A stretch of DNA of 64,000 bases from Promethearchaeota archaeon (lineage in GTDB: Archaea > Asgardarchaeota > Lokiarchaeia > Sigyniarchaeales > SOKP01): NCBI GenBank assembly GCA_048941185.1, contig JBHLNW010000003.1, positions 31,238 to 95,237 of the forward strand, in the 5' to 3' direction. Positions 1 to 64,000 of this stretch are shown here, in pieces. Within the stretch, counting starts at the first letter, position 1; each line of letters opens with the position of its first letter. Both the position numbers and the translations under genes were made by a program. The notes under the pieces were generated by a model that was not told the origin of the DNA, searched no databases, and saw only the letters and a list, made by a program, of their open reading frames with translations.

Positions 1-702
1 GAATATTGGATTGAAGAAGATAGTCCTAAAATTCCATTAATGGTTGTAGTAGAATATCACAAGGGTAAGGTTGTAGGATTTGGAAACTTTAGTATTTTTT
101 CTTCTTTAACTCGTGAATATGGTTTTTCTGCTTTTGATAATGATATTTTAATAGCTAATATTCTGAATTTTTTAATAGGACGCTTAGATTCTGAAGGAAA
201 ACCAGTAACAGTAGAATTGAATATGGATTTATATTATTGGGCAGAAAATGTAGTTAAAAAAGAAAAATGGGATAACATTTCCGATCTTATTAATGTAAGT
301 GTGAAATATTTTAAAGATAATTACAACACTATTATTGAGGAAATTAAAAAATTAAGATTAGAAAGGGTAGAAAGACGAAAAGAATATGAAAAATCTATAA
401 AAGAAGCGGATTTAGAAGAAATTATTGAGGATAATGTGTTAGAAAAAGTTCCTGTTTCTGTCAGAAAGAAAGAAGATCTTGAAGATATTATGAGTGCTTT
501 GGAAGATATTACAGGAGAGAAATATGAAATTTCTATAGATCTAGATGAAGAAGAGAATGAGGAAGATGATGAAAATGAGATTCCAGAATATTCAGAGGAA
601 GATGTCATTGAATTTGAGAGTGTATTTCCGAAGAAAGCGATATGGAAAGGTAAAGCTACAAAAACATTTAAAGGATGGTTAAGAAAGAAGTATTCAAGTT
701 AA
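1..702 (+). CDS. 3' part of a protein with the C-terminal end of a GIFT/DUF4350-like (class I glutamine amidotransferase-like) domain, a putative ribbon-helix-helix segment, a coiled-coil/acidic linker and a short C-terminal W-containing motif; the 5' end lies outside the window
   Basis: Frame is open from base 1 (EYWIEEDSPKIPLMVVVEYHKGKVVGFGNFSIFS...DNDILIANILNFL), the typical G.G.V...G....F......N..L..N...W/F ending of GIFT/DUF4350 domains. It is followed by VTVELNMDLYYWAENVVKKEKWDNISDLINVSVKYF (beta-helix-helix pattern). Confidence 0.6.
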   Translation, partial: EYWIEEDSPKIPLMVVVEYHKGKVVGFGNFSIFSSLTREYGFSAFDNDILIANILNFLIGRLDSEGKPVTVELNMDLYYWAENVVKKEKWDNISDLINVSVKYFKDNYNTIIEEIKKLRLERVERRKEYEKSIKEADLEEIIEDNVLEKVPVSVRKKEDLEDIMSALEDITGEKYEISIDLDEEENEEDDENEIPEYSEEDVIEFESVFPKKAIWKGKATKTFKGWLRKKYSS

Positions 703-759
703 TAATAAAATAGAAATTCAATCTGTCCTTTTACTAGTTAATTAATATTTTTTCTAATT

Positions 760-2175
760 ATGGATAGATTTCTTTTTGTATTAGGTTCAAATTGGCAGCT
801 CTCAATTGCAGAATTAGATAATTATCTTAAATATTCCCCAAATAAAGGAAAAATTTTAGATTATTCTGCTAATGTGGCTATAATAGGGTTTGATAAACTA
901 CATCAAGACACACGTTACATTAATAAACTCATGGAAATCCAATTTATTCTGGGAGGTTGTCAAAAAATAGCTCAAATTTATGATTTTATTGATATTAATA
1001 CTATTCAGGATGCCTTTCCAGTACAAATCAATAAATATAAATTTGTTGAAAAAGGTAGAAAAAAGATCCTTGACGTAATTAATAATATCATAATAGGGAA
1101 AAAGGGAATCTTTCCAAAAGTTTATGAAAGCATGTTTTTTGCAGTATCTATTTATCCTAATCTTTATGATGACAAATATTATTCGGAAATTCTAGTTAAA
1201 CATCTTCTTCCTTTTTTGAACAAAGAAATCATGGAATTGATTAAGCAGAAAGGAGCTGAAAAAGCATTATATTACCAATATCCAGAAAAGTATATCAAAT
1301 CAGGCCATTTGAATCCAATTTTTCCACATCACGTAATTAAATATGAACTTCTAAAAGAAAATAGAGCCGAAATAATATTTGCATTTACAGAAGAAGGTCT
1401 ATACATCGCACGAACTTTTACCGTTGATGATCCTAATTTTAAAAAGAGAATTGATGAAAAAAAGCCTTATAAAGAATTTAAAAGTGCGATTTCCCCTAAA
1501 CTTACATTAGCAATGTTAAATTTCTTGAATTTATTTGAAAATAGACAAAGTAAGAAAATTCTCGATCCATTTGTTGGAAATGGAACAATTATGCTTTTTG
1601 CTATTCTACAAGATTTTCAATTTTATGGATCAGATAAAGATATTCAAAAAGTAAATAATACTATTCGAAATATTTATTGGTTATTAGAGTTTTTAGAAGA
1701 AGAAATTCCTCCATTTACTCATGAAAGAATAGTGAAAAAGAATGCAAGGGATTTATCTAATATTTTTGAACCTTACTTCTTTGATGGTGTATGTACTGAG
1801 CCAGAATTAGGGCCTTTTTATACAGAAAAACCATATTACTCACAAGCTAGAGAATTAATCGATAAAGAATTGACTCCTTTATATGATAATTTTTTAAGAG
1901 AAGCATATAAAATACTAAAACCCAAAGCTAGAATTTGCTTTGTTTCTCCCATCATTAGTACTTTAGATGGAAATGAAATGCAGATGAATATTGAAAAGAT
2001 CGCAAGTAAAAATAAATTTAGAATTATACCAATGATAGATATTAATAGAATTCCCTATAAATCTAATCAGAAACTTAGATTTCGCAAAAAGTATATAAAG
2101 AATATTATTGATGCTAAAAAAGGACAAATAGTAAAAAGGAAACTATATATCTTAGAAAAAGCCCAAGAAAAATGA
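760..2175 (+). CDS. THUMP-associated SAM-dependent tRNA (guanine-N2) methyltransferase, Trm11/TrmG10-like
   Basis: N-terminal FVLGSNWQLSIAEL, AISPKLTLAMLN, SAM motif ILDPFVGNGT, and VCTEPELG at the position of the TDPPYG motif IV. Confidence 0.7.
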   Translation: MDRFLFVLGSNWQLSIAELDNYLKYSPNKGKILDYSANVAIIGFDKLHQDTRYINKLMEIQFILGGCQKIAQIYDFIDINTIQDAFPVQINKYKFVEKGRKKILDVINNIIIGKKGIFPKVYESMFFAVSIYPNLYDDKYYSEILVKHLLPFLNKEIMELIKQKGAEKALYYQYPEKYIKSGHLNPIFPHHVIKYELLKENRAEIIFAFTEEGLYIARTFTVDDPNFKKRIDEKKPYKEFKSAISPKLTLAMLNFLNLFENRQSKKILDPFVGNGTIMLFAILQDFQFYGSDKDIQKVNNTIRNIYWLLEFLEEEIPPFTHERIVKKNARDLSNIFEPYFFDGVCTEPELGPFYTEKPYYSQARELIDKELTPLYDNFLREAYKILKPKARICFVSPIISTLDGNEMQMNIEKIASKNKFRIIPMIDINRIPYKSNQKLRFRKKYIKNIIDAKKGQIVKRKLYILEKAQEK

Positions 2176-2831
2176 GTTATAAAAAAATTTTAGATAAAAT
2201 TGAGACTCAACTGGAAGGAGAGGCTCATCTAGATGAATTAGCTAATAGAAAGCAGGATCCATTTGAAATATTAATTTCAACAATATTGTCAGCACGTACT
2301 AGAGATGCAAATACAAGATTAGCAACTGAAAGACTATTTGCTAAATTTAATAATCCAAAAGCAATCGCTGAAGCAAATATTGAAGATATCGAAGAGCTTA
2401 TAAAATCATCAGGCTTTTATAAGGTCAAAGCTGCTCGAATAAAAGAAGTTTCAGAGATTCTTATACAAAAGTATAATAGTGAAGTTCCAAAGAATTATGA
2501 AAGCTTAATAAATTTACCTGGGGTGGGAAGTAAAACGGCAAATTGTGTTTTAGTTTATGCATTTAAAGTACCTGCAATCCCAGTAGATACCCATGTACAT
2601 AGAATTTCGAATAGATTAGGTTGGGTAAAAACTAAGAGTCCACTACAAACTGAAGTAGCATTGAAAACGACAGTTCCAAGGGAACTTTGGTTAAAATTAA
2701 ATAGATTATTTGTGAGGTTTGGTCAACAGATATGTTTGCCAATTCGCCCAAAATGTGATATATGTGTAATTAAAGATCTTTGTCCGAAGGATTTCAGTAT
2801 GGAAATAGCAAAGAAAAAAAAAAGAGATTAA
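2172..2831 (+). CDS. nth: Endonuclease III (HhH-GPD DNA glycosylase/AP lyase, 4Fe-4S)
   Basis: PFEILISTILSART, LPGVGSKTA, PVDTHVHRISNRLG, and the Cx6Cx2Cx5C cluster motif (CLPIRPKCDICVIKDLC). ATGA overlap with the upstream gene. Confidence 0.95.
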   Translation: MSYKKILDKIETQLEGEAHLDELANRKQDPFEILISTILSARTRDANTRLATERLFAKFNNPKAIAEANIEDIEELIKSSGFYKVKAARIKEVSEILIQKYNSEVPKNYESLINLPGVGSKTANCVLVYAFKVPAIPVDTHVHRISNRLGWVKTKSPLQTEVALKTTVPRELWLKLNRLFVRFGQQICLPIRPKCDICVIKDLCPKDFSMEIAKKKKRD

Positions 2832-2883
2832 TTAATATTAAAATATAATGTATAGATCACAAGGAATTCTTAACAAATTATTC

Positions 2884-3468
2884 TCAATATTCAAGATTGA
2901 CTTTTCTTTTTCGTGTATAAAATAAAAATCCAAATAAAATTCCACCTAATAAACCAAATAGATGAGCCCAGTAATTAATTTCGGGTGAAAAAGAGGTTAT
3001 GATAAAAAACCCAATATAAAATAGGGAAAGAATTAAAAGTGGACGATAATCGGTTGCTACTATTATAAAGGATACTCCAACTAATCCAAAAATAGCCCCT
3101 GAAGCTCCCAAGCTAATTATATCCAATGGAAGTAACAATAATGAAAAAAAACTGCCTAATAAACCTGAAACAAAATAAATTATTAAGTATTGGATTTTAT
3201 TTATCCTATTATTAGTTTCCACTGTTGCTCCGAAAAAAAGTAAAGCAATCATATTAGAAAAAAGATGTATGGGATTACCATGGACAAAAATTGAGGTAAA
3301 TAATCTCCACACTTCAAAATTTTCAATAACATTTCTATTAATTTGTACAAGAAGTTCAAAAATCTGGGGTGCGGCAAGGTTAAATAATAAAAAACCCAAA
3401 ATATTAATAAAAATCAAAGTTAAGGTAAGTTTTGCTTCCTTTAAATTCTCTACATCTAGTACCATCAT
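2884..3468 (-). CDS. Rhomboid-family intramembrane serine protease
   Basis: WRLFTSIFVH, HLFSNM, catalytic GASG, AHLFGLLGG; about six hydrophobic helices. Confidence 0.93.
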   Translation of the reverse strand: MMVLDVENLKEAKLTLTLIFINILGFLLFNLAAPQIFELLVQINRNVIENFEVWRLFTSIFVHGNPIHLFSNMIALLFFGATVETNNRINKIQYLIIYFVSGLLGSFFSLLLLPLDIISLGASGAIFGLVGVSFIIVATDYRPLLILSLFYIGFFIITSFSPEINYWAHLFGLLGGILFGFLFYTRKRKVNLEY

Positions 3469-3563
3469 AATGAAGAAAGCCTTGAAACAGTTAAAAAAAA
3501 TTATAACAAAGTATAATAAGTTGATTTGTTTTTATTTTTTTAGTATAAAAAGATGATATAATT

Positions 3564-4787
3564 TTGGACAGAAACGATAAACTCCATGAAAAATTAAAAG
3601 CAAAGAAAAAACGGCTTGTAGATTCTTTAGTGTTAAATGAAATTTTAAAAGACAAAAGGTTAATAAAGGCTTTTATGGAAGTTCCTCTAGAAGAGTTTAT
3701 CCCGGAAAAATTCTTCAGAATAGTCAAACTTTATGAAGATATACCAAACTTATTTTACTATGATGAACGAAATCCTAATAATTATAGAACCATATCTGCT
3801 CCTCATATGATTTCAATAATGCTTCAAGGTCTTTCATTAACTGATGACGATGATTTATTAATATTAGGCGCGAAAAGTGGATATATCGCAGCTTTAGCCC
3901 ATAAATTAGCTCCGAAGGGAGAAATAATAATCCTTGAGGCAAATTCAGAAATTGCGAAACTTACATCCAATAATTTGAAGAAATTAAAATTAGAGGATAA
4001 TATCTCAATTGTTATTAAAAATCCTCTAAATGGGTTACCAGAATTGAGTCCTTGGCAAAAAATTTTAGTAACTGGAGCAATTGAGCAAGCTAAAATTAGT
4101 CCTCTATTACGTCAGCTTGATGAAAATGGAGGAGTTTTATTTGCTCCCATTGGACAAGATTTTATTCAAATATATACGCAAATTGTACGCCAGAATAATG
4201 AGTTTTATGCGAAAAAGCAACTACAAGTGAAATTTTCCCCACTTATCACCAAAGTGGAATTAGACGAATTAGAGTTATTGACTGATTTTGATGAATCCGA
4301 ATTACTAAAAGAATCAAATAAAAAGTATGAAACTGTTAGTAGTCGACCAAATAAAATTAATATAAAATATACTTCTGACATCGTCGATGAAGTAAATTCG
4401 GATTCAGAAATAAGTATTGAATCAATTGATAAAAAGCAACAAGAGTTAGTATTATCATATTTAATGAGTATCGAATTAATTATTAAAAATTTAAAGAAAG
4501 AAGATAATATTGAGAAATGCTTCAATTATATTGACAGTATTGAGACCAAACTCGAGGATCTGAAAAAATTTAAGAAATTATTTCAAATTAAGATAAAACG
4601 AATGCAAAATATATTAAATCAAATACGGTCATTTAATATCGTAAGAAAAGATTTAAGTAAAAGAAATTTATCAGATTCAGAGATTATTGATAAAAAAATA
4701 GAAATAATTAATAAACAAATAGATCAAATAAACATATTCTTAGAAATTCTTAAAGAGGATATAAATCAGATTAAAATGTTATATTAG
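3564..4787 (+). CDS. pcm: Protein-L-isoaspartate O-methyltransferase-like protein with a long C-terminal helical/coiled-coil extension
   Basis: AFMEVPLEEFIP, TISAPHM, LILGAKSGYIAA, SPWQKILVTGA, LLRQL..GGVLFAPIG and V.FSPL match the PIMT motifs. About 175 extra K/E/I-rich residues follow. TTG start. Confidence 0.75.
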   Translation: MDRNDKLHEKLKAKKKRLVDSLVLNEILKDKRLIKAFMEVPLEEFIPEKFFRIVKLYEDIPNLFYYDERNPNNYRTISAPHMISIMLQGLSLTDDDDLLILGAKSGYIAALAHKLAPKGEIIILEANSEIAKLTSNNLKKLKLEDNISIVIKNPLNGLPELSPWQKILVTGAIEQAKISPLLRQLDENGGVLFAPIGQDFIQIYTQIVRQNNEFYAKKQLQVKFSPLITKVELDELELLTDFDESELLKESNKKYETVSSRPNKINIKYTSDIVDEVNSDSEISIESIDKKQQELVLSYLMSIELIIKNLKKEDNIEKCFNYIDSIETKLEDLKKFKKLFQIKIKRMQNILNQIRSFNIVRKDLSKRNLSDSEIIDKKIEIINKQIDQINIFLEILKEDINQIKMLY

Positions 4788-4827
4788 ATAACTAAATTTT
4801 TGTTCTACTTCTATTATTATATATATT

Positions 4828-5346
4828 TTAATGTTCGAGAAAGTTTAAAACAGCTTTCATGAAATCGGGCAGATCATCAGGGGTTCGTGATGTAATTAGA
4901 TTGTTATCTATTACAACAGGAAGATCCTCAAACATAGCACCAGCATTTAACATATCATCTTTAATCGCAAAATAGCTTGTCGCTTTACGCCCTTTAACGA
5001 TTTTTGCTGATATTAGTACCCACCCTGCGTGACAAATAGCACCAACCAATCGTCCATCATCATTGATTTTAGCAACAAAAGATAAAATATCTTTATCTCT
5101 TCTTAAATGATCGGGATTTTGTGTACCTCCAGGAATAATAACACCATCATAATCGTTGGGGTTTGCTTCTCTTATCAATTTATCAGGTTTAATAGGATAA
5201 CCAAATTTTCCTTTAATCTCTCTCCTATGTAAGCTTATCAACTCAGTTTCATATCCTGCTTCCATTAATCGAATTCGCGGATAATGAAGTTCCAAATCCT
5301 CATAACCATCCGTTGCGAGAAATGCAATTTTTTTTACCAATTTCAT
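4828..5346 (-). CDS. pfpI: PfpI/DJ-1 family type 1 glutamine amidotransferase-like protease/deglycase
   Basis: GYEDLELHYP, IIPGG, AICHAG nucleophile elbow, ITSRTPDDLPDF. Confidence 0.92.
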   Translation of the reverse strand: MKLVKKIAFLATDGYEDLELHYPRIRLMEAGYETELISLHRREIKGKFGYPIKPDKLIREANPNDYDGVIIPGGTQNPDHLRRDKDILSFVAKINDDGRLVGAICHAGWVLISAKIVKGRKATSYFAIKDDMLNAGAMFEDLPVVIDNNLITSRTPDDLPDFMKAVLNFLEH

Positions 5347-5473
5347 TACCTTCTATTTTCATTTTAAAATTAATCAATTGATTTTAAATTCATTAATACT
5401 TCAATTCACTAGTAAAAATGTTTCATTTTTTAGATTATAGGTTATAGAATATTTATTATTATAATCAAACGAT

Positions 5474-6112
5474 CTAATAAAAATTTAGAAAACCTACATA
5501 CACAATTATAATCATAATAATTATTAAAAGAAGATTTAAAGGAGTTGGGATTATCCGATTTGATGTTTTACTTTTGTAATTTTCATATCTTTCACCAAAT
5601 TTAGGTATTAATATTAGTTTTTCTTCAATAATTGCGTTTATTTCTAAAATAATGAAAATTAGGACACTAACTATCAAAGAAGTAAGTGAATCTGAGATTA
5701 TTGCGAGGCCTAAGAAAATTATTCCCCATGCTGAATATACTGGGTGTCTTATTATATTAAAAATTCCTTTAGTAATTAATGTAGAGTTATTCATATCCAT
5801 TAGTTTAACTTTATATACTCTATTTGCTCTTTTAATAAAGATTATACCTATTATTATAAAAGCAATACCTAATAAAGCAAAAAATATCCAATATTCGCCA
5901 AAATAGCTAAAATTACTAGGGAAATACAATCTTAAAAAGCTTGAATTAATAACTGGTATGGCTATTAAAGATATTGTCCAAATTGCCGGATATAATTTGT
6001 AAAACAGTTTGATAACTTTTTCTGCTTTTTTCTTGCTTTTAATAAAGAGTATCCAATATATTATTAGATTAAATAAGAAAATAAATAGTAAAATTATCGT
6101 TATTAAAAGCAT
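5474..6112 (-). CDS. Isoprenylcysteine carboxyl methyltransferase / PEMT-family membrane methyltransferase
   Basis: LITKGIFNIIRHPVY and EEKL..KFGERYENYK motifs; multiple TM helices. Confidence 0.85.
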   Translation of the reverse strand: MLLITIILLFIFLFNLIIYWILFIKSKKKAEKVIKLFYKLYPAIWTISLIAIPVINSSFLRLYFPSNFSYFGEYWIFFALLGIAFIIIGIIFIKRANRVYKVKLMDMNNSTLITKGIFNIIRHPVYSAWGIIFLGLAIISDSLTSLIVSVLIFIILEINAIIEEKLILIPKFGERYENYKSKTSNRIIPTPLNLLLIIIMIIIVYVGFLNFY

Positions 6113-6267
6113 AATATTAATTAATACAAGGTAAAACTAATTTTAATCAATATCGATTCTGTTATAATTAAAAAGATATAAGATAGTTTTTTAATAGAAC
6201 AAAATTCATTAAAATCAATTAAATTTATCTCTTAATTTAATAATATTATAAAAAATTTAAGGTAATT

Positions 6268-6627
6268 ATGATGGAAGAGGAAGAAGAAGAAAAGTTAAGT
6301 AAAGAAGAACAGGAATTATTCTACGAAGTATTATTTAAAAGGATACTGGAAATCATGAGAAACCCCAAAATGGATATGGATCCTTTTGGTGAAATGATAA
6401 ACCGACTTTCAGTATTAGCAGGGATTTTTAGTTTTAGAGCTATGGTTTCTCTAATTCCTGAATTAGTTGCATTTGCTATAAGGTACGGAATGGAAATTGA
6501 AAAATCCTATGAAGAAGAACAGTTAAATTTAGAAGAAGATATTCAAGGTTTTGACGAAGAGGGAGGAAAACAAAAGCGTATGTCTCGAATTCAAGAAGAT
6601 GTTGATAAATTAAATATATATTTATAA
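6268..6627 (+). CDS. Hypothetical acidic helical protein
   Basis: 119-aa ORF with AAGGT upstream and normal codon usage; no family recognised. Confidence 0.6.
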   Translation: MMEEEEEEKLSKEEQELFYEVLFKRILEIMRNPKMDMDPFGEMINRLSVLAGIFSFRAMVSLIPELVAFAIRYGMEIEKSYEEEQLNLEEDIQGFDEEGGKQKRMSRIQEDVDKLNIYL

Positions 6628-6680
6628 TTTTTATTAATTTTATTGAAATTTTTTTATATTTTTATTATATATTCTTTCAG

Positions 6681-6701
6681 AAAAAAGAAAAAAGAAAAAA
6701 A
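6681..6701 (-). terminator. Probable oligo-T terminator for the 703-aa minus-strand gene
   Basis: Minus strand reads TTTTTTTCTTTTTTCTTTTTT about 25 nt after the stop codon; archaeal intrinsic terminators are oligo-T tracts. Confidence 0.45.
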
Positions 6702-6724
6702 TCTAAAAGTGAAATTTAAAAAAA

Positions 6725-8836
6725 TTAATCGTATTTACTCTTAAAATTCTTTAATTTATTCATTACTTCGTCATATAAAGAACCAACGATAATTTTATCA
6801 CCAAGAACTTTTAATTCCTTAGAATAAGCTAAAATTTGATGAAGAACTGGTCCGGGTGGAAACTGATCTCTCCTTCTTTCGAGGATATCGCCAAAGGCTT
6901 GGGCAGTAGGAGCACGATCAATAGCTTTGTATAACTCAATAAAGAGATCATGTATTTTTCCAGCTTGAGAATCTGCAACATGTGCTTTCGGTGTTACTGT
7001 ACCTGCTGGAGGTGCCATTGAGGAGCTTGATGACTCTATACTACCTCTACCCAAAACCACTACAACAGGTTCTGAACGAGGATAATTACCCGATCCAGAA
7101 CAATTATAGTTAATGCTTACAGAAGCACCACCACTTATCTCACCAACCTTCACATGCAATTCAGAAAGATCACCTACTTGAATTAATTCATGAGTAGCAC
7201 CAGCAGGAGGCGTAAATTCAGTTAAACTAAAACCAGAAGGGATAATATCTTTAACTAACACATTTTCTAATTCAACATCCCCTTTATTTTGAACTCTTAC
7301 ACCAATACTAAACTCACCTTCGCTAAGGCCAAGCTTAATGCTCTTAAGAGTTTTTAATTTACGTTTAACGTATCTAACCTTTAATTCTGATTCTTCTTCT
7401 GGTGTTTTAATAAAATATTTTCCCTCTACTGGACTATTAATCTCTATTTTAACTGGACTCATATATTTTGTCTCGGTAGGTGGTCGTGGATTTCTTGCTA
7501 AAAGAGGATATGAAATGATCATCTTTTTCTCAGGCAGAAACTCTTTTGAAAGATTATATAACTCAACATAAATTTGATGTTTTTTAGAAAAATCTTGGTC
7601 ACTTGGATCAATTAGTATTTTTTGAACAAATTCTTCTCTTGAACTAATATCAATATCTCCTAACTGGATTTTAATTTCTTTAACTAACGGTGGAACAAAA
7701 TCAGTGGGAATTTCATCTGATAAGAAGAATTTTTCAATTAATGAAGATCCATTATTTACAACAACATTTTCAATTGTCATATTAGTGTTAGCATATGCAT
7801 CAACTTCTGGTGGTTTTATCTCTTTGTCTAAGGTTGCACTTAAAACTTTATATATAGTGGATTCTTTTACAATTTTACCAATAACCCTAGGAATTACTAC
7901 AAACATTGGTGTAAAGCCTATTTCTGAGCTTAACTCAGGAATATCTTTCGCTTCTACTTGAAAATCATAATCCCAAGATTCATCAGGGTTCAGCACTCTA
8001 TCTGGTGTTTGAGATACAACAACCTCACTACCCGTAGCAATTTTTTGAGTTACCTTTACGTCCTCGAGTTTCACTTGGAATCCGGACTCATTAAAAAATT
8101 CAACATTACAATCCCACATACCAGGTTGAGAACTCTCATCTCTATCAATACCACTCATCGAATCCGTTAGTCCTCTAATGTCAGGATTCATCATTGTTAA
8201 TTTATAATTATTTATTAAATAATTGACCTCAAGGGCGCCTAGCTCTTGGGCCGATAATTCTTTTATATTCACTGTAAAGAAGATTTCAAGTTCTGCTTTA
8301 TTCTCTGCTTCTAAAGAAGTTAATTCCCAAACAAGAACTCGTTTGCCACCTTCTTCTTTTAAAATTGCATTCCCATGACTAGGACTCCTCATTTCTAATT
8401 CTTGAATAAACACTGGTATTTCCCTTTTTACTTTTATATCCAAGATTGGTAAGTTTAATGGATTTGTTAAAATAAGTTTTAAACTGCACTTGTTATCTTT
8501 TTTATAAAGGAATGCATTATTTACTTTACTAGAGTCAGATTTGTCTGTATCAAAGATTTCTTCAACCTTCAAGCTAGAATTCTTTAGTTCTTTTATTTCA
8601 TATTCTTTGTTAAATTCTTGAGTAGGATTTAATGTTCCGATTGTAAGTTCTTTTGACCCGAGAGACGTATTTACATATTCTTTCACATTACACATTAAAT
8701 TCCATAAACGACTTCTTTGTGTTGGATTTTTTACCTTAAGCGTGCCATTACCAGATATTTCTTTTATATTTTGAGATTCATCAAAAACAATGTGCTCTCG
8801 TTCAGTTAAATCTATAATTACTAAGTTTTCTGACAT
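6725..8836 (-). CDS. Cytoplasmic multi-beta-sandwich protein: N-terminal mu-homology (adaptin mu/delta-COP)-like domain, DUF11-like Ig folds, S/P/A-rich linker, C-terminal helical domain
   Basis: No signal peptide. N-terminus LVIIDLTEREHIVFDESQNIKEISGNGTLKVKN and VLVWELTSLEAENKAELEIFF...LEVNYLINNYKLTMM resemble mu-homology domain strands. VRVQNKGDVELENVLVKDIIPSGFSL is a DUF11-type motif. Confidence 0.55.
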   Translation of the reverse strand: MSENLVIIDLTEREHIVFDESQNIKEISGNGTLKVKNPTQRSRLWNLMCNVKEYVNTSLGSKELTIGTLNPTQEFNKEYEIKELKNSSLKVEEIFDTDKSDSSKVNNAFLYKKDNKCSLKLILTNPLNLPILDIKVKREIPVFIQELEMRSPSHGNAILKEEGGKRVLVWELTSLEAENKAELEIFFTVNIKELSAQELGALEVNYLINNYKLTMMNPDIRGLTDSMSGIDRDESSQPGMWDCNVEFFNESGFQVKLEDVKVTQKIATGSEVVVSQTPDRVLNPDESWDYDFQVEAKDIPELSSEIGFTPMFVVIPRVIGKIVKESTIYKVLSATLDKEIKPPEVDAYANTNMTIENVVVNNGSSLIEKFFLSDEIPTDFVPPLVKEIKIQLGDIDISSREEFVQKILIDPSDQDFSKKHQIYVELYNLSKEFLPEKKMIISYPLLARNPRPPTETKYMSPVKIEINSPVEGKYFIKTPEEESELKVRYVKRKLKTLKSIKLGLSEGEFSIGVRVQNKGDVELENVLVKDIIPSGFSLTEFTPPAGATHELIQVGDLSELHVKVGEISGGASVSINYNCSGSGNYPRSEPVVVVLGRGSIESSSSSMAPPAGTVTPKAHVADSQAGKIHDLFIELYKAIDRAPTAQAFGDILERRRDQFPPGPVLHQILAYSKELKVLGDKIIVGSLYDEVMNKLKNFKSKYD

Positions 8837-8989
8837 AAATAATCTTCTCGTATTTTTATTATTTAGATTTAGAAAAAATTTTATACAAAATTTGTTATCA
8901 AAATAATAAAGTTGATCTTTTTATACTTTAACTTTTCATTAAAGAACCTCTTTACAATTAAATATCATAATTAAACTAAGAAAAAAATT

Positions 8990-9811
8990 GTGGTTGTCGA
9001 CAAATTCTGGAATGTTGTTAAAAAATTTAATTTTTTAATGAAATCAGCAATAGAAGGTCCTAATTGTTTGGATATATGTAATGGAGATTGTTGTTCAATT
9101 AGGATTGATGTTCCAAAAATATTGGCAGAGGAATATATAAAACAAGGTTATGCAAATAAAAATGATTTTATTCGAGGAGATGTTTTCAGTTTTAAATTAA
9201 GGTTCGATGAAAAAAAAGGAAAATGTTTCTTATTTGATAAATCTATTAATGGATGTTTAGTTCATAATTCTGGAATCAAACCCCCTCAATGTTGGATTTA
9301 CCCTACAAATTTTTCTAATCTAGAAAATAGTGATATAAGTTGTAAAGTTGCTAATGGATGGAGAATAAATGATCCCGAAAAAGCAAAAAAGGCTGAAGAA
9401 TTACTTAAATATTACATATTCCTTTCTCAACTTGAGGCTAAAAAAGAAGCTAGAGAAATTTACAATCGATTAAATGAGATTTTATATAAGAATAGTTTAT
9501 TAAATTTATTAAAGCAAACCTCTCCGAGTCAATTAGCTGGCTTTAGGGATACTTGGGATTGCTTTACAACTTTACCCGCTCAAGGAGTATCTTTACAAAT
9601 GAAAAAAATTTGTAGGAAATATAATGAAAAATGTAAGTATATAGCATATAATTTTTTAGATTGTAGAAATATATGTGGTAAAGTTGCTAATGGGTTACTC
9701 GATTTTTTACAACAAAATTTATTATGTTACGTAAAAAAACAAGGACTTGATTCGGAAGGAGAATATCCTTTTATTAAATTATTTGAATTTATTGGAAATA
9801 AGGATTTTTAA
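8990..9811 (+). CDS. YkgJ-family cysteine-cluster (Fe-S/Zn) protein
   Basis: CLDICNGDCC...CFLFD..INGCLVH..KPPQCWIYP pattern, plus a second C-terminal Cys group. Confidence 0.75.
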   Translation: MVVDKFWNVVKKFNFLMKSAIEGPNCLDICNGDCCSIRIDVPKILAEEYIKQGYANKNDFIRGDVFSFKLRFDEKKGKCFLFDKSINGCLVHNSGIKPPQCWIYPTNFSNLENSDISCKVANGWRINDPEKAKKAEELLKYYIFLSQLEAKKEAREIYNRLNEILYKNSLLNLLKQTSPSQLAGFRDTWDCFTTLPAQGVSLQMKKICRKYNEKCKYIAYNFLDCRNICGKVANGLLDFLQQNLLCYVKKQGLDSEGEYPFIKLFEFIGNKDF

Positions 9812-9953
9812 GATTTTATTCATTGAATTATTTTTTGTCGGATGTATATTTTATTTCTAAATAAAGAATATTACAGACATAATATATCCACTTAAATAAT
9901 ATTCAGATCCATATAGAAATAATATATATATATTACATAAACTGTGTTTATCG

Positions 9954-10322
9954 ATGTCATTAGGAGATAAAGATTTAATTGAATTAGCAAAAAATGTCTT
10001 TTCTGAAAAATATGATTTAATAGAAGGTCCAGTCCAAATGAAAGGCAAATCAGGTAAATCTTGGACTTTTGATGCGATTGTAAAAAACAAACTTAATAAA
10101 TTTGGAGTTTTTGTCCGAGATTGGAAAAGGGAAATCTCAATTACTCAATTAAGGCAATTGCATAAAGCCTGTATTGATACTAACATTGAAGGGGGGATTA
10201 TGATTTGTAATGTCATTACTGATTTTTCTCGAGAATATAGCTCGCAATTTGGAATTCAATTACTCTCAAGAGGTCACCTTATCTCCACCTTACGAAGAAG
10301 AAGATTTCAAAACGATTATTAA
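9954..10322 (+). CDS. Stand-alone Mrr-like restriction-endonuclease-fold protein, catalytic motif degenerate
   Basis: GKSGKSWTFDAIV, GVFVRDW (in place of ExK), I..TQLRQL, GGIMI....T...E.....GIQLL is the Mrr_cat pattern. Confidence 0.65.
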   Translation: MSLGDKDLIELAKNVFSEKYDLIEGPVQMKGKSGKSWTFDAIVKNKLNKFGVFVRDWKREISITQLRQLHKACIDTNIEGGIMICNVITDFSREYSSQFGIQLLSRGHLISTLRRRRFQNDY

Positions 10323-10465
10323 GACTTCTAATTCTTATATTTTATTATAGATTAAATTCCCAAATTCATTTTGAGTTCCCTCAACAGAATGGATTATAAT
10401 ATTAAAAATTTATAAATCAATAAGATTATAATATAATATTAGGAAGAAATTCAAGCGATTGTAAT

Positions 10466-10759
10466 TTGATAGTTGTATACCAGTTTAATAAAGAATTAGG
10501 AGATTTTAATGAAATAGAGGTTGAGGAAAATGTTCCTTTATTTGAATTATTAGATTCAAATAAAATTATACTTTTTGTGGATATTCATGACGGGAAGGTC
10601 TGGATTTGGGAAGGTAAAAATACAAATCCTAGAATGAAATTTATGTCCGTACAAGCAGCACCTAATATAAGGGATAAGCATGATATATCTTTTACAATAA
10701 CATCTGTAGATGAAGGTCAAGAAACTGCCGCTTTTAAAATATTAGTTGGTCTTGTATAA
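10466..10759 (+). CDS. Single-domain gelsolin-like protein (Asgard eukaryotic signature protein)
   Basis: LLDSNKIILFVD...KVWIWEGKNTNPRMKFMSVQAAPNIRD...ITSVDEGQETAAF matches the gelsolin repeat consensus (L.S...F.LD....I.VW.G......K..A...A......V.EG.E...F). TTG start. Confidence 0.8.
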   Translation: MIVVYQFNKELGDFNEIEVEENVPLFELLDSNKIILFVDIHDGKVWIWEGKNTNPRMKFMSVQAAPNIRDKHDISFTITSVDEGQETAAFKILVGLV

Positions 10760-10859
10760 ATTAGTTTAATATTAAAGAGTAATAATTGTATATATATCAT
10801 AATAATCATTCTTTTTAAAATATAATTCTGGTTTTTGATTTAAAGAGGATTGATTAAAA

Positions 10860-11933
10860 ATGCAGTTATTTAAAGACGCAATTGGTCTAAAAAGTAGAAA
10901 GGAAAGACCTTATGGGACAATATCTTCAAAAGGCCAGTATAACGAAATGATGGAGAATGCAAAAAAAATAGCAAATGATATTTCGACTAAAGCCGGTGTT
11001 ATAGGGATAACTCTATGTGGAGGCCTTAGTAGAGGTTATGCTGATGAATTATCTGAAATTGATTTAAATATTTATTTAGAAGATGATGTTTATAATGACT
11101 GGATTACTGGTATGGGGCCACTCCCTCATAGTGATGCATTATGGAATGATAATTATATAGATATTGAATTCCTTTCATTTGACAAGGAGTTTAAAGAGGA
11201 ATGGGATTTAATTAAAAAATGGGATGCCTCCTATAATGTTATTTTATATGATCCAGAAGATAAGATCAAAGCTTTACTCAATAAAAAAGATGTTTTTTCT
11301 TCTCAAGAAAAGTTTCATTGCCTCTCAAAAGCTTTTGGGAAGTGCATGTATATTGGAAATTTAGTTGTTTTACAATGGATTAATAGAGGGGATCCTATTT
11401 CAGCTAATCAATTAATAACTAATGCGCTTCTTGGTTTAACAAGTTTAGTATTTTTAGCAAATGATGAATATCCTCCTTATGAAAAGTGGGCTTTGAATTA
11501 TTCTTACTCTCTCAAATGGTTACCTAAAGATTGGAAAAAAAGAGTTTCTGAAGTCCTTCTTACTAAAGAAATTTCAATAAAAGAAGCTGAAAGAAGGCGT
11601 GCTTTATTTATTGAGTTATATAAAGATTGTTGGGAGAAAGTTGTCGGTAAAGAATCAAGAGATTTAGAACTAATTGATTTAATTTCATTGCGGGAATTAC
11701 AATTTATTATTGATAATTCACCAGTTTCTTTTGAAAAATTTGCAGACAGTTTTGATATAAAACACTTATCATATGAACCAATATATAAATTTACTAATAT
11801 TATTATCAAAGAAAATATGAAGTTTATTTACTTCAATCATGAAAAATTTATCGAACAAAAAGCAGCAAATTTCCCCGAAATATTAGAGTGGAGTAAATTA
11901 TTTCTTAATAAGTTAAAATTACCACAAGAGTAG
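10860..11933 (+). CDS. Pol-beta superfamily nucleotidyltransferase with DUF4037-like helical domain
   Basis: GITLCGGLSRGYADELSEIDL signature, and LVFLANDEYPPYEKW. Confidence 0.75.
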   Translation: MQLFKDAIGLKSRKERPYGTISSKGQYNEMMENAKKIANDISTKAGVIGITLCGGLSRGYADELSEIDLNIYLEDDVYNDWITGMGPLPHSDALWNDNYIDIEFLSFDKEFKEEWDLIKKWDASYNVILYDPEDKIKALLNKKDVFSSQEKFHCLSKAFGKCMYIGNLVVLQWINRGDPISANQLITNALLGLTSLVFLANDEYPPYEKWALNYSYSLKWLPKDWKKRVSEVLLTKEISIKEAERRRALFIELYKDCWEKVVGKESRDLELIDLISLRELQFIIDNSPVSFEKFADSFDIKHLSYEPIYKFTNIIIKENMKFIYFNHEKFIEQKAANFPEILEWSKLFLNKLKLPQE

Positions 11934-11942
11934 TATGGAAAA

Positions 11943-14075
11943 TTGAATTCGAAGAAAAAGGAGCCAGAAGAAGAGTATATATTTGAGTTTTATGACGAAG
12001 ATTATGCTGAATCCTTAGAAGATACTCAAGTCGTTATTGAGGATTATAAAGAAGTATTATTTGAACAGGATTTGAACGAAGAACAGTTAAAAATCATTAA
12101 TAATATAAAAGGACCAATGTTAATTATTGCTGGTGCTGGTAGTGGTAAAACAAGAACAATTACTTACTCAGTGGCAAAATTACTGTTATCAGGTGTGAAA
12201 CCAAGTGAAATCATGCTTGTAACCTTCACAAATAAAGCTGCAAATGAAATGATAAGGCGTGTAGAGACTCTTTTAGGAAAAAGACCAAAAGGAATTTGGG
12301 GTGGAACCTTTCACTCTATAGCTAATCGTTTTATTCGAAGATATGCTAAGATACTAGGTTTAAAAGCAAATTATATAATTATGGATGAAACAGATGCTCG
12401 TGCATTGATGAAACTTTCAATTGAGAAAGCAAATGTTAAAGAATTACAAGAAAGGTTTCCAAATTCTAGGATGGCAAAAGATATTTTGTCTTTTTCTATA
12501 AATTGTAATAAAAACATTCGAGATATTATCCTTTGGAAATACAATCAATTTGACAATGATAATGTTATTAAAAAATTAGAAGAAGTTTTTAAAATTTATA
12601 GAGAAAAGAAGGCTCAAGATAATTTGGTTGATTTTGATGATTTATTAATTTATTGGAATCAATTATTGGATGAAAGAGCAGTTGCTCAACTAATTGCCAA
12701 GAAAATAAAATATGTTCTAGTGGATGAATATCAAGATACAAACTATATCCAGGATGAGATTATATATAAAATTGCTAAACAGAATCCAGAGAATAATGTC
12801 ATATCTGTAGGTGATGATGCACAAAGCATTTATGCATTTAGAGGAGCTAATTTTGAAAATATTCTCAATTTTGAAAAAAGATACAAAAATTGTAAGAGAT
12901 ATACTATAACTTATAATTATAGAAGCGTACCTGAAATTCTAAAATTAGCAAATAATTCCATCGAGCATAATGAGAAACAATTTAAGAAGTCTATGCGCAC
13001 CACTCGCCCTAAAGGAATTTTACCTTTTCAAATAAACTTAGGAGATGATATGGATCAAGCAAGATTTATTGTGAATCAGATCTTAAAATTACGTTCAGAT
13101 GGGTTTGAATTAGATGAGATGGCAATATTAATTAGAGCAGGTTCTCATTCATTAAGAATAGAACTTGAATTAAGAGCAAAGAACATACCTTATGAAGTTC
13201 GAGCAGGTGTAGCTTTTTTTGAAAGAGCGCATATTAAAGACATTTTAGCTCATTTAAGAATCATCGAAAATCCCTATGATGAAGTCTCATGGTCTAGAAT
13301 TTTCTCAATTATCCAAGGAATTGGAACAACCTCTGGTTCTAAAATTTTTGAAGCAATTTCTATAATAGAACATCCAATTGATGCTTTAATCAACAAAATG
13401 TTTTATGCTGAAAAATTAAAAGGATCTCATATATCTAAAGATGGAATAAAAAATTTAATCTCTTATGTTAAAAAATTAATTGATTTTACACCTGACGATA
13501 ATCCATCAGAAGTTATTCAAAATTTGATAAAAGTTCTTGAAGATCATTTGAAATCGAAGTATGATAACTGGGAAGAACGAATTGAAGATTTAAAGCAATT
13601 AGGCATCTATTCACTAAATTTTCCTACTATTCGTAAATTCTTAGAAAATTTAAGTTTAAACATCTCTAATCTAGAATCCAGAACAGTTCATGCTGGTGAT
13701 AAAACAGAAGAAGAAAAACCAATAATACTATCCACGGTCCATAGGGCAAAAGGTCTTGAATGGCGAGTTGTATTTATCCCTATGCTATGTGAAGATTCAT
13801 TTCCTTCAGGTCGAAGTATAGGTGATCCAGATGCTTTCGAGGAGGAACGTAGAGTATTTTATGTTGCGATAACAAGAGCAAAAGATCAACTATATCTTAT
13901 CTCACCATCTATAAAAAATACATATCGAGGTCCTCAAATATTAAGACCTTCTCCATTTATTTCTGAATTAAATCCCAAAGTCTATAGAAAATCTTCAGTT
14001 CAATTTAAATCTGATAAAAAAGACGAGAAAATTGATAAAAAAGACTTATTTAAATCAGCTATAGATCTTTTATAG
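11943..14075 (+). CDS. uvrD: UvrD/PcrA/Rep superfamily 1 DNA helicase
   Basis: AGAGSGKT, VTFTNKAA, GTFHS, VDEYQDTN, VGDDAQSIYAFRGA, NYRS, STVHRAKGLEW, EERRVFYVAITRAK. Confidence 0.95.
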   Translation: MNSKKKEPEEEYIFEFYDEDYAESLEDTQVVIEDYKEVLFEQDLNEEQLKIINNIKGPMLIIAGAGSGKTRTITYSVAKLLLSGVKPSEIMLVTFTNKAANEMIRRVETLLGKRPKGIWGGTFHSIANRFIRRYAKILGLKANYIIMDETDARALMKLSIEKANVKELQERFPNSRMAKDILSFSINCNKNIRDIILWKYNQFDNDNVIKKLEEVFKIYREKKAQDNLVDFDDLLIYWNQLLDERAVAQLIAKKIKYVLVDEYQDTNYIQDEIIYKIAKQNPENNVISVGDDAQSIYAFRGANFENILNFEKRYKNCKRYTITYNYRSVPEILKLANNSIEHNEKQFKKSMRTTRPKGILPFQINLGDDMDQARFIVNQILKLRSDGFELDEMAILIRAGSHSLRIELELRAKNIPYEVRAGVAFFERAHIKDILAHLRIIENPYDEVSWSRIFSIIQGIGTTSGSKIFEAISIIEHPIDALINKMFYAEKLKGSHISKDGIKNLISYVKKLIDFTPDDNPSEVIQNLIKVLEDHLKSKYDNWEERIEDLKQLGIYSLNFPTIRKFLENLSLNISNLESRTVHAGDKTEEEKPIILSTVHRAKGLEWRVVFIPMLCEDSFPSGRSIGDPDAFEEERRVFYVAITRAKDQLYLISPSIKNTYRGPQILRPSPFISELNPKVYRKSSVQFKSDKKDEKIDKKDLFKSAIDLL

Positions 14076-14231
14076 ACTACTAAACTTGTTAACTCTTTGA
14101 GTTTTATTTATTATTACAAATAATAACTTCAAAACACTTTATAGCAAATTTAAGTTTCCATTAATACATTTTTTTATTTAATAAAACAAGATTATAATAT
14201 TTATCCATAAGGGAAAAGTTTTTAGATAAAA

Positions 14232-15974
14232 ATGATAATTAAAATAAATTCTCTGGAAAGCACAATAGAAATTTTTTATGAAAAGTATATCCATCTTCAT
14301 GGATTTATTAAACTTGAAGCAGAAAGTGATGAAAATAAATATTTCATTATTATTCAAATATTAAATGAACAGACTATTTCGGATTATGTCTTAACAAGAC
14401 AAAAATTAAAGAATGTAAAAATTACCGATTATATTACAGCTGAGTTAGAGACAGAACTGCAATACGTAATTCAGGGACGCCCAATTATCTGTACAGAAAT
14501 AAATAAAAAAACAAAACAAAAAGTTGACCATAACATCAATGTATTTTTCATTATTGAAGATTTAATGGAAAAAGAAGTTTTAAAACCACACTCGATGAAA
14601 ATATCTGAAAATCAAGAAGATAGATCTGATTATTTAAAAAAGATTTTCACTCCTGAGGGAATTTTTATGGGAAATTTAGCTTCCGAATCAAAAGTTAATG
14701 TTTTTTTTCCTTTTAAATATCTAATGTATCACTTTTTCATAGCTGGAGCAACAGGAATGGGTAAATCAAATTTGAATCAAGTATTCATTGATGGATTACT
14801 TCAACATAATGCTAATGTTATTCTTAATGACACAGGGACCAAAATTTCAATGTTAGCAATAGACATGCATGATGAATATGCTCTAGGATGTATTAATTAT
14901 GGTGTAAATGATCTCTGTAAAGCATCTCAATATAACAAAAAATTATTCGGAAAATGGTTTTATCTTTATCCTAATAAAGGAATTCCTCCTGCTGAAGTTA
15001 AAAGTATGGCAGAACCATGTATTATTAATTATCAAGAAATTAAACCAGAAGATCTTTTCGCCACAGGATCTTTTAATGATTTACAGGTAGGAGCAATATT
15101 TTCAGCTTATAGGAGTGATCCAGAAAATTATATTGAGAATTTACTTACTGATGGTTATAAGCCCCCAGGTGGCCACGATGAAAAGACTATGGCAGCAATT
15201 AGAAGAAGGATGCACTGGCTGGAATACTCTGATATGTTTCAATCAAAAGCAATTAGCAAATTACCAAAAATTGTGAAAAAGTTGGAGAAAGGAGGTTTAA
15301 TTATATTTAATGCTTCAATGATATCTGATTTAGAACAGTTTTTATTTAATAGTGTTTTAGCACGAACATTATTTGATATCAGAAAATCTCTTAAATCTTC
15401 CACAGATCTGCCCACTTTAGAAAAAAAGTTAGAACAAATCCTTCCAAAAAATTTCTATGATAATTATAAAGCTAATATACAAAAAATTTATGTCAAAACA
15501 AGCACGTCGATTAAAGATCCTACTAAAATGCCAATAATTATTTTTACAATCGAAGAGGCTCCAAGTATACTGAGACCTGAAATGATGAAATATAGTAATG
15601 TATTTAAAGATATATCGCGTCAGGGAAGAAAATTTAACTTGGGTTTAGAAGTTATATCACAACAATACTCTCCCATTGATGATACCATCTTATCAAATAT
15701 GAACACCGTAATTAATTTACCTTTAAGATCTGATACTGAAAAAGCGGTTGCAGCCAAAACTTTAGGAGGAGGAATTCATTATAGTGATCTTGAATCATTG
15801 ACCGGAACTAGAGGAATTGCTTTAATTTCAGGGATATGGTTAACTAACTTTCAAAAACTAAGAATCCCATTATATGATGATTATTTTATGAATGTCTCAA
15901 AAAAATTTTATGAAGAATTCGCAAAAAATTTTACTGCTCAAGGAAGTAAACCACCTCCTACAGGATTACCATAA
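14232..15974 (+). CDS. herA: HerA-family hexameric DNA translocase/ATPase
   Basis: HFFIAGATGMGKS (Walker A), IDMHDEY, IEEAP (Walker B), RQGRKFNLGLEVISQ, ILSNMNT; sits in an operon with nurA/mre11/rad50. Confidence 0.9.
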   Translation: MIIKINSLESTIEIFYEKYIHLHGFIKLEAESDENKYFIIIQILNEQTISDYVLTRQKLKNVKITDYITAELETELQYVIQGRPIICTEINKKTKQKVDHNINVFFIIEDLMEKEVLKPHSMKISENQEDRSDYLKKIFTPEGIFMGNLASESKVNVFFPFKYLMYHFFIAGATGMGKSNLNQVFIDGLLQHNANVILNDTGTKISMLAIDMHDEYALGCINYGVNDLCKASQYNKKLFGKWFYLYPNKGIPPAEVKSMAEPCIINYQEIKPEDLFATGSFNDLQVGAIFSAYRSDPENYIENLLTDGYKPPGGHDEKTMAAIRRRMHWLEYSDMFQSKAISKLPKIVKKLEKGGLIIFNASMISDLEQFLFNSVLARTLFDIRKSLKSSTDLPTLEKKLEQILPKNFYDNYKANIQKIYVKTSTSIKDPTKMPIIIFTIEEAPSILRPEMMKYSNVFKDISRQGRKFNLGLEVISQQYSPIDDTILSNMNTVINLPLRSDTEKAVAAKTLGGGIHYSDLESLTGTRGIALISGIWLTNFQKLRIPLYDDYFMNVSKKFYEEFAKNFTAQGSKPPPTGLP

Positions 15975-16035
15975 GATTTTTAGATGAACCCATAAAGGTG
16001 CAATAAAAATTTCGTTCGATTTTGAATTAATATCA

Positions 16036-17208
16036 TTGGAAAAATCTTTTGAAGAAAGACCCGAAAGATCGGTAGATGAAGAAGTTAAAAAATTCAAAGA
16101 ATACATCCAAGAGAGAAGAGTGAAATGGACTGAAGAAGAAAAGATTGAATTGGAAACAGATAAATTTGATAACGATGAAAGCCTTAAAAATACTAATTCG
16201 ATCTTTATAGAAATGCCACATCACATAATTACAAGTGAAATATCCGATTATGTTGATAATGGTTATAATATAATTGGTTTCGATGAAAGTTCAAATGTCT
16301 TAAGTGGTACATATGCTAAGCTAGCATCTTTTAAATTTGGAGAATGTCAAATTATATTTAAAAATGGTAAGTATCATATAGAAAAAATAATGTACAAACC
16401 GATTAGTACATATATCGAAGATAATGAACATAAACTTATAATTTATCAAACTGTAATTGAGAATTTTATAAAAACTATAAGAAGGGACTTTTATATAAAG
16501 AATTTAAAAAATAAAGTAGATAAACTAGTTAATTGGTATAAATCAACCTATCAGCAAAAAATAAAGCAACATATTGATGCACACGACTTTTATTATCCAA
16601 CCATAGGACATGTAATAGATAGAATTAGAACAGCTGATGAAATATTAAAGTCTCTAGTTAGAATTAAAGATGTAAGTAATTGGGGGAAAAATGAAAATGT
16701 AGTATTTCTTGGTGATGGAATACAAATGTTTCGTCAGCATATTTTTCCCCCTAGTGCATTTACTGAATTTTTTTATAGATTTATTGAGACTTTTGATATA
16801 AAGTATTATAGTTTTTCAAAAACCTGCCGTCTGAGGGATGCTCAAGGCAATTTTATTTTGCCTATTTGGGCAGAGATTTTACATGATAAAAATTTCTTGG
16901 TTGAATTACCAGATCTCTCAATATATACAAAGAGCAAAGCATATATAACAAAATTACAACAAAATAGTTCAGCTCTAAGGTTTGATGTTTGTGACTATTT
17001 AGATACAAAAGATGCCATCTACGCTTTAAAAAATTTAATTCCTTATTCTCCAAGAGGATACCCTTTAAGTTTAAGCGGCGCACATGAAGCAAGCACATTA
17101 CTTGTATCAGAATATAATAAATTGGAAGGTACCTTCTTAGAGCTTCAGTTCGATAAAAAAACTAAAAATTATGCACAAGTATGGAGGAAAAAGGTTTTAG
17201 GTGAATAA
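16036..17208 (+). CDS. nurA: NurA-family 5'-3' nuclease (divergent)
   Basis: IIGFDESS (canonical DGS), VFLGDG, SFSK, C-terminal GYPLSLSGAHE; lies between herA and mre11. TTG start. Confidence 0.8.
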   Translation: MEKSFEERPERSVDEEVKKFKEYIQERRVKWTEEEKIELETDKFDNDESLKNTNSIFIEMPHHIITSEISDYVDNGYNIIGFDESSNVLSGTYAKLASFKFGECQIIFKNGKYHIEKIMYKPISTYIEDNEHKLIIYQTVIENFIKTIRRDFYIKNLKNKVDKLVNWYKSTYQQKIKQHIDAHDFYYPTIGHVIDRIRTADEILKSLVRIKDVSNWGKNENVVFLGDGIQMFRQHIFPPSAFTEFFYRFIETFDIKYYSFSKTCRLRDAQGNFILPIWAEILHDKNFLVELPDLSIYTKSKAYITKLQQNSSALRFDVCDYLDTKDAIYALKNLIPYSPRGYPLSLSGAHEASTLLVSEYNKLEGTFLELQFDKKTKNYAQVWRKKVLGE

Positions 17209-17237
17209 GATTTTGAATGGGTATAATGTACTATTAA

Positions 17238-18560
17238 ATGGAGGGAAATATAGTGGTTAGAATTATCCATATGTCAGATACTCATTTAGGATATCGACCA
17301 AGCAGAGGAACAATAAACAAGTGGGCTATTGAAAATTATTCAAAACCATATGAGCAAGAAATTTATGATTGTTTCCTTAATATAATGAATGAGATCTCTA
17401 ATATCAAAGATATCGATTTTTTAGTACACTGCGGAGATATCTTTCATCATCCATCAAAATATAGCTCTTATCCTCCTCTTGAACCAGCAAGAAGGACACT
17501 GAAACAAGGTTTACAAATCTTTTTTGAAAACACAAATAATCAAGTTCCATTTATCTATATTGAGGGAAATCATGGTGTTTTCAGAGGTTATGAATATACT
17601 CCATTTGAATCACATATTAATAAAGATCAATATCCAAACCTTTATTATTTTAAAGAAAGAGATTTATTAGACGCAATTAAATCAAATAATTCTTTATCAT
17701 TAGAATTTCCCGATAAGAGAATAAGATTTTATTTATTTCCCTATTTTGAATTTAAAAGTTTTGAAGTTTATGAAACAACATATGATAATTGGATACAAAA
17801 CCAGAGACCGAAAGACAAAGATTTTATTAATATTGCTTTAGCTCATGGTTCTATAGGTGATGAAACATTACATAATAAAATTAATTCTGATGATTTTGGT
17901 TATGATTATGTCGCTTTAGGCCATGAACATGGTTTTAAACGTGTTTCAGGAAACCATTATTATCCAGGATGTCTATTACCTATGAATTTTAAAGAAAAAC
18001 TTGAAAATCAAGCTTATTTAATAATTGATATCAACGATAAAACAAGAGATTTAAACATTGAAATAAAGTTTACTGATAAATTGCTTAATCGGTCTTTTGA
18101 GTTGATTCATCATGATTCAAATCCAAAAGAGTCTACATTAGATTTAGAAAATTGGATACAAAATGAATTGAGCAAATATATAACAAATGAAGGTTTCAAT
18201 CCAGAAACTTCTGCGAGATTAAAATTTAATTTTGTTGGAGAGATGACATATGAAAAAACATGGCAAATCAATGAACTGATGCTAAAAATAAGAAGAAATT
18301 GTTTTTCTCAATCCGAAAAATATAACATCTTACAATTGATTTGGAAAATTTCTGATATATCTGAATCTTTTGAGAATGATATTAGTGCTGGAATAATCCA
18401 AGATTATATACTGGAAAAGCCAGATGATGAATTCAGAGCATTTGTGCAAGAAAAATTGAGTGAAGATAAAACTCAATATGATGTGGATAAATTAACTGAA
18501 TTTGGGATGAGAGCAATAAAAAAAGCCCTTCTAATAATGGAGAAAGAAAAAGAGGTTTAA
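17238..18560 (+). CDS. mre11: Mre11/SbcD DNA double-strand break repair nuclease
   Basis: HMSDTHLG, GDIFH, GNHG, AHG and ALGHEH phosphoesterase motifs. The start may be the GTG a few codons downstream, after GGAGGG. Confidence 0.92.
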   Translation: MEGNIVVRIIHMSDTHLGYRPSRGTINKWAIENYSKPYEQEIYDCFLNIMNEISNIKDIDFLVHCGDIFHHPSKYSSYPPLEPARRTLKQGLQIFFENTNNQVPFIYIEGNHGVFRGYEYTPFESHINKDQYPNLYYFKERDLLDAIKSNNSLSLEFPDKRIRFYLFPYFEFKSFEVYETTYDNWIQNQRPKDKDFINIALAHGSIGDETLHNKINSDDFGYDYVALGHEHGFKRVSGNHYYPGCLLPMNFKEKLENQAYLIIDINDKTRDLNIEIKFTDKLLNRSFELIHHDSNPKESTLDLENWIQNELSKYITNEGFNPETSARLKFNFVGEMTYEKTWQINELMLKIRRNCFSQSEKYNILQLIWKISDISESFENDISAGIIQDYILEKPDDEFRAFVQEKLSEDKTQYDVDKLTEFGMRAIKKALLIMEKEKEV

Positions 18561-18566
18561 TTTTTT

Positions 18567-20663
18567 ATGCACATTACAAAACTCACGTTTAATAACTTCA
18601 TGGGATACAAGAAATTGAACCTACCAAAACAAAATGATGAATTTCCTAAAGGCTTAATTTTAATAAATGGAAAAAATTCTTATGGAAAATCTACTATTCT
18701 TGAAGGAATCTTATTTGCATTTTTTGGTCCTAAAATATTTAAAGGGAGAAATGCAGCTTCATTTATCACTTATGGAGTACAAGAAAAAGCAGAAATATAT
18801 GTGTATTTCACTCTTGATAAAAAAAAATACTATATATTTCGAAAGTGGGGAAGAACAGGAACGATTACTACTAAGTTATTTGAATGGAACTCAAAAAAAA
18901 TGTTGTATCGCGAATTAAAGACCTTCAATGTTGAAAAATTTTTTGAAATATCTTCAGAGCAGGCAACAAGCACTGTATTCGTAAGACAAGGTGAAGTAGA
19001 AGATATAGCAAATAAGAAAGGAGCAGAATTAAGAGAGATGATTATTGATTTATTTAGATTAAATATAATCGATAATGCTCTTTCTTTTTTAGATACTGAT
19101 TTTAAAGCAAGGAAACATGAAAAAGAAAGCCTTGAAAAATCCAGAGTGCCCATTGAACGAATTGAAGAAGATATAGAGCGTATTGATAAAGAAAATAATC
19201 AATTTAAGAAAGAGATAATAGAAAAAGAGAAGAAAAGGGAAGATTTATCTAATAAGATTTCAAGTTTTCCTTCTAATGAATTAATATCTAATCTGCAGAA
19301 ATTATATAATCAAAAAGAATCAACTAAAGATAAATTTCAATCTTATTATAATGATTTTAAACTTAAAATAAAAAAAACTGATTTAAATTTAGAAGATTTT
19401 GATTCCCAAGAAACGATAATCAATAAAATTGAGGCACTAAAGTCGAATAAAAACATATTACAGACTGATAAAGATGAATTAGATAAAAAAAGAGAGGCTA
19501 CATTCAAGGGATTAGGAAAAACTAAAGGTAGAATTGAAGATATTAAAAAAACGATCAAAAAAATGGAAACTAGTTTAAAATTTACCAAGAAAGGCAAGGG
19601 AGAAGAATTAGCTCTATGTCCTACATGTCAGAAAGAATTAACTAAAGAGCATTATAATGAAATGATTCAGAAATTTAGTAACGAAATAGAAGTAAATCAG
19701 AATAAGGTTGATTCAATCTCAAAAATTTTAAGTGAATTTGATAAAAAAATTAAAAATTGTCAATTTGAATTAGATAAGATTAAAGAAATGATAATTATTC
19801 ATCAAGGGCTTAAAACTGATTTCGAAAATTATAAAAAATATGAATCAGAGCTCAATAAATTTGAGAATGATTTAATGGACTTCTTATCTCAACATGGGGA
19901 TAGTTTTGAAGACTCAAGTATTGAAGGTGTGAAAAAAATCACAATTACAAAAGAAAGAATTTCAACTGAGTTGAAGGCAAGCGAAAATGAATTGAATGAA
20001 AAACAAGTAAAACTTCAAAAAAGTATTAAAAGATTAGAAGAACTACATAGTGAAATTCGAAAAATGACCGATATTCAAGCTAAAATCGATCTGCATGAAA
20101 TTGATATTGAACATATTACAAAAGCGAAAGAATTTGTGCGTAGGTTTGTTACTGAATATATGGTTGTGAAACGTTTAGTAAAAAATATTGCTTTAAGCAC
20201 AGAAAAATATATCAAAGATTTTACATCTGGTCAATACAGCGACCTATTACTCGATTTGAGCGGAACTAAAAAAACAGGCTTATCTTTAAGAATTAGAGAT
20301 AATTTTAATGGAGAATACGAGTCAACTGAGGTTCTCTCAGGAGGAGATCGCACTGCTTTAGGAATTGCTCTACGATTAGCAATCTCAGAGTTAATGGGAT
20401 CAATTCGTCCTACTAAAGAATCACCTAGAAAAAATCCAAAAATAGATTTCTTATTATTAGATGAACCATTAGCTGCTTTAGATGAAACAAGAAGGGAAAG
20501 AATTCTTAAACATTTAATTAGGTCAAAATCTTTTTCTCAGATATTTCTTATAACTCACACAGTTATTCCTCAGGATATTAGTACATCAAAAATAATAGTT
20601 GAGAAAGATCTTTCTACCGGAATAAGTCGAGCAAGGTTTGAAAAACCCAGAATTATTATTTAA
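18567..20663 (+). CDS. rad50: Rad50/SbcC SMC-family ATPase with short coiled coils
   Basis: GKNSYGKST, FVRQGE (Q-loop), central CPTC zinc hook, LSGG signature, LLDEP Walker B/D-loop, ITH. Confidence 0.95.
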   Translation: MHITKLTFNNFMGYKKLNLPKQNDEFPKGLILINGKNSYGKSTILEGILFAFFGPKIFKGRNAASFITYGVQEKAEIYVYFTLDKKKYYIFRKWGRTGTITTKLFEWNSKKMLYRELKTFNVEKFFEISSEQATSTVFVRQGEVEDIANKKGAELREMIIDLFRLNIIDNALSFLDTDFKARKHEKESLEKSRVPIERIEEDIERIDKENNQFKKEIIEKEKKREDLSNKISSFPSNELISNLQKLYNQKESTKDKFQSYYNDFKLKIKKTDLNLEDFDSQETIINKIEALKSNKNILQTDKDELDKKREATFKGLGKTKGRIEDIKKTIKKMETSLKFTKKGKGEELALCPTCQKELTKEHYNEMIQKFSNEIEVNQNKVDSISKILSEFDKKIKNCQFELDKIKEMIIIHQGLKTDFENYKKYESELNKFENDLMDFLSQHGDSFEDSSIEGVKKITITKERISTELKASENELNEKQVKLQKSIKRLEELHSEIRKMTDIQAKIDLHEIDIEHITKAKEFVRRFVTEYMVVKRLVKNIALSTEKYIKDFTSGQYSDLLLDLSGTKKTGLSLRIRDNFNGEYESTEVLSGGDRTALGIALRLAISELMGSIRPTKESPRKNPKIDFLLLDEPLAALDETRRERILKHLIRSKSFSQIFLITHTVIPQDISTSKIIVEKDLSTGISRARFEKPRIII

Positions 20664-20673
20664 TATCAATATC

Positions 20674-20703
20674 TTTTTTTGAATAATATAAAATAAAAAA
20701 AAA
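20674..20703. terminator. Probable back-to-back oligo-T terminators between convergent rad50 and histone genes
   Basis: T7 run on + at 20674-20680 and A9 run (T9 on -) at 20695-20703, within the 61-bp gap. Confidence 0.45.
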
Positions 20704-20724
20704 TTGTTATTAAAGCAAGGAAAT

Positions 20725-20928
20725 TTATAAATCTCTTGCCTTAACTGTCTTTCTATTATTAGCTTGTGCTCGTTTTACTGCCTTATCAAGCATCCCCATG
20801 ATGAGATTATTTAAAGCGTCCCCATCAAGGACTCCACTGCTAGTATTACACCCTTTCCCCTTAATAAATTCTCTTACCTTAGATTTAACAAATAATGGTT
20901 CTGATTTTGCTGCAGGTTTTTTTGCCAT
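20725..20928 (-). CDS. Histone-fold protein, alpha3-truncated (non-nucleosomal) type, with a Lys/Ala/Pro N-terminal tail
   Basis: LFVKSKVREFIK..CNTS...LDKAVKRAQANNRKTVKARDL has the RKTxxxxD histone signature and ends right after it. GAGGAAG lies upstream of the ATG. Confidence 0.88.
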   Translation of the reverse strand: MAKKPAAKSEPLFVKSKVREFIKGKGCNTSSGVLDGDALNNLIMGMLDKAVKRAQANNRKTVKARDL

Positions 20929-21348
20929 TTTATTCTTCCTCTTTTAGAATTTTTTTTAAAAATTTTATTTAAAATAGGATTTATAATAAAAACAAATTAT
21001 TTTTTGTTAAGTATTATTTTTCCTACTGTATTATTAAATGTTTGTGATTTAACCAAAATTTTGTGAAATTCTATTTAAATTCAATAGATTTGAGCTAAAA
21101 CCAAAAATAATGAATTGCTAATAGAATTATTAACAAGAGAATATCTTTACCATTAATAACGTATTAATATAGTTTCTTCTTTTCTTCTTTCACATATAAT
21201 AAATATTTTGTAGATTCTAGTCTTTTTGATACTCTATAAAAATGGAAAATGAAGTAATAATATTCTGGGGTAATTCATATAAAGTGTATAATAAAAAAAA
21301 ATAAAGATTGTGTTATTTGTTTCAGCGAATTATTGTTAATTTCACTGT

Positions 21349-21633
21349 TTATTTCGGTGGAGCAAGAACAATTTCAATACTTGAAACATTATTGTTTTGT
21401 CCATTTTCTCCTTCTAACTGTTCTGTGCTTAATTTGATGTCCTTATATTGTGTACCCTTTAAGAATCTATTTCTCAAAATCTCACAAACATCAACAGCAT
21501 GGGAAATAGCTCTACCTCTAGCTTTTACAGTACATTCCTCACCTTTATTAAGGATCATCATTGTGGCCATCACATAGTTCATTGTTGGACGGCGGCCAAC
21601 GAAAACAGAATTTGTTTCTTTTTCTTTTGCCAT
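21349..21633 (-). CDS. albA: DNA/RNA-binding protein Alba
   Basis: VFVGRRPTMNYV, VKARGRAISHAVDV, VSSIEIVL; GAGGA upstream. Confidence 0.95.
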   Translation of the reverse strand: MAKEKETNSVFVGRRPTMNYVMATMMILNKGEECTVKARGRAISHAVDVCEILRNRFLKGTQYKDIKLSTEQLEGENGQNNNVSSIEIVLAPPK

Positions 21634-21888
21634 TTTAATTTCCTCTTTAGTTTTAAATTTTTTATTGTATTTCTTTACTTTTTTGTTAATTTGCGATTGC
21701 GTATTACGTTTGGTTGTTTTATTGTATTTTTGATTAAAAATTACGTAATAACATTTTCTTGAAATTTTAGAAATGTTTTAAATTTTATTGTCAGATTAAT
21801 AAGAATTTTTTATTTTCTAACAGAATCTAACTCAATGAAGATATATTCTTATAGAAATAATAAAAAAAAAGAAGTTAAATATTAATAA

Positions 21889-22107
21889 TTATAAACCCTT
21901 CAATTTTACAGCAAGAAAAAACAGAAACCAAGTTAGAAAAAATAGTATCAGAGCAATAATAAACCAGCCATTGTATGTTCCAATAAGAAATGCCGGTAGA
22001 AGTGAAGTCCAAAGACCCATAGATAGATCCATAAGAATAAATATCCCAAAAGCCATCAATAGGAATGTAATTACTACAATAAATTTACTGGGTGGAGTCC
22101 ATGCCAT
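21889..22107 (-). CDS. Small two-TM membrane protein
   Basis: Two hydrophobic stretches; GGTGA SD motif upstream of the ATG. Confidence 0.65.
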   Translation of the reverse strand: MAWTPPSKFIVVITFLLMAFGIFILMDLSMGLWTSLLPAFLIGTYNGWFIIALILFFLTWFLFFLAVKLKGL

Positions 22108-22240
22108 TTACTGTTCACCAATTTAATAATTTTTATACTTATAATTAGAATATAGTAAGTAATAATTTGATTTAGTATTTTATAAATGTTTAACTTATTT
22201 TAAATAGAAATATTATTAATTAACATTCCAAACAATTGAG

Positions 22241-22945
22241 TTAATTAGGTTCTGTGAAGTCAATCTCAAGTTCCCTTACTGATTTATCACTTTTAGCTTT
22301 TGGGTTATAAATTAGTTTTTTCTCTCCATTCTTTTTATCCTTACCATTATCATCTTTTTTAACTATATCCCAAATGATGCTTATAATAAGTAAAGCAGAA
22401 ACAATAACTAAAAGAGGAATTAATAATCCTGAATCTGTTAAAAGGATTTTAACCCATCCAATATAAGGGATTCTTCCTACAACCACTCCTAAAACGCTCG
22501 TTTCTGGAACAGGTACATCATCAACAGAAGGATTAGCATCTCCTTTTGTACGAAAGAACCAGCCACCATCATACCATTTATCAACAACACGATGAACGAT
22601 TGGATCACGTGGAGGGTTTATCCACCCATCTAAATTCCATGCGTCAAAAACAATTATATCACCTTCCTTTCCTTCAATTGTACCATTTCTTATCTGAGCA
22701 ACATCCCTACCTTGTACAAATAATAAGTCCCCCTTTAATAGAGTTGGTTCCATTGACTTAGAGACTACTACTACCATGGGAATGTCTGTGTTCAAAGATA
22801 CTTGTAAGATAAAATAGATCAAAAATGATCCTGAAAACGCTAATGCTATTAGCACAATCGCAGTAATTAGTTTCTTTTTTGAATTAGCTTGCTTTTTCTT
22901 TAGCTTTTTCCTATTAAACCCTGTTTTTTGATGTTCTTTTTCCAT
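22241..22945 (-). CDS. sec11: Signal peptidase I, ER/archaeal Sec11 type
   Basis: VVVSKSMEPTL..GDL, GDIIVF, PIVHRV, TKGDAN (Ser-His dyad). The ATG at 22945 is preferred over the track's TTG at 22984. Confidence 0.9.
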   Translation of the reverse strand: MEKEHQKTGFNRKKLKKKQANSKKKLITAIVLIALAFSGSFLIYFILQVSLNTDIPMVVVVSKSMEPTLLKGDLLFVQGRDVAQIRNGTIEGKEGDIIVFDAWNLDGWINPPRDPIVHRVVDKWYDGGWFFRTKGDANPSVDDVPVPETSVLGVVVGRIPYIGWVKILLTDSGLLIPLLVIVSALLIISIIWDIVKKDDNGKDKKNGEKKLIYNPKAKSDKSVRELEIDFTEPN

Positions 22946-23123
22946 AAGATAAAAATAAGTAATTCTATGGTCAAATCTAATCAAAATAGAAATATAAATT
23001 TTCTTAAAATAATGAATTAAATTTAGGATATTAACAGTTCTGATTCATAAATTAAGACATTGAATTATGACAAAAGATTAACATTTTAAACTAAAATATC
23101 TAGAATAAAATTATCCAATTTGA

Positions 23124-23948
23124 TTGAATAACAGCACTACAATTAGGGTTAAGAACTATAAAATGATAGAGAAAAGCCAATCATTTGATATACGAGACAA
23201 AAGTTATGATGAAATTCAAGCAATTTTGGAAAATATATTAGAAGAAAGTTTGTCTCTTTCAATTGAAACGAAAAGACTGGGAGGTTCTTTACTCAGAATA
23301 ACATATTTCGATAATAATATCGATCAAAATAAACAGAAAGGTAATAGAATTACTATTTTACAAGAACCTGAAAAAAGAGTTTATATTCAAGTTAAAGGGA
23401 AGTTATCTGATGCTCAAATTAGACAATTATGGAGAGATTTTGAGAGAAAATTAACCAATTCAGCATATATTGAGAAAGTTGCGAAGGATAAACCCTCGAA
23501 AGAGGAATTAGTTCAAAAAATAAAGCGTTTAATTGAGTTAAAAGGCTATATTGTCAAAGACAATGATGTTCAAACATTTCTACAAAATTTTATTGAGAAA
23601 TTCGATCGATTACCAATGGAAAATGAATTTGATTCAATAGTAAAAGGATATATTATAATGATGAATGAAGTATTTTTGAAACAAAAAGCAGAAACTTCAA
23701 TTAAAAGTGAACCATCTATAGAGAGTGAAGAATCTCTCTTAGATATTATTGAGGATAAAAATCTTACAAGTTCTTATAATGATAAGGTGGTAGTATCCGA
23801 AGATTCTATTGGACGAAGGAAATGTCCTAGTTGTGGGGATGAAACATCAATTCATGAAGTAATAGATAAAAGTATAATATTGATGGATTATCCTCGAATA
23901 TATGGGAAAAAAAAGTACTGTGGATTATGTGGCTATGAATGGAAGTAG
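23124..23948 (+). CDS. Hypothetical protein with C-terminal zinc ribbon
   Basis: RRKCPSCG...KKYCGLCGYEWK; the start may be the internal ATG (MIEKS). Confidence 0.65.
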   Translation: MNNSTTIRVKNYKMIEKSQSFDIRDKSYDEIQAILENILEESLSLSIETKRLGGSLLRITYFDNNIDQNKQKGNRITILQEPEKRVYIQVKGKLSDAQIRQLWRDFERKLTNSAYIEKVAKDKPSKEELVQKIKRLIELKGYIVKDNDVQTFLQNFIEKFDRLPMENEFDSIVKGYIIMMNEVFLKQKAETSIKSEPSIESEESLLDIIEDKNLTSSYNDKVVVSEDSIGRRKCPSCGDETSIHEVIDKSIILMDYPRIYGKKKYCGLCGYEWK

Positions 23949-24100
23949 TTTTACTAATTTTCGGTTAATATTTCTTTATTTTTACTTCCATCTCATTAGT
24001 GCTGAACTTACTACAAAAGTTAACTAAAAACAGTTTTAAATAGTTTAGTATTTAAAAAAATATCATAATCAATTTTTTATCATAATCTAAATTATTCGAG

Positions 24101-25087
24101 TTGATAATTATGGAGGATTATGCAATTATTTATAATCCTATTGCCAAGAAAGGAGAAGCTGAACAAGATCTTGAATATGCATTCAAATGCCTAAAAGAAT
24201 TGAATGTTTCATTTAAATCTGTAGTAACAGAATATGATGGTCATGCTATCGAATTAGCTAGACAGCTAGCGAAAGAGGGGTACCGGGTAATTGCAGCTGG
24301 AGGAGATGGTACAGCAAACCAAGTGCTTCATGGGACAATAACGTCGAATTCAAAAGCGCTTTGCGGATTTATTCCTATGGGTTCGGGAAATGATATCCCT
24401 GCTGCTTTAGGTTATAGAGCAGATGTTAAACGAGCATGTGAAATTATTGCAGAAGGATTTTCAAGCAAATGTGATATTGGATTTGCTAAAACCGATAGTG
24501 GTGTTGAAAGATACTTCTTAGGTATAGGAAGTCAAGGATTTGATTCAGAGGTCGCAAGAAGATCAAATGAAGATAAAGAAAAGGATTACAATATGATAAT
24601 TCTTACATTACTTAAAGAATGGGAAAATAAAGAAATTATCGTTAAAATGGATAATGATACTTTTGAAGGGGAGGCTAATCTTGCGGCGGTAGGACTTTCT
24701 GGAGCTTATGGGGGAGGTATGTTTATTTGCCAAAGAGCTAGTATTGAAGATGGTCTTTTTGATATAAGTATCGTAAACATTGACAAAGTCAAATTAGCTA
24801 GGCAATTTAGAAGAATGTATAGTGCTACTCTTTTACCACACCCTGATATTAGTGAATATCAGAGTAAGAAAGTTAGAGTAGAAATGAGACCTCCTGAAGA
24901 TGAACCATATGTATGCCAAGTTGATGGAGAAGTGTTAGGAAACCTTCCTGTAACCTATGAATGCATTCAAGATGGATATGAATTTATTCGTCCAAGAAAT
25001 AATGATTTTGCTGAGGAATTTAAACAGAAATATGGTCATTATATGTGGGAATGCTGGGATGAGTTAGAAAAACGTAAAAATAAATAA
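24101..25087 (+). CDS. Diacylglycerol/sphingosine kinase-family (YegS/DagK-like) lipid kinase
   Basis: IIYNP, AAGGDGT, IPMGSGND, GFD, YGGG, DGLFDI, QVDGE. Confidence 0.88.
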   Translation: MIIMEDYAIIYNPIAKKGEAEQDLEYAFKCLKELNVSFKSVVTEYDGHAIELARQLAKEGYRVIAAGGDGTANQVLHGTITSNSKALCGFIPMGSGNDIPAALGYRADVKRACEIIAEGFSSKCDIGFAKTDSGVERYFLGIGSQGFDSEVARRSNEDKEKDYNMIILTLLKEWENKEIIVKMDNDTFEGEANLAAVGLSGAYGGGMFICQRASIEDGLFDISIVNIDKVKLARQFRRMYSATLLPHPDISEYQSKKVRVEMRPPEDEPYVCQVDGEVLGNLPVTYECIQDGYEFIRPRNNDFAEEFKQKYGHYMWECWDELEKRKNK

Positions 25088-25120
25088 AGATTTTTACTGG
25101 GAAAAAATACTTACTTTAAG

Positions 25121-25744
25121 ATGCCCGACTGGGAGGATATATTTTCAGAAAAAGGTAAAGTCTTCACAGAGCCACATCTAGAAATGGAGAGAATTGCTAA
25201 TTTCTTTAAGGAAAATGGAGTGCGAAAAATATTAGATATTGGTTCTGGAACTGGACGTCATCTTATCTTTTTCTCTAAGAAAGGTTTTGAGATATATGGT
25301 TTTGATGCATCTCCAAAAGCAATTTCCATCGCCAAAGAATGGCTTGCAGAAGAAAATCTAAAAGCAGAGATAAAACTAAGTAGGATTGAGACAAAATTCC
25401 CATATGATGATAACTTTTTTGATGCAATTATCTCAATCCAAGTCATCCACCATAATAAAATGAAAGATATTCTCTACACTGTAAGTGAAATTGAAAGAGT
25501 CATAAAAAAAGGAGGTATAATCTTTATAACTTTTCCAAGATTAGAAGGTGAAGGTGATTTAGAGGATTGGAAGTTGAAAGAGATTGAAACTGGTACATAT
25601 ATTCCTCAAGCAGGGCAAGAAAAAGGACTTCCACATCATTTTTTTTCTATTGAAGAAATTTATGAAGTTTTTGGGTCTTTCAATTTATTAGAAGTTTACA
25701 ATGATAGAACAAGACATCGCGCAATCTTAGGTATTAAGAAATAA
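25121..25744 (+). CDS. Class I SAM-dependent methyltransferase
   Basis: ILDIGSGTGRH, YGFDAS, FPYDDNFFDAIIS, KKGG. Confidence 0.88.
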   Translation: MPDWEDIFSEKGKVFTEPHLEMERIANFFKENGVRKILDIGSGTGRHLIFFSKKGFEIYGFDASPKAISIAKEWLAEENLKAEIKLSRIETKFPYDDNFFDAIISIQVIHHNKMKDILYTVSEIERVIKKGGIIFITFPRLEGEGDLEDWKLKEIETGTYIPQAGQEKGLPHHFFSIEEIYEVFGSFNLLEVYNDRTRHRAILGIKK

Positions 25745-25761
25745 GACTATAATTGAAAGAA

Positions 25762-26928
25762 TTAGATTGTATTGTTATTATGCACCTTCAGTGCTTCTTT
25801 TACCATTTGTTTTCTAGTTATTAATATTATAATTGAAATACCCACGATAGCAATAATAATTGTTATGACTATTAACATCTCTAGATTTAGGAGATTTTTA
25901 TCTTGATTCCAAGGATAATTTCCTTGATAATTATTATTTTGATCATCCACATAATTATTATAAATAAACTGTTCGACAGTCTTACCTGTAGTTTCAAGAC
26001 TATTTTTTGATATATAAGTTAAATTATCATTAGTAGTATGGTGATAAGGCCAATCAGGATTGCGATCCCAAAATTTGATAATTAAATCTGCAGATGGAAT
26101 ACCATAATTCACAAAAGCTACGTGATCATCTACAATTGCTTGAGATATTGGTGTTCTTGGAAATTCGTTGGTATAACCTAGACTTCTTCCAATAGCAAAT
26201 AATTCGTCTAAGAGTGAAGATGTAGAATGTTGTTCATTAATAAATCTTAGGTTTGTTCCCCCAACCATATCTAATAAAATCATACAGTCAAAATTTTCTG
26301 TTGTTGAATTAAAAAAATTGTCGATTTCAGAAATAAATTTTTGAGATCCTTCACACCACCCCCATCCAGACAAACCAGAACCTACATCGTATCCTTGATC
26401 TTCAGCATCAAAAAAGACAAACCAAATTTGACAACTTAGATTCTCTCTCATTGTATAGAAATTTCTTGCTAATTCAATTAAAACAGCACTTCCACTAGCA
26501 CCATCGTTTGCACCTGGAACAGGAGCAGATGTATTTGTTAAGTCTTTTGTTGCTCTTGCTCTAGAATCATAATGTGCTCCTAAAATTACTATGTTGGTTT
26601 CATTCTTGTTTAATTTAAATAAAACATTTTGACATTCTGTGGAATAGACTGAAAAATTATGAAGAACATAAGTAAAATTAATATCAACCTCTAAAAATTT
26701 TGTTATAAAATAATTAGTACAATTCACACGTTCTTGTGTTCCAGGAATTCGATAACCTATATCTAATTGATCTTCTACATAAGAATAAGCATTATCTTTA
26801 TTAAATTGGAGTTCTATATCATAATTCTGGATATTAAGATTGCTTGAAGGTAAATTTAAATAAATTATTGTAAAAATTAAAAGAGATAATAGAGTACTTG
26901 AAATTAAAATGATATATTTCTTTTTTAT
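25762..26928 (-). CDS. Membrane-anchored M28 zinc peptidase / glutaminyl cyclase-like protein; probable ATA start
   Basis: GAHYDSR, GANDGASG, FFDAED, LLDMVG, DDH and HHTTND motifs, with a C-terminal TM. The frame extends upstream of the track's GTG through GYRIPGT and a signal-like IKKKYIILISSTLLSLLIFTIIY to an ATA after GGTGA, with an in-frame TGA just upstream. Confidence 0.85.
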   Translation of the reverse strand: MKKKYIILISSTLLSLLIFTIIYLNLPSSNLNIQNYDIELQFNKDNAYSYVEDQLDIGYRIPGTQERVNCTNYFITKFLEVDINFTYVLHNFSVYSTECQNVLFKLNKNETNIVILGAHYDSRARATKDLTNTSAPVPGANDGASGSAVLIELARNFYTMRENLSCQIWFVFFDAEDQGYDVGSGLSGWGWCEGSQKFISEIDNFFNSTTENFDCMILLDMVGGTNLRFINEQHSTSSLLDELFAIGRSLGYTNEFPRTPISQAIVDDHVAFVNYGIPSADLIIKFWDRNPDWPYHHTTNDNLTYISKNSLETTGKTVEQFIYNNYVDDQNNNYQGNYPWNQDKNLLNLEMLIVITIIIAIVGISIIILITRKQMVKEALKVHNNNTI

Positions 26929-27019
26929 ATAAATTCACCAAGTTTTATGAAGAACCTTTAAGGATTTTTACTTCCTAATTTAAGATTAAAAAATAAAAAA
27001 TATAATTATTGTTTAGATT

Positions 27020-27442
27020 TTACATTGGTTCGAAACCAAGATCTACTCTTATTTCTCCCCCTTCTAGTTCTGTTTCTAAGAACTTTGCTTTTACAGGAGT
27101 ATTTATTTTAATATCTTCTGGTTTAGTCTCATCAACACCTACTAATTGTCCAGAGATCATAGGACCCTCATCAAGTTCTATTACTGAAAAACAATATGGT
27201 TTTTTCATTGAATAACCTTTCTTTACCATGAATGTAGCCCCTACACCAATACAAGAATAAGCAGCTAATTTTCCCTTACCTGATAATTCTACCCATTCTA
27301 CATCAGTTGAATTGCATTTTATACATAATTTCCTTGGAGGAACATCAAGAGTACCACACTTTTTGCATTTAGAACCCATCAATTTTTTATTTTGGATATA
27401 TTCCAAATAATTTTGAATTGTAATTTCTTTTTGTTCTGACAT
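27020..27442 (-). CDS. DUF35-family Zn-ribbon/OB-fold thiolase partner
   Basis: CKKCG...PPRKLCIKC, WVELSGKGKL, VIELDEGP; directly downstream of the thiolase. Confidence 0.9.
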   Translation of the reverse strand: MSEQKEITIQNYLEYIQNKKLMGSKCKKCGTLDVPPRKLCIKCNSTDVEWVELSGKGKLAAYSCIGVGATFMVKKGYSMKKPYCFSVIELDEGPMISGQLVGVDETKPEDIKINTPVKAKFLETELEGGEIRVDLGFEPM

Positions 27443-27459
27443 TTTAATTTTTCACCTTT

Positions 27460-28719
27460 CTATTTCTCATAAATAGTTACCACACATGTGGCACCAGAAC
27501 CTCCTAAATTATGACTTAATGCTTTTTCAACATTAAATTTAACTTGTCTATCCCGCTCAGCTATTCCACGCATTTGTTTGAAGATTTCAACTGCCATAGC
27601 AGCCCCTGTTGCACCTACAGGATGTCCTTTTGACTTTAGTCCTCCAGAAGTGTTGATAGGTCTTATTCCATCTCTCTTTGTCTCACCATTTTTAATAGCT
27701 TCTGCTGCTTTACCCTTTTCGTAGAATTCCAAATCTTCTAATGCGATGAGCTCAGCGATTGTAAAGCAGTCATGGACTTCCGCAATTTGAATATCCTTAG
27801 GTCCTAAACCTGACATTTGATATGCTTGTCTAGCGGCTTCTCTAGCAGCTATAAAACCAGTAATTTCATCTCTATCATGTAAAGAAAGAGCAGCACTCCC
27901 TTGTCCAGTACCAGTTATCCAAATTGGTGTATCAGTATATTTCTTTGCAACATCTTCTGCTGCTAAGAAAACACAAGCCGCACCATCAGTAACTAATGAA
28001 CAATCAAATAATCTCAACGGAGAAGCAATAATAGGATTTGATGAACTATTTAAGAAGTCCATTTCATCTTTCCATTCTGGAACCTTTCTACCTTGAGATT
28101 CAATTTTTTTGATTTTACTTGCCATTATCTGTTTTAATGATTGTTGCATTTGTGCATATGGATTTTGACTTCCATTTTCATGATTTTTTATAGCTATTCT
28201 CTTTAAATCGTCGTGTGTGGTTCCATATTTATAAAAATGAGCTGATGCAACAGCAGCATATAATCCTGGGAATGTGGCTCCCGCAGGATATTCAAATAAG
28301 TTATCTGAAGCAGTTGCTAAAGTATCAGTCACCAGAGTAGTAGATACCTCAGTCATACATTCCACACCACTTATTGCTACAATATCATGAATCCCTGATG
28401 CAATAGCTAATATTCCCTGTCGAAATGCTACACCACTACTAGCGCATGCTCCTTCAAATCTTGCAGCTGGTTTCGGCGTTAGTCCTACTAAATTAGCCAT
28501 TTGGGGTCCCAAATGTCCTTGATGATTAAACAAATCTGAGGAGTAATTACCAACATAACATGCGTCAACATCCTTAGGTTCAATACCATTATCTACTTTA
28601 CTCACAGCATCAATCCAAGCATCAACCCACATATCGGGATTACGCTTAAGAGGAAAATTTTGTCCAAATTTACTCATTCCAGCACCAATAATAGCAACTT
28701 TTCGAGCTAATTTACCCAT
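27460..28719 (-). CDS. Thiolase (SCP-x-like acetyl-CoA C-acyltransferase family)
   Basis: EGACASS (catalytic Cys), TDGAA, EVHDCF, INTSGGL..KGHPVGATG, HNLGG. Confidence 0.92.
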   Translation of the reverse strand: MGKLARKVAIIGAGMSKFGQNFPLKRNPDMWVDAWIDAVSKVDNGIEPKDVDACYVGNYSSDLFNHQGHLGPQMANLVGLTPKPAARFEGACASSGVAFRQGILAIASGIHDIVAISGVECMTEVSTTLVTDTLATASDNLFEYPAGATFPGLYAAVASAHFYKYGTTHDDLKRIAIKNHENGSQNPYAQMQQSLKQIMASKIKKIESQGRKVPEWKDEMDFLNSSSNPIIASPLRLFDCSLVTDGAACVFLAAEDVAKKYTDTPIWITGTGQGSAALSLHDRDEITGFIAAREAARQAYQMSGLGPKDIQIAEVHDCFTIAELIALEDLEFYEKGKAAEAIKNGETKRDGIRPINTSGGLKSKGHPVGATGAAMAVEIFKQMRGIAERDRQVKFNVEKALSHNLGGSGATCVVTIYEK

Positions 28720-28818
28720 AATTTCACCATTCGTTTATTTTGATTTTTTTTTTTGAAAATTAATGAATTGAATTAACTAAAAATTATATTTCTTTTCATT
28801 TTATCGAATAATTACTAC

Positions 28819-30039
28819 TCAATCGTGAAAATATTTAATAAGAAATAAAAGTTCAATTCCCAATCCTATTATGCTAAATATAAATGGAACAATATAATGA
28901 ATATATTCCACAATCAATCCTCCAATAATCCCAGTAGGAATTAAACCAATACCTCTAAAAAATGAAATAATGCCATAAGCTTCAGATTTTTGATTTTCCC
29001 CCAAATTAGTTAAAATTATTTGTTCGGCAGGTATAAATGTACAAACAGATAAAGCAAGTAGTACATAACCAACACTTAATGTAAAAATCAATGTGTACCT
29101 AATAAAATTCATCCAGAGAATAACAGATAATATATTCATAATAAAAAAACCGAACCCAAAGAATTGACTCAAAATTAATGTCTTTTTATTCCCAATTTTA
29201 TCAGTAATATGACCTGCAGGAATTTGAAATATGGCATTTCCAATATTAAACCATAATACTATGAAAGCTATATCTTCTTTTGTAAGATTGTAATAATCAT
29301 ATAATCCACCAGAATAGATTGAGAGAGAGAGACTATAAACGAAAATATCTAATGTAAAGAAAATTAAAATTGACCTTAAGGTCTTTGTTTTAAAAATCTT
29401 TAACCACATATTTTCCTTTTTATTAAATTTATCATTTACCTGCTTTTTTTGATTGAAATTTTGATTATTTTGAGCTGATAGAAAAAATGTAAAGAAAATT
29501 TCTTCAACAAGCAATAAAATAATAAAAATAAATAAATAAAATCTAGATTCAAGTCCTTGTCCAAGAATTATAAAGAATGTTCCTGCGATTGTGCCTCCAA
29601 AATAGGCAAAAAACATAAATCCAAATGTAAGTCCTTTAGATTTATTAGTATTTTCAGCAGTTAGAAATTGAGCGTTCAAATTATTAATAATAAAACCTAA
29701 AAAGTAAAATATTATCCCAAAAAGAATAAAATATACACTGGTTGGAGTTGCTAATATTAAAAATGATAATCCTAAGATATATATTGGAATGCTAGAAATA
29801 AGGATATACTTTCGATTAAATTTGTCAGAAAATTTTCCAATCAAGGGCATTGGCATAAATTGCATTATTGATCCTATTGAAATAAAGAGCCCTGTTAATA
29901 CTATGGAATTAGTAAGTTCTAATAGAAATGGTTGGTAAATAACTGCAAATATACCAGTCCCAAATCCATGAATTAATTTAGTAATAGCTATTGTTATTAG
30001 ATTCTTACGTTTAATTTTATCTAAAATTTGAGGGTTCAT
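28819..30039 (-). CDS. MFS transporter
   Basis: About 12 TM helices; GKFSDKFNRK and GHITDKIGNK motif A loops. Confidence 0.9.
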   Translation of the reverse strand: MNPQILDKIKRKNLITIAITKLIHGFGTGIFAVIYQPFLLELTNSIVLTGLFISIGSIMQFMPMPLIGKFSDKFNRKYILISSIPIYILGLSFLILATPTSVYFILFGIIFYFLGFIINNLNAQFLTAENTNKSKGLTFGFMFFAYFGGTIAGTFFIILGQGLESRFYLFIFIILLLVEEIFFTFFLSAQNNQNFNQKKQVNDKFNKKENMWLKIFKTKTLRSILIFFTLDIFVYSLSLSIYSGGLYDYYNLTKEDIAFIVLWFNIGNAIFQIPAGHITDKIGNKKTLILSQFFGFGFFIMNILSVILWMNFIRYTLIFTLSVGYVLLALSVCTFIPAEQIILTNLGENQKSEAYGIISFFRGIGLIPTGIIGGLIVEYIHYIVPFIFSIIGLGIELLFLIKYFHD

Positions 30040-30129
30040 TATATTTCTAATCGGGATATTATTATAATATACATTATAATAAATGGAAAATTTGGAATCA
30101 AAATAAAGTTTATATAGGTATTCTGATGC

Positions 30130-30501
30130 TTAATCTTCTTTTTTTTTCTTCATTTTTTTCAAATTATTTAATGCTATTAGATATCTTTTATTCTTTTTTG
30201 CTCTCTTTTCTAACCCCTTGCAAGGAAAATCTTGGCATTGGTAACAGTATTCTAATTTTCTATCATTTATACAACAAGATCTTATCCAGCATTCTTTAGT
30301 CCAACATTCTAATAGATGTCTCCTACAAGTGCTACAATGAAAGTCTTCTGGTTTTACATTATCCCACATCTTATCAAAGATTTTAACTAATCTTTCGGCA
30401 ATCTTAGGGTTATTTGGAGCTTGATATATTTTACATTGAGCGCAATCTATTCCGCACACAGAAATTATAAGTTTTGCTTGAGTAATCTTTCCTTTATTCA
30501 T
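30130..30501 (-). CDS. DUF3795-family Cys-rich protein
   Basis: SVCGIDCAQC...CSTCR...CWIRSCC...YCYQCQDFPC. Confidence 0.8.
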   Translation of the reverse strand: MNKGKITQAKLIISVCGIDCAQCKIYQAPNNPKIAERLVKIFDKMWDNVKPEDFHCSTCRRHLLECWTKECWIRSCCINDRKLEYCYQCQDFPCKGLEKRAKKNKRYLIALNNLKKMKKKKED

Positions 30502-30904
30502 GACCTTGAATATCTTTTCTTTTAATAAAAATTTAATCGAAGTTAGATTAAAGTGTCCTGATATAAAGGTAAATTTAGATCTTACTTTTAAATAGAATCA
30601 ATTTTTATAATGAAAAAACCATATTAACCTAATCTAGAGGTTTGATTTTCAAAATTTCTTCTCTTTCTTTTCCTTTTATATTTCGAATCGAATATAGTGT
30701 TATTGTAGAGGAAACTCCTTTTTTTCAGAAAGCTTTTACATAATTTAAGACTTTTTCTTTATTTTTATCAACCATATTGTCTTTAAGTGCCCTTCCAAAT
30801 GCTTTTCTTATTAGAGCTTATTTTTCCCAAATTAAATTATTATGCTATAAAATCTTTCTATATTCATTTTATTACATTTTTTAATAGAACTTTAAGAATT
30901 ATTT

Positions 30905-31438
30905 TTAATATTCAATTCCATATCGAGCTGTAATACCTTTTGAGGAGTAATAATGCTTAATCATTCTCATCTCGGTTACTAAATCAGCTAACTCTTTAAT
31001 TTTAGGATGCATTTGAGGCCCACCTGTTAAGATTAGCTCAACCTTTTCTGGTCTATTTTTAATGAGTTCTAGTACAGGTTCGACAGGTATTACATTCATA
31101 GATATTGCAACTCCAACTTCATCAAGAATCACGATGTCATATTCATCACTCATTACAATTTCTTTTGCGAAATCTAGAGCTTTTTTACCTTCTTTTAGAT
31201 CAAATTCTCCTGGCTCAGCTATAAGATCTGGGCTCCCAAATTGCTTTAGTTCAAAATTGGGTATTTTTTTAATTGCTTCAATCTCACCGTATTTGTAATT
31301 ACCTTTCATGAATTGAATCATAAATACCTTGAATCCATGCCCCGTAGCACGTATTCCTTGTCCTATGGCAGCAGTTGTTTTACCCTTCCCTCGTCCAAAA
31401 TAAACTTGAACTAATCCCTGTTTTAATCTCTTTCTAAT
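30905..31438 (-). CDS. cobO: Cob(I)yrinic acid a,c-diamide adenosyltransferase (CobO/BtuR); probable ATT start
   Basis: The track ORF (IQFMKG, ILDE, ELILTG, ADLVTEM..IKH, GIEY) lacks the P-loop. The frame continues upstream as IRKRLKQGLVQVYFGRGKGKTTAA to an ATT after GAGGT, with an in-frame TAA just upstream. Confidence 0.9.
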   Translation of the reverse strand: MRKRLKQGLVQVYFGRGKGKTTAAIGQGIRATGHGFKVFMIQFMKGNYKYGEIEAIKKIPNFELKQFGSPDLIAEPGEFDLKEGKKALDFAKEIVMSDEYDIVILDEVGVAISMNVIPVEPVLELIKNRPEKVELILTGGPQMHPKIKELADLVTEMRMIKHYYSSKGITARYGIEY

Positions 31439-31667
31439 GGTGAATTACCTCTACTAATTTATGATAATATATATTTAAAAAAAATGACAATAATATTATT
31501 TGATTCTTATAAGTTAGGATGTTAAGAATAAACATTTAATTACTATTTAATGCTACTATTATTCGTAGCAATCCAAATAATAAAATTAAATTTATATAAA
31601 ATTGGAGTGAAAAATCACTTCTAAATTAAATTATCTAAATTAATAATAAATAAAGGAGTGAAGAAAT

Positions 31668-31994
31668 ATGCCTATGGTTATAATACATACTCAATGGCCT
31701 CATAGCGAAGCTGAAGCAGTTGGGAAGGCTTATCTTGAAGTCATGAAGAAATATCCTGTAGATAAGTCCCTCTATAAAGCAGCTGTACCTTCATGTGTCA
31801 AAGCGACTAAGAAAGGTTTTAAGGCTCTTGCTGTGGATGATGTGAAAGAAGGAAAACTTCAGGAAACTTTAGATTTGGTATACAGACGGATGCTTATGTT
31901 TGGAAATCTTGTCAAAAATCTCAAGTATGAAATTGAGGTTTTCATGTCTGGAGTAGAGGCAATGCCAATGATAGGGCTTAAAATGCCAGAATAA
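31668..31994 (+). CDS. Small alpha/beta hypothetical protein
   Basis: Strong SD (AAGGAGTG) before the ATG; 108 aa; no confident family. Confidence 0.7.
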   Translation: MPMVIIHTQWPHSEAEAVGKAYLEVMKKYPVDKSLYKAAVPSCVKATKKGFKALAVDDVKEGKLQETLDLVYRRMLMFGNLVKNLKYEIEVFMSGVEAMPMIGLKMPE

Positions 31995-32207
31995 GTAAAA
32001 TGAGAAAATAATTTTTAAAATAATTTTTTTTCTAATTTCTATAAAGTTATATTAATTAATCCTAACCTTTTCCAACTTTAAATAAGATGCTGAATTTAAT
32101 CTTTTCATTCTATTTAATTTGTAATAAAAATCTATTTCGCTTAAAAATTAATCTAATATAATTATAGAATTATTCCTAAATTTATTTAAATTTATTATAA
32201 TTTCAAG

Positions 32208-32684
32208 TTAAAATTCTTTCATATTATAGATTTCATTATTTATTTTAATAAGACCTAATCGACCTGCTGAAAAAACTATAAATAAATCAAGGATCATCAA
32301 AAAAGGGATAGGAAAGATAATAATAAACAAATTATCTCCATGTTCATTCAGAATAAATATTCTAGGTATAGATAATACTAAAGTAAATAATTCACTAAAT
32401 GCACCACTCAAAATGAACCATTTTTTGTTATAGTTATATTTTCCAATAATTAGTAGGAAAACATATATTACAAATATAAGTCTGAAAACACAAAAATCAA
32501 AATAGTACTGAAATGCACTGAAAAATCTTATTGAATACCATGCAGGGCTAAGAGGAACTTCCCATATCATTGAAACAATACTGTTTGGTCCTTGTGGAGC
32601 AAGATCTATCATGATACCAAACGGAAGGAAAAAAACTACTAGAATGGTTAAAATACCAATCATAATTGATATATGTCTTTTCAT
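32208..32684 (-). CDS. Hypothetical membrane protein (about 4 TM)
   Basis: Hydrophobic segments throughout. Confidence 0.6.
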   Translation of the reverse strand: MKRHISIMIGILTILVVFFLPFGIMIDLAPQGPNSIVSMIWEVPLSPAWYSIRFFSAFQYYFDFCVFRLIFVIYVFLLIIGKYNYNKKWFILSGAFSELFTLVLSIPRIFILNEHGDNLFIIIFPIPFLMILDLFIVFSAGRLGLIKINNEIYNMKEF

Positions 32685-32741
32685 GAGACTATTCCCTATA
32701 ATGTACTTTTGTTTTCAATATTGTTTTATTTTTATATAATT

Positions 32742-33200
32742 CTATTTTTTACTTTTATACAATCCAACTATTTCAGCTGACATAATAGCGTGATCTTCCA
32801 TTTCTTCGTAGAAAGTCTTCCTATTGACACCCTTTAATTTATCAACATCTAACGCATATATCTTGAATACATATCTGTGTGTCCCACTTGGCGGTGAAGG
32901 TCCACCATAACCAGTTTTTCCAAAGTCCGTTTGCAACTGATCGCCCGGGATTGGGCCTCCTTGAGGGATTTCATTAATATGTTTTGGAATATTCACAACA
33001 AGCCAATGAATCCAATCACCTGCAGGCGCATCTGGATCATTACAGGAAATAGCAAAACTTTTAGTGTTCGGTGGTACCTTCTCCCATTTCAAATGAGGTG
33101 ATTTATTTCCTCCGCGTAATGAAAATTTACTATCTAATAATTGATCATGTTTAAAATCATTACTTGTTACTTTCACATAGGCAATAAGGATTAGTTTCAT
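32742..33200 (-). CDS. YbhB/YbcL (PEBP/Raf kinase inhibitor-like) protein
   Basis: NKSPHLKW, DPDAP, WIHWLVVNIP, GYGGPSPP, HRYVFKIYALD. The real start may be the GTG of VKVTSNDF. Confidence 0.92.
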   Translation of the reverse strand: MKLILIAYVKVTSNDFKHDQLLDSKFSLRGGNKSPHLKWEKVPPNTKSFAISCNDPDAPAGDWIHWLVVNIPKHINEIPQGGPIPGDQLQTDFGKTGYGGPSPPSGTHRYVFKIYALDVDKLKGVNRKTFYEEMEDHAIMSAEIVGLYKSKK

Positions 33201-33342
33201 ATTTAATTATTTGTTCTTATAATTGAATTTAATCAAAAAGCCAACTTATCCCATTGAATTCTGGATTTTATACACAATAATTTTATTTATAAAATTCATA
33301 TGGATCAATTAAGATTCAAATTAGAGAAAGAGGACTTTAAAA

Positions 33343-34713
33343 TTGAAGAGTTTTTTAGAAATTTATTCAACAAATACCAAAACAGGGTTTCAAATAGAAT
33401 TTCAAGGAGTTCAATATTCTAATATTTATGGAAAAAAAATTTGGAATTTAACACCCAATCAAACTTGTGAAGCCTTAAAGGATAATCTGGTTCTCGCAAC
33501 TACCATGCATTTACCTTTGATATACAATAGAAATAAAATTATATATTATTCAGGAAGACCTTTGCTAGAACCCTATTTTTTACAAAATTTTTTGAAGGAT
33601 ATTCCTTCTTGTACTGAAGTTGATGGTCTCAGTACTGATGAAATTATTTATAAATTTTTAAATACAGAATTTCAATTTATTAATCCAGAAATAGTGGTTC
33701 CCTCTGATAGACCTGTAGAAGGGGCATATAAAGCTTTAATAGGGATGAGTTTTGGGAAGGATAGCCTTTTAACTTATGCTGTTGCAGATGAGCTTGATTT
33801 GAAACCTGAAATGATATATGTTGTAGAACAAAGTTTAACATATGAAGAAAAACATAAAAAAAATTTAGCGACCGAGTTTAAAAAAGAATTCGCAAAGGAG
33901 TTGCATATCCTTACTCATGAAACAGGAAAATTAAGGGATTATAATTATTTAAAATTACCAAAATCTGAATTTGGGTGGGGTTTACAAAATACAGAATATG
34001 CACTTGAATTTATTCCTTTTGCATATGCATTCAATGGAAAATATATCTTTTTCGGCAATGAACAAACAACAGCGGCTTCTTATATGGATAGTTCAAATAG
34101 ATGGTTAATTTATCCCGCTTATGACCAATCACATCTATGGACAGTTCATATAAATCAAATAACTCAAATTTTCTCAAATCATTCAGTAAATACTGGAAGT
34201 TTAATTGAACCGCTAATGGATATGATGATACAGCGTATTCTTGTAAATCGTTACCCTGCAATTGCAAAATATCAAATGAGCTGTTTTACCGAAAATGAGT
34301 ATGGTAAAGATTATCATTGGTGTCACCATTGTTCTGTTTGTGCTAAAATGTATTTATTATGTGTTGGTAGTGGCATAGATCCTAAACTAATTGGATTAAA
34401 AAATAATATGCTCAAAAAAGAATTTAAAGAGCTTTATACTTTATTTGGAGGTAAGTCAAATCTCACATATGCTAATACAGAAATAGCTAGGGATGAACAA
34501 TTATTTGCTTTTTATAGTGCTACTAAAAAGGGAGTTAAAGGAGATTTAATTGATGAATTTAAGAAAGAAGGTTTATTTCAAGAAGCCAAAAGCCGAGAAG
34601 ATGAGCTTTTCACTAAATTTTGCTCCATTTATGAACCAATTTCACTTCCTAAAGAATTAAAGAATGAAGTTATGTCAATTTATAAGGAGGAAATATCACT
34701 TTTTGAATTATAA
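33343..34713 (+). CDS. PP-loop (adenine nucleotide alpha hydrolase-like) ATPase resembling MurL/QueC-type adenylating enzymes
   Basis: ALIGMSFGKDS (SGGKDS PP-loop), IFFGNE, SLIEPL, YQMSCF and WCHHCSVC occur in the same order as the MurL motifs (GGKDS, SNE, SLLRPL, SC, WCxxCxKC). GAGGA precedes the TTG start. Confidence 0.7.
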   Translation: MKSFLEIYSTNTKTGFQIEFQGVQYSNIYGKKIWNLTPNQTCEALKDNLVLATTMHLPLIYNRNKIIYYSGRPLLEPYFLQNFLKDIPSCTEVDGLSTDEIIYKFLNTEFQFINPEIVVPSDRPVEGAYKALIGMSFGKDSLLTYAVADELDLKPEMIYVVEQSLTYEEKHKKNLATEFKKEFAKELHILTHETGKLRDYNYLKLPKSEFGWGLQNTEYALEFIPFAYAFNGKYIFFGNEQTTAASYMDSSNRWLIYPAYDQSHLWTVHINQITQIFSNHSVNTGSLIEPLMDMMIQRILVNRYPAIAKYQMSCFTENEYGKDYHWCHHCSVCAKMYLLCVGSGIDPKLIGLKNNMLKKEFKELYTLFGGKSNLTYANTEIARDEQLFAFYSATKKGVKGDLIDEFKKEGLFQEAKSREDELFTKFCSIYEPISLPKELKNEVMSIYKEEISLFEL

Positions 34714-34780
34714 AATTTACTATTAAATAGATCCTAAATCTTTTATTATTAGTCTTGTTTATTTAATATTTGAAAATAAA

Positions 34781-35779
34781 ATGAAGATAGCAGTTATATT
34801 AAATACGAGAAGAGAAGATTCCGAATTCCAAATCGAATATGATCCTCCTCATACAATCCAATTAATAAAACATGGTATTGAAGAAATTGGTCATAATTAT
34901 GAATTTATTGAAGCTGATGAAAATGTTTTGGAAAATCTGAAAAAAGTTAAACCGGATTTGGTCTTCAACAGATCAGAAGGAATCAGAGGAGAAAGTCGAG
35001 AATCTCACATACCAGCAATGTTGGAGATGTTAAATATCCCCTATGTGGGTTCTAATGTGCTGACAACAGCTATAGGTTTGAATAAAACATGGGCAAAAAA
35101 GTGTTTAGCATATCATAAAATTTTAACTCCTAAATTTATTACAGTTTCAGATGTTAAAGATATTATCAATCTTGATATACCATTCCCCGTTATTTTAAAG
35201 CCAAATGAAGAAGGTTCTTCAATGGGGATAAATGAAGATAATGTTGTTTTTGATATTGATAATTTAAAAATTAAACTTAAAACTTTATTAAATAATTATC
35301 AACAATCGATTTTAGTTGAACAATTTATTCAGGGCCGTGAATTCAGTGTAGGATTATTAGGAAAACCTGGTGAAGATCCTGAAATATTATCAATTCTAGA
35401 AATAGATTATTCAAAACTACCTAAGGAAATTGGAAACATATTTGGGCAGAGAGCAAAAACCATGTATGATTCATTAGATCACTATATCTGTCCAGCTAAA
35501 ATTCTAAAAGACTTAAAGAAAAGACTGAAGATTATTTCAATAAACATTTATAAATATTTAGATATAAGAGATTTTGGGCGAATTGACTTTAGAATGAATA
35601 CTAAAAATCAAATTTACTTTCTGGAGATTAATCCACTTCCAGGTATGGATTTCGATCTTGATAACAATGATTTTTCATTTTATCCATATATGGCAATGAA
35701 GTCTGGATATAGCTATGATCAATTAATTCAACGCATTCTAGAATCTGCTTGTTATCGCTATGGTCTTAATTTATATTAA
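34781..35779 (+). CDS. D-Ala-D-Ala ligase-like ATP-grasp amide ligase
   Basis: PDLVFN..EG, LEMLNIPYVGS, PVILKPNEEGSSMGI, LVEQFIQGREFSV, RIDFR, FLEINPLPGM. Confidence 0.88.
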   Translation: MKIAVILNTRREDSEFQIEYDPPHTIQLIKHGIEEIGHNYEFIEADENVLENLKKVKPDLVFNRSEGIRGESRESHIPAMLEMLNIPYVGSNVLTTAIGLNKTWAKKCLAYHKILTPKFITVSDVKDIINLDIPFPVILKPNEEGSSMGINEDNVVFDIDNLKIKLKTLLNNYQQSILVEQFIQGREFSVGLLGKPGEDPEILSILEIDYSKLPKEIGNIFGQRAKTMYDSLDHYICPAKILKDLKKRLKIISINIYKYLDIRDFGRIDFRMNTKNQIYFLEINPLPGMDFDLDNNDFSFYPYMAMKSGYSYDQLIQRILESACYRYGLNLY

Positions 35780-35812
35780 TTAAAAAAATTATAATATAAT
35801 TTCGAACAATTC

Positions 35813-36349
35813 ATGAATTTAAAATTAAATCCATTAAATTTGAAAAGAAGTAATTCTATTTGGAGATCTCTAGAAAGGGAATTGAATAAAAAATTGAATG
35901 CTTCAATAAAATTAGTTTTTCCTGAATTTTGGAATAATAAATATTATGATTGGTTCCAAGAAATTGAAAAAATAGCCTTTAGAGAAGAGTTAAGATACTC
36001 ATTCAAAGAAATAGAAAAAAGATTACACAATGATAATATAGTTTTTTTATATCTTTTAGTTAATAATAAACTTGAAGCTACCCTATTAGGATATCTATTC
36101 CCTGATGAGACCAAACAAACATTTTTTCTCGATACTATTGCAGTCAAGAATTATGGCAAAGGGATTGGTTTTTTAATTTTAAAATGGTTCATTAAATGGT
36201 TGAAAAAAGAGAAATATAAGTTTTTGCGGGTAGAGACTGAAGAAATTGATGAAAAAAAAATTTTATTATATAATTTTTATAAAAATTTAGGATTTAACCT
36301 TAAAGAAAGAAATGATAATGGAAATTTGACGATGCTATTACGATTATAA
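35813..36349 (+). CDS. GNAT-family N-acetyltransferase
   Basis: FFLDTIAVKNYGKGIG (motif A) and NFYKNLGF (motif B). Confidence 0.8.
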   Translation: MNLKLNPLNLKRSNSIWRSLERELNKKLNASIKLVFPEFWNNKYYDWFQEIEKIAFREELRYSFKEIEKRLHNDNIVFLYLLVNNKLEATLLGYLFPDETKQTFFLDTIAVKNYGKGIGFLILKWFIKWLKKEKYKFLRVETEEIDEKKILLYNFYKNLGFNLKERNDNGNLTMLLRL

Positions 36350-36402
36350 CTTGATTCGTTTAATATTGATATTAATTAAAATTGAAATAAAAAAATCATG
36401 AA

Positions 36403-37362
36403 TTACTTAAAGTCTCTCCCAGTTAAAATTGCTACATAATTCCCTTTTAAAATAACCGCCCCTCTCTTTAGATTTGAAAGAACTGCTAAAGTACTTGTAG
36501 CAGCAGGTAAGGCATTTAAACCTTGTTCTTCTCTTAAAATTCGAGAAAACTCAATCATTTTCGAATCAGAAGCATAATCAGCAAACCCTTTTGATTCATA
36601 TATCGCATCTAAAGCTTCTTGACCATCATATGAATGCCAATTTGTTAAAGGTTCATTAACCTTACTTTCCCTAATTTCATCTGGAGCAAGATCTAGGACT
36701 ACTTTAGTATTTAATTTAAATGATTTAATTATAGGATTTCCTTTTTTGGTGCTTGTAGCTATTATTTTAGGTATTTTTGATATTTTTCCATCTTCGAATA
36801 GTTTTTTAAAGCCTCTATGAATTCCTGTTATGGTAGTTCCATTCCCTACTGGGCAAAAAACATAATCGGGGGCTCTTCTTAAGCTTCTATATAGTTCTAA
36901 GGAGATTTTAGTGTAAGCAAGAAACGAACGATCTTTTACTCTGGGTACACCTGGATTTGCATTATAATAGTCTTTATTTTCTGCAATTTCAGAGGAGTAA
37001 CTAACAGCATCCTCATAATGGCCGTCAATATAATGAATATGAGCATTAGCTTGATACAAGTAGTTTATTCTATTTTTCGAGGGATGATAATTTGTTGGTA
37101 TAAAAACATGAGTCTCTAATCCAAAATTTTTTGCTACATATGCTAATGCCGCCCCAAAATTACCACATGTGGCAGTTGTTATAACTTTATAATTATTTTT
37201 AACAGCATCTTCAATTAAAGCCAATGCAATTCGATCTTTTTGAGTTCCAGTTGGATTACTACCTTCAAATTTTAAATATAATCTTTCACATCCTAATAAA
37301 TTAGCTAGGTTTTTTGCCTCTGTAAATGTTGTATTTCCTATTAACTTCTTCAGTTCAAACAT
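36403..37362 (-). CDS. PLP-dependent fold-type II enzyme, threonine synthase-like (TCGN variant)
   Basis: LYLKFEGSNPTGTQKDR (PLP lysine), ATCGNFG, PVGNGTT, VAILTG. Confidence 0.85.
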   Translation of the reverse strand: MFELKKLIGNTTFTEAKNLANLLGCERLYLKFEGSNPTGTQKDRIALALIEDAVKNNYKVITTATCGNFGAALAYVAKNFGLETHVFIPTNYHPSKNRINYLYQANAHIHYIDGHYEDAVSYSSEIAENKDYYNANPGVPRVKDRSFLAYTKISLELYRSLRRAPDYVFCPVGNGTTITGIHRGFKKLFEDGKISKIPKIIATSTKKGNPIIKSFKLNTKVVLDLAPDEIRESKVNEPLTNWHSYDGQEALDAIYESKGFADYASDSKMIEFSRILREEQGLNALPAATSTLAVLSNLKRGAVILKGNYVAILTGRDFK

Positions 37363-37459
37363 TTTTTAAGGCTAACAACCACCAATCGAGTATATATCTT
37401 TTAATAACATAAAAAGTAGTATTATATCTTAATATTTTTGATTTAGTATTTATTTCGAT

Positions 37460-38698
37460 TTAAAGGTATTCTTTTCTAATTTTAGATTTTAATGCGAAAA
37501 ATACTATTAAAATTCCAAATATCAGATAAAGAAAATTCATATTGACCATAACTAACATTCCTATTAATGGATACAAAATTGCTTTTAAAACTCCTGATAT
37601 TACATTAATAGTGCTTAAAATTGTAGCCCTGTTATGTTCTTTAATCTGTTTATTAATTCCATTAGTAAATATTATATATCTTGATAATCCTAACCCAATT
37701 ACTATTAAGAATAGAAAGATAATTGCTGGAGCAAAATTAATTATAGCAATCAAAATATATCCTATCCCAGGAATAATAGTATTTATGAAAAGTAATTTCT
37801 TTTTATCCATATTGTTAGTTGTTAAATGTGGAATTAAATTTAAAAACATAAAGTGTGAAAGGGTTAAACCAGCGTCAATAAATCCAAAGTATAATACAGG
37901 AATACTGAATTCGAGAAGAATGTAATATTGATAAGTATACACTAGAAAAATTATAATTATTTCAATTATTATCTTTTCAAATACTAAAATCTTAAGAATT
38001 TTGTTCTTCCAAAGCAGGTGAAATCCTGATTTTAAAATGTGAGAAATTTTTTTTTCAGGATCGTTTATTCTGCTAGTTTTATGAATAGTAAAAGTAATGA
38101 ATAAGCAAATGAAATAAGGTATAATCATAATTAAAACTACTACTCTAATTGAAATTAAATTTGCAATAATCGAACCTAATGGTGCTGATATAATGATCCC
38201 TAATAAAAACATTCCATCATTTTTAGCAACAGTTTTCATAATTAGGTTTTCCTTTTCCATCTTTTTCAAATTTTCGTATACTATCGCTTCATTAGTTCCC
38301 GAAATTAAAGCATTACTAAATGCAAATAAGGTTTCTCCTACAAAGAAAAGTAGTTTATTTAAAGCTATTCCATATACAAAGGGAATTAAAAGATAAGATA
38401 TGCCTGCTAACATTAGAGCAAATTTCTTACTAATTCGATCGGCTATTATACCACATGGAATTTCTAATATAATTACAATTATTGCATAATAACTTTGTAG
38501 CAACATAAATTCAAAAAAAGTAAATCCACCATAAATTATGTAAAAAGGGATCAAAATCCCTGAAATAAGAGAAAATCCGATAAAGAAATTAAAGAAGTAT
38601 AATTTAATGATATTTGATTTATATTTCGATCTTTGAACCTTGTCCTTATTAATTATTAATAGTCTATTTTCAACATTATTTTCATGGACTAAGCTCAT
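37460..38698 (-). CDS. MFS transporter (probable exporter)
   Basis: LEIPCGIIADRISKK, SGTNEAIVYE, RATILS; about 12 TM helices; GGGTGA SD. Confidence 0.88.
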   Translation of the reverse strand: MSLVHENNVENRLLIINKDKVQRSKYKSNIIKLYFFNFFIGFSLISGILIPFYIIYGGFTFFEFMLLQSYYAIIVIILEIPCGIIADRISKKFALMLAGISYLLIPFVYGIALNKLLFFVGETLFAFSNALISGTNEAIVYENLKKMEKENLIMKTVAKNDGMFLLGIIISAPLGSIIANLISIRVVVLIMIIPYFICLFITFTIHKTSRINDPEKKISHILKSGFHLLWKNKILKILVFEKIIIEIIIIFLVYTYQYYILLEFSIPVLYFGFIDAGLTLSHFMFLNLIPHLTTNNMDKKKLLFINTIIPGIGYILIAIINFAPAIIFLFLIVIGLGLSRYIIFTNGINKQIKEHNRATILSTINVISGVLKAILYPLIGMLVMVNMNFLYLIFGILIVFFALKSKIRKEYL

Positions 38699-38818
38699 TT
38701 AGATCACCCTTAAACCAATTCAATTATCCAATTTTATTTCTTTACGTTTTGGCTTACCTTCTTTTTTTTAAATTAAATATAATTACTATTATTAGTATGA
38801 AATCTCCATTATGTTGAG

Positions 38819-38961
38819 ATTTCTGAGTTAGATTAGAACTTTTTACTTCCTATTAGCAATTCTATATGGGAGAATGTAAAAAGTCATAAACCTTTGAATT
38901 TTGAAACTTAAAGTCATATATTACTCATTTTAGGCGTCTTATCATAATCTAACTGAGAAAT
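38819..38961. repeat. 17-bp inverted repeat pair (1 mismatch) enclosing two AAAGTCATA direct repeats
   Basis: ATTTCTGAGTTAGATTA (38819-38835) versus TAATCTAACTGAGAAAT (38945-38961); AAAGTCATA occurs at about 38880 and 38910. Confidence 0.6.
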
Positions 38962-39779
38962 TGTAGACTCAAGAAAGCTATAATATCCAATAATTACCCT
39001 AACCGATATTATTATCCTCGAGATATTCCAGATCATTTGAAGACTCACCTAAATTATACTTTTATAATATACTAACTATTAGTAATAATATACCTAATTA
39101 ATAAATTAAAGAAATTGCAGATATTTAAATTTTTGTATTTTAACTACAATTTAGAGCTCTTTAAATTTCGAATGGCGCTTTTCAAACTATTAAATCTGAG
39201 GTTAGCCACTTTTATAAATTAAAGGGAGGTTAGATTTATAATTGTTATCCTAATTTTGTTTAAATTAGTATAAGCTCGACAATATTGAATTAAGGATATG
39301 ATTATATCTCAAAATTCGAAAAAGGCTTTTAATTTAATTAAAAATCTTCTAAATTATTAGTTTGGCTTTAAACCAAATTATGGAAGAATTAGAGCCAAAA
39401 CTAGAGAGAGTAAGATATAAACGGAAAATAAGTAAATGAAACTGATTCATAAATCCAAATTTGAAATGAGTCTATAGATATAAAAACCTTATTTCATAAA
39501 GAATGACATCATTATAGCTTTATTATGTGATTTGGATTTGTCTATGAGACTTATACTTTGAGTTCAGCTGTGTTTTATTTTCTAATGATGAATTAGCTTC
39601 AAGAATTTAGTTTAATAAGCAATTGTGAAAATAAGATAAATATTTGCTAAAATGTGAAGATAAAGATTTAAAAACTATTTAACTCAACTATTATTCATAA
39701 TAAATTATAAAATTTGTCGAGTCTTGTTACTACAGAACTCCGTTGTATTAAGAAAGATCAAAAATAATTCACTTTAAGA

Positions 39780-39790
39780 TTATATATAAA
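39780..39790 (+). promoter_or_regulatory. Probable TATA box for the DUF169/CoA-transferase operon (leaderless transcript)
   Basis: TTATATATAAA about 25 nt upstream of the ATG at 39807, with no SD in between. The background is AT-rich, so this is weak. Confidence 0.35.
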
Positions 39791-39806
39791 AATATTGGTA
39801 ATTTTC

Positions 39807-40574
39807 ATGGGTAAATTTGAGATTTTAGATAATCAACTAAATAAATATTTGAGATTGGCAACTTTTCCAGTTGCTGTTAAATTAATTCAGGATACAAAAG
39901 AAGTAGAAAACATGAAATTTCTTAAAAGACCTGAAAATAAAGTAGTGATCTGCCAGATTTTTAGTTACTCAAGGTATTATGGTTGGACAATGCTTTGTAC
40001 TAAAGAAGATAATTTATGCCCACTTGCAGGGATTTCAGTAGGATTTGAAGAATCTTATAAGTTATTTGAAGAAGGTGCTTTTTTTATAGGTAGATATAAT
40101 AAAACTAAGGAAGCTGCCAAAAAAACTGCGGCAACTATCCCTAAAATTCCATTTGGGAAATATAATGCTATTTTATCAGGAGCATTACATCGAGTTGACT
40201 TTAAACCTGATTTAATTCTAATATGGGCCAATTCTGCTCAAATAATGAGAATAATTCAAGGTTATTTATGGAAAAAAGGAGGAAGGGTTTCAATGTCTAC
40301 TTTCTGTGATGGTGTATGCGCAGATACAATATCAAGTGCGATGATCACTGGTGAATTACAAATTGCTTTCCCATGTTTAGGTGATCGTCGTTATGGAAAT
40401 GCTATGGATAGTGATTTAATAGCATCAATACCAATTGGAATTATTGATGAAATTATAGAAGGTATGGCAGAAACACATAAAGCAGGTACTAGATATCCGA
40501 TACCTTATCAAATTTCTGCTCCAGAATATTTTATAGAATTGAAAAAGCAATTAGATAAAGCAAAAAAGAACTAA
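39807..40574 (+). CDS. DUF169-family protein
   Basis: L.LATFPVAVKL, ICQ...SR.YGW, D.LCP, PDLILIW.N.AQIMR, CAD, PCLGDRRY. The ATG at 39807 is preferred over TTG 39795. Confidence 0.85.
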   Translation: MGKFEILDNQLNKYLRLATFPVAVKLIQDTKEVENMKFLKRPENKVVICQIFSYSRYYGWTMLCTKEDNLCPLAGISVGFEESYKLFEEGAFFIGRYNKTKEAAKKTAATIPKIPFGKYNAILSGALHRVDFKPDLILIWANSAQIMRIIQGYLWKKGGRVSMSTFCDGVCADTISSAMITGELQIAFPCLGDRRYGNAMDSDLIASIPIGIIDEIIEGMAETHKAGTRYPIPYQISAPEYFIELKKQLDKAKKN

Positions 40575-40657
40575 ATTTTGAAAGTTTTTTATGGCAAAAT
40601 TAACTGATTATATTGCAGCAAAAGAAAATTAAAATAGAAAAAGTGAGGGGATAATAA

Positions 40658-41518
40658 ATTAGATCAAGTAAATTAATGCCTTTAGAAGAAGCTATTTCAA
40701 GTTATGTTAATGATGGAGATCTTGTAGGATTTGGTGGTTTATCTTTTTGGAGAAAACCAATTAGTGCTTGTAGAGAGATAATTAGACAAGAAAAAAAAGA
40801 TTTGATATTATGTACATTTGTAGGTGGAATAGAAATAGATATGCTCATAGCTGGGAATTGTGCCTTAGAAGTAAGAAGTTGTTTTGTAGGGATGGAAATT
40901 TTTGGGATGGCTCCACACTTCAGAAAAGCTGTAGAATCTGGTTTGATTAAAATATCTGAAGAAAGCGAAGCAACAATTGCTTTAGGATTAAGAGCATCTT
41001 ATTTAAAAGTTCCTTTTATGCCTTTAAAAGGAATCATTGGAACAGATATGCCTAAAGTAAGGAATGATATTAAACAAATTGTTGATCCTCTTGGTTCAGG
41101 AACTCAAGTTATGGCAGTACCAAAGATAGATTTAGACGTTGCAATAATTCATGTGCCTTACGCTGATGAATTTGGGAATGGTAATATTGCTGGAGCAGTA
41201 TGGATGGATGCTGATATGGCAAAAACTGCAAAAAAGACAATTATTGTATGTGAAAAAGTAGTAGAAACAGAAGATATCCGCTATTTGCCAGGAAAAGCAC
41301 AATTACCAATCCAAACTACAAGTGCAGTTGTTAAAATGCCTTTTGGGGCTCATCCAACCTCATGCTATCCGATTTATACATTTGATCCTTTGCATATTCA
41401 ATGTTATTTAAAAACTAGTTTTGAAGAATATAAGAAGAAATTCATAATAGACAAAACACCAACTCAATATTTAGAGGAAGTAGGTGGAATTCAAACTATT
41501 TTTAATATTTTATTATAG
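40658..41518 (+). CDS. Family I CoA-transferase-like alpha subunit (GctA/IpdA-like)
   Basis: (SK)LMPLEEAI..V.DGD.VGFGG, GLRA...VPFMP, DVAIIHVPYADEFGN, PFGAHPTSC. The start is either ATT 40658 (SD-spaced) or ATG 40676. Confidence 0.85.
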   Translation: MRSSKLMPLEEAISSYVNDGDLVGFGGLSFWRKPISACREIIRQEKKDLILCTFVGGIEIDMLIAGNCALEVRSCFVGMEIFGMAPHFRKAVESGLIKISEESEATIALGLRASYLKVPFMPLKGIIGTDMPKVRNDIKQIVDPLGSGTQVMAVPKIDLDVAIIHVPYADEFGNGNIAGAVWMDADMAKTAKKTIIVCEKVVETEDIRYLPGKAQLPIQTTSAVVKMPFGAHPTSCYPIYTFDPLHIQCYLKTSFEEYKKKFIIDKTPTQYLEEVGGIQTIFNILL

Positions 41519-41530
41519 GAGGGAAATAAT

Positions 41531-42409
41531 ATGAGTGAATATTCGAAGGATTATACTGTTGATGAAATAATGACTGTCCTAATGTCAAGGGAAGTCAGAA
41601 ATGATGATGTGATGATCGTTGGAGTTGCCACACCAATGGTATGGGCAGCTTTCACATTGGCAAAGCTAAATCATGCACCTGATGCGATATATCATTACAT
41701 TATGGGAAATACTTTTGTGATGGAACCTCGACAAGTGTCTTTACTATATCTTGAAATGAATACTGCAAGAGCTTATCGGTTTCAAGATAGCGTAGAATGT
41801 ACTTTAGAATCCCTTCCATCAGAAAAATTAACTACTATAGAATTCTTCAGACCAGCACAGATTGATCAATATGGAAACAGTAATAATATCTGCATAGGAG
41901 ATTGGAATAATCCAAAAATAAGGCTTCCTGGAGCCGCAGGTATATTTGATTTTAGCATGTTCTATTCTCGTGGCTCTTTTCTTTATACACCCAGACATGA
42001 TAAAAGAACATTTGTGCCAACAGAAAAATTGTCTTTCATTTCTGGTGTTGGATTTCCTGGGGGAAAGCCCTCAATATGTGGTGGTTCAGGCCCACAATGC
42101 GTCATTACCAATCTTGCTTATTTAGATTTTGATGAAAAAACAAAAAAGATGAGATTAAATTCAATCTATCCTGGTATTGAACTTGAAACTGTAAAGAATT
42201 CAACAGGATTCGATTTGGTAATACCTAAAAATTTATTAGAGACTATGCCTCCTACTAAAGAAGAACTTGATTTATTAAGGAATAAGGTTGATCCATTAAG
42301 TATAAGAAAATTAGAAGTATTATCTGGCAAAGAACGTGAAGATTTATTAAATGAAATCATCCAAAAGGAATTGATTATGGAAAATAAATTTCCCAAATTA
42401 TTAATCTAA
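41531..42409 (+). CDS. Family I CoA-transferase-like beta subunit (GctB/IpdB-like)
   Basis: YTVDEIM..., AQIDQYGNSN, RLPGAAG, VITNLA, MRL.SI.PG....V...TGF, PPT.EEL.LLR..VDP; GGAGG SD. Confidence 0.88.
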   Translation: MSEYSKDYTVDEIMTVLMSREVRNDDVMIVGVATPMVWAAFTLAKLNHAPDAIYHYIMGNTFVMEPRQVSLLYLEMNTARAYRFQDSVECTLESLPSEKLTTIEFFRPAQIDQYGNSNNICIGDWNNPKIRLPGAAGIFDFSMFYSRGSFLYTPRHDKRTFVPTEKLSFISGVGFPGGKPSICGGSGPQCVITNLAYLDFDEKTKKMRLNSIYPGIELETVKNSTGFDLVIPKNLLETMPPTKEELDLLRNKVDPLSIRKLEVLSGKEREDLLNEIIQKELIMENKFPKLLI

Positions 42410-42570
42410 TTTATTTTAAATTATCTAAAGTATAAGATTGTATACTCAAAATTCAAATCTTATTAAAAAGTAAAAAAATATAAATTGAATTATCTGATTA
42501 TTAATCATTCTTAAACTTAATGTAATAGAATTTATGGGTAAGAAATTCGCGAAAATATTAAAACAAAGCA

Positions 42571-45500
42571 ATGATGGGCGAATCTGAAGATATATTATTA
42601 GAAAAAGCAAAATTTGAAGAAAAAACTTATAATTGGAAAGAAGCAGCGGTTGTATACGAAAAGCTAGTAAAAGAGTATACAAGAGCAAACTTATTAGATA
42701 AAGCAGCAGTTCTTTATAAAAGGCTTGGTTTTGTTAATTCGCAAGCAGCTGATACGGTAGGGACAACAGAGCAGTATATTTCACTGAAAAGTAAAGCAAC
42801 AATGAAATATAGGGAAGCAGGTAACCTGTTTAAAAGTATCGGAATTAAAGCTGAAGAATTAGAATGTTATGGTGAAGCTCTCTATGAAGAAGGATGTACT
42901 AGCACTTCAATTAATACAGGTGAAAAAGAATTTAAAAATTCTCTAGAATTTTTCATCCAAGCAAGTGAACTATTCTCTAATAAGGGAGATGAGGAAGGCT
43001 TTACAAGAAATATTATTAGATCTGCAATGTGTATGCATAATTTAATGAAATATGCTAAGAATCCTAAAGAATTGGAAAATATAATTGATGATGGGACAGA
43101 TTATGCAGAAAAAGCATGGAAGTTTTCAAAAAAGTTAAACCGTTTGAATTATCTAATTGATTCTCTTTACGCTATGATTAATATAAGCATCCATAATTGC
43201 TTTCTAGAAGAAATGCCAACTTTTTATAATTTGGATCAAGGAAAAACATTAGCTTTTGATTTTAAAAAGTGGTTCAATAGAGCAAAGATGGCATTTGAGC
43301 TCACAAAAGATCAAAGCAATTTAAAGATTCATGGAATTATTAATTTTATCTTAGGTTTTCTTTACTTCTATTATGGTTTTTTTCTCGCTGAAAATATAAG
43401 GGAGCAGAATCACTACATTGAAGAAGGTTTAATTTTATGTGAAAAGGGATTAGACTTTATAAGAAAGACAAAGGATAATGGTATTATTACATTAATCATA
43501 TTCTGGTTGAATTGGTGTGCGGTTATTGGTGGAAGAATTAATTATGTCCAGAAAAGGATTATTCAGGACATTAAAGAAATAAAAGAAGCTGGAAAGGTAT
43601 ATTCTAACTTATTTAGTTTTTGGAATTTTTATAGCAATTTCTTACCTGCTCTTTACTACACAAATATTGCTCAGAGAAGCTTTTTCGGTCCTGAGCAAAG
43701 AGAATTTTACGCCAAAGAAGCCTTAAACTATGCTAAAGCTTCTCATAACAATATAGCTTTTAAGCCTTTTAGTGTCTGGGCATATCAAATATTAACTTGG
43801 TCTTACTCACAGTTAGTTTATCTTGCTAAAAATGAGGAAGATAGGAGTAAATATGCAAAAAGTATGGTTGAGGATGCAGAGAATGCAAATAAAGTTGCAT
43901 CTGAGTATGAAAAAGGGTTTAGTAGAACTTCTGGATATTCTGCATTGTATAGATCGTTCAAGACTCTAGCTGACGTTGCTCAGAATAAAGAAAACAAAAT
44001 TAAAATGTTAAGATCTGCTGTTGATGCTGCTGATAATTATTTAGACCACCCTGTAGAATCTCGAACAGGATTTATTGCAGCAAAGATACGTTTAGGGCTC
44101 CTTTATGAAGAATTGGGAATTATTTCTAATGAAAAGTCATATTTAATAAAAGCAAAAGAAGTATATCTGAATGCAATAGAGGATAGCTTAAATAGGGGAC
44201 ATATTTCCTATGCAGCAGCTAGTCACGAATATATTGCTCGTATCGAGGATCGATTAGGGAATTATAAAGCTTCAGCAGAATATTATGATAAAGCACAAAA
44301 AGATTATCAAGAATCATTAAGCTTTATAGAATATAAATTATTAAAAGACAGAATTCATGAGAAAAAGAATTATTCATTAGCTTGGAAATTAATTGAGAAT
44401 GCTAAGGCATATCATAAAAAGGAAGATCATTCAGAAGCAAAGAAATTTTATGAAGAGGCAAATGAATTATTAAGTGGTTTATCAAAATATAACTATGAAG
44501 CACCTTATTATTTTGCTTGGACATTATTGGAAGAAGCAGAATTACTTAGCAAACAAGAGAATCATAATAAAGCAATAATGCAATATGAACATACTAAAAT
44601 GAATTTTTATGAAGCAATTACATTATTAGAATCAACTCTTGATAAGACTAAAGAAAAATTAGAAATTGAAAGGATTAAAAAACTTGCTAAAGTAGCTAGA
44701 GTAAGAATGAACTATTGTTCTGCAAGAATTAATCTTGAAAAAGCAAGATTATTAGAAAAGCAAGGAGATAACCTAGCTGCTGCTGAAAACTTTGCAACTG
44801 CGGCCTCCATATTTAAGAATCTTTGGGATGTATTTAAAACCGAAAGTGAGAGAGTTGAGCTCAAAGCAATTTATTACCTTTGCCGAGCATGGGAAACTAT
44901 GGCACTAGCAGAAAAGTATGAAGACTCAAAAAGATTTGCACAAGCCTCAGATCTATTTAAAAATGCTAGTGGGATTTTTATTGAGAGTAAATTAAAACTA
45001 TTAGCATCAGGTAATTCATCTTTTTGTAAAGCTTTAGAATTAGGATGCAAATTTGACAAATCTCTTGAAATGGAATTCAAAGAAGGATTATACCCAAAAG
45101 TTAAGATACTCCTAAGAGCCGCAGCCTCTTCTTATAGAAAAGGAGGCTTTGAAAGTGGAGCAGATTGGGCATTAGCAACTTCAATTTATTTTGATGCCGC
45201 TTGGTATATAATAAAAGCAGATATGGAAACTAGTCTTGAGGAAAAGAAAAAGCTATTAGAAATAGCTAGTAAGCTTTTGAAGTCAGCATCAGAACTTTTT
45301 GAAAAAGCAGATTATAAACATAAGAAGAATGAGGTATTAGATCGACTTGAATCATTGAAAAAAGAAGATAAAATTATTGTTTCTGCATTAAATACTATAA
45401 AAAAACCATCAATGTCTAGCAGTACATTAGGAATTATAGCACCAGCATGTCCATCAGAAACTAGTTCGCCTTCAAAATTAAGTGAAATTCGTCAATTTAC

Positions 45501-46416
45501 AGAGGAAGAAACTAAGGGTGTTGAGAGGAAAAGTGCTCAGAGGAAATATAAAATTATTTATAAAGATCTATTAAAAGAATATCCAAAAATCCAAAGCAGA
45601 GAATGTAGAATTGGAATTGCTCAAATAGGGATTTCAAAAACTGGTGATCTTCTAAATGACTTATATGAAGTGAAATCTACAGGTCTTTTAGGTATTAAAG
45701 ATGAAAAAATAGAATATGTTAAATCAATAGTAAAAAAAATAATTAAAAAAGCGAATAAGAGTAATGTAGATGTTTTAATCTTTCCTGAAATGACTATTGA
45801 TCTAAATTACATGGATTTTCTAGAGGATTTATCAAATTTATCTAAAATTCATAGCATGTATATTATTCCTGGATCTTACCACGACACAGCGACATATAGA
45901 AATATTAGCATGGTAATTGGACCAGAAGGGATCCTCTGGGAACAAGAAAAACATATACCTGCTATAATGCATATTAACGGAAATAAAATTAAAGAAGCAA
46001 TAAAGGGAAATTCTCTACCTAAAAAGACAATAGTGTGCAATACAGAGTTTGGTAGAATTGTTATAGTTATATGTCGCGATTTCCTGGATATGGATTTGAG
46101 AGTGGAATTGAAAAATTTTGAACCACCAGTGGATATTGTAATTAATCCGGCATTCACTCCTGTTACTGCTGATTTTAAAGCAGCTCATTTTGATGCACGC
46201 AGATCTATCTATGCATATTGCTTCTTTGCAAATGTTGCTGAATTTGGAGATTCACTAATTTATACTCCTGAAAAAGATCGTACTGAAAGGAGAATTCCTG
46301 CAAAACAAGAGGGTCTAATATTTAAAGATATTGATCTCTTCAAATTGCGCTCTGAACGAAAAAAATGGGAAAAGAAACAGAAGAATGAAACAAAATTCAT
46401 TCAAAGTACAAGATAG
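42571..46416 (+). CDS. Large TPR/SNAP-like helical-repeat protein fused to a C-terminal carbon-nitrogen hydrolase (nitrilase-fold) domain
   Basis: About 950 aa of A/Y/L-patterned helical repeats, then IGIAQI, VLIFPEM (Glu), QEKHIP (Lys), VICRDF (Cys), INPAFT: an intact E-K-C triad. Confidence 0.85.
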   Translation: MMGESEDILLEKAKFEEKTYNWKEAAVVYEKLVKEYTRANLLDKAAVLYKRLGFVNSQAADTVGTTEQYISLKSKATMKYREAGNLFKSIGIKAEELECYGEALYEEGCTSTSINTGEKEFKNSLEFFIQASELFSNKGDEEGFTRNIIRSAMCMHNLMKYAKNPKELENIIDDGTDYAEKAWKFSKKLNRLNYLIDSLYAMINISIHNCFLEEMPTFYNLDQGKTLAFDFKKWFNRAKMAFELTKDQSNLKIHGIINFILGFLYFYYGFFLAENIREQNHYIEEGLILCEKGLDFIRKTKDNGIITLIIFWLNWCAVIGGRINYVQKRIIQDIKEIKEAGKVYSNLFSFWNFYSNFLPALYYTNIAQRSFFGPEQREFYAKEALNYAKASHNNIAFKPFSVWAYQILTWSYSQLVYLAKNEEDRSKYAKSMVEDAENANKVASEYEKGFSRTSGYSALYRSFKTLADVAQNKENKIKMLRSAVDAADNYLDHPVESRTGFIAAKIRLGLLYEELGIISNEKSYLIKAKEVYLNAIEDSLNRGHISYAAASHEYIARIEDRLGNYKASAEYYDKAQKDYQESLSFIEYKLLKDRIHEKKNYSLAWKLIENAKAYHKKEDHSEAKKFYEEANELLSGLSKYNYEAPYYFAWTLLEEAELLSKQENHNKAIMQYEHTKMNFYEAITLLESTLDKTKEKLEIERIKKLAKVARVRMNYCSARINLEKARLLEKQGDNLAAAENFATAASIFKNLWDVFKTESERVELKAIYYLCRAWETMALAEKYEDSKRFAQASDLFKNASGIFIESKLKLLASGNSSFCKALELGCKFDKSLEMEFKEGLYPKVKILLRAAASSYRKGGFESGADWALATSIYFDAAWYIIKADMETSLEEKKKLLEIASKLLKSASELFEKADYKHKKNEVLDRLESLKKEDKIIVSALNTIKKPSMSSSTLGIIAPACPSETSSPSKLSEIRQFTEEETKGVERKSAQRKYKIIYKDLLKEYPKIQSRECRIGIAQIGISKTGDLLNDLYEVKSTGLLGIKDEKIEYVKSIVKKIIKKANKSNVDVLIFPEMTIDLNYMDFLEDLSNLSKIHSMYIIPGSYHDTATYRNISMVIGPEGILWEQEKHIPAIMHINGNKIKEAIKGNSLPKKTIVCNTEFGRIVIVICRDFLDMDLRVELKNFEPPVDIVINPAFTPVTADFKAAHFDARRSIYAYCFFANVAEFGDSLIYTPEKDRTERRIPAKQEGLIFKDIDLFKLRSERKKWEKKQKNETKFIQSTR

Positions 46417-46426
46417 TCTTGTCTTT

Positions 46427-46627
46427 TTATTTATAATTAACTTTCTTTACATATAACTCTATTTCGCGATTAATTTTTTCAAGTATTATAAAATCCAGCT
46501 TAACTAATTTATCAATATCATATTTAACAGAACTTGTTCTCATATTTAATTTCCTAGATATCCTTACTGAATTAATACCGGGATTATCTTCAATTAAATT
46601 CAAAATTTTTAGACTAATTTTTGACAA
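46427..46627 (-). pseudogene. Winged-HTH (ArsR/MarR-like) fragment or very small regulator
   Basis: KILNLIEDNPGINSVRISRKLNMRTSSVKYDIDKLVK is a wHTH pattern. TTG start with no SD; abuts a rearrangement junction. Confidence 0.5.
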
Positions 46628-46631
46628 ACAC

Positions 46632-46654
46632 GCCTTTAATTACCAATTAAAGGC
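46632..46654. repeat. Perfect 10-bp inverted repeat (hairpin) at the junction with the duplicated gene fragment
   Basis: GCCTTTAATT-ACC-AATTAAAGGC. Confidence 0.7.
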
Positions 46655-47111
46655 TGCAGGTATTCTTGATTTTAGTATGTTTTATTCTCATGGTTCTTTT
46701 CTTTATACTCCAAGACATGATAAAAGAACTTTTGTTCCTACAGAAAATGTGGGATTTTCTGATGGGAAGCCTTCTATATGTGGAGGTTCAGGTCCTCAAT
46801 ATGTTATAACCAATATTGGATATTTAGATTTTGAAGAAAATAGTAAGCGTATTAGACTTTCTTCAATTCATCCAGGAATTAATATAGATCAAGTAAACGA
46901 ATCAACCGGCTTTGAGTTAATTATACCAAACAATCTAAAAGAAACACACCCTCCCACTGAGAAAGAGCTTAAACTACTTCGAGAAAAAGTTGATCCCCTA
47001 AAAATAAGAAAATTGGAAGTTCTTGCTGGAAAGGATCGCGAAGAATTAATCAAGACTATTATTCAAAAGGAATTGGAGCTGAAATGCAAGTATCCAAAAT
47101 TACTATCATAA
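46653..47111 (+). pseudogene. 5'-truncated second copy of the CoA-transferase beta subunit 3' half
   Basis: Aligns to 41933-42409 from AAGI.DFSMFY to the stop codon. About 70% aa identity by manual alignment, a 6-codon deletion, and no N-terminal half. Confidence 0.85.
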
Positions 47112-47383
47112 AGATCTCAAAAAACCAACTATTTTTTTTTTGATTTCAACGACGAAAAATAATCATATTGACAAGAATAGATTACAATTTTTTTTGAAAT
47201 GGTTTTTCTTAATCATTTTTTTAAGAAAATTACTTTTTGTGGTATAAAAAAACTGTTTTTAAAAATTTTTGCTAGCTTATTTACAATTTCGTATAACTGT
47301 CAATATTAAAACTCTCGATAGATATTTATATCAAAAAATAATCTCTTTAAATGTATTTTAATATACTTGAAGAGGGCAATTTA

Positions 47384-50300
47384 ATGAGAAAACTATCTAG
47401 AAAAGATCTAATTGTATTTTCATTAATTTTTATATTTAGTATTCAAGGTTGGCATTCACTTAACTATGTCACTTCCTGTTATACTAGCGGGATTAGTAAT
47501 TTAACAATATCATCAGATGATCCATTCTTTGGGGATGAGCCGATTAGTGCAGATAAAAATGTTACTTTACATTTAACTGATCAATTTTCTATAAAAGGGT
47601 TAGCTCATAAGTATATTGGAAGAGTATTTCAAACTCAAATCCACTTAAAAATCTTTGATCCAAATGAAAAACTTACTTATTCGGAGATGAAATATCTCCC
47701 GCATAAAAGAAAAGTAAATTTTGAATTTAATAATATCGCATTAAGCCCTAACCTTTTTAAAGTAACAGGAATGTATAGAGTAAAGTTATACTTGACCTTT
47801 AATTGGGGTGGAATTATCAAAGTAAGCAAAATTAATACTACATACTTCAAATTAGAGCGAGAAATTGTCGATTTATCTTGTTATTTTATTGATAATATTT
47901 ATTTTCAAACTGAGACAACACCTTATCATCATGAAATTTATATCTACGGCTCAGCTGAAGAAGCTGGGGAACCTGAAAATCTTTTAATAAATGAAAATGT
48001 AAAATTGTATTGGACAGAGCCAAATGGAACAGACACTCTTGTTGGTAAATTTTCTACTAACGAATTTGGTTCATTTAACACATCAATTTCAAGAAAACAT
48101 GTATTACACTATAATTATATGAATTGCTATTTAAAATTCGAAGAGACACCCACTTACCAGCCTGCTGATAGTAGATATCCTAGCCAATTCCTAATGAAAG
48201 AAGAAGGAAATACCCATATCATTAAGAATGCAAATGAAGCTGGAATTAGTGATTTTGATGTTCCTGAATCTTATGGATTTCCATCAAGAATTACATTATC
48301 CAATAAAGAACACAGTATTTGGTCTCCAAATGGAGATGATAATGATATCGAAAATTGGAATTTCAGAATAAATCCATTTGGTAATCCAGAGCTTAATACT
48401 ATTGGATATAACGGTGAGAATACGTTTGATGGTTACGATTATTGGATATCAAATACCAATGGAATTATAAAAAATCAGAGTGGCTTTCAAATGATTGATT
48501 CTTCATATCGTAACAAAATCATCCCTTTTGATGTTGAAATTCTTTCTGGATCTATATCAGTCGAGCAAAATTTAAACGATCTAGTGATAAATAATAATGA
48601 AGGAATAAGATTCTGTCCTGAAGAGATGACTTCTTTAAATTTAACATTCTATGAAAGTAAAATCAGATATCTATTCTCATCTAATTTCTCTCAAAACCAA
48701 ATAGAGAACTTAAAATTAGCTTATTATTTTAATGTAAATGATATTCAAGAATTAAAATCTTTCTCAATTACTCTTTTTGATGGAATTCATTCTATTGATT
48801 TGATAGAGAATAGTAACAAATCACTAGATTTGGCCAAAATTATAGACATTACACAATATAATCTTGATATTTCAAGATTTTATTTAGAAGTCTTTTTTAA
48901 TTATAATAAATTAATCGGAGAGGAATCGTTATGTGATGTTCTATATTTGGAACTTAATCCTATTGATTCTTCATCAAATATTCTTAAGTGGAATGATGTT
49001 GAAGGTACTAATAATAAATCTATAAGTTTTCAATCAATAGGGGGGCTTGAGGATGACATTATTACATATCATCTAGCGAGTGAGGTATATATTCCTGATG
49101 TACCATTTTACAATTTCGAAAATTCTATCTTTTCAATAAGCTTAACTTGTGAAAAATTAGGAATATTTGAAATTGAATTAGGTCTAAATATTACTTTAGC
49201 AGAATCTGAACAAAATTTTCTTATTCCATTATGGAATTCTTTTCCTGAAAATAGAATAGATGATAAGCTCTTCTTAAGTTATGATATAACTTCATTAATC
49301 AAAGATTTACAAGAGAAACTATTTTATCTTGGCTTTTATGCAAAACTTGATGGATTAGAGTTAGGAGAAGATTTTATCTGTGATTTATTGGATATAACTC
49401 TAACAGCTGACTTTCTAAGAAAAGAAAATTCTCCCTCAGTAATTGAACACTACAATGAAGATTTTGAATATAGTGAGGAAATTTATTATCCTTACGAAGT
49501 AGATTATGATTTCGCTGCTACTGAATTATTTTTAAACAATAATATCAACGAAACACTTGACTACATGTGGGGATCCACTTACCAGCATTATATGGAAAAT
49601 ATTAATGATAGTTACTTGATAAATAACGGGAATATTCAAATTAAAGATACTAATAATGACTTAATTGATGACTACATTCTTAATCCATCTCAAATAAATG
49701 TACCTTTTGACCCGTTACCTGAAATTATTGCATTGAAGGACAACTTATCTGTAGAAGCTACCGGTGATATTAGTAAAGAGGTCTTTTTAGCAAATGACAA
49801 TTTGAACCAATCATTTTATTTTAGGCACAATAATGGTTCAATAGTTCATACTGTGACAATATCAAATTCGTTATACGAATTCTCAATTAATCAATCAAAT
49901 CAAATTCATAAGAATAATTATTCTGTTTTAGATCCTCTAAGCTACATAATTATATCATTACCAGTTAATCGTGAAATTCGCAATATAGATTTATCCTCAG
50001 GAATAATGGCTAGATTAGAATTCTTGAGAGGAAATCTTGCTCCAAAGGCAGTAGTGACTCAAGAGATATATAATTTGAATTTACAATACATAGACGAAAT
50101 TAATTTTAGTAATTATAATTATTTTGATTATAATCCAGTAGCGAATTTTGATATAAAGAGATTTACTATTCAATTTGAGGCTAATGATAATTCAACTAAA
50201 GAAGAAATTAATATCAATAATGAATATATTCATGCTATCGGAAATAATCGAGATTTTATTACATTTCGGTTATATTTTAATCCTGATGATTATATTGATT

Positions 50301-53300
50301 CAAATACTACAATATTTTTGGCAGACTATGATTATCTGAAATTTTTAAATAGGACAACAGATTTAATTCAAAATTACTTTATTGAAAATACATTTTATGA
50401 ACTAAATTACTATCCTAAATTTGAAGTTATATATACAATAATTAGTGATGATTTTAGCAAGCTTCAAGATCCAAATATATTTTATACCTTAAGTCTAGCT
50501 AAAGGTGCTTTAACAATATTTATAATGACACCTGAAGGAGATTTGCCTATAAAATATTTTAATTCATTAGATTTTGTTCAAGAAATAGGATCATTTTCAG
50601 TAAATAGTGATGACTTCTATGGTTATAATGAAATTAGCTTAAAATTTTCCTATGAGGGAGCTCTTATCTATGAAAGGTACCAAAATGGTTTTGTTTTAGA
50701 CGAACTAAAGATAAAATATTATAAATTAAATACAGATTTTAATTTCCATCCATATTCTAAGAGTTACGAGGGATATATGCTCTATCTTGATGGAACTATA
50801 TCAAATAGCAGTAATTTATATGGAATAATTGGAATTGATAATAATGTGAGTCTTTTTTCATTGATTGATTTATCTAGACAACAATTTCCAAATTATGATC
50901 CCTTTTCACATTTATTAAGATTAGACCTTACCAATCCATGTTTTGATAATGCTTATGATATTAATACTGAAATTATCTCATTACAACCATTTGAAATTAC
51001 TTTTTCTAATATTAGTTTATTTGGTGGATGGCATGAATTGAGTATTTACAAAGAAGAAAAGGCTTCTTTGCTTACATTTTTTGATTTTGGTGCTATTATC
51101 TCATTGAATTATATTGAGCTTTATTATGAATTAATTAGTGGATCAGATCAAGCAGTTGAAATAGTTAAAATAAGTACATTAATCCAACCAACCAAAGAAT
51201 GGGATAATATATTCGATTGCCAAGGAAAAGGAACAAAAGTAACTCAGGGTTGGCGAATTAAATTTAAAGAAGATTTAAATTATGGTGACGAGGTTTATGC
51301 AAGAATAATTCGAGTAGAATTTAAAATAATTAGAGGAAATGATTTTCCTGAAAAGGCTCCAATAGTTCAATCTGCTATGATATCAGCATTACGTACAAAA
51401 GTGGGAGACTTGGAAGGTATTAAACAATATAATGATGACAATGAATTAATCTTTGGATTTGTAGATGAAACAGAAAAGAGTATCGCATTTTCTTTCAAAA
51501 TTGATATACCCTCTGAAATCAAGCCCTTTATGATATTATCTCAAGATTATGCTAATTACCCTGAATTTTGTGATTTTCCTGGACTACTTTTAGAAGATTA
51601 TTCAGTTAAAATTTCTCATCCTAGTAAAAAAATAGCTAAGAGCCTAGACATTGGCCAAAGATTTAATCCTGAATTAGATGGGATTATAATCGAAGACATT
51701 AAGCAATATCTCAATGACTCAGGATGCTTTAATTTAATTTTTTATATAAAAACTGATTTTGAAATTAATTACCACTTTGATTTTCTTGCTGCTAGTTATT
51801 ACAATAATATCTCATCTCTAATGGGACTTCCTCAAATATTTCGAATGGATTTAGAACGTGCAAGTGAAATAATAGAAGTTTCTCCATCAGATGCAGATTA
51901 TTGGTCAGGATTAGGATCATACGATTTGAATGCTGCAACTAACACTGCTAGTTCAACTTTTTTGAGTTATAATACTAATGGAGATGATGCACCAATAACT
52001 CTTTCTAGAACAATGAGTGAGTTTTTTGGAAGAGATATTAAAAGTTCTGATAATGATTATAATGATCGAATAAAAATATTTACTGGTCAGGATAGAATTG
52101 ATAATTTAGTATTTCCAAATCTAATTAGTATTCGATACCCTTCTCAGAAGTCTAGTTCGATTAAATCTACTTCTTACAGTGACATTAGGATTTTTGGAAT
52201 TACACTTTATAGAAAATATCAAGCTGTCGGAAATAATGGAGAACAACAATTAAGTTTAACATATGACCTTAGTAGTCTTTACAATTCATACCCTGATTCA
52301 ATAATTAAAGTTCGTGCGAGAATAGGAGCTTATTCTTATTATGAAAGAACATCTTTATTTGGAATAAAAAGATCCATGACAACTTCAACATCTCTAGAAC
52401 TTTCGGTTTCAAGTGATAAATATTCAGGTACAAATATAATTACTAAAGAATTTCTATTGAAAAGTGATGATAAAATAACAATTACTACTAAGAAATATTA
52501 TGGATGGTGGGATAGATTTTGGTGGCCAGTAAGATATCAAGTGTTGAAGGTTTATGATCTTCGTGTAATGGTAATTAAAAAAGATCATATAATCGGAGAT
52601 TTGGAATGTGAATCAACATTACAAATTAATACAGGAACTTCTATTGATGAAATTGATTCAGCAGTTTTATCAGGGTCTTTAGAGGTTATCGCAGGGGAAT
52701 ATTTTCACAATGTATACAACTCTGGTCCTTTTAAATCAAATTTAGAAATAAAAACTTTATATTATCAATCACCATCTAATCAATGGTTAGATCTTGAATT
52801 TCCAAATATTCATAATTATGAAAGAAATCCTTACTTTAAGAAACAATATACTGATTTTGGTATACATAAAAGAGAATTTATTTTTTCAAATGATTTAATT
52901 TCTGGAGGATATAAATTTCAACTTCCTGATGATATTTTTTATGTGTTTAATGGTTATGCTACTGCTAAGCTTAAGGTGATCGTAACCTACCAACATGATC
53001 CGCGTAACCCCATTCCATTACCTTCAAATATGTTATATGCTGATTTAGATTATTATATTAGAGCACAATGGAAAAATATTGAATTGAGAATATTATTCTC
53101 AGATACAAGGTTATTAGGTGATTTATCTTATTCTGAGCACAATTTTGGATTTCATTTTGATATATCTGAACAAGATATAAAAGAAGAATTTGAAGAGGAG
53201 TTTGATCCTGCTGATGCTTGGTATTTTGGAACCTACTTTGATTTTTCAATCTATCCTCATTGGGCGAATGACCCAATAACTAAAACTACTCATTTTCATG

Positions 53301-56300
53301 ACATAGATAAATTGAAATTCAAGATGTGGTTAGGTGTTGAAAGATATTATAATAAATCTGAAAGTTCTGACACCTATATTGAAGAGATTGAACTTCCAAT
53401 CGATTATATGGAATTTCAGAATCTGGATTTGACTAAAGAATCTTTTGAGGTAATCTTTACAGAATCAGAAGATCGCGCAGCTGTTATTGACCCAAATGCT
53501 TTAAGATTAGGATCTCCTGATGTTGATAATTATTTTATATCTAAAGAGGGTTATGATTCAAAGATGATGAGATTTTATGTAAATATTACAATTAAATGGA
53601 CAAGTGCTGCTCAACTTAATACTCGAAAATGGTATGACCCATATGGTTGGAATACCAGAAAAATGATTACAATCAAAGTTTATGACCTTACGATCATTGA
53701 TATTATGAAAAAACCGGAATTTTATTCAGAGTTTAGAGATATTTATTGCCCGATTTCGATACCCCCATCAAAGAATGATATCTTTGACAGAATAACTAAT
53801 ATAAAAATTAAATTTGGTGGGAGTTTAAAGCTAAGCTCTTTTGAAATATATCATACTCTCTCAAGTACAATTGGATATCAAGTAGTAATGATGACTCAAT
53901 CGGGAGGGATTGAAATCCTTCATAAAGTTCTCTTAAAAAATTCAGTTTCTAATCAATTTGAGTTTATAATAGATATTCCCGTGTTTAAATTAGATGATAA
54001 AAATTATATTGATCTATTTATACATTTTGGTGTATTTGATTTCTACTTTTTAGGCTTATACGATGATACAGGTTATTTAAACTTGAGATTTGATCATATA
54101 TCAGTGGAGTATCTATATAGTACTGGTTTCTCAGATAGTTTTTCTGGAAATGCATACATTGATCAAGTATTTGAATATAATATTGGATTTGACTTAGATG
54201 ATGCTAATATAAGTTCAATAATAGTGAAAGGTGATATTGATTATTCTCTGCAATACATTACCATCTCTTCTAATGGAAGGATTAGTGAATATGCAAGTGA
54301 TATATTACCTAGTTTGTACATCTACAATTACTATTCTAATTCATATGAACCTATGATTTGCTATATGGAACAAACAAACTTATTTACATTTGTTATTGAT
54401 AAATATGATTATAACTTGGATTACTACTCTAAGGAAGGATATATGAAATTTATCATAGTATTAGATGGTACAAGTATTTTAGATAATATAGGGTTTAATG
54501 AATATTACTCTTATGCTCATATATTCATTAACTCTCTCGAAATTGAAATTAAAGAAGAGGGCGAAGAAAAAAATCAAAAAGTTTCATTTGAATCTATCAA
54601 ACCAAATGGAGATATATTAGAATTAGAAAATTGGGCTTTCTATAATGATATTTATACCAATGAATCAATACCATATAATTTTAGGTATGAAATTGGTATT
54701 GATGAAATTCCATCTGAAAAACAATACCTTAACGTATCATTAGCCTTTGTGAATGAATATTCTAATGGAATTCTACCGAATTATTATGCTATTCTAAATA
54801 AAAATAATGAAATAGTAGAAGGTCAACTAATTAATTATCTCATCAATAACAATAGTCAGATAATTTTTGCTGAAGTAATTATTATAATCGATCCAAATTA
54901 TAATGGAAATTACTACTTATATTGGTCTGACTTAACCAATTATGATCAATGGGAAATGGATGTAGATTTATCTAATGTTAACGAATTTTTGGGCATAATT
55001 CAGACATCAAATATACAAGATTATTTCAATTATAATCCCTATAATTTTGAGGTCAGTAAAACATTATGGAAATTAAATAAATTAGACTCTTACTTATACT
55101 CTCTATATGGTATCAACGGAGCTGCATCCCATACATTCGAATTCAATTTTGATAATCTTATATTTGATCTTAATAATATAACAGGTATTCAGTTTAAATT
55201 AATTGAAATTTCTGAATTTACTAGTAATTTCTACTTAAGGATTTTTGATTTCACTAACAAAATATTTAAAAATTATCCCATTAAAACCCGTACTGTAGAT
55301 AACTTTTATTTTAAAGAATATGAACATAAAATTGCTACTATTCACCTAGATCCTCTTGAAATTATCAGCTATTTGGCAAGAGACCTTAAATTAATCGTGG
55401 AATTGGGTTGTGAAACTCTAGAAGAATTGGATTTTGAGTGGGAAATTAACACTATGGAATTTATTATATCATATAACGAAGGGCTTAATAATGAAATAAA
55501 TGCTGAATATAAACAATATATTGCGGATCAAAATTTTCTTGATTCAATTGAATTCTACGATATCTTTAGCCAAACTGAGTTAGATGGATGGTTTGGTGAT
55601 ATAAATGATTTTAAAGTACAGAATAGTTATTTAACTAAATATCCTCCATCTCATAAAAAAAGTTGGTGGGAGGATGATTGTGACGATGATGATCACGATG
55701 ATGATCCATGTCGTTATTCATGGCGTTGTCAAAAACCATCTTACATATTGGTTGATAATTATGATGATGATTATTATGTAGATTTTCTTGTTAATATTCA
55801 AGATATTTGTTCTCATTATAAAACTGCTGAGTGGTTAGTCCACGCTAATAAAATAGATCAACGATGTAAAACGCATTATACTGGATTGCTATTTCAACTC
55901 CATGCTTATCAAAGTGCAAGCCACCATGCGAATGAACTGCATATTTGGAAGAAAGAATCCTGGGGGAATTGTTGGCGTTTTATTGATTCCATCAACGTAC
56001 CTATTCATATAGATGTAGATACATGGTATAAAATAACAACATATGTAAATAAAAGCTATATTTCTGTAAAAATTAATGGATCAGTCATTTATTCTGATTA
56101 TATCAGTCTTAATATTGATTCTGGTTATTTTGGAATCAGATCTTCCTATTATGAACAATTTTTTATAGATAATGTTATAATCAGCAAAGAGGAATTTATT
56201 GGTGAAAATATTAGGGACTATTTTGCGAGTATTGAGGTTAATATTTCAGATAATACCCACATAAAATATGGTGATTCAATAACCTCATCTTTTACAAATA

Positions 56301-59300
56301 TTCCTGATAATTATAATAGTTCTCTTAAGGATCATAAACTTAGTTTATTAGTAAATTCATCAGATGGATGGTTGATAATGGATGAAATGCTATCTAATCA
56401 AAATGGGATAACTGAATTTAAGATTGATTCCATAGATTTATCAACCTTTGATATTTTAGGTTCGCATTATACAAAGTATATTAATTACAAGTTAGAAAAT
56501 GATACTCGAGAATACTTTTTTATTGAGAATTTTGACAAGGATCTAAGTAAATGGACCTCAAATCATATTAATGATTTTACTATAGAGAATGGATATTTAG
56601 AGAAGGATGGATGTTTTGATAGAGAATCTTTTGTAGTTACTAATCCAGAACATCCAAACAATTATACTATAGCATTTGACGCAATGATGAACATTGATCC
56701 CTCTAGAGAAAAATTTGATTGGATCATTAATTCTGATGATGATTTTCATAACGGTTACATGTATAGGTTATATTCCTCAACCAGTAATGAATATCCAAAT
56801 ACATTACAGTTATATCAAAAAAAATGGGATGATGATGACGATTGTTACAAGATTCTTACCGAGATTGAAGTAAATCAGGAAATCTTTACTGGAAAATGGT
56901 ATCACTTAGAAATAGATATATCTGAAGATACTGAAAAAGTTTATCATAGAATAAGATTTAATGATGAACAAATCTTTTCATACGAATTTACTCAAGATAA
57001 ATATTATCATAGAGATTATTTTGGGTTTAGAATTTATAACACTAATCAATCAATTATTGATAACGTTCAACTATATACTGGTACGTATAACATTAAAGCT
57101 GTTGAACTAAATCCATTTACAATTGAAAATGAGAATCTAATTAAATATAAAAATGTAAAATACAATGATAATGGGATTACCCGAATTCAAGATATGGTCA
57201 TTTATCAAGAACCATATATACTTGATATTAATGATATTAGTCTGGGAGTGAATCTAAATTTCTCTTATTTATTAAATGAATTTGAAAGATATTTTGATTT
57301 AGAGAGCTACTATGGGTTGAAATTAGGTATTTTATTACCATATGATCCAATAATTTCGAGTGTTGAAGTAAGCTTATTAGATACTGAAGATAATAAAATT
57401 CAAAATGTTTTAAATTATGGTGATTTGAATGAAATTTACTCAAATCCAAATCAACATTCTGTAATTATCAATCAAACTCATATGGTCAAAACTGATGTAA
57501 CACTATCTTTTCTAGGGTTAAATGATGCCAAATTATCCTCTGCAAGATATCTAAGCATTAAAGCTAATAGATTACCCATTGAATATGGAGAATATTCTGG
57601 TAAACGAGTTGAGAATTTAATTGGAATGTGTTCTATTCAATTATTAAAACAAATAAACAACTATTCAATATCTAACTTTGATTTTGAGCAATCTTCTGGT
57701 AATACAATAGCAATTTATTATGAAGGTTCGGGTAGATTTTATTCTTCTCTAAAAATTCTAAATAATATAGTGTTTGAACGAACCAGTACCAAAATTGAAA
57801 TTTTTAATGGCCCATATTATTCAGTTAATTATGGAGGCAATTTCAAAATTCCCTTGAGAGTATTAATAGAAGAAACAAAAGCCGATGTCCCTTATCTCTC
57901 CCCCATTATTTATGGATCTTTTGTATTATTAATTGAAAAGAAAAATAAGTGGTTAACATATGGATTTGAAAAACTTAATCTTACTAATTATGAGCGTGAG
58001 GGTTTCTCTTATTATATCTGTGATATACATCCACTACTTTCTGCGGGCTTTTATGATAAAGTTAAATTACTTTGGATTGGAAATGGACTATTTAAACCAT
58101 GTGAAAGTTATTCTGAAGATTTTAATTCATTATTAGTAACCCCTTCGAAAACTAATATAAATTTAACTTTATATAACATGCAAGTAAGGTATGGTGATCC
58201 TTTTGAAGTTTCAGGTGAAATTAAAGATGAAAATGGTGATATGTTAAAAGATCTCAATTTAATTACCTATTTAAACAATTTTACTCGAAATGATTTCTCT
58301 TATTATGAAATTACTAATCTTGGGAGCTACTACACGAATTATACTTCAGAACAATTTTTATTCACATCTTATATGTATAGAGACTCATTTTTTAATTTCA
58401 CACCAATTTATGATCCATTATTTGCAAAATTCAGCTATAATGTAGATTATACAAACATCTTTCATATATTATATAAGTCCAGCAATAAGAATATAGTCTT
58501 ATCAATATCATTGGAATATAATAATTCTTTTAGTATTTGTAAAGATATTAGAATTACAACTCTAGATAAATGGATCGATTTATACATAGATACTCAACCA
58601 GATGATTATCCAAGCGGAGATTATATACTGACTAATTATTCTATTAAAATATTATCCTTACGCGACCAAGAGATTGAATTTTGTATTAAAGATATTAAGC
58701 TCGAACATTTTACTCCTATATATCTACAAATAAATACGCCTCAAGGTTGGAGAAATCTTGCAGTAACTACAGTTGAGATAAAAGATTTAGATACATCTGA
58801 ATTTAAATTTAAGCTATTTTCAGATTCTGAAAATTACATACTAAATAACATTTTTAGAACATTTCTATATGATGAACCCTTATATAATAATAGTTTACCT
58901 TCTGGAGATTATTTATGTAGAATTTATTTCCCTGAATTAAATGATTTCTATCAACCATCCTCAGACAATTTCTTTTTAAGAATTAATCCGCTTGAAACGG
59001 CAATATATTATCAACATGATGGTAATGAAGAAATTTCAAAAGATGGATTTTATAATAAAAGAACATATGAAGACACTTCAATATTTGCATTAGAACAGGG
59101 TAAACCTTATACTTTTGTTGATTTAGGTTGGACTTGGGGGGATAATAAAACAGTTAATTTTATGCTTTCTACAAAAGATTCGACAGGATTAAACGGACTC
59201 CCTAATAAGCCATTATGGTTTCAAATTGGTATTGTTCCTAACTCTTATCATGGTTTAGATCACAGAAGTTATTTGGCAGACTATTATCCAATGACTAGAA

Positions 59301-62300
59301 ACATTCGAACTGGTGAGATGCTAGTTAATGTCCACTTTATTCAGGATAAATATGGTAGACCAATTTTGTATGATTATTATGATTTAGAGAAAGAAGCAAG
59401 AAGATTCTATGGTCCTTTATTATGGCAAGTTCACTGGACAAATGAGGTAGGAATTGTTGCATTTAATCTTAGTATTACTTATAAACTGTTTAATTATTTG
59501 AGTAGGATCTTTTCAACAAGAGATCTCCCAAATATCGAAAAACATCTCTATATACGGGTTTTCTACAAAAATTTCTTTACTTGGGATGATATGATACTGC
59601 CAATTAATGATAAATTCCATGGTAATGAACCAATCCTCTGTTCCTTTGAAGAAAATCAACGTAAAGAAGACTTCATATTTAACTCCTATGACGCAGATAT
59701 AATAAAACAAGAACTTAAAAATGTAATCTATTATGATGGAATCTATTCAAGTAGTTATGCTGAAGGATATATTGACGTCTCTTTAGAAGGATTAACACTA
59801 GAGGGAAATTATATGGAGGTTACTTTAACCGGTGGAGAGAGAGATCGTTTATCATTTCTTTGTCAACTTAATGAAACTCAAAGAGATGAGTTAGGAAATA
59901 CAGTTCCAGAAGGGAAGTTATTAAATAATAATTGGAATATGCTAGGTAATGATATCGTCAAAGCATATTTCTTTATAATGAATCCCTCTATGACAAAAGT
60001 TCTTGTAGGAGCTCGTGATTCAAATCCAATGCCAGCTACTATAGATCCTATTACGGGTTTAATTAGTTTTGAAATGTCTTATCAAACTGCAGTTATGGAA
60101 GCATGGGAAAACATCATTCCAGGATATTATAAAGTAGTGTGTATTGTGCAAGAATCTGTTTATTATAAAGCAACATCAACTTATTTTACGATGTTGGTAA
60201 AAAGTCCTTATACCTTCAATTTTGCTGAACCTTCCACTAGTTATGATTTTACATTAAATTTTGCAGAACAGTCCGAAGTATTTGTAGAAAATATGATCAA
60301 TGATGAAATATACTCCAATTTTACATATACTAACGTATATCCAACTTTAAATGGAACAATTTGGATGGATCCATCTGATTATTCAGACGGAGCTACAGCA
60401 ATAATTCTTATTAATAATTTTCCCGTCTATAAAAGAATCGTATACCCAAATGAATCTTATTACGTCAACATTCCTCTCGAAGTTTTTGCAAATTTTGAGA
60501 TATTTAATATTACCTTAAGAACTTATAGCAATGAGAAAAAACTAATAAATTATGATATTGATGACCCATGGGAATCCACTAATATTGATGATCGTATTCA
60601 TTTTGATCTCTATATTACTAATGCTACAATAGATAATCCATATGAAGGAAGGGGTTTGATTGATGTTAATATAACTAATGTAGTAAAAAATAATGTCAAT
60701 TTTGAAACCTATGAAGGTAATTCTATAGTGCAATTAAGTCATATCGTGGAGGATGATATAAACGGTACTGCATTAAAAATAAAAAAATCATTTACATCAA
60801 TATTCGGTCAATATCATCATGGCTTGTTGTTATATCCTGAAGGAAAAGAATATATAACTGAAGTGAGTGTTAATCTAGTTGAATGGGATCCGTCTTTCAA
60901 AATTACCGAAATTAATGAATTAACTGAGAGTATATTACCATATCAACTAAAAGTTGGTTGGCAATATAATTTAGAAGATAATTTTCTTGAAAGTGTAAGA
61001 AAAGCACAATTTAATGATCCTTTAAATGATTCTCGAGTTGCTGAAGGAATCAGAATCTTCACAATGAAGAATTTTAGAACTTATTTACTATTTAAACATG
61101 CTTATTTACCATATGAGGGTTTCATAGAAGGTAAATTATTTTTATCACGACAATTAGGAACTACAGAAAGATTAAATATTTCTATCGTTTCAATTATTGG
61201 TACTACTATTAGCAAAGTATTATGGAGTCAAGAAATTGACTACACCAACAGCGATCTCATAAATTTCACATTTGAGACATTTAATATATTTCAATCTGAA
61301 TACCAAGATATAGCAGTAGTTATAGAATCTCTAAACATTGCAGCTCCAATTGCGGTGTACCTTTATGATGCAAGAATAAGAGGATTTGAAGATATCCTAT
61401 CTGTTAGTACACATTTACCTTATGGAAGAGCAGCACTTTTCTCCAGTAATTTTCTTTATTATTTTCTAAGAAATCAAAATGAAATTGGCTTAACAAGTGA
61501 GGATAAAGAAGTTTTAATAAGAGTTGAAGATCGTAAGGAAGAACAAAAGTTAGGTTTTCAATCATTTTTTGATCTTACTGAAGTATTAGAGATTTATGAA
61601 AATGTTGAGGTTGATCAATTTCACCATGATCCACAAGATGAAAGTTCAGATAATGGTTATATTACACCACATTCCAATGAACAAAGATATCTATTCTCTG
61701 AAGATGAGGATGAAGGAATATTTGTTAGAACTCAAATCTTTGGAATGAGAAATGTTAAAACGACTCAATGTCACTGTGGATATGTTGTAATGTATAAAAC
61801 AGAGGATCCTAATGATCCTTTTGATGAAAATATTGAATTAAAGAAAAGAAAAGTTTCCTTTTTTGTGCGCCCTCAAAAATGGAGTATAAAACCTCAAAAT
61901 CTTGAGATAACTTTTAATGACATTAATAATAGATTTAATATCTTTCTAGATGGAGATAGGATTCCTATTGATCAAGGTGTGGATTCAAATTATGTTAATA
62001 TAGAATATTCGCATGCTGTTGATCAGAGCAATGATAAGATTTGGAATAAGTGTAATTTTGATGAATTTGATAATAATTGGAATAAATCAGATTTAACTGA
62101 TGTTTTATTTGATATATATGATCATCAGTGTTACTTTACAACTTCTCATTTTGAAAGATCTGGAGGGTCAAATATTTGCAAACATAATGTCATAGATTTT
62201 TATCCTGATATCAGTGATTGGTCATCTTTTGATTTATTTCAAACTGAAATACAGGTAAATGACTCTTCTATAGTTAAAAACATAATAATACGAATTTATG

Positions 62301-64000
62301 ATGACCTAACAGGAATTCATGAAAAAACCTTTCCAATTCAAGGAGATTTTTCGCCAACTTTCATAAAATGGGATTTAACAAATCTTAACGCTCAGAATCT
62401 ATTGAAGAATGTTCAGAGAGTTGATTTAATAATAAATCCTGATTTCTATATATTAGCTGATCGAGAATTAGATAAATTAGATATTTATTTTGAAACAAGT
62501 GGTGTAGTATTACAACATAAAGACAATTACATTGAGTTTTTGGTCCAATTTGAAGGTGAAACAGAAGAAATTTTGATTACTCCCCACTTACTACGTTCTG
62601 TTTTTGAAACAAAATCCATTATAAGTTCCTTCAAGATTAATGGGCAGAAAGAAATTGAAAAGATTGCAATCCAAGGTAGTTCTGGAATGAAAATGAAATT
62701 ATATTCAATTAATATTTTTCAGAATCGAACTATTTCAAATCCTAATGGTGGAATATACAGTTATGTAGATCATCTATATTCAATGAAATTTGATATGAAT
62801 ATGAGAAATATTTTAGATCACAATCAAATTGGAAGTAATATTGAACCCTTGATGTGGTATTACAAAGTTAATGGTTGTGTGATTAAACCAATTATAGATG
62901 AGAGCACAGAAGCGGTATATAGTGATTTTGACAATGATGGTTTTTATGACCAAATGGACTTGTATGAGGATTATAATGGAGGTGTTTATGGTGATGGTGT
63001 GAATGATCAGCATTCAATTGATTATGATCTTGATGGTAAATTTGATGAAATTTTCTCAAAAACATTCAGAAATCAAATTTCTTATGATAAAGAAACAGGA
63101 GCAAGAATAGAGCATAGAGAAAAAATTAGAATAATTACAAAAATCGAAAAATATGACGAAATTAACACGATTATAACAAGAACAGAAGATATATTCCAAG
63201 TTGAACTTAGAAATAATAAACCTCAACCTTATATCCGTCTAAGTAGACAATCTGTATATATTTCGAATAAACAACGCCCAGATATTATAATTACTCATGT
63301 TGATGCTTGGCGGTTGAATAGTGGTGAGGATGATTATGAGACTCATATTATTGAGGTTTGGAATCCTGAAAAACAAGCATATGACGAGGAATATTGGCAT
63401 GATTGGGCAAAAGTTATAGATATTACAATGCTAGGGGATAAGTCAGAAGAGCAATATCCCTTATTCAAAAATATACATGGAATTTGGGATAGAGGTTTTA
63501 CTAAAGTTCCATTAAATCCAGCAGTTCCTATTGCTGGATCCAATGAAGTTAATGGGAGATTTTTCTGGGTTGATAGTTATAATTTAACAACACATTCACG
63601 TGTATGGGACATGGCATTTGTTCTCGTGAATGACAGCGTTAATCAATTTTCAGGTTTAAAACATAGAAATTCAGAACTTTGTATTGCTGTTATAATTGAT
63701 TCCAATAGAGATCATGTGTATCAAATGGAAAATCTGGATATAGAAGGTGAATATTATGATCAATTTTTGCCACTATGGATGGCCTCTCCAGATAATAATC
63801 TACAAGAATTTCTTGAAAAAATAGCACATGATCATTCTTGGAATGATTGGGTAGAAAATATGCTAAAACCTGCTACTCTTGTAAAGTTAGTTGCCGAGCT
63901 TGCTATAACTTTTTTTGTTAGTGTGATAGTAACTGCAATAGCGACAGCTTGGCTTCCTGGGGGTGCGCTATTTATAGCAGGACTGATAGCATCCTTTATT
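47384..64000 (+). CDS. Giant secreted/cell-surface multidomain protein, at least 5,539 aa, running off the window end (absent from the ORF track)
   Basis: GAGGG SD, then ATG (MRKLSRKDLIVFSLIFIFSIQGW, signal-peptide-like). The same frame is open everywhere I translated and at the last base (...GGALFIAGLIASFI). The track lists no closed + ORF in this 16.6 kb, as expected if there is no stop. Beta-rich, acidic, many N-x-S/T sequons, two ConA-like domains, Ig-like segments, DxDxDG motifs. Confidence 0.92.
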   Translation, partial: MRKLSRKDLIVFSLIFIFSIQGWHSLNYVTSCYTSGISNLTISSDDPFFGDEPISADKNVTLHLTDQFSIKGLAHKYIGRVFQTQIHLKIFDPNEKLTYSEMKYLPHKRKVNFEFNNIALSPNLFKVTGMYRVKLYLTFNWGGIIKVSKINTTYFKLEREIVDLSCYFIDNIYFQTETTPYHHEIYIYGSAEEAGEPENLLINENVKLYWTEPNGTDTLVGKFSTNEFGSFNTSISRKHVLHYNYMNCYLKFEETPTYQPADSRYPSQFLMKEEGNTHIIKNANEAGISDFDVPESYGFPSRITLSNKEHSIWSPNGDDNDIENWNFRINPFGNPELNTIGYNGENTFDGYDYWISNTNGIIKNQSGFQMIDSSYRNKIIPFDVEILSGSISVEQNLNDLVINNNEGIRFCPEEMTSLNLTFYESKIRYLFSSNFSQNQIENLKLAYYFNVNDIQELKSFSITLFDGIHSIDLIENSNKSLDLAKIIDITQYNLDISRFYLEVFFNYNKLIGEESLCDVLYLELNPIDSSSNILKWNDVEGTNNKSISFQSIGGLEDDIITYHLASEVYIPDVPFYNFENSIFSISLTCEKLGIFEIELGLNITLAESEQNFLIPLWNSFPENRIDDKLFLSYDITSLIKDLQEKLFYLGFYAKLDGLELGEDFICDLLDITLTADFLRKENSPSVIEHYNEDFEYSEEIYYPYEVDYDFAATELFLNNNINETLDYMWGSTYQHYMENINDSYLINNGNIQIKDTNNDLIDDYILNPSQINVPFDPLPEIIALKDNLSVEATGDISKEVFLANDNLNQSFYFRHNNGSIVHTVTISNSLYEFSINQSNQIHKNNYSVLDPLSYIIISLPVNREIRNIDLSSGIMARLEFLRGNLAPKAVVTQEIYNLNLQYIDEINFSNYNYFDYNPVANFDIKRFTIQFEANDNSTKEEININNEYIHAIGNNRDFITFRLYFNPDDYIDSNTTIFLADYDYLKFLNRTTDLIQNYFIENTFYELNYYPKFEVIYTIISDDFSKLQDPNIFYTLSLAKGALTIFIMTPEGDLPIKYFNSLDFVQEIGSFSVNSDDFYGYNEISLKFSYEGALIYERYQNGFVLDELKIKYYKLNTDFNFHPYSKSYEGYMLYLDGTISNSSNLYGIIGIDNNVSLFSLIDLSRQQFPNYDPFSHLLRLDLTNPCFDNAYDINTEIISLQPFEITFSNISLFGGWHELSIYKEEKASLLTFFDFGAIISLNYIELYYELISGSDQAVEIVKISTLIQPTKEWDNIFDCQGKGTKVTQGWRIKFKEDLNYGDEVYARIIRVEFKIIRGNDFPEKAPIVQSAMISALRTKVGDLEGIKQYNDDNELIFGFVDETEKSIAFSFKIDIPSEIKPFMILSQDYANYPEFCDFPGLLLEDYSVKISHPSKKIAKSLDIGQRFNPELDGIIIEDIKQYLNDSGCFNLIFYIKTDFEINYHFDFLAASYYNNISSLMGLPQIFRMDLERASEIIEVSPSDADYWSGLGSYDLNAATNTASSTFLSYNTNGDDAPITLSRTMSEFFGRDIKSSDNDYNDRIKIFTGQDRIDNLVFPNLISIRYPSQKSSSIKSTSYSDIRIFGITLYRKYQAVGNNGEQQLSLTYDLSSLYNSYPDSIIKVRARIGAYSYYERTSLFGIKRSMTTSTSLELSVSSDKYSGTNIITKEFLLKSDDKITITTKKYYGWWDRFWWPVRYQVLKVYDLRVMVIKKDHIIGDLECESTLQINTGTSIDEIDSAVLSGSLEVIAGEYFHNVYNSGPFKSNLEIKTLYYQSPSNQWLDLEFPNIHNYERNPYFKKQYTDFGIHKREFIFSNDLISGGYKFQLPDDIFYVFNGYATAKLKVIVTYQHDPRNPIPLPSNMLYADLDYYIRAQWKNIELRILFSDTRLLGDLSYSEHNFGFHFDISEQDIKEEFEEEFDPADAWYFGTYFDFSIYPHWANDPITKTTHFHDIDKLKFKMWLGVERYYNKSESSDTYIEEIELPIDYMEFQNLDLTKESFEVIFTESEDRAAVIDPNALRLGSPDVDNYFISKEGYDSKMMRFYVNITIKWTSAAQLNTRKWYDPYGWNTRKMITIKVYDLTIIDIMKKPEFYSEFRDIYCPISIPPSKNDIFDRITNIKIKFGGSLKLSSFEIYHTLSSTIGYQVVMMTQSGGIEILHKVLLKNSVSNQFEFIIDIPVFKLDDKNYIDLFIHFGVFDFYFLGLYDDTGYLNLRFDHISVEYLYSTGFSDSFSGNAYIDQVFEYNIGFDLDDANISSIIVKGDIDYSLQYITISSNGRISEYASDILPSLYIYNYYSNSYEPMICYMEQTNLFTFVIDKYDYNLDYYSKEGYMKFIIVLDGTSILDNIGFNEYYSYAHIFINSLEIEIKEEGEEKNQKVSFESIKPNGDILELENWAFYNDIYTNESIPYNFRYEIGIDEIPSEKQYLNVSLAFVNEYSNGILPNYYAILNKNNEIVEGQLINYLINNNSQIIFAEVIIIIDPNYNGNYYLYWSDLTNYDQWEMDVDLSNVNEFLGIIQTSNIQDYFNYNPYNFEVSKTLWKLNKLDSYLYSLYGINGAASHTFEFNFDNLIFDLNNITGIQFKLIEISEFTSNFYLRIFDFTNKIFKNYPIKTRTVDNFYFKEYEHKIATIHLDPLEIISYLARDLKLIVELGCETLEELDFEWEINTMEFIISYNEGLNNEINAEYKQYIADQNFLDSIEFYDIFSQTELDGWFGDINDFKVQNSYLTKYPPSHKKSWWEDDCDDDDHDDDPCRYSWRCQKPSYILVDNYDDDYYVDFLVNIQDICSHYKTAEWLVHANKIDQRCKTHYTGLLFQLHAYQSASHHANELHIWKKESWGNCWRFIDSINVPIHIDVDTWYKITTYVNKSYISVKINGSVIYSDYISLNIDSGYFGIRSSYYEQFFIDNVIISKEEFIGENIRDYFASIEVNISDNTHIKYGDSITSSFTNIPDNYNSSLKDHKLSLLVNSSDGWLIMDEMLSNQNGITEFKIDSIDLSTFDILGSHYTKYINYKLENDTREYFFIENFDKDLSKWTSNHINDFTIENGYLEKDGCFDRESFVVTNPEHPNNYTIAFDAMMNIDPSREKFDWIINSDDDFHNGYMYRLYSSTSNEYPNTLQLYQKKWDDDDDCYKILTEIEVNQEIFTGKWYHLEIDISEDTEKVYHRIRFNDEQIFSYEFTQDKYYHRDYFGFRIYNTNQSIIDNVQLYTGTYNIKAVELNPFTIENENLIKYKNVKYNDNGITRIQDMVIYQEPYILDINDISLGVNLNFSYLLNEFERYFDLESYYGLKLGILLPYDPIISSVEVSLLDTEDNKIQNVLNYGDLNEIYSNPNQHSVIINQTHMVKTDVTLSFLGLNDAKLSSARYLSIKANRLPIEYGEYSGKRVENLIGMCSIQLLKQINNYSISNFDFEQSSGNTIAIYYEGSGRFYSSLKILNNIVFERTSTKIEIFNGPYYSVNYGGNFKIPLRVLIEETKADVPYLSPIIYGSFVLLIEKKNKWLTYGFEKLNLTNYEREGFSYYICDIHPLLSAGFYDKVKLLWIGNGLFKPCESYSEDFNSLLVTPSKTNINLTLYNMQVRYGDPFEVSGEIKDENGDMLKDLNLITYLNNFTRNDFSYYEITNLGSYYTNYTSEQFLFTSYMYRDSFFNFTPIYDPLFAKFSYNVDYTNIFHILYKSSNKNIVLSISLEYNNSFSICKDIRITTLDKWIDLYIDTQPDDYPSGDYILTNYSIKILSLRDQEIEFCIKDIKLEHFTPIYLQINTPQGWRNLAVTTVEIKDLDTSEFKFKLFSDSENYILNNIFRTFLYDEPLYNNSLPSGDYLCRIYFPELNDFYQPSSDNFFLRINPLETAIYYQHDGNEEISKDGFYNKRTYEDTSIFALEQGKPYTFVDLGWTWGDNKTVNFMLSTKDSTGLNGLPNKPLWFQIGIVPNSYHGLDHRSYLADYYPMTRNIRTGEMLVNVHFIQDKYGRPILYDYYDLEKEARRFYGPLLWQVHWTNEVGIVAFNLSITYKLFNYLSRIFSTRDLPNIEKHLYIRVFYKNFFTWDDMILPINDKFHGNEPILCSFEENQRKEDFIFNSYDADIIKQELKNVIYYDGIYSSSYAEGYIDVSLEGLTLEGNYMEVTLTGGERDRLSFLCQLNETQRDELGNTVPEGKLLNNNWNMLGNDIVKAYFFIMNPSMTKVLVGARDSNPMPATIDPITGLISFEMSYQTAVMEAWENIIPGYYKVVCIVQESVYYKATSTYFTMLVKSPYTFNFAEPSTSYDFTLNFAEQSEVFVENMINDEIYSNFTYTNVYPTLNGTIWMDPSDYSDGATAIILINNFPVYKRIVYPNESYYVNIPLEVFANFEIFNITLRTYSNEKKLINYDIDDPWESTNIDDRIHFDLYITNATIDNPYEGRGLIDVNITNVVKNNVNFETYEGNSIVQLSHIVEDDINGTALKIKKSFTSIFGQYHHGLLLYPEGKEYITEVSVNLVEWDPSFKITEINELTESILPYQLKVGWQYNLEDNFLESVRKAQFNDPLNDSRVAEGIRIFTMKNFRTYLLFKHAYLPYEGFIEGKLFLSRQLGTTERLNISIVSIIGTTISKVLWSQEIDYTNSDLINFTFETFNIFQSEYQDIAVVIESLNIAAPIAVYLYDARIRGFEDILSVSTHLPYGRAALFSSNFLYYFLRNQNEIGLTSEDKEVLIRVEDRKEEQKLGFQSFFDLTEVLEIYENVEVDQFHHDPQDESSDNGYITPHSNEQRYLFSEDEDEGIFVRTQIFGMRNVKTTQCHCGYVVMYKTEDPNDPFDENIELKKRKVSFFVRPQKWSIKPQNLEITFNDINNRFNIFLDGDRIPIDQGVDSNYVNIEYSHAVDQSNDKIWNKCNFDEFDNNWNKSDLTDVLFDIYDHQCYFTTSHFERSGGSNICKHNVIDFYPDISDWSSFDLFQTEIQVNDSSIVKNIIIRIYDDLTGIHEKTFPIQGDFSPTFIKWDLTNLNAQNLLKNVQRVDLIINPDFYILADRELDKLDIYFETSGVVLQHKDNYIEFLVQFEGETEEILITPHLLRSVFETKSIISSFKINGQKEIEKIAIQGSSGMKMKLYSINIFQNRTISNPNGGIYSYVDHLYSMKFDMNMRNILDHNQIGSNIEPLMWYYKVNGCVIKPIIDESTEAVYSDFDNDGFYDQMDLYEDYNGGVYGDGVNDQHSIDYDLDGKFDEIFSKTFRNQISYDKETGARIEHREKIRIITKIEKYDEINTIITRTEDIFQVELRNNKPQPYIRLSRQSVYISNKQRPDIIITHVDAWRLNSGEDDYETHIIEVWNPEKQAYDEEYWHDWAKVIDITMLGDKSEEQYPLFKNIHGIWDRGFTKVPLNPAVPIAGSNEVNGRFFWVDSYNLTTHSRVWDMAFVLVNDSVNQFSGLKHRNSELCIAVIIDSNRDHVYQMENLDIEGEYYDQFLPLWMASPDNNLQEFLEKIAHDHSWNDWVENMLKPATLVKLVAELAITFFVSVIVTAIATAWLPGGALFIAGLIASFI

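Follow-up and report, generated by a model that had tools for sequence, protein, structure and literature searches.

The 64,000-nucleotide window analysed here, a stretch of a contig from a Promethearchaeota archaeon, contains a conserved cassette of four genes, encoding a MurL-like enzyme, a Ddl-type ATP-grasp ligase, a GNAT acyltransferase and a PRK06381-type PLP enzyme. The reading we prefer, tentatively and with slightly less than even confidence, is that of a horizontally spread biosynthetic cassette leading to a small N-acylated dipeptide-like metabolite, to which a small ORF and an efflux-type MFS transporter were added in the lineage of the window. The product would probably be N-acetylated and dipeptide-like, and possibly D-configured, every chemical step being one that we infer. 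The five ORFs proposed in the first-pass annotation were found to be real, with exactly the positions and strands given there, so that three genes on the plus strand converge on two on the minus strand, and the gaps between these five genes are of 33–97 nt.

Synteny was counted over 84 loci, which belong to related lineages and are non-independent samples, with the loci testable for each gene as denominators. The ATP-grasp gene immediately follows the MurL-like gene in 63/64 loci, while the GNAT is present in 56/57 and the PLP enzyme in 37/38. Among 400 genomes of the phylum the MurL-like gene is present in 39 and the PRK06381-type PLP gene in 36 (both, 35; MurL-like alone, 4; PLP alone, 1; neither, 360), the former being found in only 3/53 genomes of the organism's own genus. 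In some bacteria the cassette is a tight operon: in MAGs of Spirochaetales and Rickettsiales the order is PALP, MurL-like, ATP-grasp and GNAT, with junctions that overlap or are approximately 20 nt apart. The expected co-occurrence of the families in archaea and bacteria was thus borne out, but the five-gene unit originally proposed is reduced to four genes conserved together, the MFS orthologue being present in only 5/40 testable loci. Partner genes are absent from some members: one locus lacks the PLP gene (L110), one has no detectable GNAT (L112), one MurL-like member (G509, locus L130) has none of the three partner genes within 5.5 kb and another (G688, locus L129) has an AMP-binding enzyme as neighbour. 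The GNAT family of the window also takes in the small ORFs of variant loci.

The first gene (33343–34713, plus strand, TTG start) encodes a protein of 456 residues with no Pfam or NCBIfam match of its own at E ≤ 0.01, NF041275 (MurL) included. The likeness to MurL noted at first pass emerged, at the family level, as remote homology. The family comprises 525 near-length relatives (295 representatives at 50% identity); 55/78 members match NF041275 at E ≤ 0.01 (best, 3.3e-12), and hhalign comparison with 12 alphaproteobacterial MurL-type proteins gave a profile-profile probability of 99.25% and an E value of 5.1e-20 over 300 columns, at 15% identity, a span that takes in the C-terminal domain beyond the P-loop and leaves the first approximately 125 residues unaligned. 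The nearest ESM Atlas clusters also carry the name MurL. The family and MurL have in common the PP-loop with its GKDS sequence, E240, S286, S313 and four Cys residues in a C-x12/14-C-x2-C-x2-C arrangement. The PP-loop motif and the Cys cluster had both been recognized earlier, and both are conserved across the 78-sequence family alignment. In the SFGKDS motif (residues 136–141; 33748–33765, plus strand), which aligns with GGGKDS of MurL and SGGKDS of TtuA, conservation is complete at G138 and at least 96% at K139 and S141. The residues of the C314-x12-C327-x2-C330-x2-C333 cluster (34282–34341, plus strand) are invariant or 99% conserved, and are also found in 12/12 MurL-type sequences; they probably form a metal site, which we take to bind Zn by likeness to QueC. 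Only PP-loop enzymes were matched by the family profile in the PDB, with alignments over SFGKDS (TtuA, E 0.017), and no tie to a tRNA or cofactor enzyme, a possibility raised at the outset, was found past the shared P-loop. A single-sequence structure model of the protein has a pLDDT of 34.8, too low for the model to be of use. In the literature on MurL, the enzyme is described as converting ATP to AMP while carrying out a one-way L to D inversion of the C-terminal residue on an N-acyl amino acid (PMC5808125, PMC8788868). The MurL-like enzyme is predicted to be likewise an adenylating enzyme producing AMP from ATP, and would have a C-terminal epimerase role.

Of the 111 columns with a conservation of at least 90% among MurL-type proteins, only 13 are kept in the MurL-like family and 98 are lost; what is kept amounts in essence to the nucleotide-binding loop, one Glu, two Ser and the metal site. 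Because of this, and of the unaligned N-terminal region, the features by which MurL epimerises may be absent here, and an amide-forming or amidating role of the PP-loop enzyme has to be considered a serious rival, although we judge it unlikely. The pathway would be of the same kind with no epimerase: the PP-loop enzyme would adenylate a carboxylate and then form an amide, whether with ammonia, through a second ligation or through cyclisation, and the product would be the amide of an N-acetyl dipeptide, or else a cyclic or tripartite amide, resembling N-acetylglutaminylglutamine amide (NAGGN). Many PP-loop enzymes form amides after adenylation, and the NAGGN osmolyte is made by a GNAT/ATP-grasp protein and an Asn-synthetase-like PP-loop enzyme (Ngg and AsnO), so that three of the four cassette families correspond to the three activities of that pathway; an osmolyte was already among the products first envisaged, together with a surface modification. 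Matches to the amidotransferase WbuX in 2/78 members (best, 5.8e-08), and weak ones to TilS and GuaA in others, point in the same direction. However, among the named matches MurL far exceeds the others in both number and strength, the homology extends into the C-terminal domain, neither a glutaminase domain nor a glutaminase partner is found in the cassette, and the DgcN-like fusion and enolase-type epimerase-like neighbours found in variant loci (see below) point to stereochemistry and not to amidation.

More generally, the small gene sets for NAGGN and D-cycloserine combine an acyltransferase and an ATP-grasp enzyme with a PP-loop enzyme (NAGGN) or with a fold-II PLP enzyme and a racemase (D-cycloserine), and each yields a modified amino acid or dipeptide and comes with an exporter. 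The cassette differs from both in that its members do not belong to these sets at the sequence level, its PP-loop enzyme is of the MurL type, it lacks the glutaminase domain, and no arginase or hydroxylase is found in the window.

The ATP-grasp ligase (34781–35779, plus strand; 332 residues) matches PF07478 at 5.7e-35, and its PDB matches are all Ddl or Van enzymes (1e-15 to 1e-23; best, Ddl at approximately 1e-22), with which it shares the fold and the catalytic residues. K102, K140, S146, S147, R267, D269, E282, N284 and G288 are kept in 64/64 orthologues, and the enzyme looks catalytically intact as judged from its sequence. In contrast to Ddl and Van ligases, it stays under every NCBIfam Ddl/Van cut-off (for NF002378, 181 bits with a cut-off of 243), has a 6-residue insertion ahead of the conserved Ser and contains additional conserved Arg residues (R10, R69, R271). 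Furthermore, H63 and Y216 of DdlB are replaced by E66 (64/64) and T227 (60/64). By these sequence criteria it is not a Ddl. In the preferred reading it would join two amino-acid units through an acyl-phosphate, yielding an N-acyl amino acid whose C-terminal carboxylate is left free, while the GNAT (35813–36349, plus strand; 178 residues; PF00583 at 1.4e-5, 25.8 bits with a cut-off of 20.7) would acetylate the free amine.

The PLP enzyme (36403–37362, minus strand; 319 residues; PF00291 at 1.7e-53) is where the possibility that the genes are unrelated neighbours, the PLP gene being simply the threonine synthase of the organism, can be weighed. NF004996, which it matches with 372.8 bits (cut-off, 266), is indeed named ‘threonine synthase’, and the best PDB matches are ThrC structures (2zsj, 7.5e-34). 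Lys42 (codon 37237–37239, minus strand), the predicted Schiff-base lysine, aligns with Lys61 of Thermus thermophilus ThrC and is kept in 59/59 orthologues; the ThrC/cysteate synthase branch shares this lysine as well as the ‘asparagine loop’ Asn. However, the score against TIGR00260 (thrC) is 87.3 bits, below the 167.1 cut-off, and the N-terminal approximately 30 residues of ThrC are missing. Alignment to 1uim shows that T88, S155 and R160 of ThrC, which we take to be its phosphate-binding positions, are replaced by F (F69, 53/59), P (59/59) and mostly E or G (R in 6/59). The ‘atypical TCGN’ motif pointed out earlier (T65-C66-G67-N68; 37159–37170, minus strand), where ThrC has S-T-G-N, is real and family-wide, C66-G67-N68 being present in 59/59 orthologues. 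A better ThrC candidate of 477 residues is encoded on another contig, C166 (PRK05638, 338 bits; TIGR00260, 163 bits), NF004996 is above cut-off in 0/14 model genomes, and the PRK06381-type gene is almost confined to genomes with the MurL-like gene. A housekeeping ThrC, the identity that the first-pass annotation had named as fatal to its proposal, is thereby ruled out, and the unrelated-neighbours explanation, contradicted also by the synteny and co-occurrence counts, is barely credible. In the cassette as we read it, the enzyme would use a beta/gamma replacement or an elimination, other than the ThrC reaction, to make or tailor a non-standard amino acid.

Variant loci speak for the preferred reading in that they tie the cassette to N-acyl and D-amino-acid chemistry. 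The MurL-like core of Spirochaetota carries a fused DgcN-like N-acetyltransferase domain, its neighbours being a PRK06381-type PLP enzyme and an L-Ala-D/L-Glu epimerase-like (DgcA-like) enzyme, and one Asgard variant cassette has an inserted NAAAR/OSBS-type enolase and a D-aminopeptidase-like protein. In the N-succinyl-amino-acid racemase route, N-acylation is followed by inversion, and the DgcN/DgcA route for D-Glu similarly acylates the amino acid before inversion at the alpha-carbon. Both differ from the cassette in being catabolic, with enolase-superfamily racemases, an ATP-free inversion and no ligase, and no DUF1611 gene was found in the genome of the window. Nevertheless, these genes, the presence of many deaminases among fold-II PLP enzymes (including NCBIfam matches of the one studied here) and the sediment habitat of the archaeal hosts could suggest salvage or catabolism, in which D-amino acids or D-containing dipeptides of the sediment detritus would be taken up and irreversibly returned to usable L forms through N-acylation and ATP-driven inversion, after the logic of these two routes, with the PLP enzyme as a deaminase and the MFS protein as an importer. 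PMC12363236, where dgcN is described as the central gene in a route that irreversibly racemises D-acidic amino acids, is in keeping with this possibility. We consider it distinctly improbable: the ATP-spending amide ligase, the most constant partner (63/64), would have no role, the conserved core of the loci compared contains no deacylase or peptidase, and the known MurL works from L to D only (PMC5808125). An amidohydrolase adjoining one cassette turned out to be the unrelated FwdA.

A modification of macromolecules, with residues at a protein terminus being added, inverted and acetylated by RimK/RimI/TTL-like activities or a tRNA base being modified by TtuA/QueC-like ones, seems very unlikely. 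Hints of it are the sole NCBIfam match of the GNAT, to RimI, a weak TTL match of one bacterial ATP-grasp orthologue, the tRNA thiolases among the PDB profile matches, and the 60–88% identity of the MurL-like protein across Asgard lineages, which would fit a conserved substrate. These matches are, however, weak and limited to generic motifs (E 0.017 for TtuA; 19.5 bits for RimI with a cut-off of 86.4). A housekeeping modification is hard to square with the patchy spread of the gene (39/400 genomes), the core with its short intergenic gaps has no conserved neighbour that could encode a substrate, and the 40-codon ORF described below is restricted to the MFS-bearing lineage.

The MFS transporter (37460–38698, minus strand, as the PLP gene; 412 residues) matches PF07690 at 9.2e-22 (77.9 bits) and, weakly, efflux MFS families of NCBIfam. 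Given its rarity next to the cassette, it is a lineage-specific addition, and export a feature of the window's lineage, where it would carry the product out of the cell. Upstream of it, the 1.1-kb stretch described as non-coding (38699–39794) indeed contains neither an ORF longer than 44 residues nor a tRNA and has no Rfam match at E ≤ 1, but it is not featureless. Its MFS-proximal approximately 760 nt are 70–77% identical in four related contigs (L037, L039, L038 and L001), and within them a 40-codon ORF (38914–39036, minus strand), preceded by GGTG and with no Pfam match, is open and of equal length in 5/5 aligned sequences.

Among the closest known systems is the pairing of MurD2 with MurL in the alternative peptidoglycan route of Xanthomonas, Micromonospora, Salinispora and some Alphaproteobacteria, in which a ligase adding an L-amino acid is likewise found beside a PP-loop-type enzyme of approximately 450 residues. 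True MurL-type genes have an adjacent MurD-like gene in 11/11 testable loci, and the MurL-like genes their ATP-grasp neighbour, so that the recurring pair consists of a ligase and then a MurL-type enzyme. In the cassette, however, the ligase is of the Ddl type and no Mur ligase, and the GNAT and the ThrC-like PLP enzyme are obligatory. The absence of other mur genes, first remarked for the window, holds genome-wide: Mur_ligase_M has no match across the whole 97%-complete genome, while 12/14 control genomes match in the same search. The host is presumably without murein, and a UDP-MurNAc peptide cannot be the substrate of the MurL-like enzyme. Carried by an Asgard archaeon that has no ligases for cell-wall peptides, the cassette includes a distant relative of MurL, the epimerase of bacterial walls.

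The five ORFs that the first-pass annotation had placed at 33343-38698 are present with the coordinates given there. Three plus-strand ORFs, namely that of the MurL-like PP-loop protein (ORF1; 33343-34713, 456 aa), that of an ATP-grasp protein (34781-35779, 332 aa; PF07478, 5.7e-35) and that of a GNAT (35813-36349, 178 aa; PF00583, 25.8 bits, above the cut-off of 20.7), converge on two minus-strand ORFs encoding a PLP enzyme (36403-37362, 319 aa; PF00291, 1.7e-53) and an MFS protein (37460-38698, 412 aa; PF07690, 77.9 bits, above the cut-off of 33.4). The intergenic gaps are 67, 33, 53 and 97 nt, and the GC content (0.23-0.33) is the same as that of the flanks. The locus found no match in a plasmid collection. 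The observation of the locus is real and the arrangement is conserved, as detailed below for the four-gene cassette formed by the ORF1, ATP-grasp, GNAT and PLP genes.

ORF1 matched no Pfam or NCBIfam family at E ≤ 0.01 and, as a single sequence, no homologous chain in the PDB. Relatives of near-equal length are numerous (525 found). The best 120 of them are 60-100% identical and, where their source is named, come from Thor-, Hermod-, Odin-, Hod- and 'Prometh'-archaeota and from one Bathyarchaeota (MCG) genome, being annotated as hypothetical throughout. An exhaustive search extended the family to 295 representatives at 50% identity, reaching approximately 25% identity. In an alignment of 78 members, G138, P225, C314, C327, C330 and C333 are invariant and K139, S141, E240, Q262, S286, S313 and W326 nearly so, a pattern that corresponds to a PP-loop, SFGKDS (residues 136-141), and a C-x12-C-x2-C-x2-C cluster. 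The loop aligns with those of TtuA, MJ0690 and MurL, and the profile of the alignment retrieved from the PDB only PP-loop tRNA thiolases, aligned at the loop (E 0.017). As judged from a loop of the SGGxDS type, ORF1 thus appears to carry the signature of the PP-loop ATP pyrophosphatase superfamily. A single-sequence AlphaFold model of ORF1 was unusable (pLDDT 34.8, pTM 0.24), and no MurL-type structure has apparently been deposited in the PDB. In Aravind 2010 (PMC2922099) the string 'MurL' occurs only as part of 'Mur_ligase', with nothing on the ORF1 family.

Passages of two reviews describe MurL as an unprecedented ATP-dependent, one-way peptide epimerase without known mechanism, in which no conserved domain was recognized, and give the authors' proposal that the α-carboxylate is adenylated (PMC5808125, PMC8788868). 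The NCBIfam equivalog model for MurL, NF041275, has a curated cut-off of 700 bits. ORF1 itself did not match it at E ≤ 0.01; members of its family did in 10 of 17 and then in 55 of 78 cases (best E 3.3e-12), all of them far under the cut-off, and WbuX was also matched by two of the 78. The profile comparison with MurL that the first-pass annotation had called for was carried out with hhalign against 12 alphaproteobacterial MurL-type proteins, and aligned the two families over 300 columns with a probability of 99.25% (E 5.1e-20, 15% identity). On ORF1 the alignment spans residues 125-440, with about 125 residues at the N-terminus staying outside it. The nearest ESM Atlas clusters are also MurL-named (score 0.97 by features) and bear PF26299 (MurL_N) and PF26298 (MurL_epimerase_C; Pfam 38.1). 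The family matches and the hhalign result bear out, in the sense of remote homology, the earlier description of ORF1 as a MurL-like PP-loop ATPase with a Cys cluster. The likeness does not extend to membership of the MurL family: the MurL set has 111 columns with a conservation of 90% or more, and only 13 of them are kept, namely GKDS, E240, S286, S313, C314, W326, C327, C330, C333 and P436. The MurL-type activity proposed for ORF1 would be an ATP-dependent, AMP-forming, one-way L-to-D epimerization of a C-terminal residue.

This poor retention of MurL-specific residues fits the main rival explanation, according to which the pathway would be the same and the PP-loop enzyme would form an amide or amidate its substrate rather than epimerize it. 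A parallel with the route to the osmolyte NAGGN, which combines GNAT, ATP-grasp and PP-loop activities, fits it as well.

The genomic setting also separates the two families. MurL-type genes were matched in 21 of 401 alphaproteobacterial genomes (best score, 482 bits), and a MurD-like Mur ligase adjoins the gene in all 11 testable loci, the twelfth stopping at a contig edge. True MurL-type loci thus lie beside a Mur ligase, whereas the ORF1 gene lies beside an ATP-grasp ligase. The earlier remark that no other mur genes accompany the locus can be widened from the window to the whole genome, which is 97% complete and in which no Mur_ligase_M domain was found. The combination of a MurD2-type ligase beside ORF1 with a murein pathway in the host was likewise not found.

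The co-occurrence of the partners was determined at 84 loci with an ORF1-type gene, from four species genomes and 80 metagenome contigs, the latter collected by a scan with a 12-row alignment; these loci are related, so that the counts are not independent. The ATP-grasp gene is directly downstream in 63 of the 64 loci with enough sequence, a GNAT was found in 56 of 57 testable loci (L112 has no detectable one) and the PLP gene in 37 of 38 (none in L110), being downstream and convergent in 32, upstream and co-directional in two, and upstream and divergent in three. Only 5 of 40 testable loci have an orthologue of the MFS gene of the window, and all five are of the window's close lineage. Thus, the expectation that the five families would be found together elsewhere holds for ATP-grasp, GNAT and PLP enzyme and fails for the MFS protein. 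Non-orthologous transporters recur near the cassette, such as two MFS genes in genome G307 and an MMPL gene in L003. In a single locus (L043:2348-4974) a 2.6-kb insertion separates the MurL-like and ATP-grasp genes.

Across 400 genomes of the phylum, the MurL-like gene was detected in 39 and the PRK06381-type PLP gene, above cut-off, in 36, with both in 35. Four genomes have only the MurL-like gene (one match being a distant paralogue, and two being located at the end of a contig or on a short one) and one has only the PLP gene. A merely fortuitous neighbourhood of the cassette genes is, with such counts at hand, poorly supported. Within the organism's own genus the MurL-like gene occurs in three of the 53 other genomes. 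Outside the archaea, the order PALP-MurL-like-ATP-grasp-GNAT, all co-directional, was found in Spirochaetales and Rickettsiales MAGs, with genes that overlap or nearly abut (approx. 20 nt). In a quick tree of 34 chosen loci and five MurL sequences, from which X-containing ORFs were dropped, the Spirochaetales and Rickettsiales members fall within a well-supported clade together with the main Asgard type, while two Asgard families (f28 and f13) with different gene orders are placed elsewhere. The bacterial placement, along with the patchy distribution, indicates that the cassette spread horizontally.

As for the partner enzymes, the ATP-grasp protein fell short of the two Ddl models used (NF002378, 181.1 bits, cut-off 243; TIGR01205, 160.1 bits, cut-off 245.65). 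All the residues that we take to be catalytic in E. coli DdlB (K97, K144, S150, R255, D257, E270, N272, G276 and S281) have equivalents in it, and its own catalytic set (K102, K140, S146, S147, R267, D269, E282, N284, G288 and S299) is kept in 64 of 64 orthologues. In contrast, DdlB H63, presumably at the substrate site, is replaced by E66 (64/64), and Y216, presumably of the ω-loop, by T227 (60/64). Further differences from DdlB are an insertion of six residues ahead of the conserved Ser and the additional conserved R10, R69 and R271. These features lead us to read the cassette protein as a probably active ligase whose two substrates would differ from the D-Ala/D-Ala pair and may be acidic. 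A second Ddl-type ATP-grasp domain is found in the same genome (L158:157-2088, contig C51) in a 643-aa protein in which it is fused to an N-terminal SAM-methyltransferase domain.

Two other roles may be envisaged for the cassette. Salvage of D-amino acids is the weaker rival, because the ligase would have nothing to do in it; modification of a macromolecule by the cassette enzymes is poorly supported.

The PLP enzyme belongs to the family of NF004996 ('PRK06381 threonine synthase'; 372.8 bits, cut-off 266), for which none of 14 model genomes has a protein above cut-off. It aligns with ThrC structures (2zsj, 7.5e-34), with Lys42 at the Schiff-base position. The motif described as an 'atypical TCGN' in the first-pass annotation is a genuine family trait, as the S-T-G-N-T loop of ThrC reads T/S-C-G-N-F across 59 orthologues. 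With regard to the residues that we take to bind the phosphate of O-phosphohomoserine in Thermus thermophilus ThrC (T88, N154, S155, R160 and N188), the two Asn residues are kept (N136 and N174), while T88 is replaced by F69 (53/59), S155 by P137 (59/59), and the equivalent of R160 is an Arg in only 6 of 59. If these residues do form the phosphate site, O-phosphohomoserine would not be the substrate of the PLP enzyme. That the enzyme might be the housekeeping ThrC, an outcome that would have undermined the original proposal, is contradicted by its score against TIGR00260 (thrC; 87.3 bits, cut-off 167.1) and by the presence of a better ThrC candidate on contig C166 of the same genome (477 aa; PRK05638, 338 bits; TIGR00260, 163 bits). 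The NCBIfam models nearest to the MFS protein are of efflux types, with weak scores only.

Variant neighbourhoods provide a second view of the ORF1 family. In the Spirochaetota genome G509 there is no ATP-grasp, GNAT or PLP partner gene within 5.5 kb of a full-length member (L130:8521-9972, E approx. 1e-165); this member is flanked on one side by a chemoreceptor gene and on the other by a hisA/hisH/hisB block, and has a long branch in the tree. In genome G688 (L129) a family member adjoins an AMP-binding enzyme, and in G154 (L134) a distant paralogue adjoins an enolase-superfamily gene. Ten of 301 Spirochaetota genomes were matched, seven of them by long ORFs of 865-929 aa that match the core only (profile positions approx. 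101-352). In the two that were examined (L131:8448-11024, minus strand, and L140:4935-7508, plus strand; proteins of approximately 858 aa), a DgcN-like DUF1611 domain (NF041892, 145.7 bits, under the cut-off of 480) is fused to a MurL-like core. Both lie beside a creatininase/MftE-like hydrolase and an enolase similar to L-Ala-D/L-Glu epimerase (in L131, 246 bits, under the cut-off of 500). In L140 the genes just upstream encode a PRK06381-type PLP enzyme (409.7 bits), a RimK-like ATP-grasp protein and an arginase, and in L131 the equivalent positions are taken by a glycosyltransferase gene and an unassigned ORF. The genome under study has no DUF1611 gene. The cassette of genome G059 contains an enolase of the OSBS/NAAAR type (TIGR01928, 286 bits, cut-off 200) and a β-lactamase/D-aminopeptidase-like protein. 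From these neighbourhoods, the recurrent company of the ORF1 family is of two kinds: enzymes that N-acylate an amino acid, and enzymes that racemize N-acyl amino acids or dipeptides.

Two candidates were rejected. An apparent MurL-like/ATP-grasp fusion of 803 aa in genome G364 (L135:8183-10594), at first sight evidence of the Rosetta-stone type, is an artefact of a frame-shifting run of N, beyond which the MurL-like protein has its normal C-terminus in another frame and the ligase its normal start in the frame of the apparent fusion. Such a run calls for caution in counting fusions in the family; a search for longer, fused relatives elsewhere yielded none, which is weak evidence. An Amidohydro_3 gene adjoining the cassette in genome G094, considered as a possible N-acyl-D-amino-acid deacylase, encodes subunit A of formylmethanofuran dehydrogenase (NCBIfam, 686 bits).

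The right-hand boundary, described as 1.1 kb of non-coding DNA, does lack any ORF longer than 44 aa (38699-39794), and Rfam and tRNA searches of window positions 30000-41000 gave no match; it does have conserved features, among them an ORF of 40 codons. The approximately 760 nt beside the MFS start (38699-39460) are 70-77% identical in L037, L039, L038 and L001 and include, upstream of the MFS gene, a conserved A/T-rich block resembling an archaeal promoter. The 40-codon ORF (38914-39036, minus strand) follows this block, is preceded by GGTG, is open and of equal length in five of five sequences, and found no match in Pfam. This arrangement suggests an sORF-MFS-PLP transcript in the lineage of the window, of which the short ORF may encode a leader or regulatory peptide. 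Farther out, a DUF169 gene and two CoA-transferase-family subunits (PF01144) follow co-directionally (39795-42409). In relatives the DUF169 gene is on the opposite side of the cassette, so that the flanks have been rearranged between close lineages. A 1281-aa protein (42571-46416, plus strand) has a long, helical-repeat-like N-terminal part and, at the C-terminus, a sub-threshold match to carbon-nitrogen hydrolases (21.8 versus 23.2 bits).

In the proposed mechanism, the ATP-grasp enzyme would make an N-acyl amino acid in the form of a dipeptide, the C-terminal residue of which might be provided by the PLP enzyme. The MurL-like enzyme would then adenylate the dipeptide carboxylate and invert the α-carbon, the GNAT would cap the free amine and, in the lineage of the window, the MFS protein would export the product. 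Activated N-acyl amino acids racemize readily via an oxazolone. A requirement for an N-acyl group would fit this chemistry, and the way in which ATP-grasp, Mur ligase and DgcN-like partners replace one another would be consistent with such a requirement. The cassette is a variation on a ligase-plus-MurL theme. In a tentative reading that we regard as somewhat doubtful, MurL-type chemistry would reach beyond peptidoglycan: the ORF1 family would consist of widespread ATP-driven one-way epimerases whose target is the residue at the C-terminus of N-acyl amino acids or dipeptides, with a Mur ligase, a Ddl-type ATP-grasp enzyme or a DgcN-type acyltransferase as interchangeable partners forming the N-acyl bond, and Asgard and Bathyarchaeota archaea would produce an N-acetyl dipeptide containing a D-amino acid without a racemase.

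Searches of the open-access literature returned no paper on the cassette or on archaeal relatives of MurL. Heterologous expression is realistic, since the four genes are small, encode soluble proteins and form a tight operon in bacteria. The residues common to MurL and the ORF1 family (GKDS, one Glu, two Ser and four Cys) also narrow the search for the mechanism of MurL. In hosts presumably without murein, a large sister family of MurL is tied to another ligase, together with an acetyltransferase and a PLP enzyme. If the chemistry is the same, ATP-driven peptide epimerization would be no curiosity of the cell wall but a biosynthetic tool of general use, pointing to an unknown class of metabolites in Asgard and Bathyarchaeota archaea; and, if the whole of the tentative reading were true, the cassette would be the first dedicated pathway to a D-amino-acid peptide in the archaeal relatives of eukaryotes.

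Follow-up and report, generated by a model that had tools for sequence, protein, structure and literature searches.

Does the long reading frame that is still open at the end of this stretch of lokiarchaeal DNA represent a genuine gene, and what might a protein of such size do for the cell? The window, i.e., the whole stretch that was analysed, comprises 64,000 nt (G000:C86:31238-95237). Positions beyond its end are given as virtual window coordinates, which equal the coordinate on contig C86 minus 31237. An earlier note on this DNA had proposed a single frame without stop codons from an ATG at 47384 to the window end, and translation of this frame (5,538 aa, no in-frame stop) bore this out. 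When open ends were allowed, the ORF call gave a frame of 5,550 codons, open at its 3′ end, from 47351 to the window end. Followed beyond the window, the frame runs for 3.4 kb more on the contig and ends with a stop codon at virtual position 67405. The full gene has 20,022 nt and encodes 6,673 aa (47384 to virtual 67405; contig C86:78621-98642).

47384..64000, plus strand: giant gene, part within the window, aa 1-5539 (frame and translation; identical to public protein P0002)
47351, plus strand: alternative in-frame ATG
virtual 67403-67405, plus strand: stop codon of the giant gene

Extent and reality of the gene

The purine-rich sequence GAAGAGGG is located 8 nt upstream of the ATG at 47384. 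The frame is the largest in the genome, the runner-up having 2,811 codons. Based on the base composition of the genome (29.7% G+C), about 8% of random codons are calculated to be stops, so an open frame of 6,673 codons is not attributable to chance. The gene had been called hidden, but the public collection already lists the same 6,673 aa as P0002, annotated as hypothetical protein. Its absence from the ORF track is due to the gene running off the window end; by its description, the ORF tool omits 3′-open frames unless open ends are allowed.

The gene is real and under constraint, as indicated by its relatives, by metagenome data and by the pattern of variants. Four collinear relatives of 5,168-6,651 aa show pairwise identities of 26-52% over almost the full length. 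The gene is also covered, mostly at 95-99% identity, by independent metagenome contigs of three further studies, which include a +1/-1 indel pair that restores the frame. Among the 38 variants listed of the 410 within the gene, 19 are synonymous, compared to a random expectation of 19.6%.

Architecture of the protein

The features that could be assigned along the protein are as follows.

47384..47455, plus strand: signal-peptide-like N-terminus, aa 1-24, with a basic n-region ahead of 12 hydrophobic residues (read from the sequence)
55721..56278, plus strand: ConA-like (lectin/glucanase-fold) domain 1, about aa 2780-2965 (sub-threshold Pfam match, self-HMM match to domain 2)
56516..57178, plus strand: ConA-like domain 2, about aa 3045-3265 (sub-threshold Pfam match 3keto-disac_hyd)
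58673..60634, plus strand: core region common to Asgard giants, aa 3764-4417, with the profiled module of about 400 aa (aa 3800-4200) at 58781-59983 (profile searches)
62924..63055, plus strand: two DxDxDG-type acidic loops, aa 5181-5192 and 5213-5224 (regular expression, family alignment)
63872..64000, ending at virtual 64030, plus strand: adjacent hydrophobic helix pair, aa 5497-5549 (Kyte-Doolittle scans)
virtual 64352-64408, plus strand: weak hydrophobic segment, aa 5657-5675
virtual 64700-64783, plus strand: strong hydrophobic helix, aa 5773-5800
virtual 65519-65680, plus strand: last family-wide conserved module, aa 6046-6099 (FF.L...G...I, then I.DP)
virtual 65681-67402, plus strand: variable C-terminal cassette, aa 6100-6673 (about 570 aa)

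The residues MRKLSRKD precede the hydrophobic run at the N-terminus, and the relatives P0003 and P0018 start in a similar way. Read from the sequence, this N-terminus resembles a trafficking signal; a Pfam search found no known trafficking domain. Between it and the membrane helices lies an N/S-rich ectodomain of about 5,470 aa, most of which is likely to be surface-exposed. The ectodomain is acidic and aromatic, as had been noted earlier (D+E 14.7% versus K+R 8.2%; Y+F+W 15.2%). It also carries many potential N-glycosylation sites (71 N-x-S/T), but an enrichment of sequons had to be rejected, since composition-matched shuffles gave 60.3 +/- 6.7. A single sequon is present in the C-terminal 1,113 aa, where 6.6 are expected.

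Tandem repeats are lacking, in agreement with the earlier note: TRF returned 0 rows, and tblastn against the own genome gave the self match alone. In self-searches with chunk HMMs the sole internal matches were those of the two ConA-like domains with each other. Neither TRF nor the self-searches detected tandem-repeat adhesin arrays (halomucin, cadherin, Big or RTX type), and no Pfam repeat families were found. In ConA-like domain 1, aa 2874-2934 gave sub-threshold Pfam matches to DUF6250 (E 0.0034) and to the GH59 C-terminal lectin domain (E 0.024); the public P0002 record carries a precomputed PF19763. The best score for the clan was that of domain 2 with 3keto-disac_hyd, which stays below the gathering threshold (E 7.7e-5, 23.2 bits versus a cut-off of 26.8). 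Domain 2 lies within the stretch that is best conserved in comparison to P0003 (74-80% identity). Beyond these sub-threshold ConA-like matches, nothing was found for the giant in Pfam, NCBIfam or PHROGs (cut-off E 0.001 for the latter two), and phmmer and profile searches against the PDB gave no match. The first of the two acidic loops, which we take to be calcium-binding motifs, is kept in five of five family members.

The ectodomain is probably rich in beta-sandwiches. This is suggested by DSSP strands in an AlphaFold2 model of aa 3040-4239, and by a lead from the protein atlas, in which the core region scored at best 0.88, i.e., below 0.9, with archaeal Ig-like/MG2/MG4/CarboxypepD_reg surface proteins. 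The model (3-row alignment, mean pLDDT 35.5) was too poor for fold comparison, and the earlier description of the protein as beta-rich is retained as a prediction.

In Kyte-Doolittle scans, aa 5497-5549 and 5773-5800 stood out as strongly hydrophobic helices; they are followed by a K-rich, sequon-poor tail of about 870 aa. The helix pair at aa 5497-5549 is found in five of five family members, and three or four membrane spans are predicted for the giant. The earlier note had described a secreted protein of more than 5,500 aa. The giant, real gene stands and its true length is 6,673 aa, while the membrane helices speak against simple secretion or release. A PGF-CTERM or S-layer-type anchor was also considered and rejected, as it is not borne out by the C-terminal sequence. 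Most giants have a hydrophobic helix 700-1,400 aa ahead of the C-terminus, and where relatives have just one such helix near the C-terminus, their tail would be located in the cytoplasm of the producing cell.

Pfam recognised no toxin or enzyme domain in the tail of the giant, and the tails of P0017 and P0018 likewise had no Pfam match. A sequence search of the tail against the PDB gave no match, the best score in the protein atlas was 0.76, and the AlphaFold2 model of aa 5474-6673 (6-row alignment, mean pLDDT 38.5) was too poor for fold comparison. Two stand-alone proteins match parts of this region: P0006 (163 aa) matches aa 6494-6626, and P0008 (276 aa) matches about aa 5850-6098.

A common core, variable tails and adjoining LRR genes

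In alignment A3 a superfamily is defined by one core of about 400 aa inside an open frame of >5,000 aa. Of the 153 other genomes of the same order that were searched, 20 have a match to the core (aa 3800-4200); the core profile gave matches in 29 of the 399 Asgard genomes other than this one. Among the 50 core matches listed, 34 are in open frames that encode 5,000 aa or more (5,235-20,619), with one copy of the core per open frame among the matches listed. Complete genomes with core-bearing giants include G171 and G032. The core is marked by the motifs W[LF]QIG.VP.S, GRP..Y, YGP..W, LYIRAFY and S.Y.EG; it has no relative in Pfam or the PDB, and a search for shorter proteins with aa 3800-4200 found nothing. 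The giant matches the core profile with E 5e-131, a value obtained with the giant itself among the source sequences of the profile. By sequence comparison, the giant belongs to an Asgard superfamily of giant proteins of 5,000 to >20,000 aa that have this core domain in common.

The ends of these proteins behave very differently from their upstream parts. In the subfamily of 12-14k, upstream parts are 55-64% identical, and identity drops from 0.55-0.75 to 0.1-0.3 across the last 600-900 aa or so. Pairwise comparison of the last 500 aa among giants revealed similarity in just 5 of 136 pairs, and within the family of the giant itself three types of distal tail can be distinguished, without matches between types. 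In the closest pair, P0002 and P0003, the tails are homologous (33% identity) and have therefore diverged rather than been swapped. As judged from these alignments, the last 500-900 aa or so are hypervariable across the giants of the superfamily: the C-terminal domain varies among otherwise similar proteins, as it does in polymorphic toxins.

The gene following the giant encodes a protein with leucine-rich repeats (LRR).

virtual 67493-68554, plus strand: gene for a 353-aa LRR protein without hydrophobic N-terminus, 87 nt past the stop codon of the giant

An LRR gene with significant Pfam match adjoins the 3′ end of the giant in 9 of 16 loci, and a clear LRR neighbour is missing in the other seven; these counts are not independent, given the relatedness of the loci. 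Seven of the nine LRR genes are on the same strand as the giant (overlapping or at most 95 nt away), two are convergent, and one carries a SUKH domain. LRR_8 has only 60-159 matches per genome, with several of these per gene. The N-termini of the LRR partners are hydrophilic, and we infer that these proteins are cytoplasmic. At the locus in G171, the C-terminal end of the giant (7,597 aa, only the core in common with P0002) shows a match to Toxin-deaminase PF14424 (E 8e-6, 26.5 bits versus a cut-off of 29.6), and a gene for a SUKH-1 plus LRR protein overlaps its 3′ end. The giants of G003, G213 and G245_77 have a common tail type together with a common partner of another kind, small and basic. 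Comparison of G189 and G209 revealed similar LRR partners (38% identity) and dissimilar tails. The loci of the relatives P0003, P0004, P0017 and P0018 were not found when genome and metagenome contigs were scanned.

The giant and its LRR neighbour are part of a larger block.

47075..64000 (whole: virtual 47075-72584; C86:78312-103821), no strand: in-window part of a 25.5-kb block with the giant, LRR, WD40 and Kre9/KNH-Ig genes

This block is missing at the syntenic site in the two closest relatives; in the relative G013 the site holds 2.05 kb with a gene for an AMP-binding enzyme in its place. The C-terminal 1,880 aa (aa 4794-6673) had no match in a set of 40 relatives, which was made up of 24 members of the genus and 16 of the order and included the close relatives G002 and G013. 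The best-conserved 651 aa (aa 2650-3300) had no match in 53 genomes of the same genus or 399 other genomes. Core-bearing giants of any kind are present in only 8 of the 53 genomes of the same genus. The giant is an accessory gene. A link to syntrophic partners, as suggested in the earlier note, found no supporting evidence.

Possible functions of the giant

The reading that we favour, albeit tentatively and with considerable doubt, is that of a polymorphic surface effector of the conflict or recognition type with a cognate LRR partner. As judged from its sequence, the membrane-anchored protein starts with a signal-like N-terminus of the Sec type and continues with an ectodomain carrying the ConA-like pair and the core, a conserved membrane module with three or four predicted helices, a conserved juxtamembrane stretch and the variable cassette. 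The constant part would display the protein on the cell surface and bind a target, probably a glycan, while the variable C-terminal cassette would be the effector. The adjoining LRR protein would act as cognate binder, i.e., as immunity protein or regulator. The tail may be delivered to another cell; an export or delivery route for it is not visible. Of the roles considered earlier, adhesion, partner recognition or antagonism for a surface or released protein, antagonism or recognition is now preferred, surface exposure is regarded as probable, and free release is dropped.

Polymorphic toxin systems, as described in the excerpted text of Zhang et al. 2012 (PMC3482391), comprise SUKH immunity proteins, BURPS668_1122 deaminase toxins and swapping of C-terminal domains, with a "general paucity" in archaea. 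Like the bacterial representatives CdiA, Rhs and MafB, the giant is large and composed of many domains, with a constant bulk and a variable C-terminal end; its N-terminus reads like an export signal. A small gene is located directly downstream, here LRR with a putative cognate role, and one superfamily member, that of G171, combines a sub-threshold deaminase signature with a SUKH neighbour. There are, however, clear differences. RHS, filamentous-haemagglutinin and other known trafficking repeats are missing from the giant, no toxin domain was recognised in it, and membrane helices separate its bulk from its tail. Its partner is of the LRR type, which is absent from the classical immunity families described in the excerpts of PMC3482391, and the host is a single-membrane archaeon without known delivery route.

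The giant also resembles archaeal "huge proteins" with Laminin_G_3 or other ConA-clan domains, the function of which is stated to be "not understood" (PMC11573180, in excerpt): it is archaeal, exceeds 5,000 aa, and ConA-clan domains are nearly its sole recognisable feature. In the excerpted survey Laminin_G_3 is N-terminal, whereas the ConA-like pair of the giant lies in mid-protein and below Pfam cut-offs; a common core, a variable tail and an LRR partner are not mentioned in those excerpts.

The same architecture might belong to an adhesin or receptor without any toxin, which we regard as a serious though rather unlikely alternative. The ectodomain would bind surfaces, glycans or partner cells, the tail would stay permanently in the cytoplasm, and the LRR protein would serve as adaptor to signalling or the cytoskeleton. 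Composition and sequon count of the tail suit a cytoplasmic location, as do the hydrophobic helix ahead of the C-terminus in most giants and the hydrophilic N-termini of the LRR partners. ConA-like or Laminin_G domains occur in P0002 and in the giant of G013, and Arf- and Ras-like GTPases and actin are among the neighbours of some giants. Cultured Lokiarchaeia are described, in the excerpted text of PMC9834061, as having "complex surface proteins" in place of an S-layer, which would also fit. Adhesion does not explain, however, the hypervariable last 500-900 aa of giants with upstream parts that are 55-64% identical, nor does it account for the deaminase and SUKH pair in G171 or for the patchy accessory distribution. 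Furthermore, no GTPase gene is present on the contig, and tail and LRR protein have no domain in common. A cytoplasmic tail could be reconciled with a toxin/immunity-like pair and a hypervariable effector end if the giant were an in-cell defence sensor: the surface part would detect a virus or foreign cell, and the tail would be an effector of the abortive-infection type, restrained by the LRR or SUKH-LRR protein in the manner of a membrane-bound toxin-antitoxin. We consider this improbable. A SIR2_2-TPR protein adjoins the LRR gene at one locus and a fragment of an AAA_15/AbiEii-type ATPase is found near another, but neighbours change between loci, PHROGs and NCBIfam were empty at E <0.001, and we know of no precedent for a sensor of 5,000-20,000 aa.

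Giant genes with a patchy distribution are also known from the aloposons of Heimdallarchaeum, which, according to the excerpted text of PMC8813620, integrate at tRNA sites and carry the tandem giants Otus and Ephialtes (3,000-6,000 aa), with four conserved genes upstream, one of them for a MinD/ParA ATPase; the likeness to our giant is by description only. That the giant is cargo of such an element, carried for the benefit of the element itself, is very improbable to us. The block is missing from close relatives, and a transposase or a group II intron reverse transcriptase is found near two other giants. On the other hand, there is one giant gene and no tandem pair, and the upstream neighbours are CoA-transferases and a member of a 1,281-aa paralogue family. 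Neither the window nor 18.6 kb of downstream sequence contains a tRNA gene, and no integrase or transposase was found among the neighbours scanned. The only ParA-like gene adjoins CdhC, some 9 kb downstream, and is kept in relatives that lack the giant. A recent transfer or an aloposon origin was rejected because the G+C content of the gene is near that of the genome (29.2% versus 29.7%), tRNA genes are absent and boundary repeats are missing, the block ends sharing just one 14-nt AT-rich repeat.

Returning to the polymorphic effector, a further extension seems possible, if rather doubtful: the order may carry a hitherto undescribed set of polymorphic giant surface effectors, with a glycan-binding constant ectodomain around a new core fold, a membrane module and an exchangeable cassette matched to a cytoplasmic LRR or SUKH-LRR protein. 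Cells would use these effectors where they touch each other, to kill on contact, to discriminate kin or to choose partners. Teneurin-type receptors are eukaryotic derivatives of bacterial polymorphic toxins. In their logic, the giant effectors would be an archaeal counterpart of both.

Giant genes are frequent in Asgard archaea and are treated in the excerpted literature as a list of oddities. The gene analysed here gives some structure to this list, with a common core that has no known relative, a tail that is hypervariable and an LRR gene as recurrent neighbour. If tail and LRR protein are effector and cognate binder, this would be the first sizeable polymorphic-type conflict or recognition system in the archaeal lineage nearest to eukaryotes, and contact, choice or fighting among Asgard cells bears on models of eukaryogenesis. 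It would also put a name to one component of the complex surface proteins on cultured Lokiarchaeia. Should the giant merely be an adhesin with a cytoplasmic adaptor, it would still provide a testable receptor-adaptor pair.

The giant reading frame and its relatives

The earlier note had described one long frame running from the ATG at position 47384 to the end of the window. Translation from this ATG is indeed free of stop codons over 5,538 residues within the window, and in an ORF listing with open ends the frame covers 5,550 codons from 47351 to the window end and is open at its 3′ side. Translation past the window, which the note had proposed as a check, met no in-frame stop before contig position 98642 (67405 in window coordinates continued beyond 64000), so that the complete protein comprises 6,673 aa (20,022 nt). 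The contig, of which the window is positions 31238–95237 on the plus strand, contains no N. At the G+C content of the source genome (29.7%) about 8% of random codons are calculated to be stops, and a frame of such length is therefore not explicable by chance. It is by far the longest ORF of the 3.83-Mb assembly, the runner-up having 2,811 codons. A purine-rich GAAGAGGG sits 8 nt upstream of the ATG, and at the N-terminus 12 hydrophobic residues come after a basic stretch. The gene had been reported as missing from the ORF track; this is likely because the frame runs off the window, since it is listed as 3′-open once open ends are allowed. The protein itself is already public: the hypothetical protein P0002, called on two contigs, is identical to it, and a Logan call begins at the upstream ATG (6,684 aa).

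Four lines of evidence establish that the giant is a real gene: a full-length homologue, further relatives, their collinearity, and variants on independent contigs. A word-based search of 5.8 billion proteins retrieved P0003 (6,651 aa, labelled as hypothetical protein of a Promethearchaeota MAG) with 54% identity at 100% coverage. Residues 3800–4200 as a second query added P0017 (6,283 aa), P0018 (6,394 aa) and P0004 (5,168 aa), the last probably cut because it lies on a 16,982-bp contig. The five family proteins are collinear, with pairwise identities of 26–52%. In metagenomes of three other studies, contigs cover the gene piecewise, mostly at 95–99% identity, and share an inserted A after window position 58942 together with a deletion of 1 nt at 58948; the two changes, 6 nt apart, alter two codons and keep the frame. 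Among the substitutions listed (40 of 410), 19 of the 38 within the gene are synonymous, compared with 19.6% under random change. A search of sequencing runs found no RNA run containing the sequence.

Architecture and genomic setting

The giant is divided by its composition into two parts, residues 30–5490 and the last 1,113 aa. The first part is acidic and rich in N, D, S, Y, F and I, in agreement with the acidic/aromatic composition described earlier. The many sequons noted there exist (71), but they are not enriched, as shuffled sequences hold 60.3 ± 6.7. The last 1,113 aa are rich in K and G and contain one sequon versus 6.6 expected. In line with the note, TRF detected no tandem repeats in the gene, and the only internal repeat is a pair of ConA-like regions that match each other and lie within the stretch best conserved relative to P0003 (74–80% identity). 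On the giant, Pfam gave only sub-threshold ConA-clan matches, and searches of NCBIfam, PHROGs and PDB sequences gave no match. The features along the protein are:

aa 2874–2934: first sub-threshold ConA-clan match
aa 3049–3197: second sub-threshold ConA-clan match
aa 5497–5549: hydrophobic peak, two adjacent helices (hydrophobicity scan)
aa 5657–5675: weak hydrophobic peak (same scan)
aa 5773–5800: hydrophobic peak (same scan)
aa 6046–6099: last family-wide motif
aa 6100–6673: variable cassette

The helix pair is present in all five relatives, about 900–1,150 aa from the C-terminus, and the two later hydrophobic segments exceed the threshold used in only some of them. Three spans would place the tail, i.e., the part following the membrane helices, in the cytoplasm, and four would place it outside. 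The signal-like N-terminus behind the earlier view of a secreted protein is there, but with helices ahead of the tail the protein is membrane-anchored and not simply released. An acidic loop of the DxDxDG type at aa 5181, conserved in all five relatives, may bind calcium, to judge from its motif. AlphaFold2 models were of low confidence (mean pLDDT 38.5 for the tail and 35.5 for aa 3040–4239) and give only a hint that the tail may be mostly helix and aa 3040–4239 mostly strand. In a protein atlas, aa 3750–4450 came nearest to archaeal Ig-like/macroglobulin-type surface proteins (0.86–0.88, below the level that counts).

The giant is preceded by genes for two CoA-transferase subunits, a gene of 1,281 aa and an ORF of 144 aa. 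The downstream genes, which the note had also named as a check, are:

87 nt past the giant's stop codon, same strand: gene for a 353-aa LRR protein
following the LRR gene, opposite strand: gene for a WD40 protein
69869–72487 in continued window coordinates (L003:8107–10725), beyond the WD40 gene: gene for an 872-aa protein that has six Ig domains of the Kre9/KNH-like type as well as a PPC domain, closing a 25.5-kb block

In the closest relatives found (G002 and G013) both flanks are kept and the block with the giant is absent. The flank proteins of G002 are 88–91% identical to those of the window, and the 1,281-aa orthologue of G013 shows 94% identity over the portion on its contig. Nucleotide homology to G013 ends at contig position 78311 and restarts at 103822; the 25.5 kb in between are replaced in G013 by 2.05 kb that encode an AMP-binding enzyme. 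The C-terminal 1,880 aa had no match in 40 relatives, and the best-conserved 651 aa (2650–3300) had none in 399 other Asgard genomes, 53 of the same genus, which indicates that the giant is an accessory, lineage-restricted gene.

The 1,281-aa gene (42571–46416, plus strand) matches CN_hydrolase weakly at its C-terminal end. It is one of a large family of paralogues present in 45 of the 53 same-genus genomes, commonly in tandem arrays and with up to 12 matches per genome. Between this gene and the giant, the 144-aa ORF (46677–47111, plus strand) is what remains of a copy of the CoA-transferase B gene, from its C-terminal part (about 66% protein identity); the corresponding place in G002 is taken by an intact paralogue of 293 aa.

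A shared core, variable tails and adjacent LRR genes

Residues 3800–4200 are the stretch most conserved among the five relatives. Weak though significant matches to them (25–35% identity, E 4e-29 to 4e-4) occur in 20 of the order's 153 other genomes, nearly always within enormous open frames. A profile built from ten of these core matches, with the motifs W[LF]QIG.VP.S, GRP..Y, YGP..W, LYIRAFY and S.Y.EG, matched 29 of the 399 other Asgard genomes. Of these, 26 are among the 153 in the order and three lie elsewhere in the phylum, one matched strongly (E 2e-105) and two marginally (E 9e-5, 3e-4). Among the 50 matches listed, 34 lie in frames of at least 5,000 aa (maximum 20,619), no such frame holding more than one listed match, and 16 in shorter ones (165–3,998 aa). 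The profile has no relative in PDB or Pfam. By BLAST, the giants fetched from G013 (at least 11,803 aa), G032 (10,103 aa) and G171 (7,597 aa) have the core in common with the window's protein (aa 3764–4417, 24–26% identity); the first two match there only, and the G171 giant also matches aa 4636–4838. The G013 giant carries two Laminin_G_3 domains above the Pfam cut-off. The 20,619-codon frame (about 62 kb) belongs to a genome of the same genus (G023:C13, around 131352–148300; L025, L053). In G205, a core fragment (C15:19322–20065, profile positions 111–351) with two in-frame TGA codons adjoins a 1,281-aa family member (C15:15322–19143), and may be what is left of a giant gene in a window-like setting.

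By sequence comparison, the tails of the giants are hypervariable. Six giants of a subfamily of 12–14 thousand aa share 52–64% identity over about 3,500 aa past the core. For most pairs of them, BLAST alignments end 540–890 aa short of the C-terminus, and in a multiple alignment identity drops from 0.55–0.75 to 0.1–0.3. When the last 500 aa of 17 giants are compared pairwise, similarity is seen in only 5 of 136 pairs, three of them within the trio G003, G213 and G245_77, which have a common small basic partner. G189 and G209 are a counter-example: their partners are 38% identical over the full length, but their tails do not match. In the giant's own family, the first ~360 aa past the helix pair are common to all members and the following ~190 aa to three; the distal tails fall into P0002/P0003, P0004/P0005/P0018, and P0017 alone.

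At the 3′ ends of 16 giants (13 further ones, the window's, G171a and G032), the adjacent gene encodes a Pfam-significant LRR protein in nine cases. In seven of these the LRR gene has the giant's orientation and overlaps it or is no more than 95 nt away (the window's giant, G171a, G171b, G171c, G253, G245_74, G189), and in two it is convergent (G209, G242). The G032 neighbour has a weak LRR match, the small basic neighbours of G003, G213 and G245_77 are homologous to each other, behind the G023 giant come two small GTPase genes, first an Arf-like one and then a Ras-like one, and nothing recognisable adjoins G233 and G278. At the window's own locus no GTPase gene was found, and the giant's tail and its LRR partner have no domain in common. 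The background of LRR_8 matches (60–159 per genome, several per gene) is far too low to explain the LRR adjacency by chance; the loci are, however, related to each other and do not count as independent cases.

Other genes were seen near these loci. Behind the LRR partner of the G171 giant of 9,753 aa lies the gene for an 827-aa protein with SIR2_2 and TPR (L039:10972–13452); this domain pair is frequent in defence systems. A full-length actin gene (L041:14077–15219; Pfam Actin, E 1.5e-132) is convergent to the small partner gene of the 12,745-aa G003 giant. Genes for a group II intron reverse transcriptase/maturase and an IS110-family transposase (L037:15982–19102) lie 4.8–8 kb downstream of the 7,597-aa G171 giant, and a DDE transposase gene about 4–5 kb upstream of the 10,103-aa G032 giant.

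Possible roles of the giant and its partner

We tentatively favour, at somewhat less than even chances, a model in which the bulk would display the giant at the surface and bind a target, the tail would act as an exchangeable effector, and the LRR protein would be the cognate binder of the tail. Polymorphic toxin/immunity pairs follow the same logic; deaminase toxin and SUKH families both occur in their repertoire, and such systems are rare in archaea, according to PMC3482391. A functional hint may come from the 7,597-aa G171 giant, whose N-terminus is signal-like and which has a single helix, 969 aa from its end. Its C-terminus matches Pfam Toxin-deaminase (E 8e-6; 26.5 bits versus a cut-off of 29.6) with a visible PCxxC motif. 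The beginning of the gene for a 520-aa protein, in which SUKH-1 (E 8e-10) precedes LRRs, overlaps the giant's stop. The effector reading has its difficulties, since the window's tail lacks a recognisable toxin domain, lies probably in the producer's cytoplasm, and has no visible delivery route.

All LRR partners lack a hydrophobic N-terminus, and a receptor with a cytoplasmic LRR adaptor is a somewhat less probable alternative. A defence sensor inside the cell that carries a tethered effector appears improbable. The G+C content of the gene is 29.2% versus 29.7% for the genome, and no tRNA genes were found in the window or in 18.6 kb downstream; that the giant is cargo of a mobile element is very unlikely.

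The observation of the earlier note is thus confirmed and extended, and its interpretation partly supported. Giant genes are on record for Asgard archaea, which according to one preprint have the most genes above 10,000 aa among archaea (bioRxiv 10.1101/2023.11.21.568195), and in PMC11573180 Laminin_G_3 is reported from almost all archaeal proteins above 5,000 aa, with a function "not understood". In the parts of the literature on Asgard giant genes and archaeal polymorphic toxins that were covered, we found no description of a shared core, variable tail or LRR pairing, though supplements may list the genes. The giant itself was already deposited; what is new here is how these giants are organised. 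The data show a membrane-anchored protein that has ConA-like domains and a new core domain in its conserved bulk, a membrane module that is likewise conserved, and a tail that varies, with an LRR gene in tight linkage.
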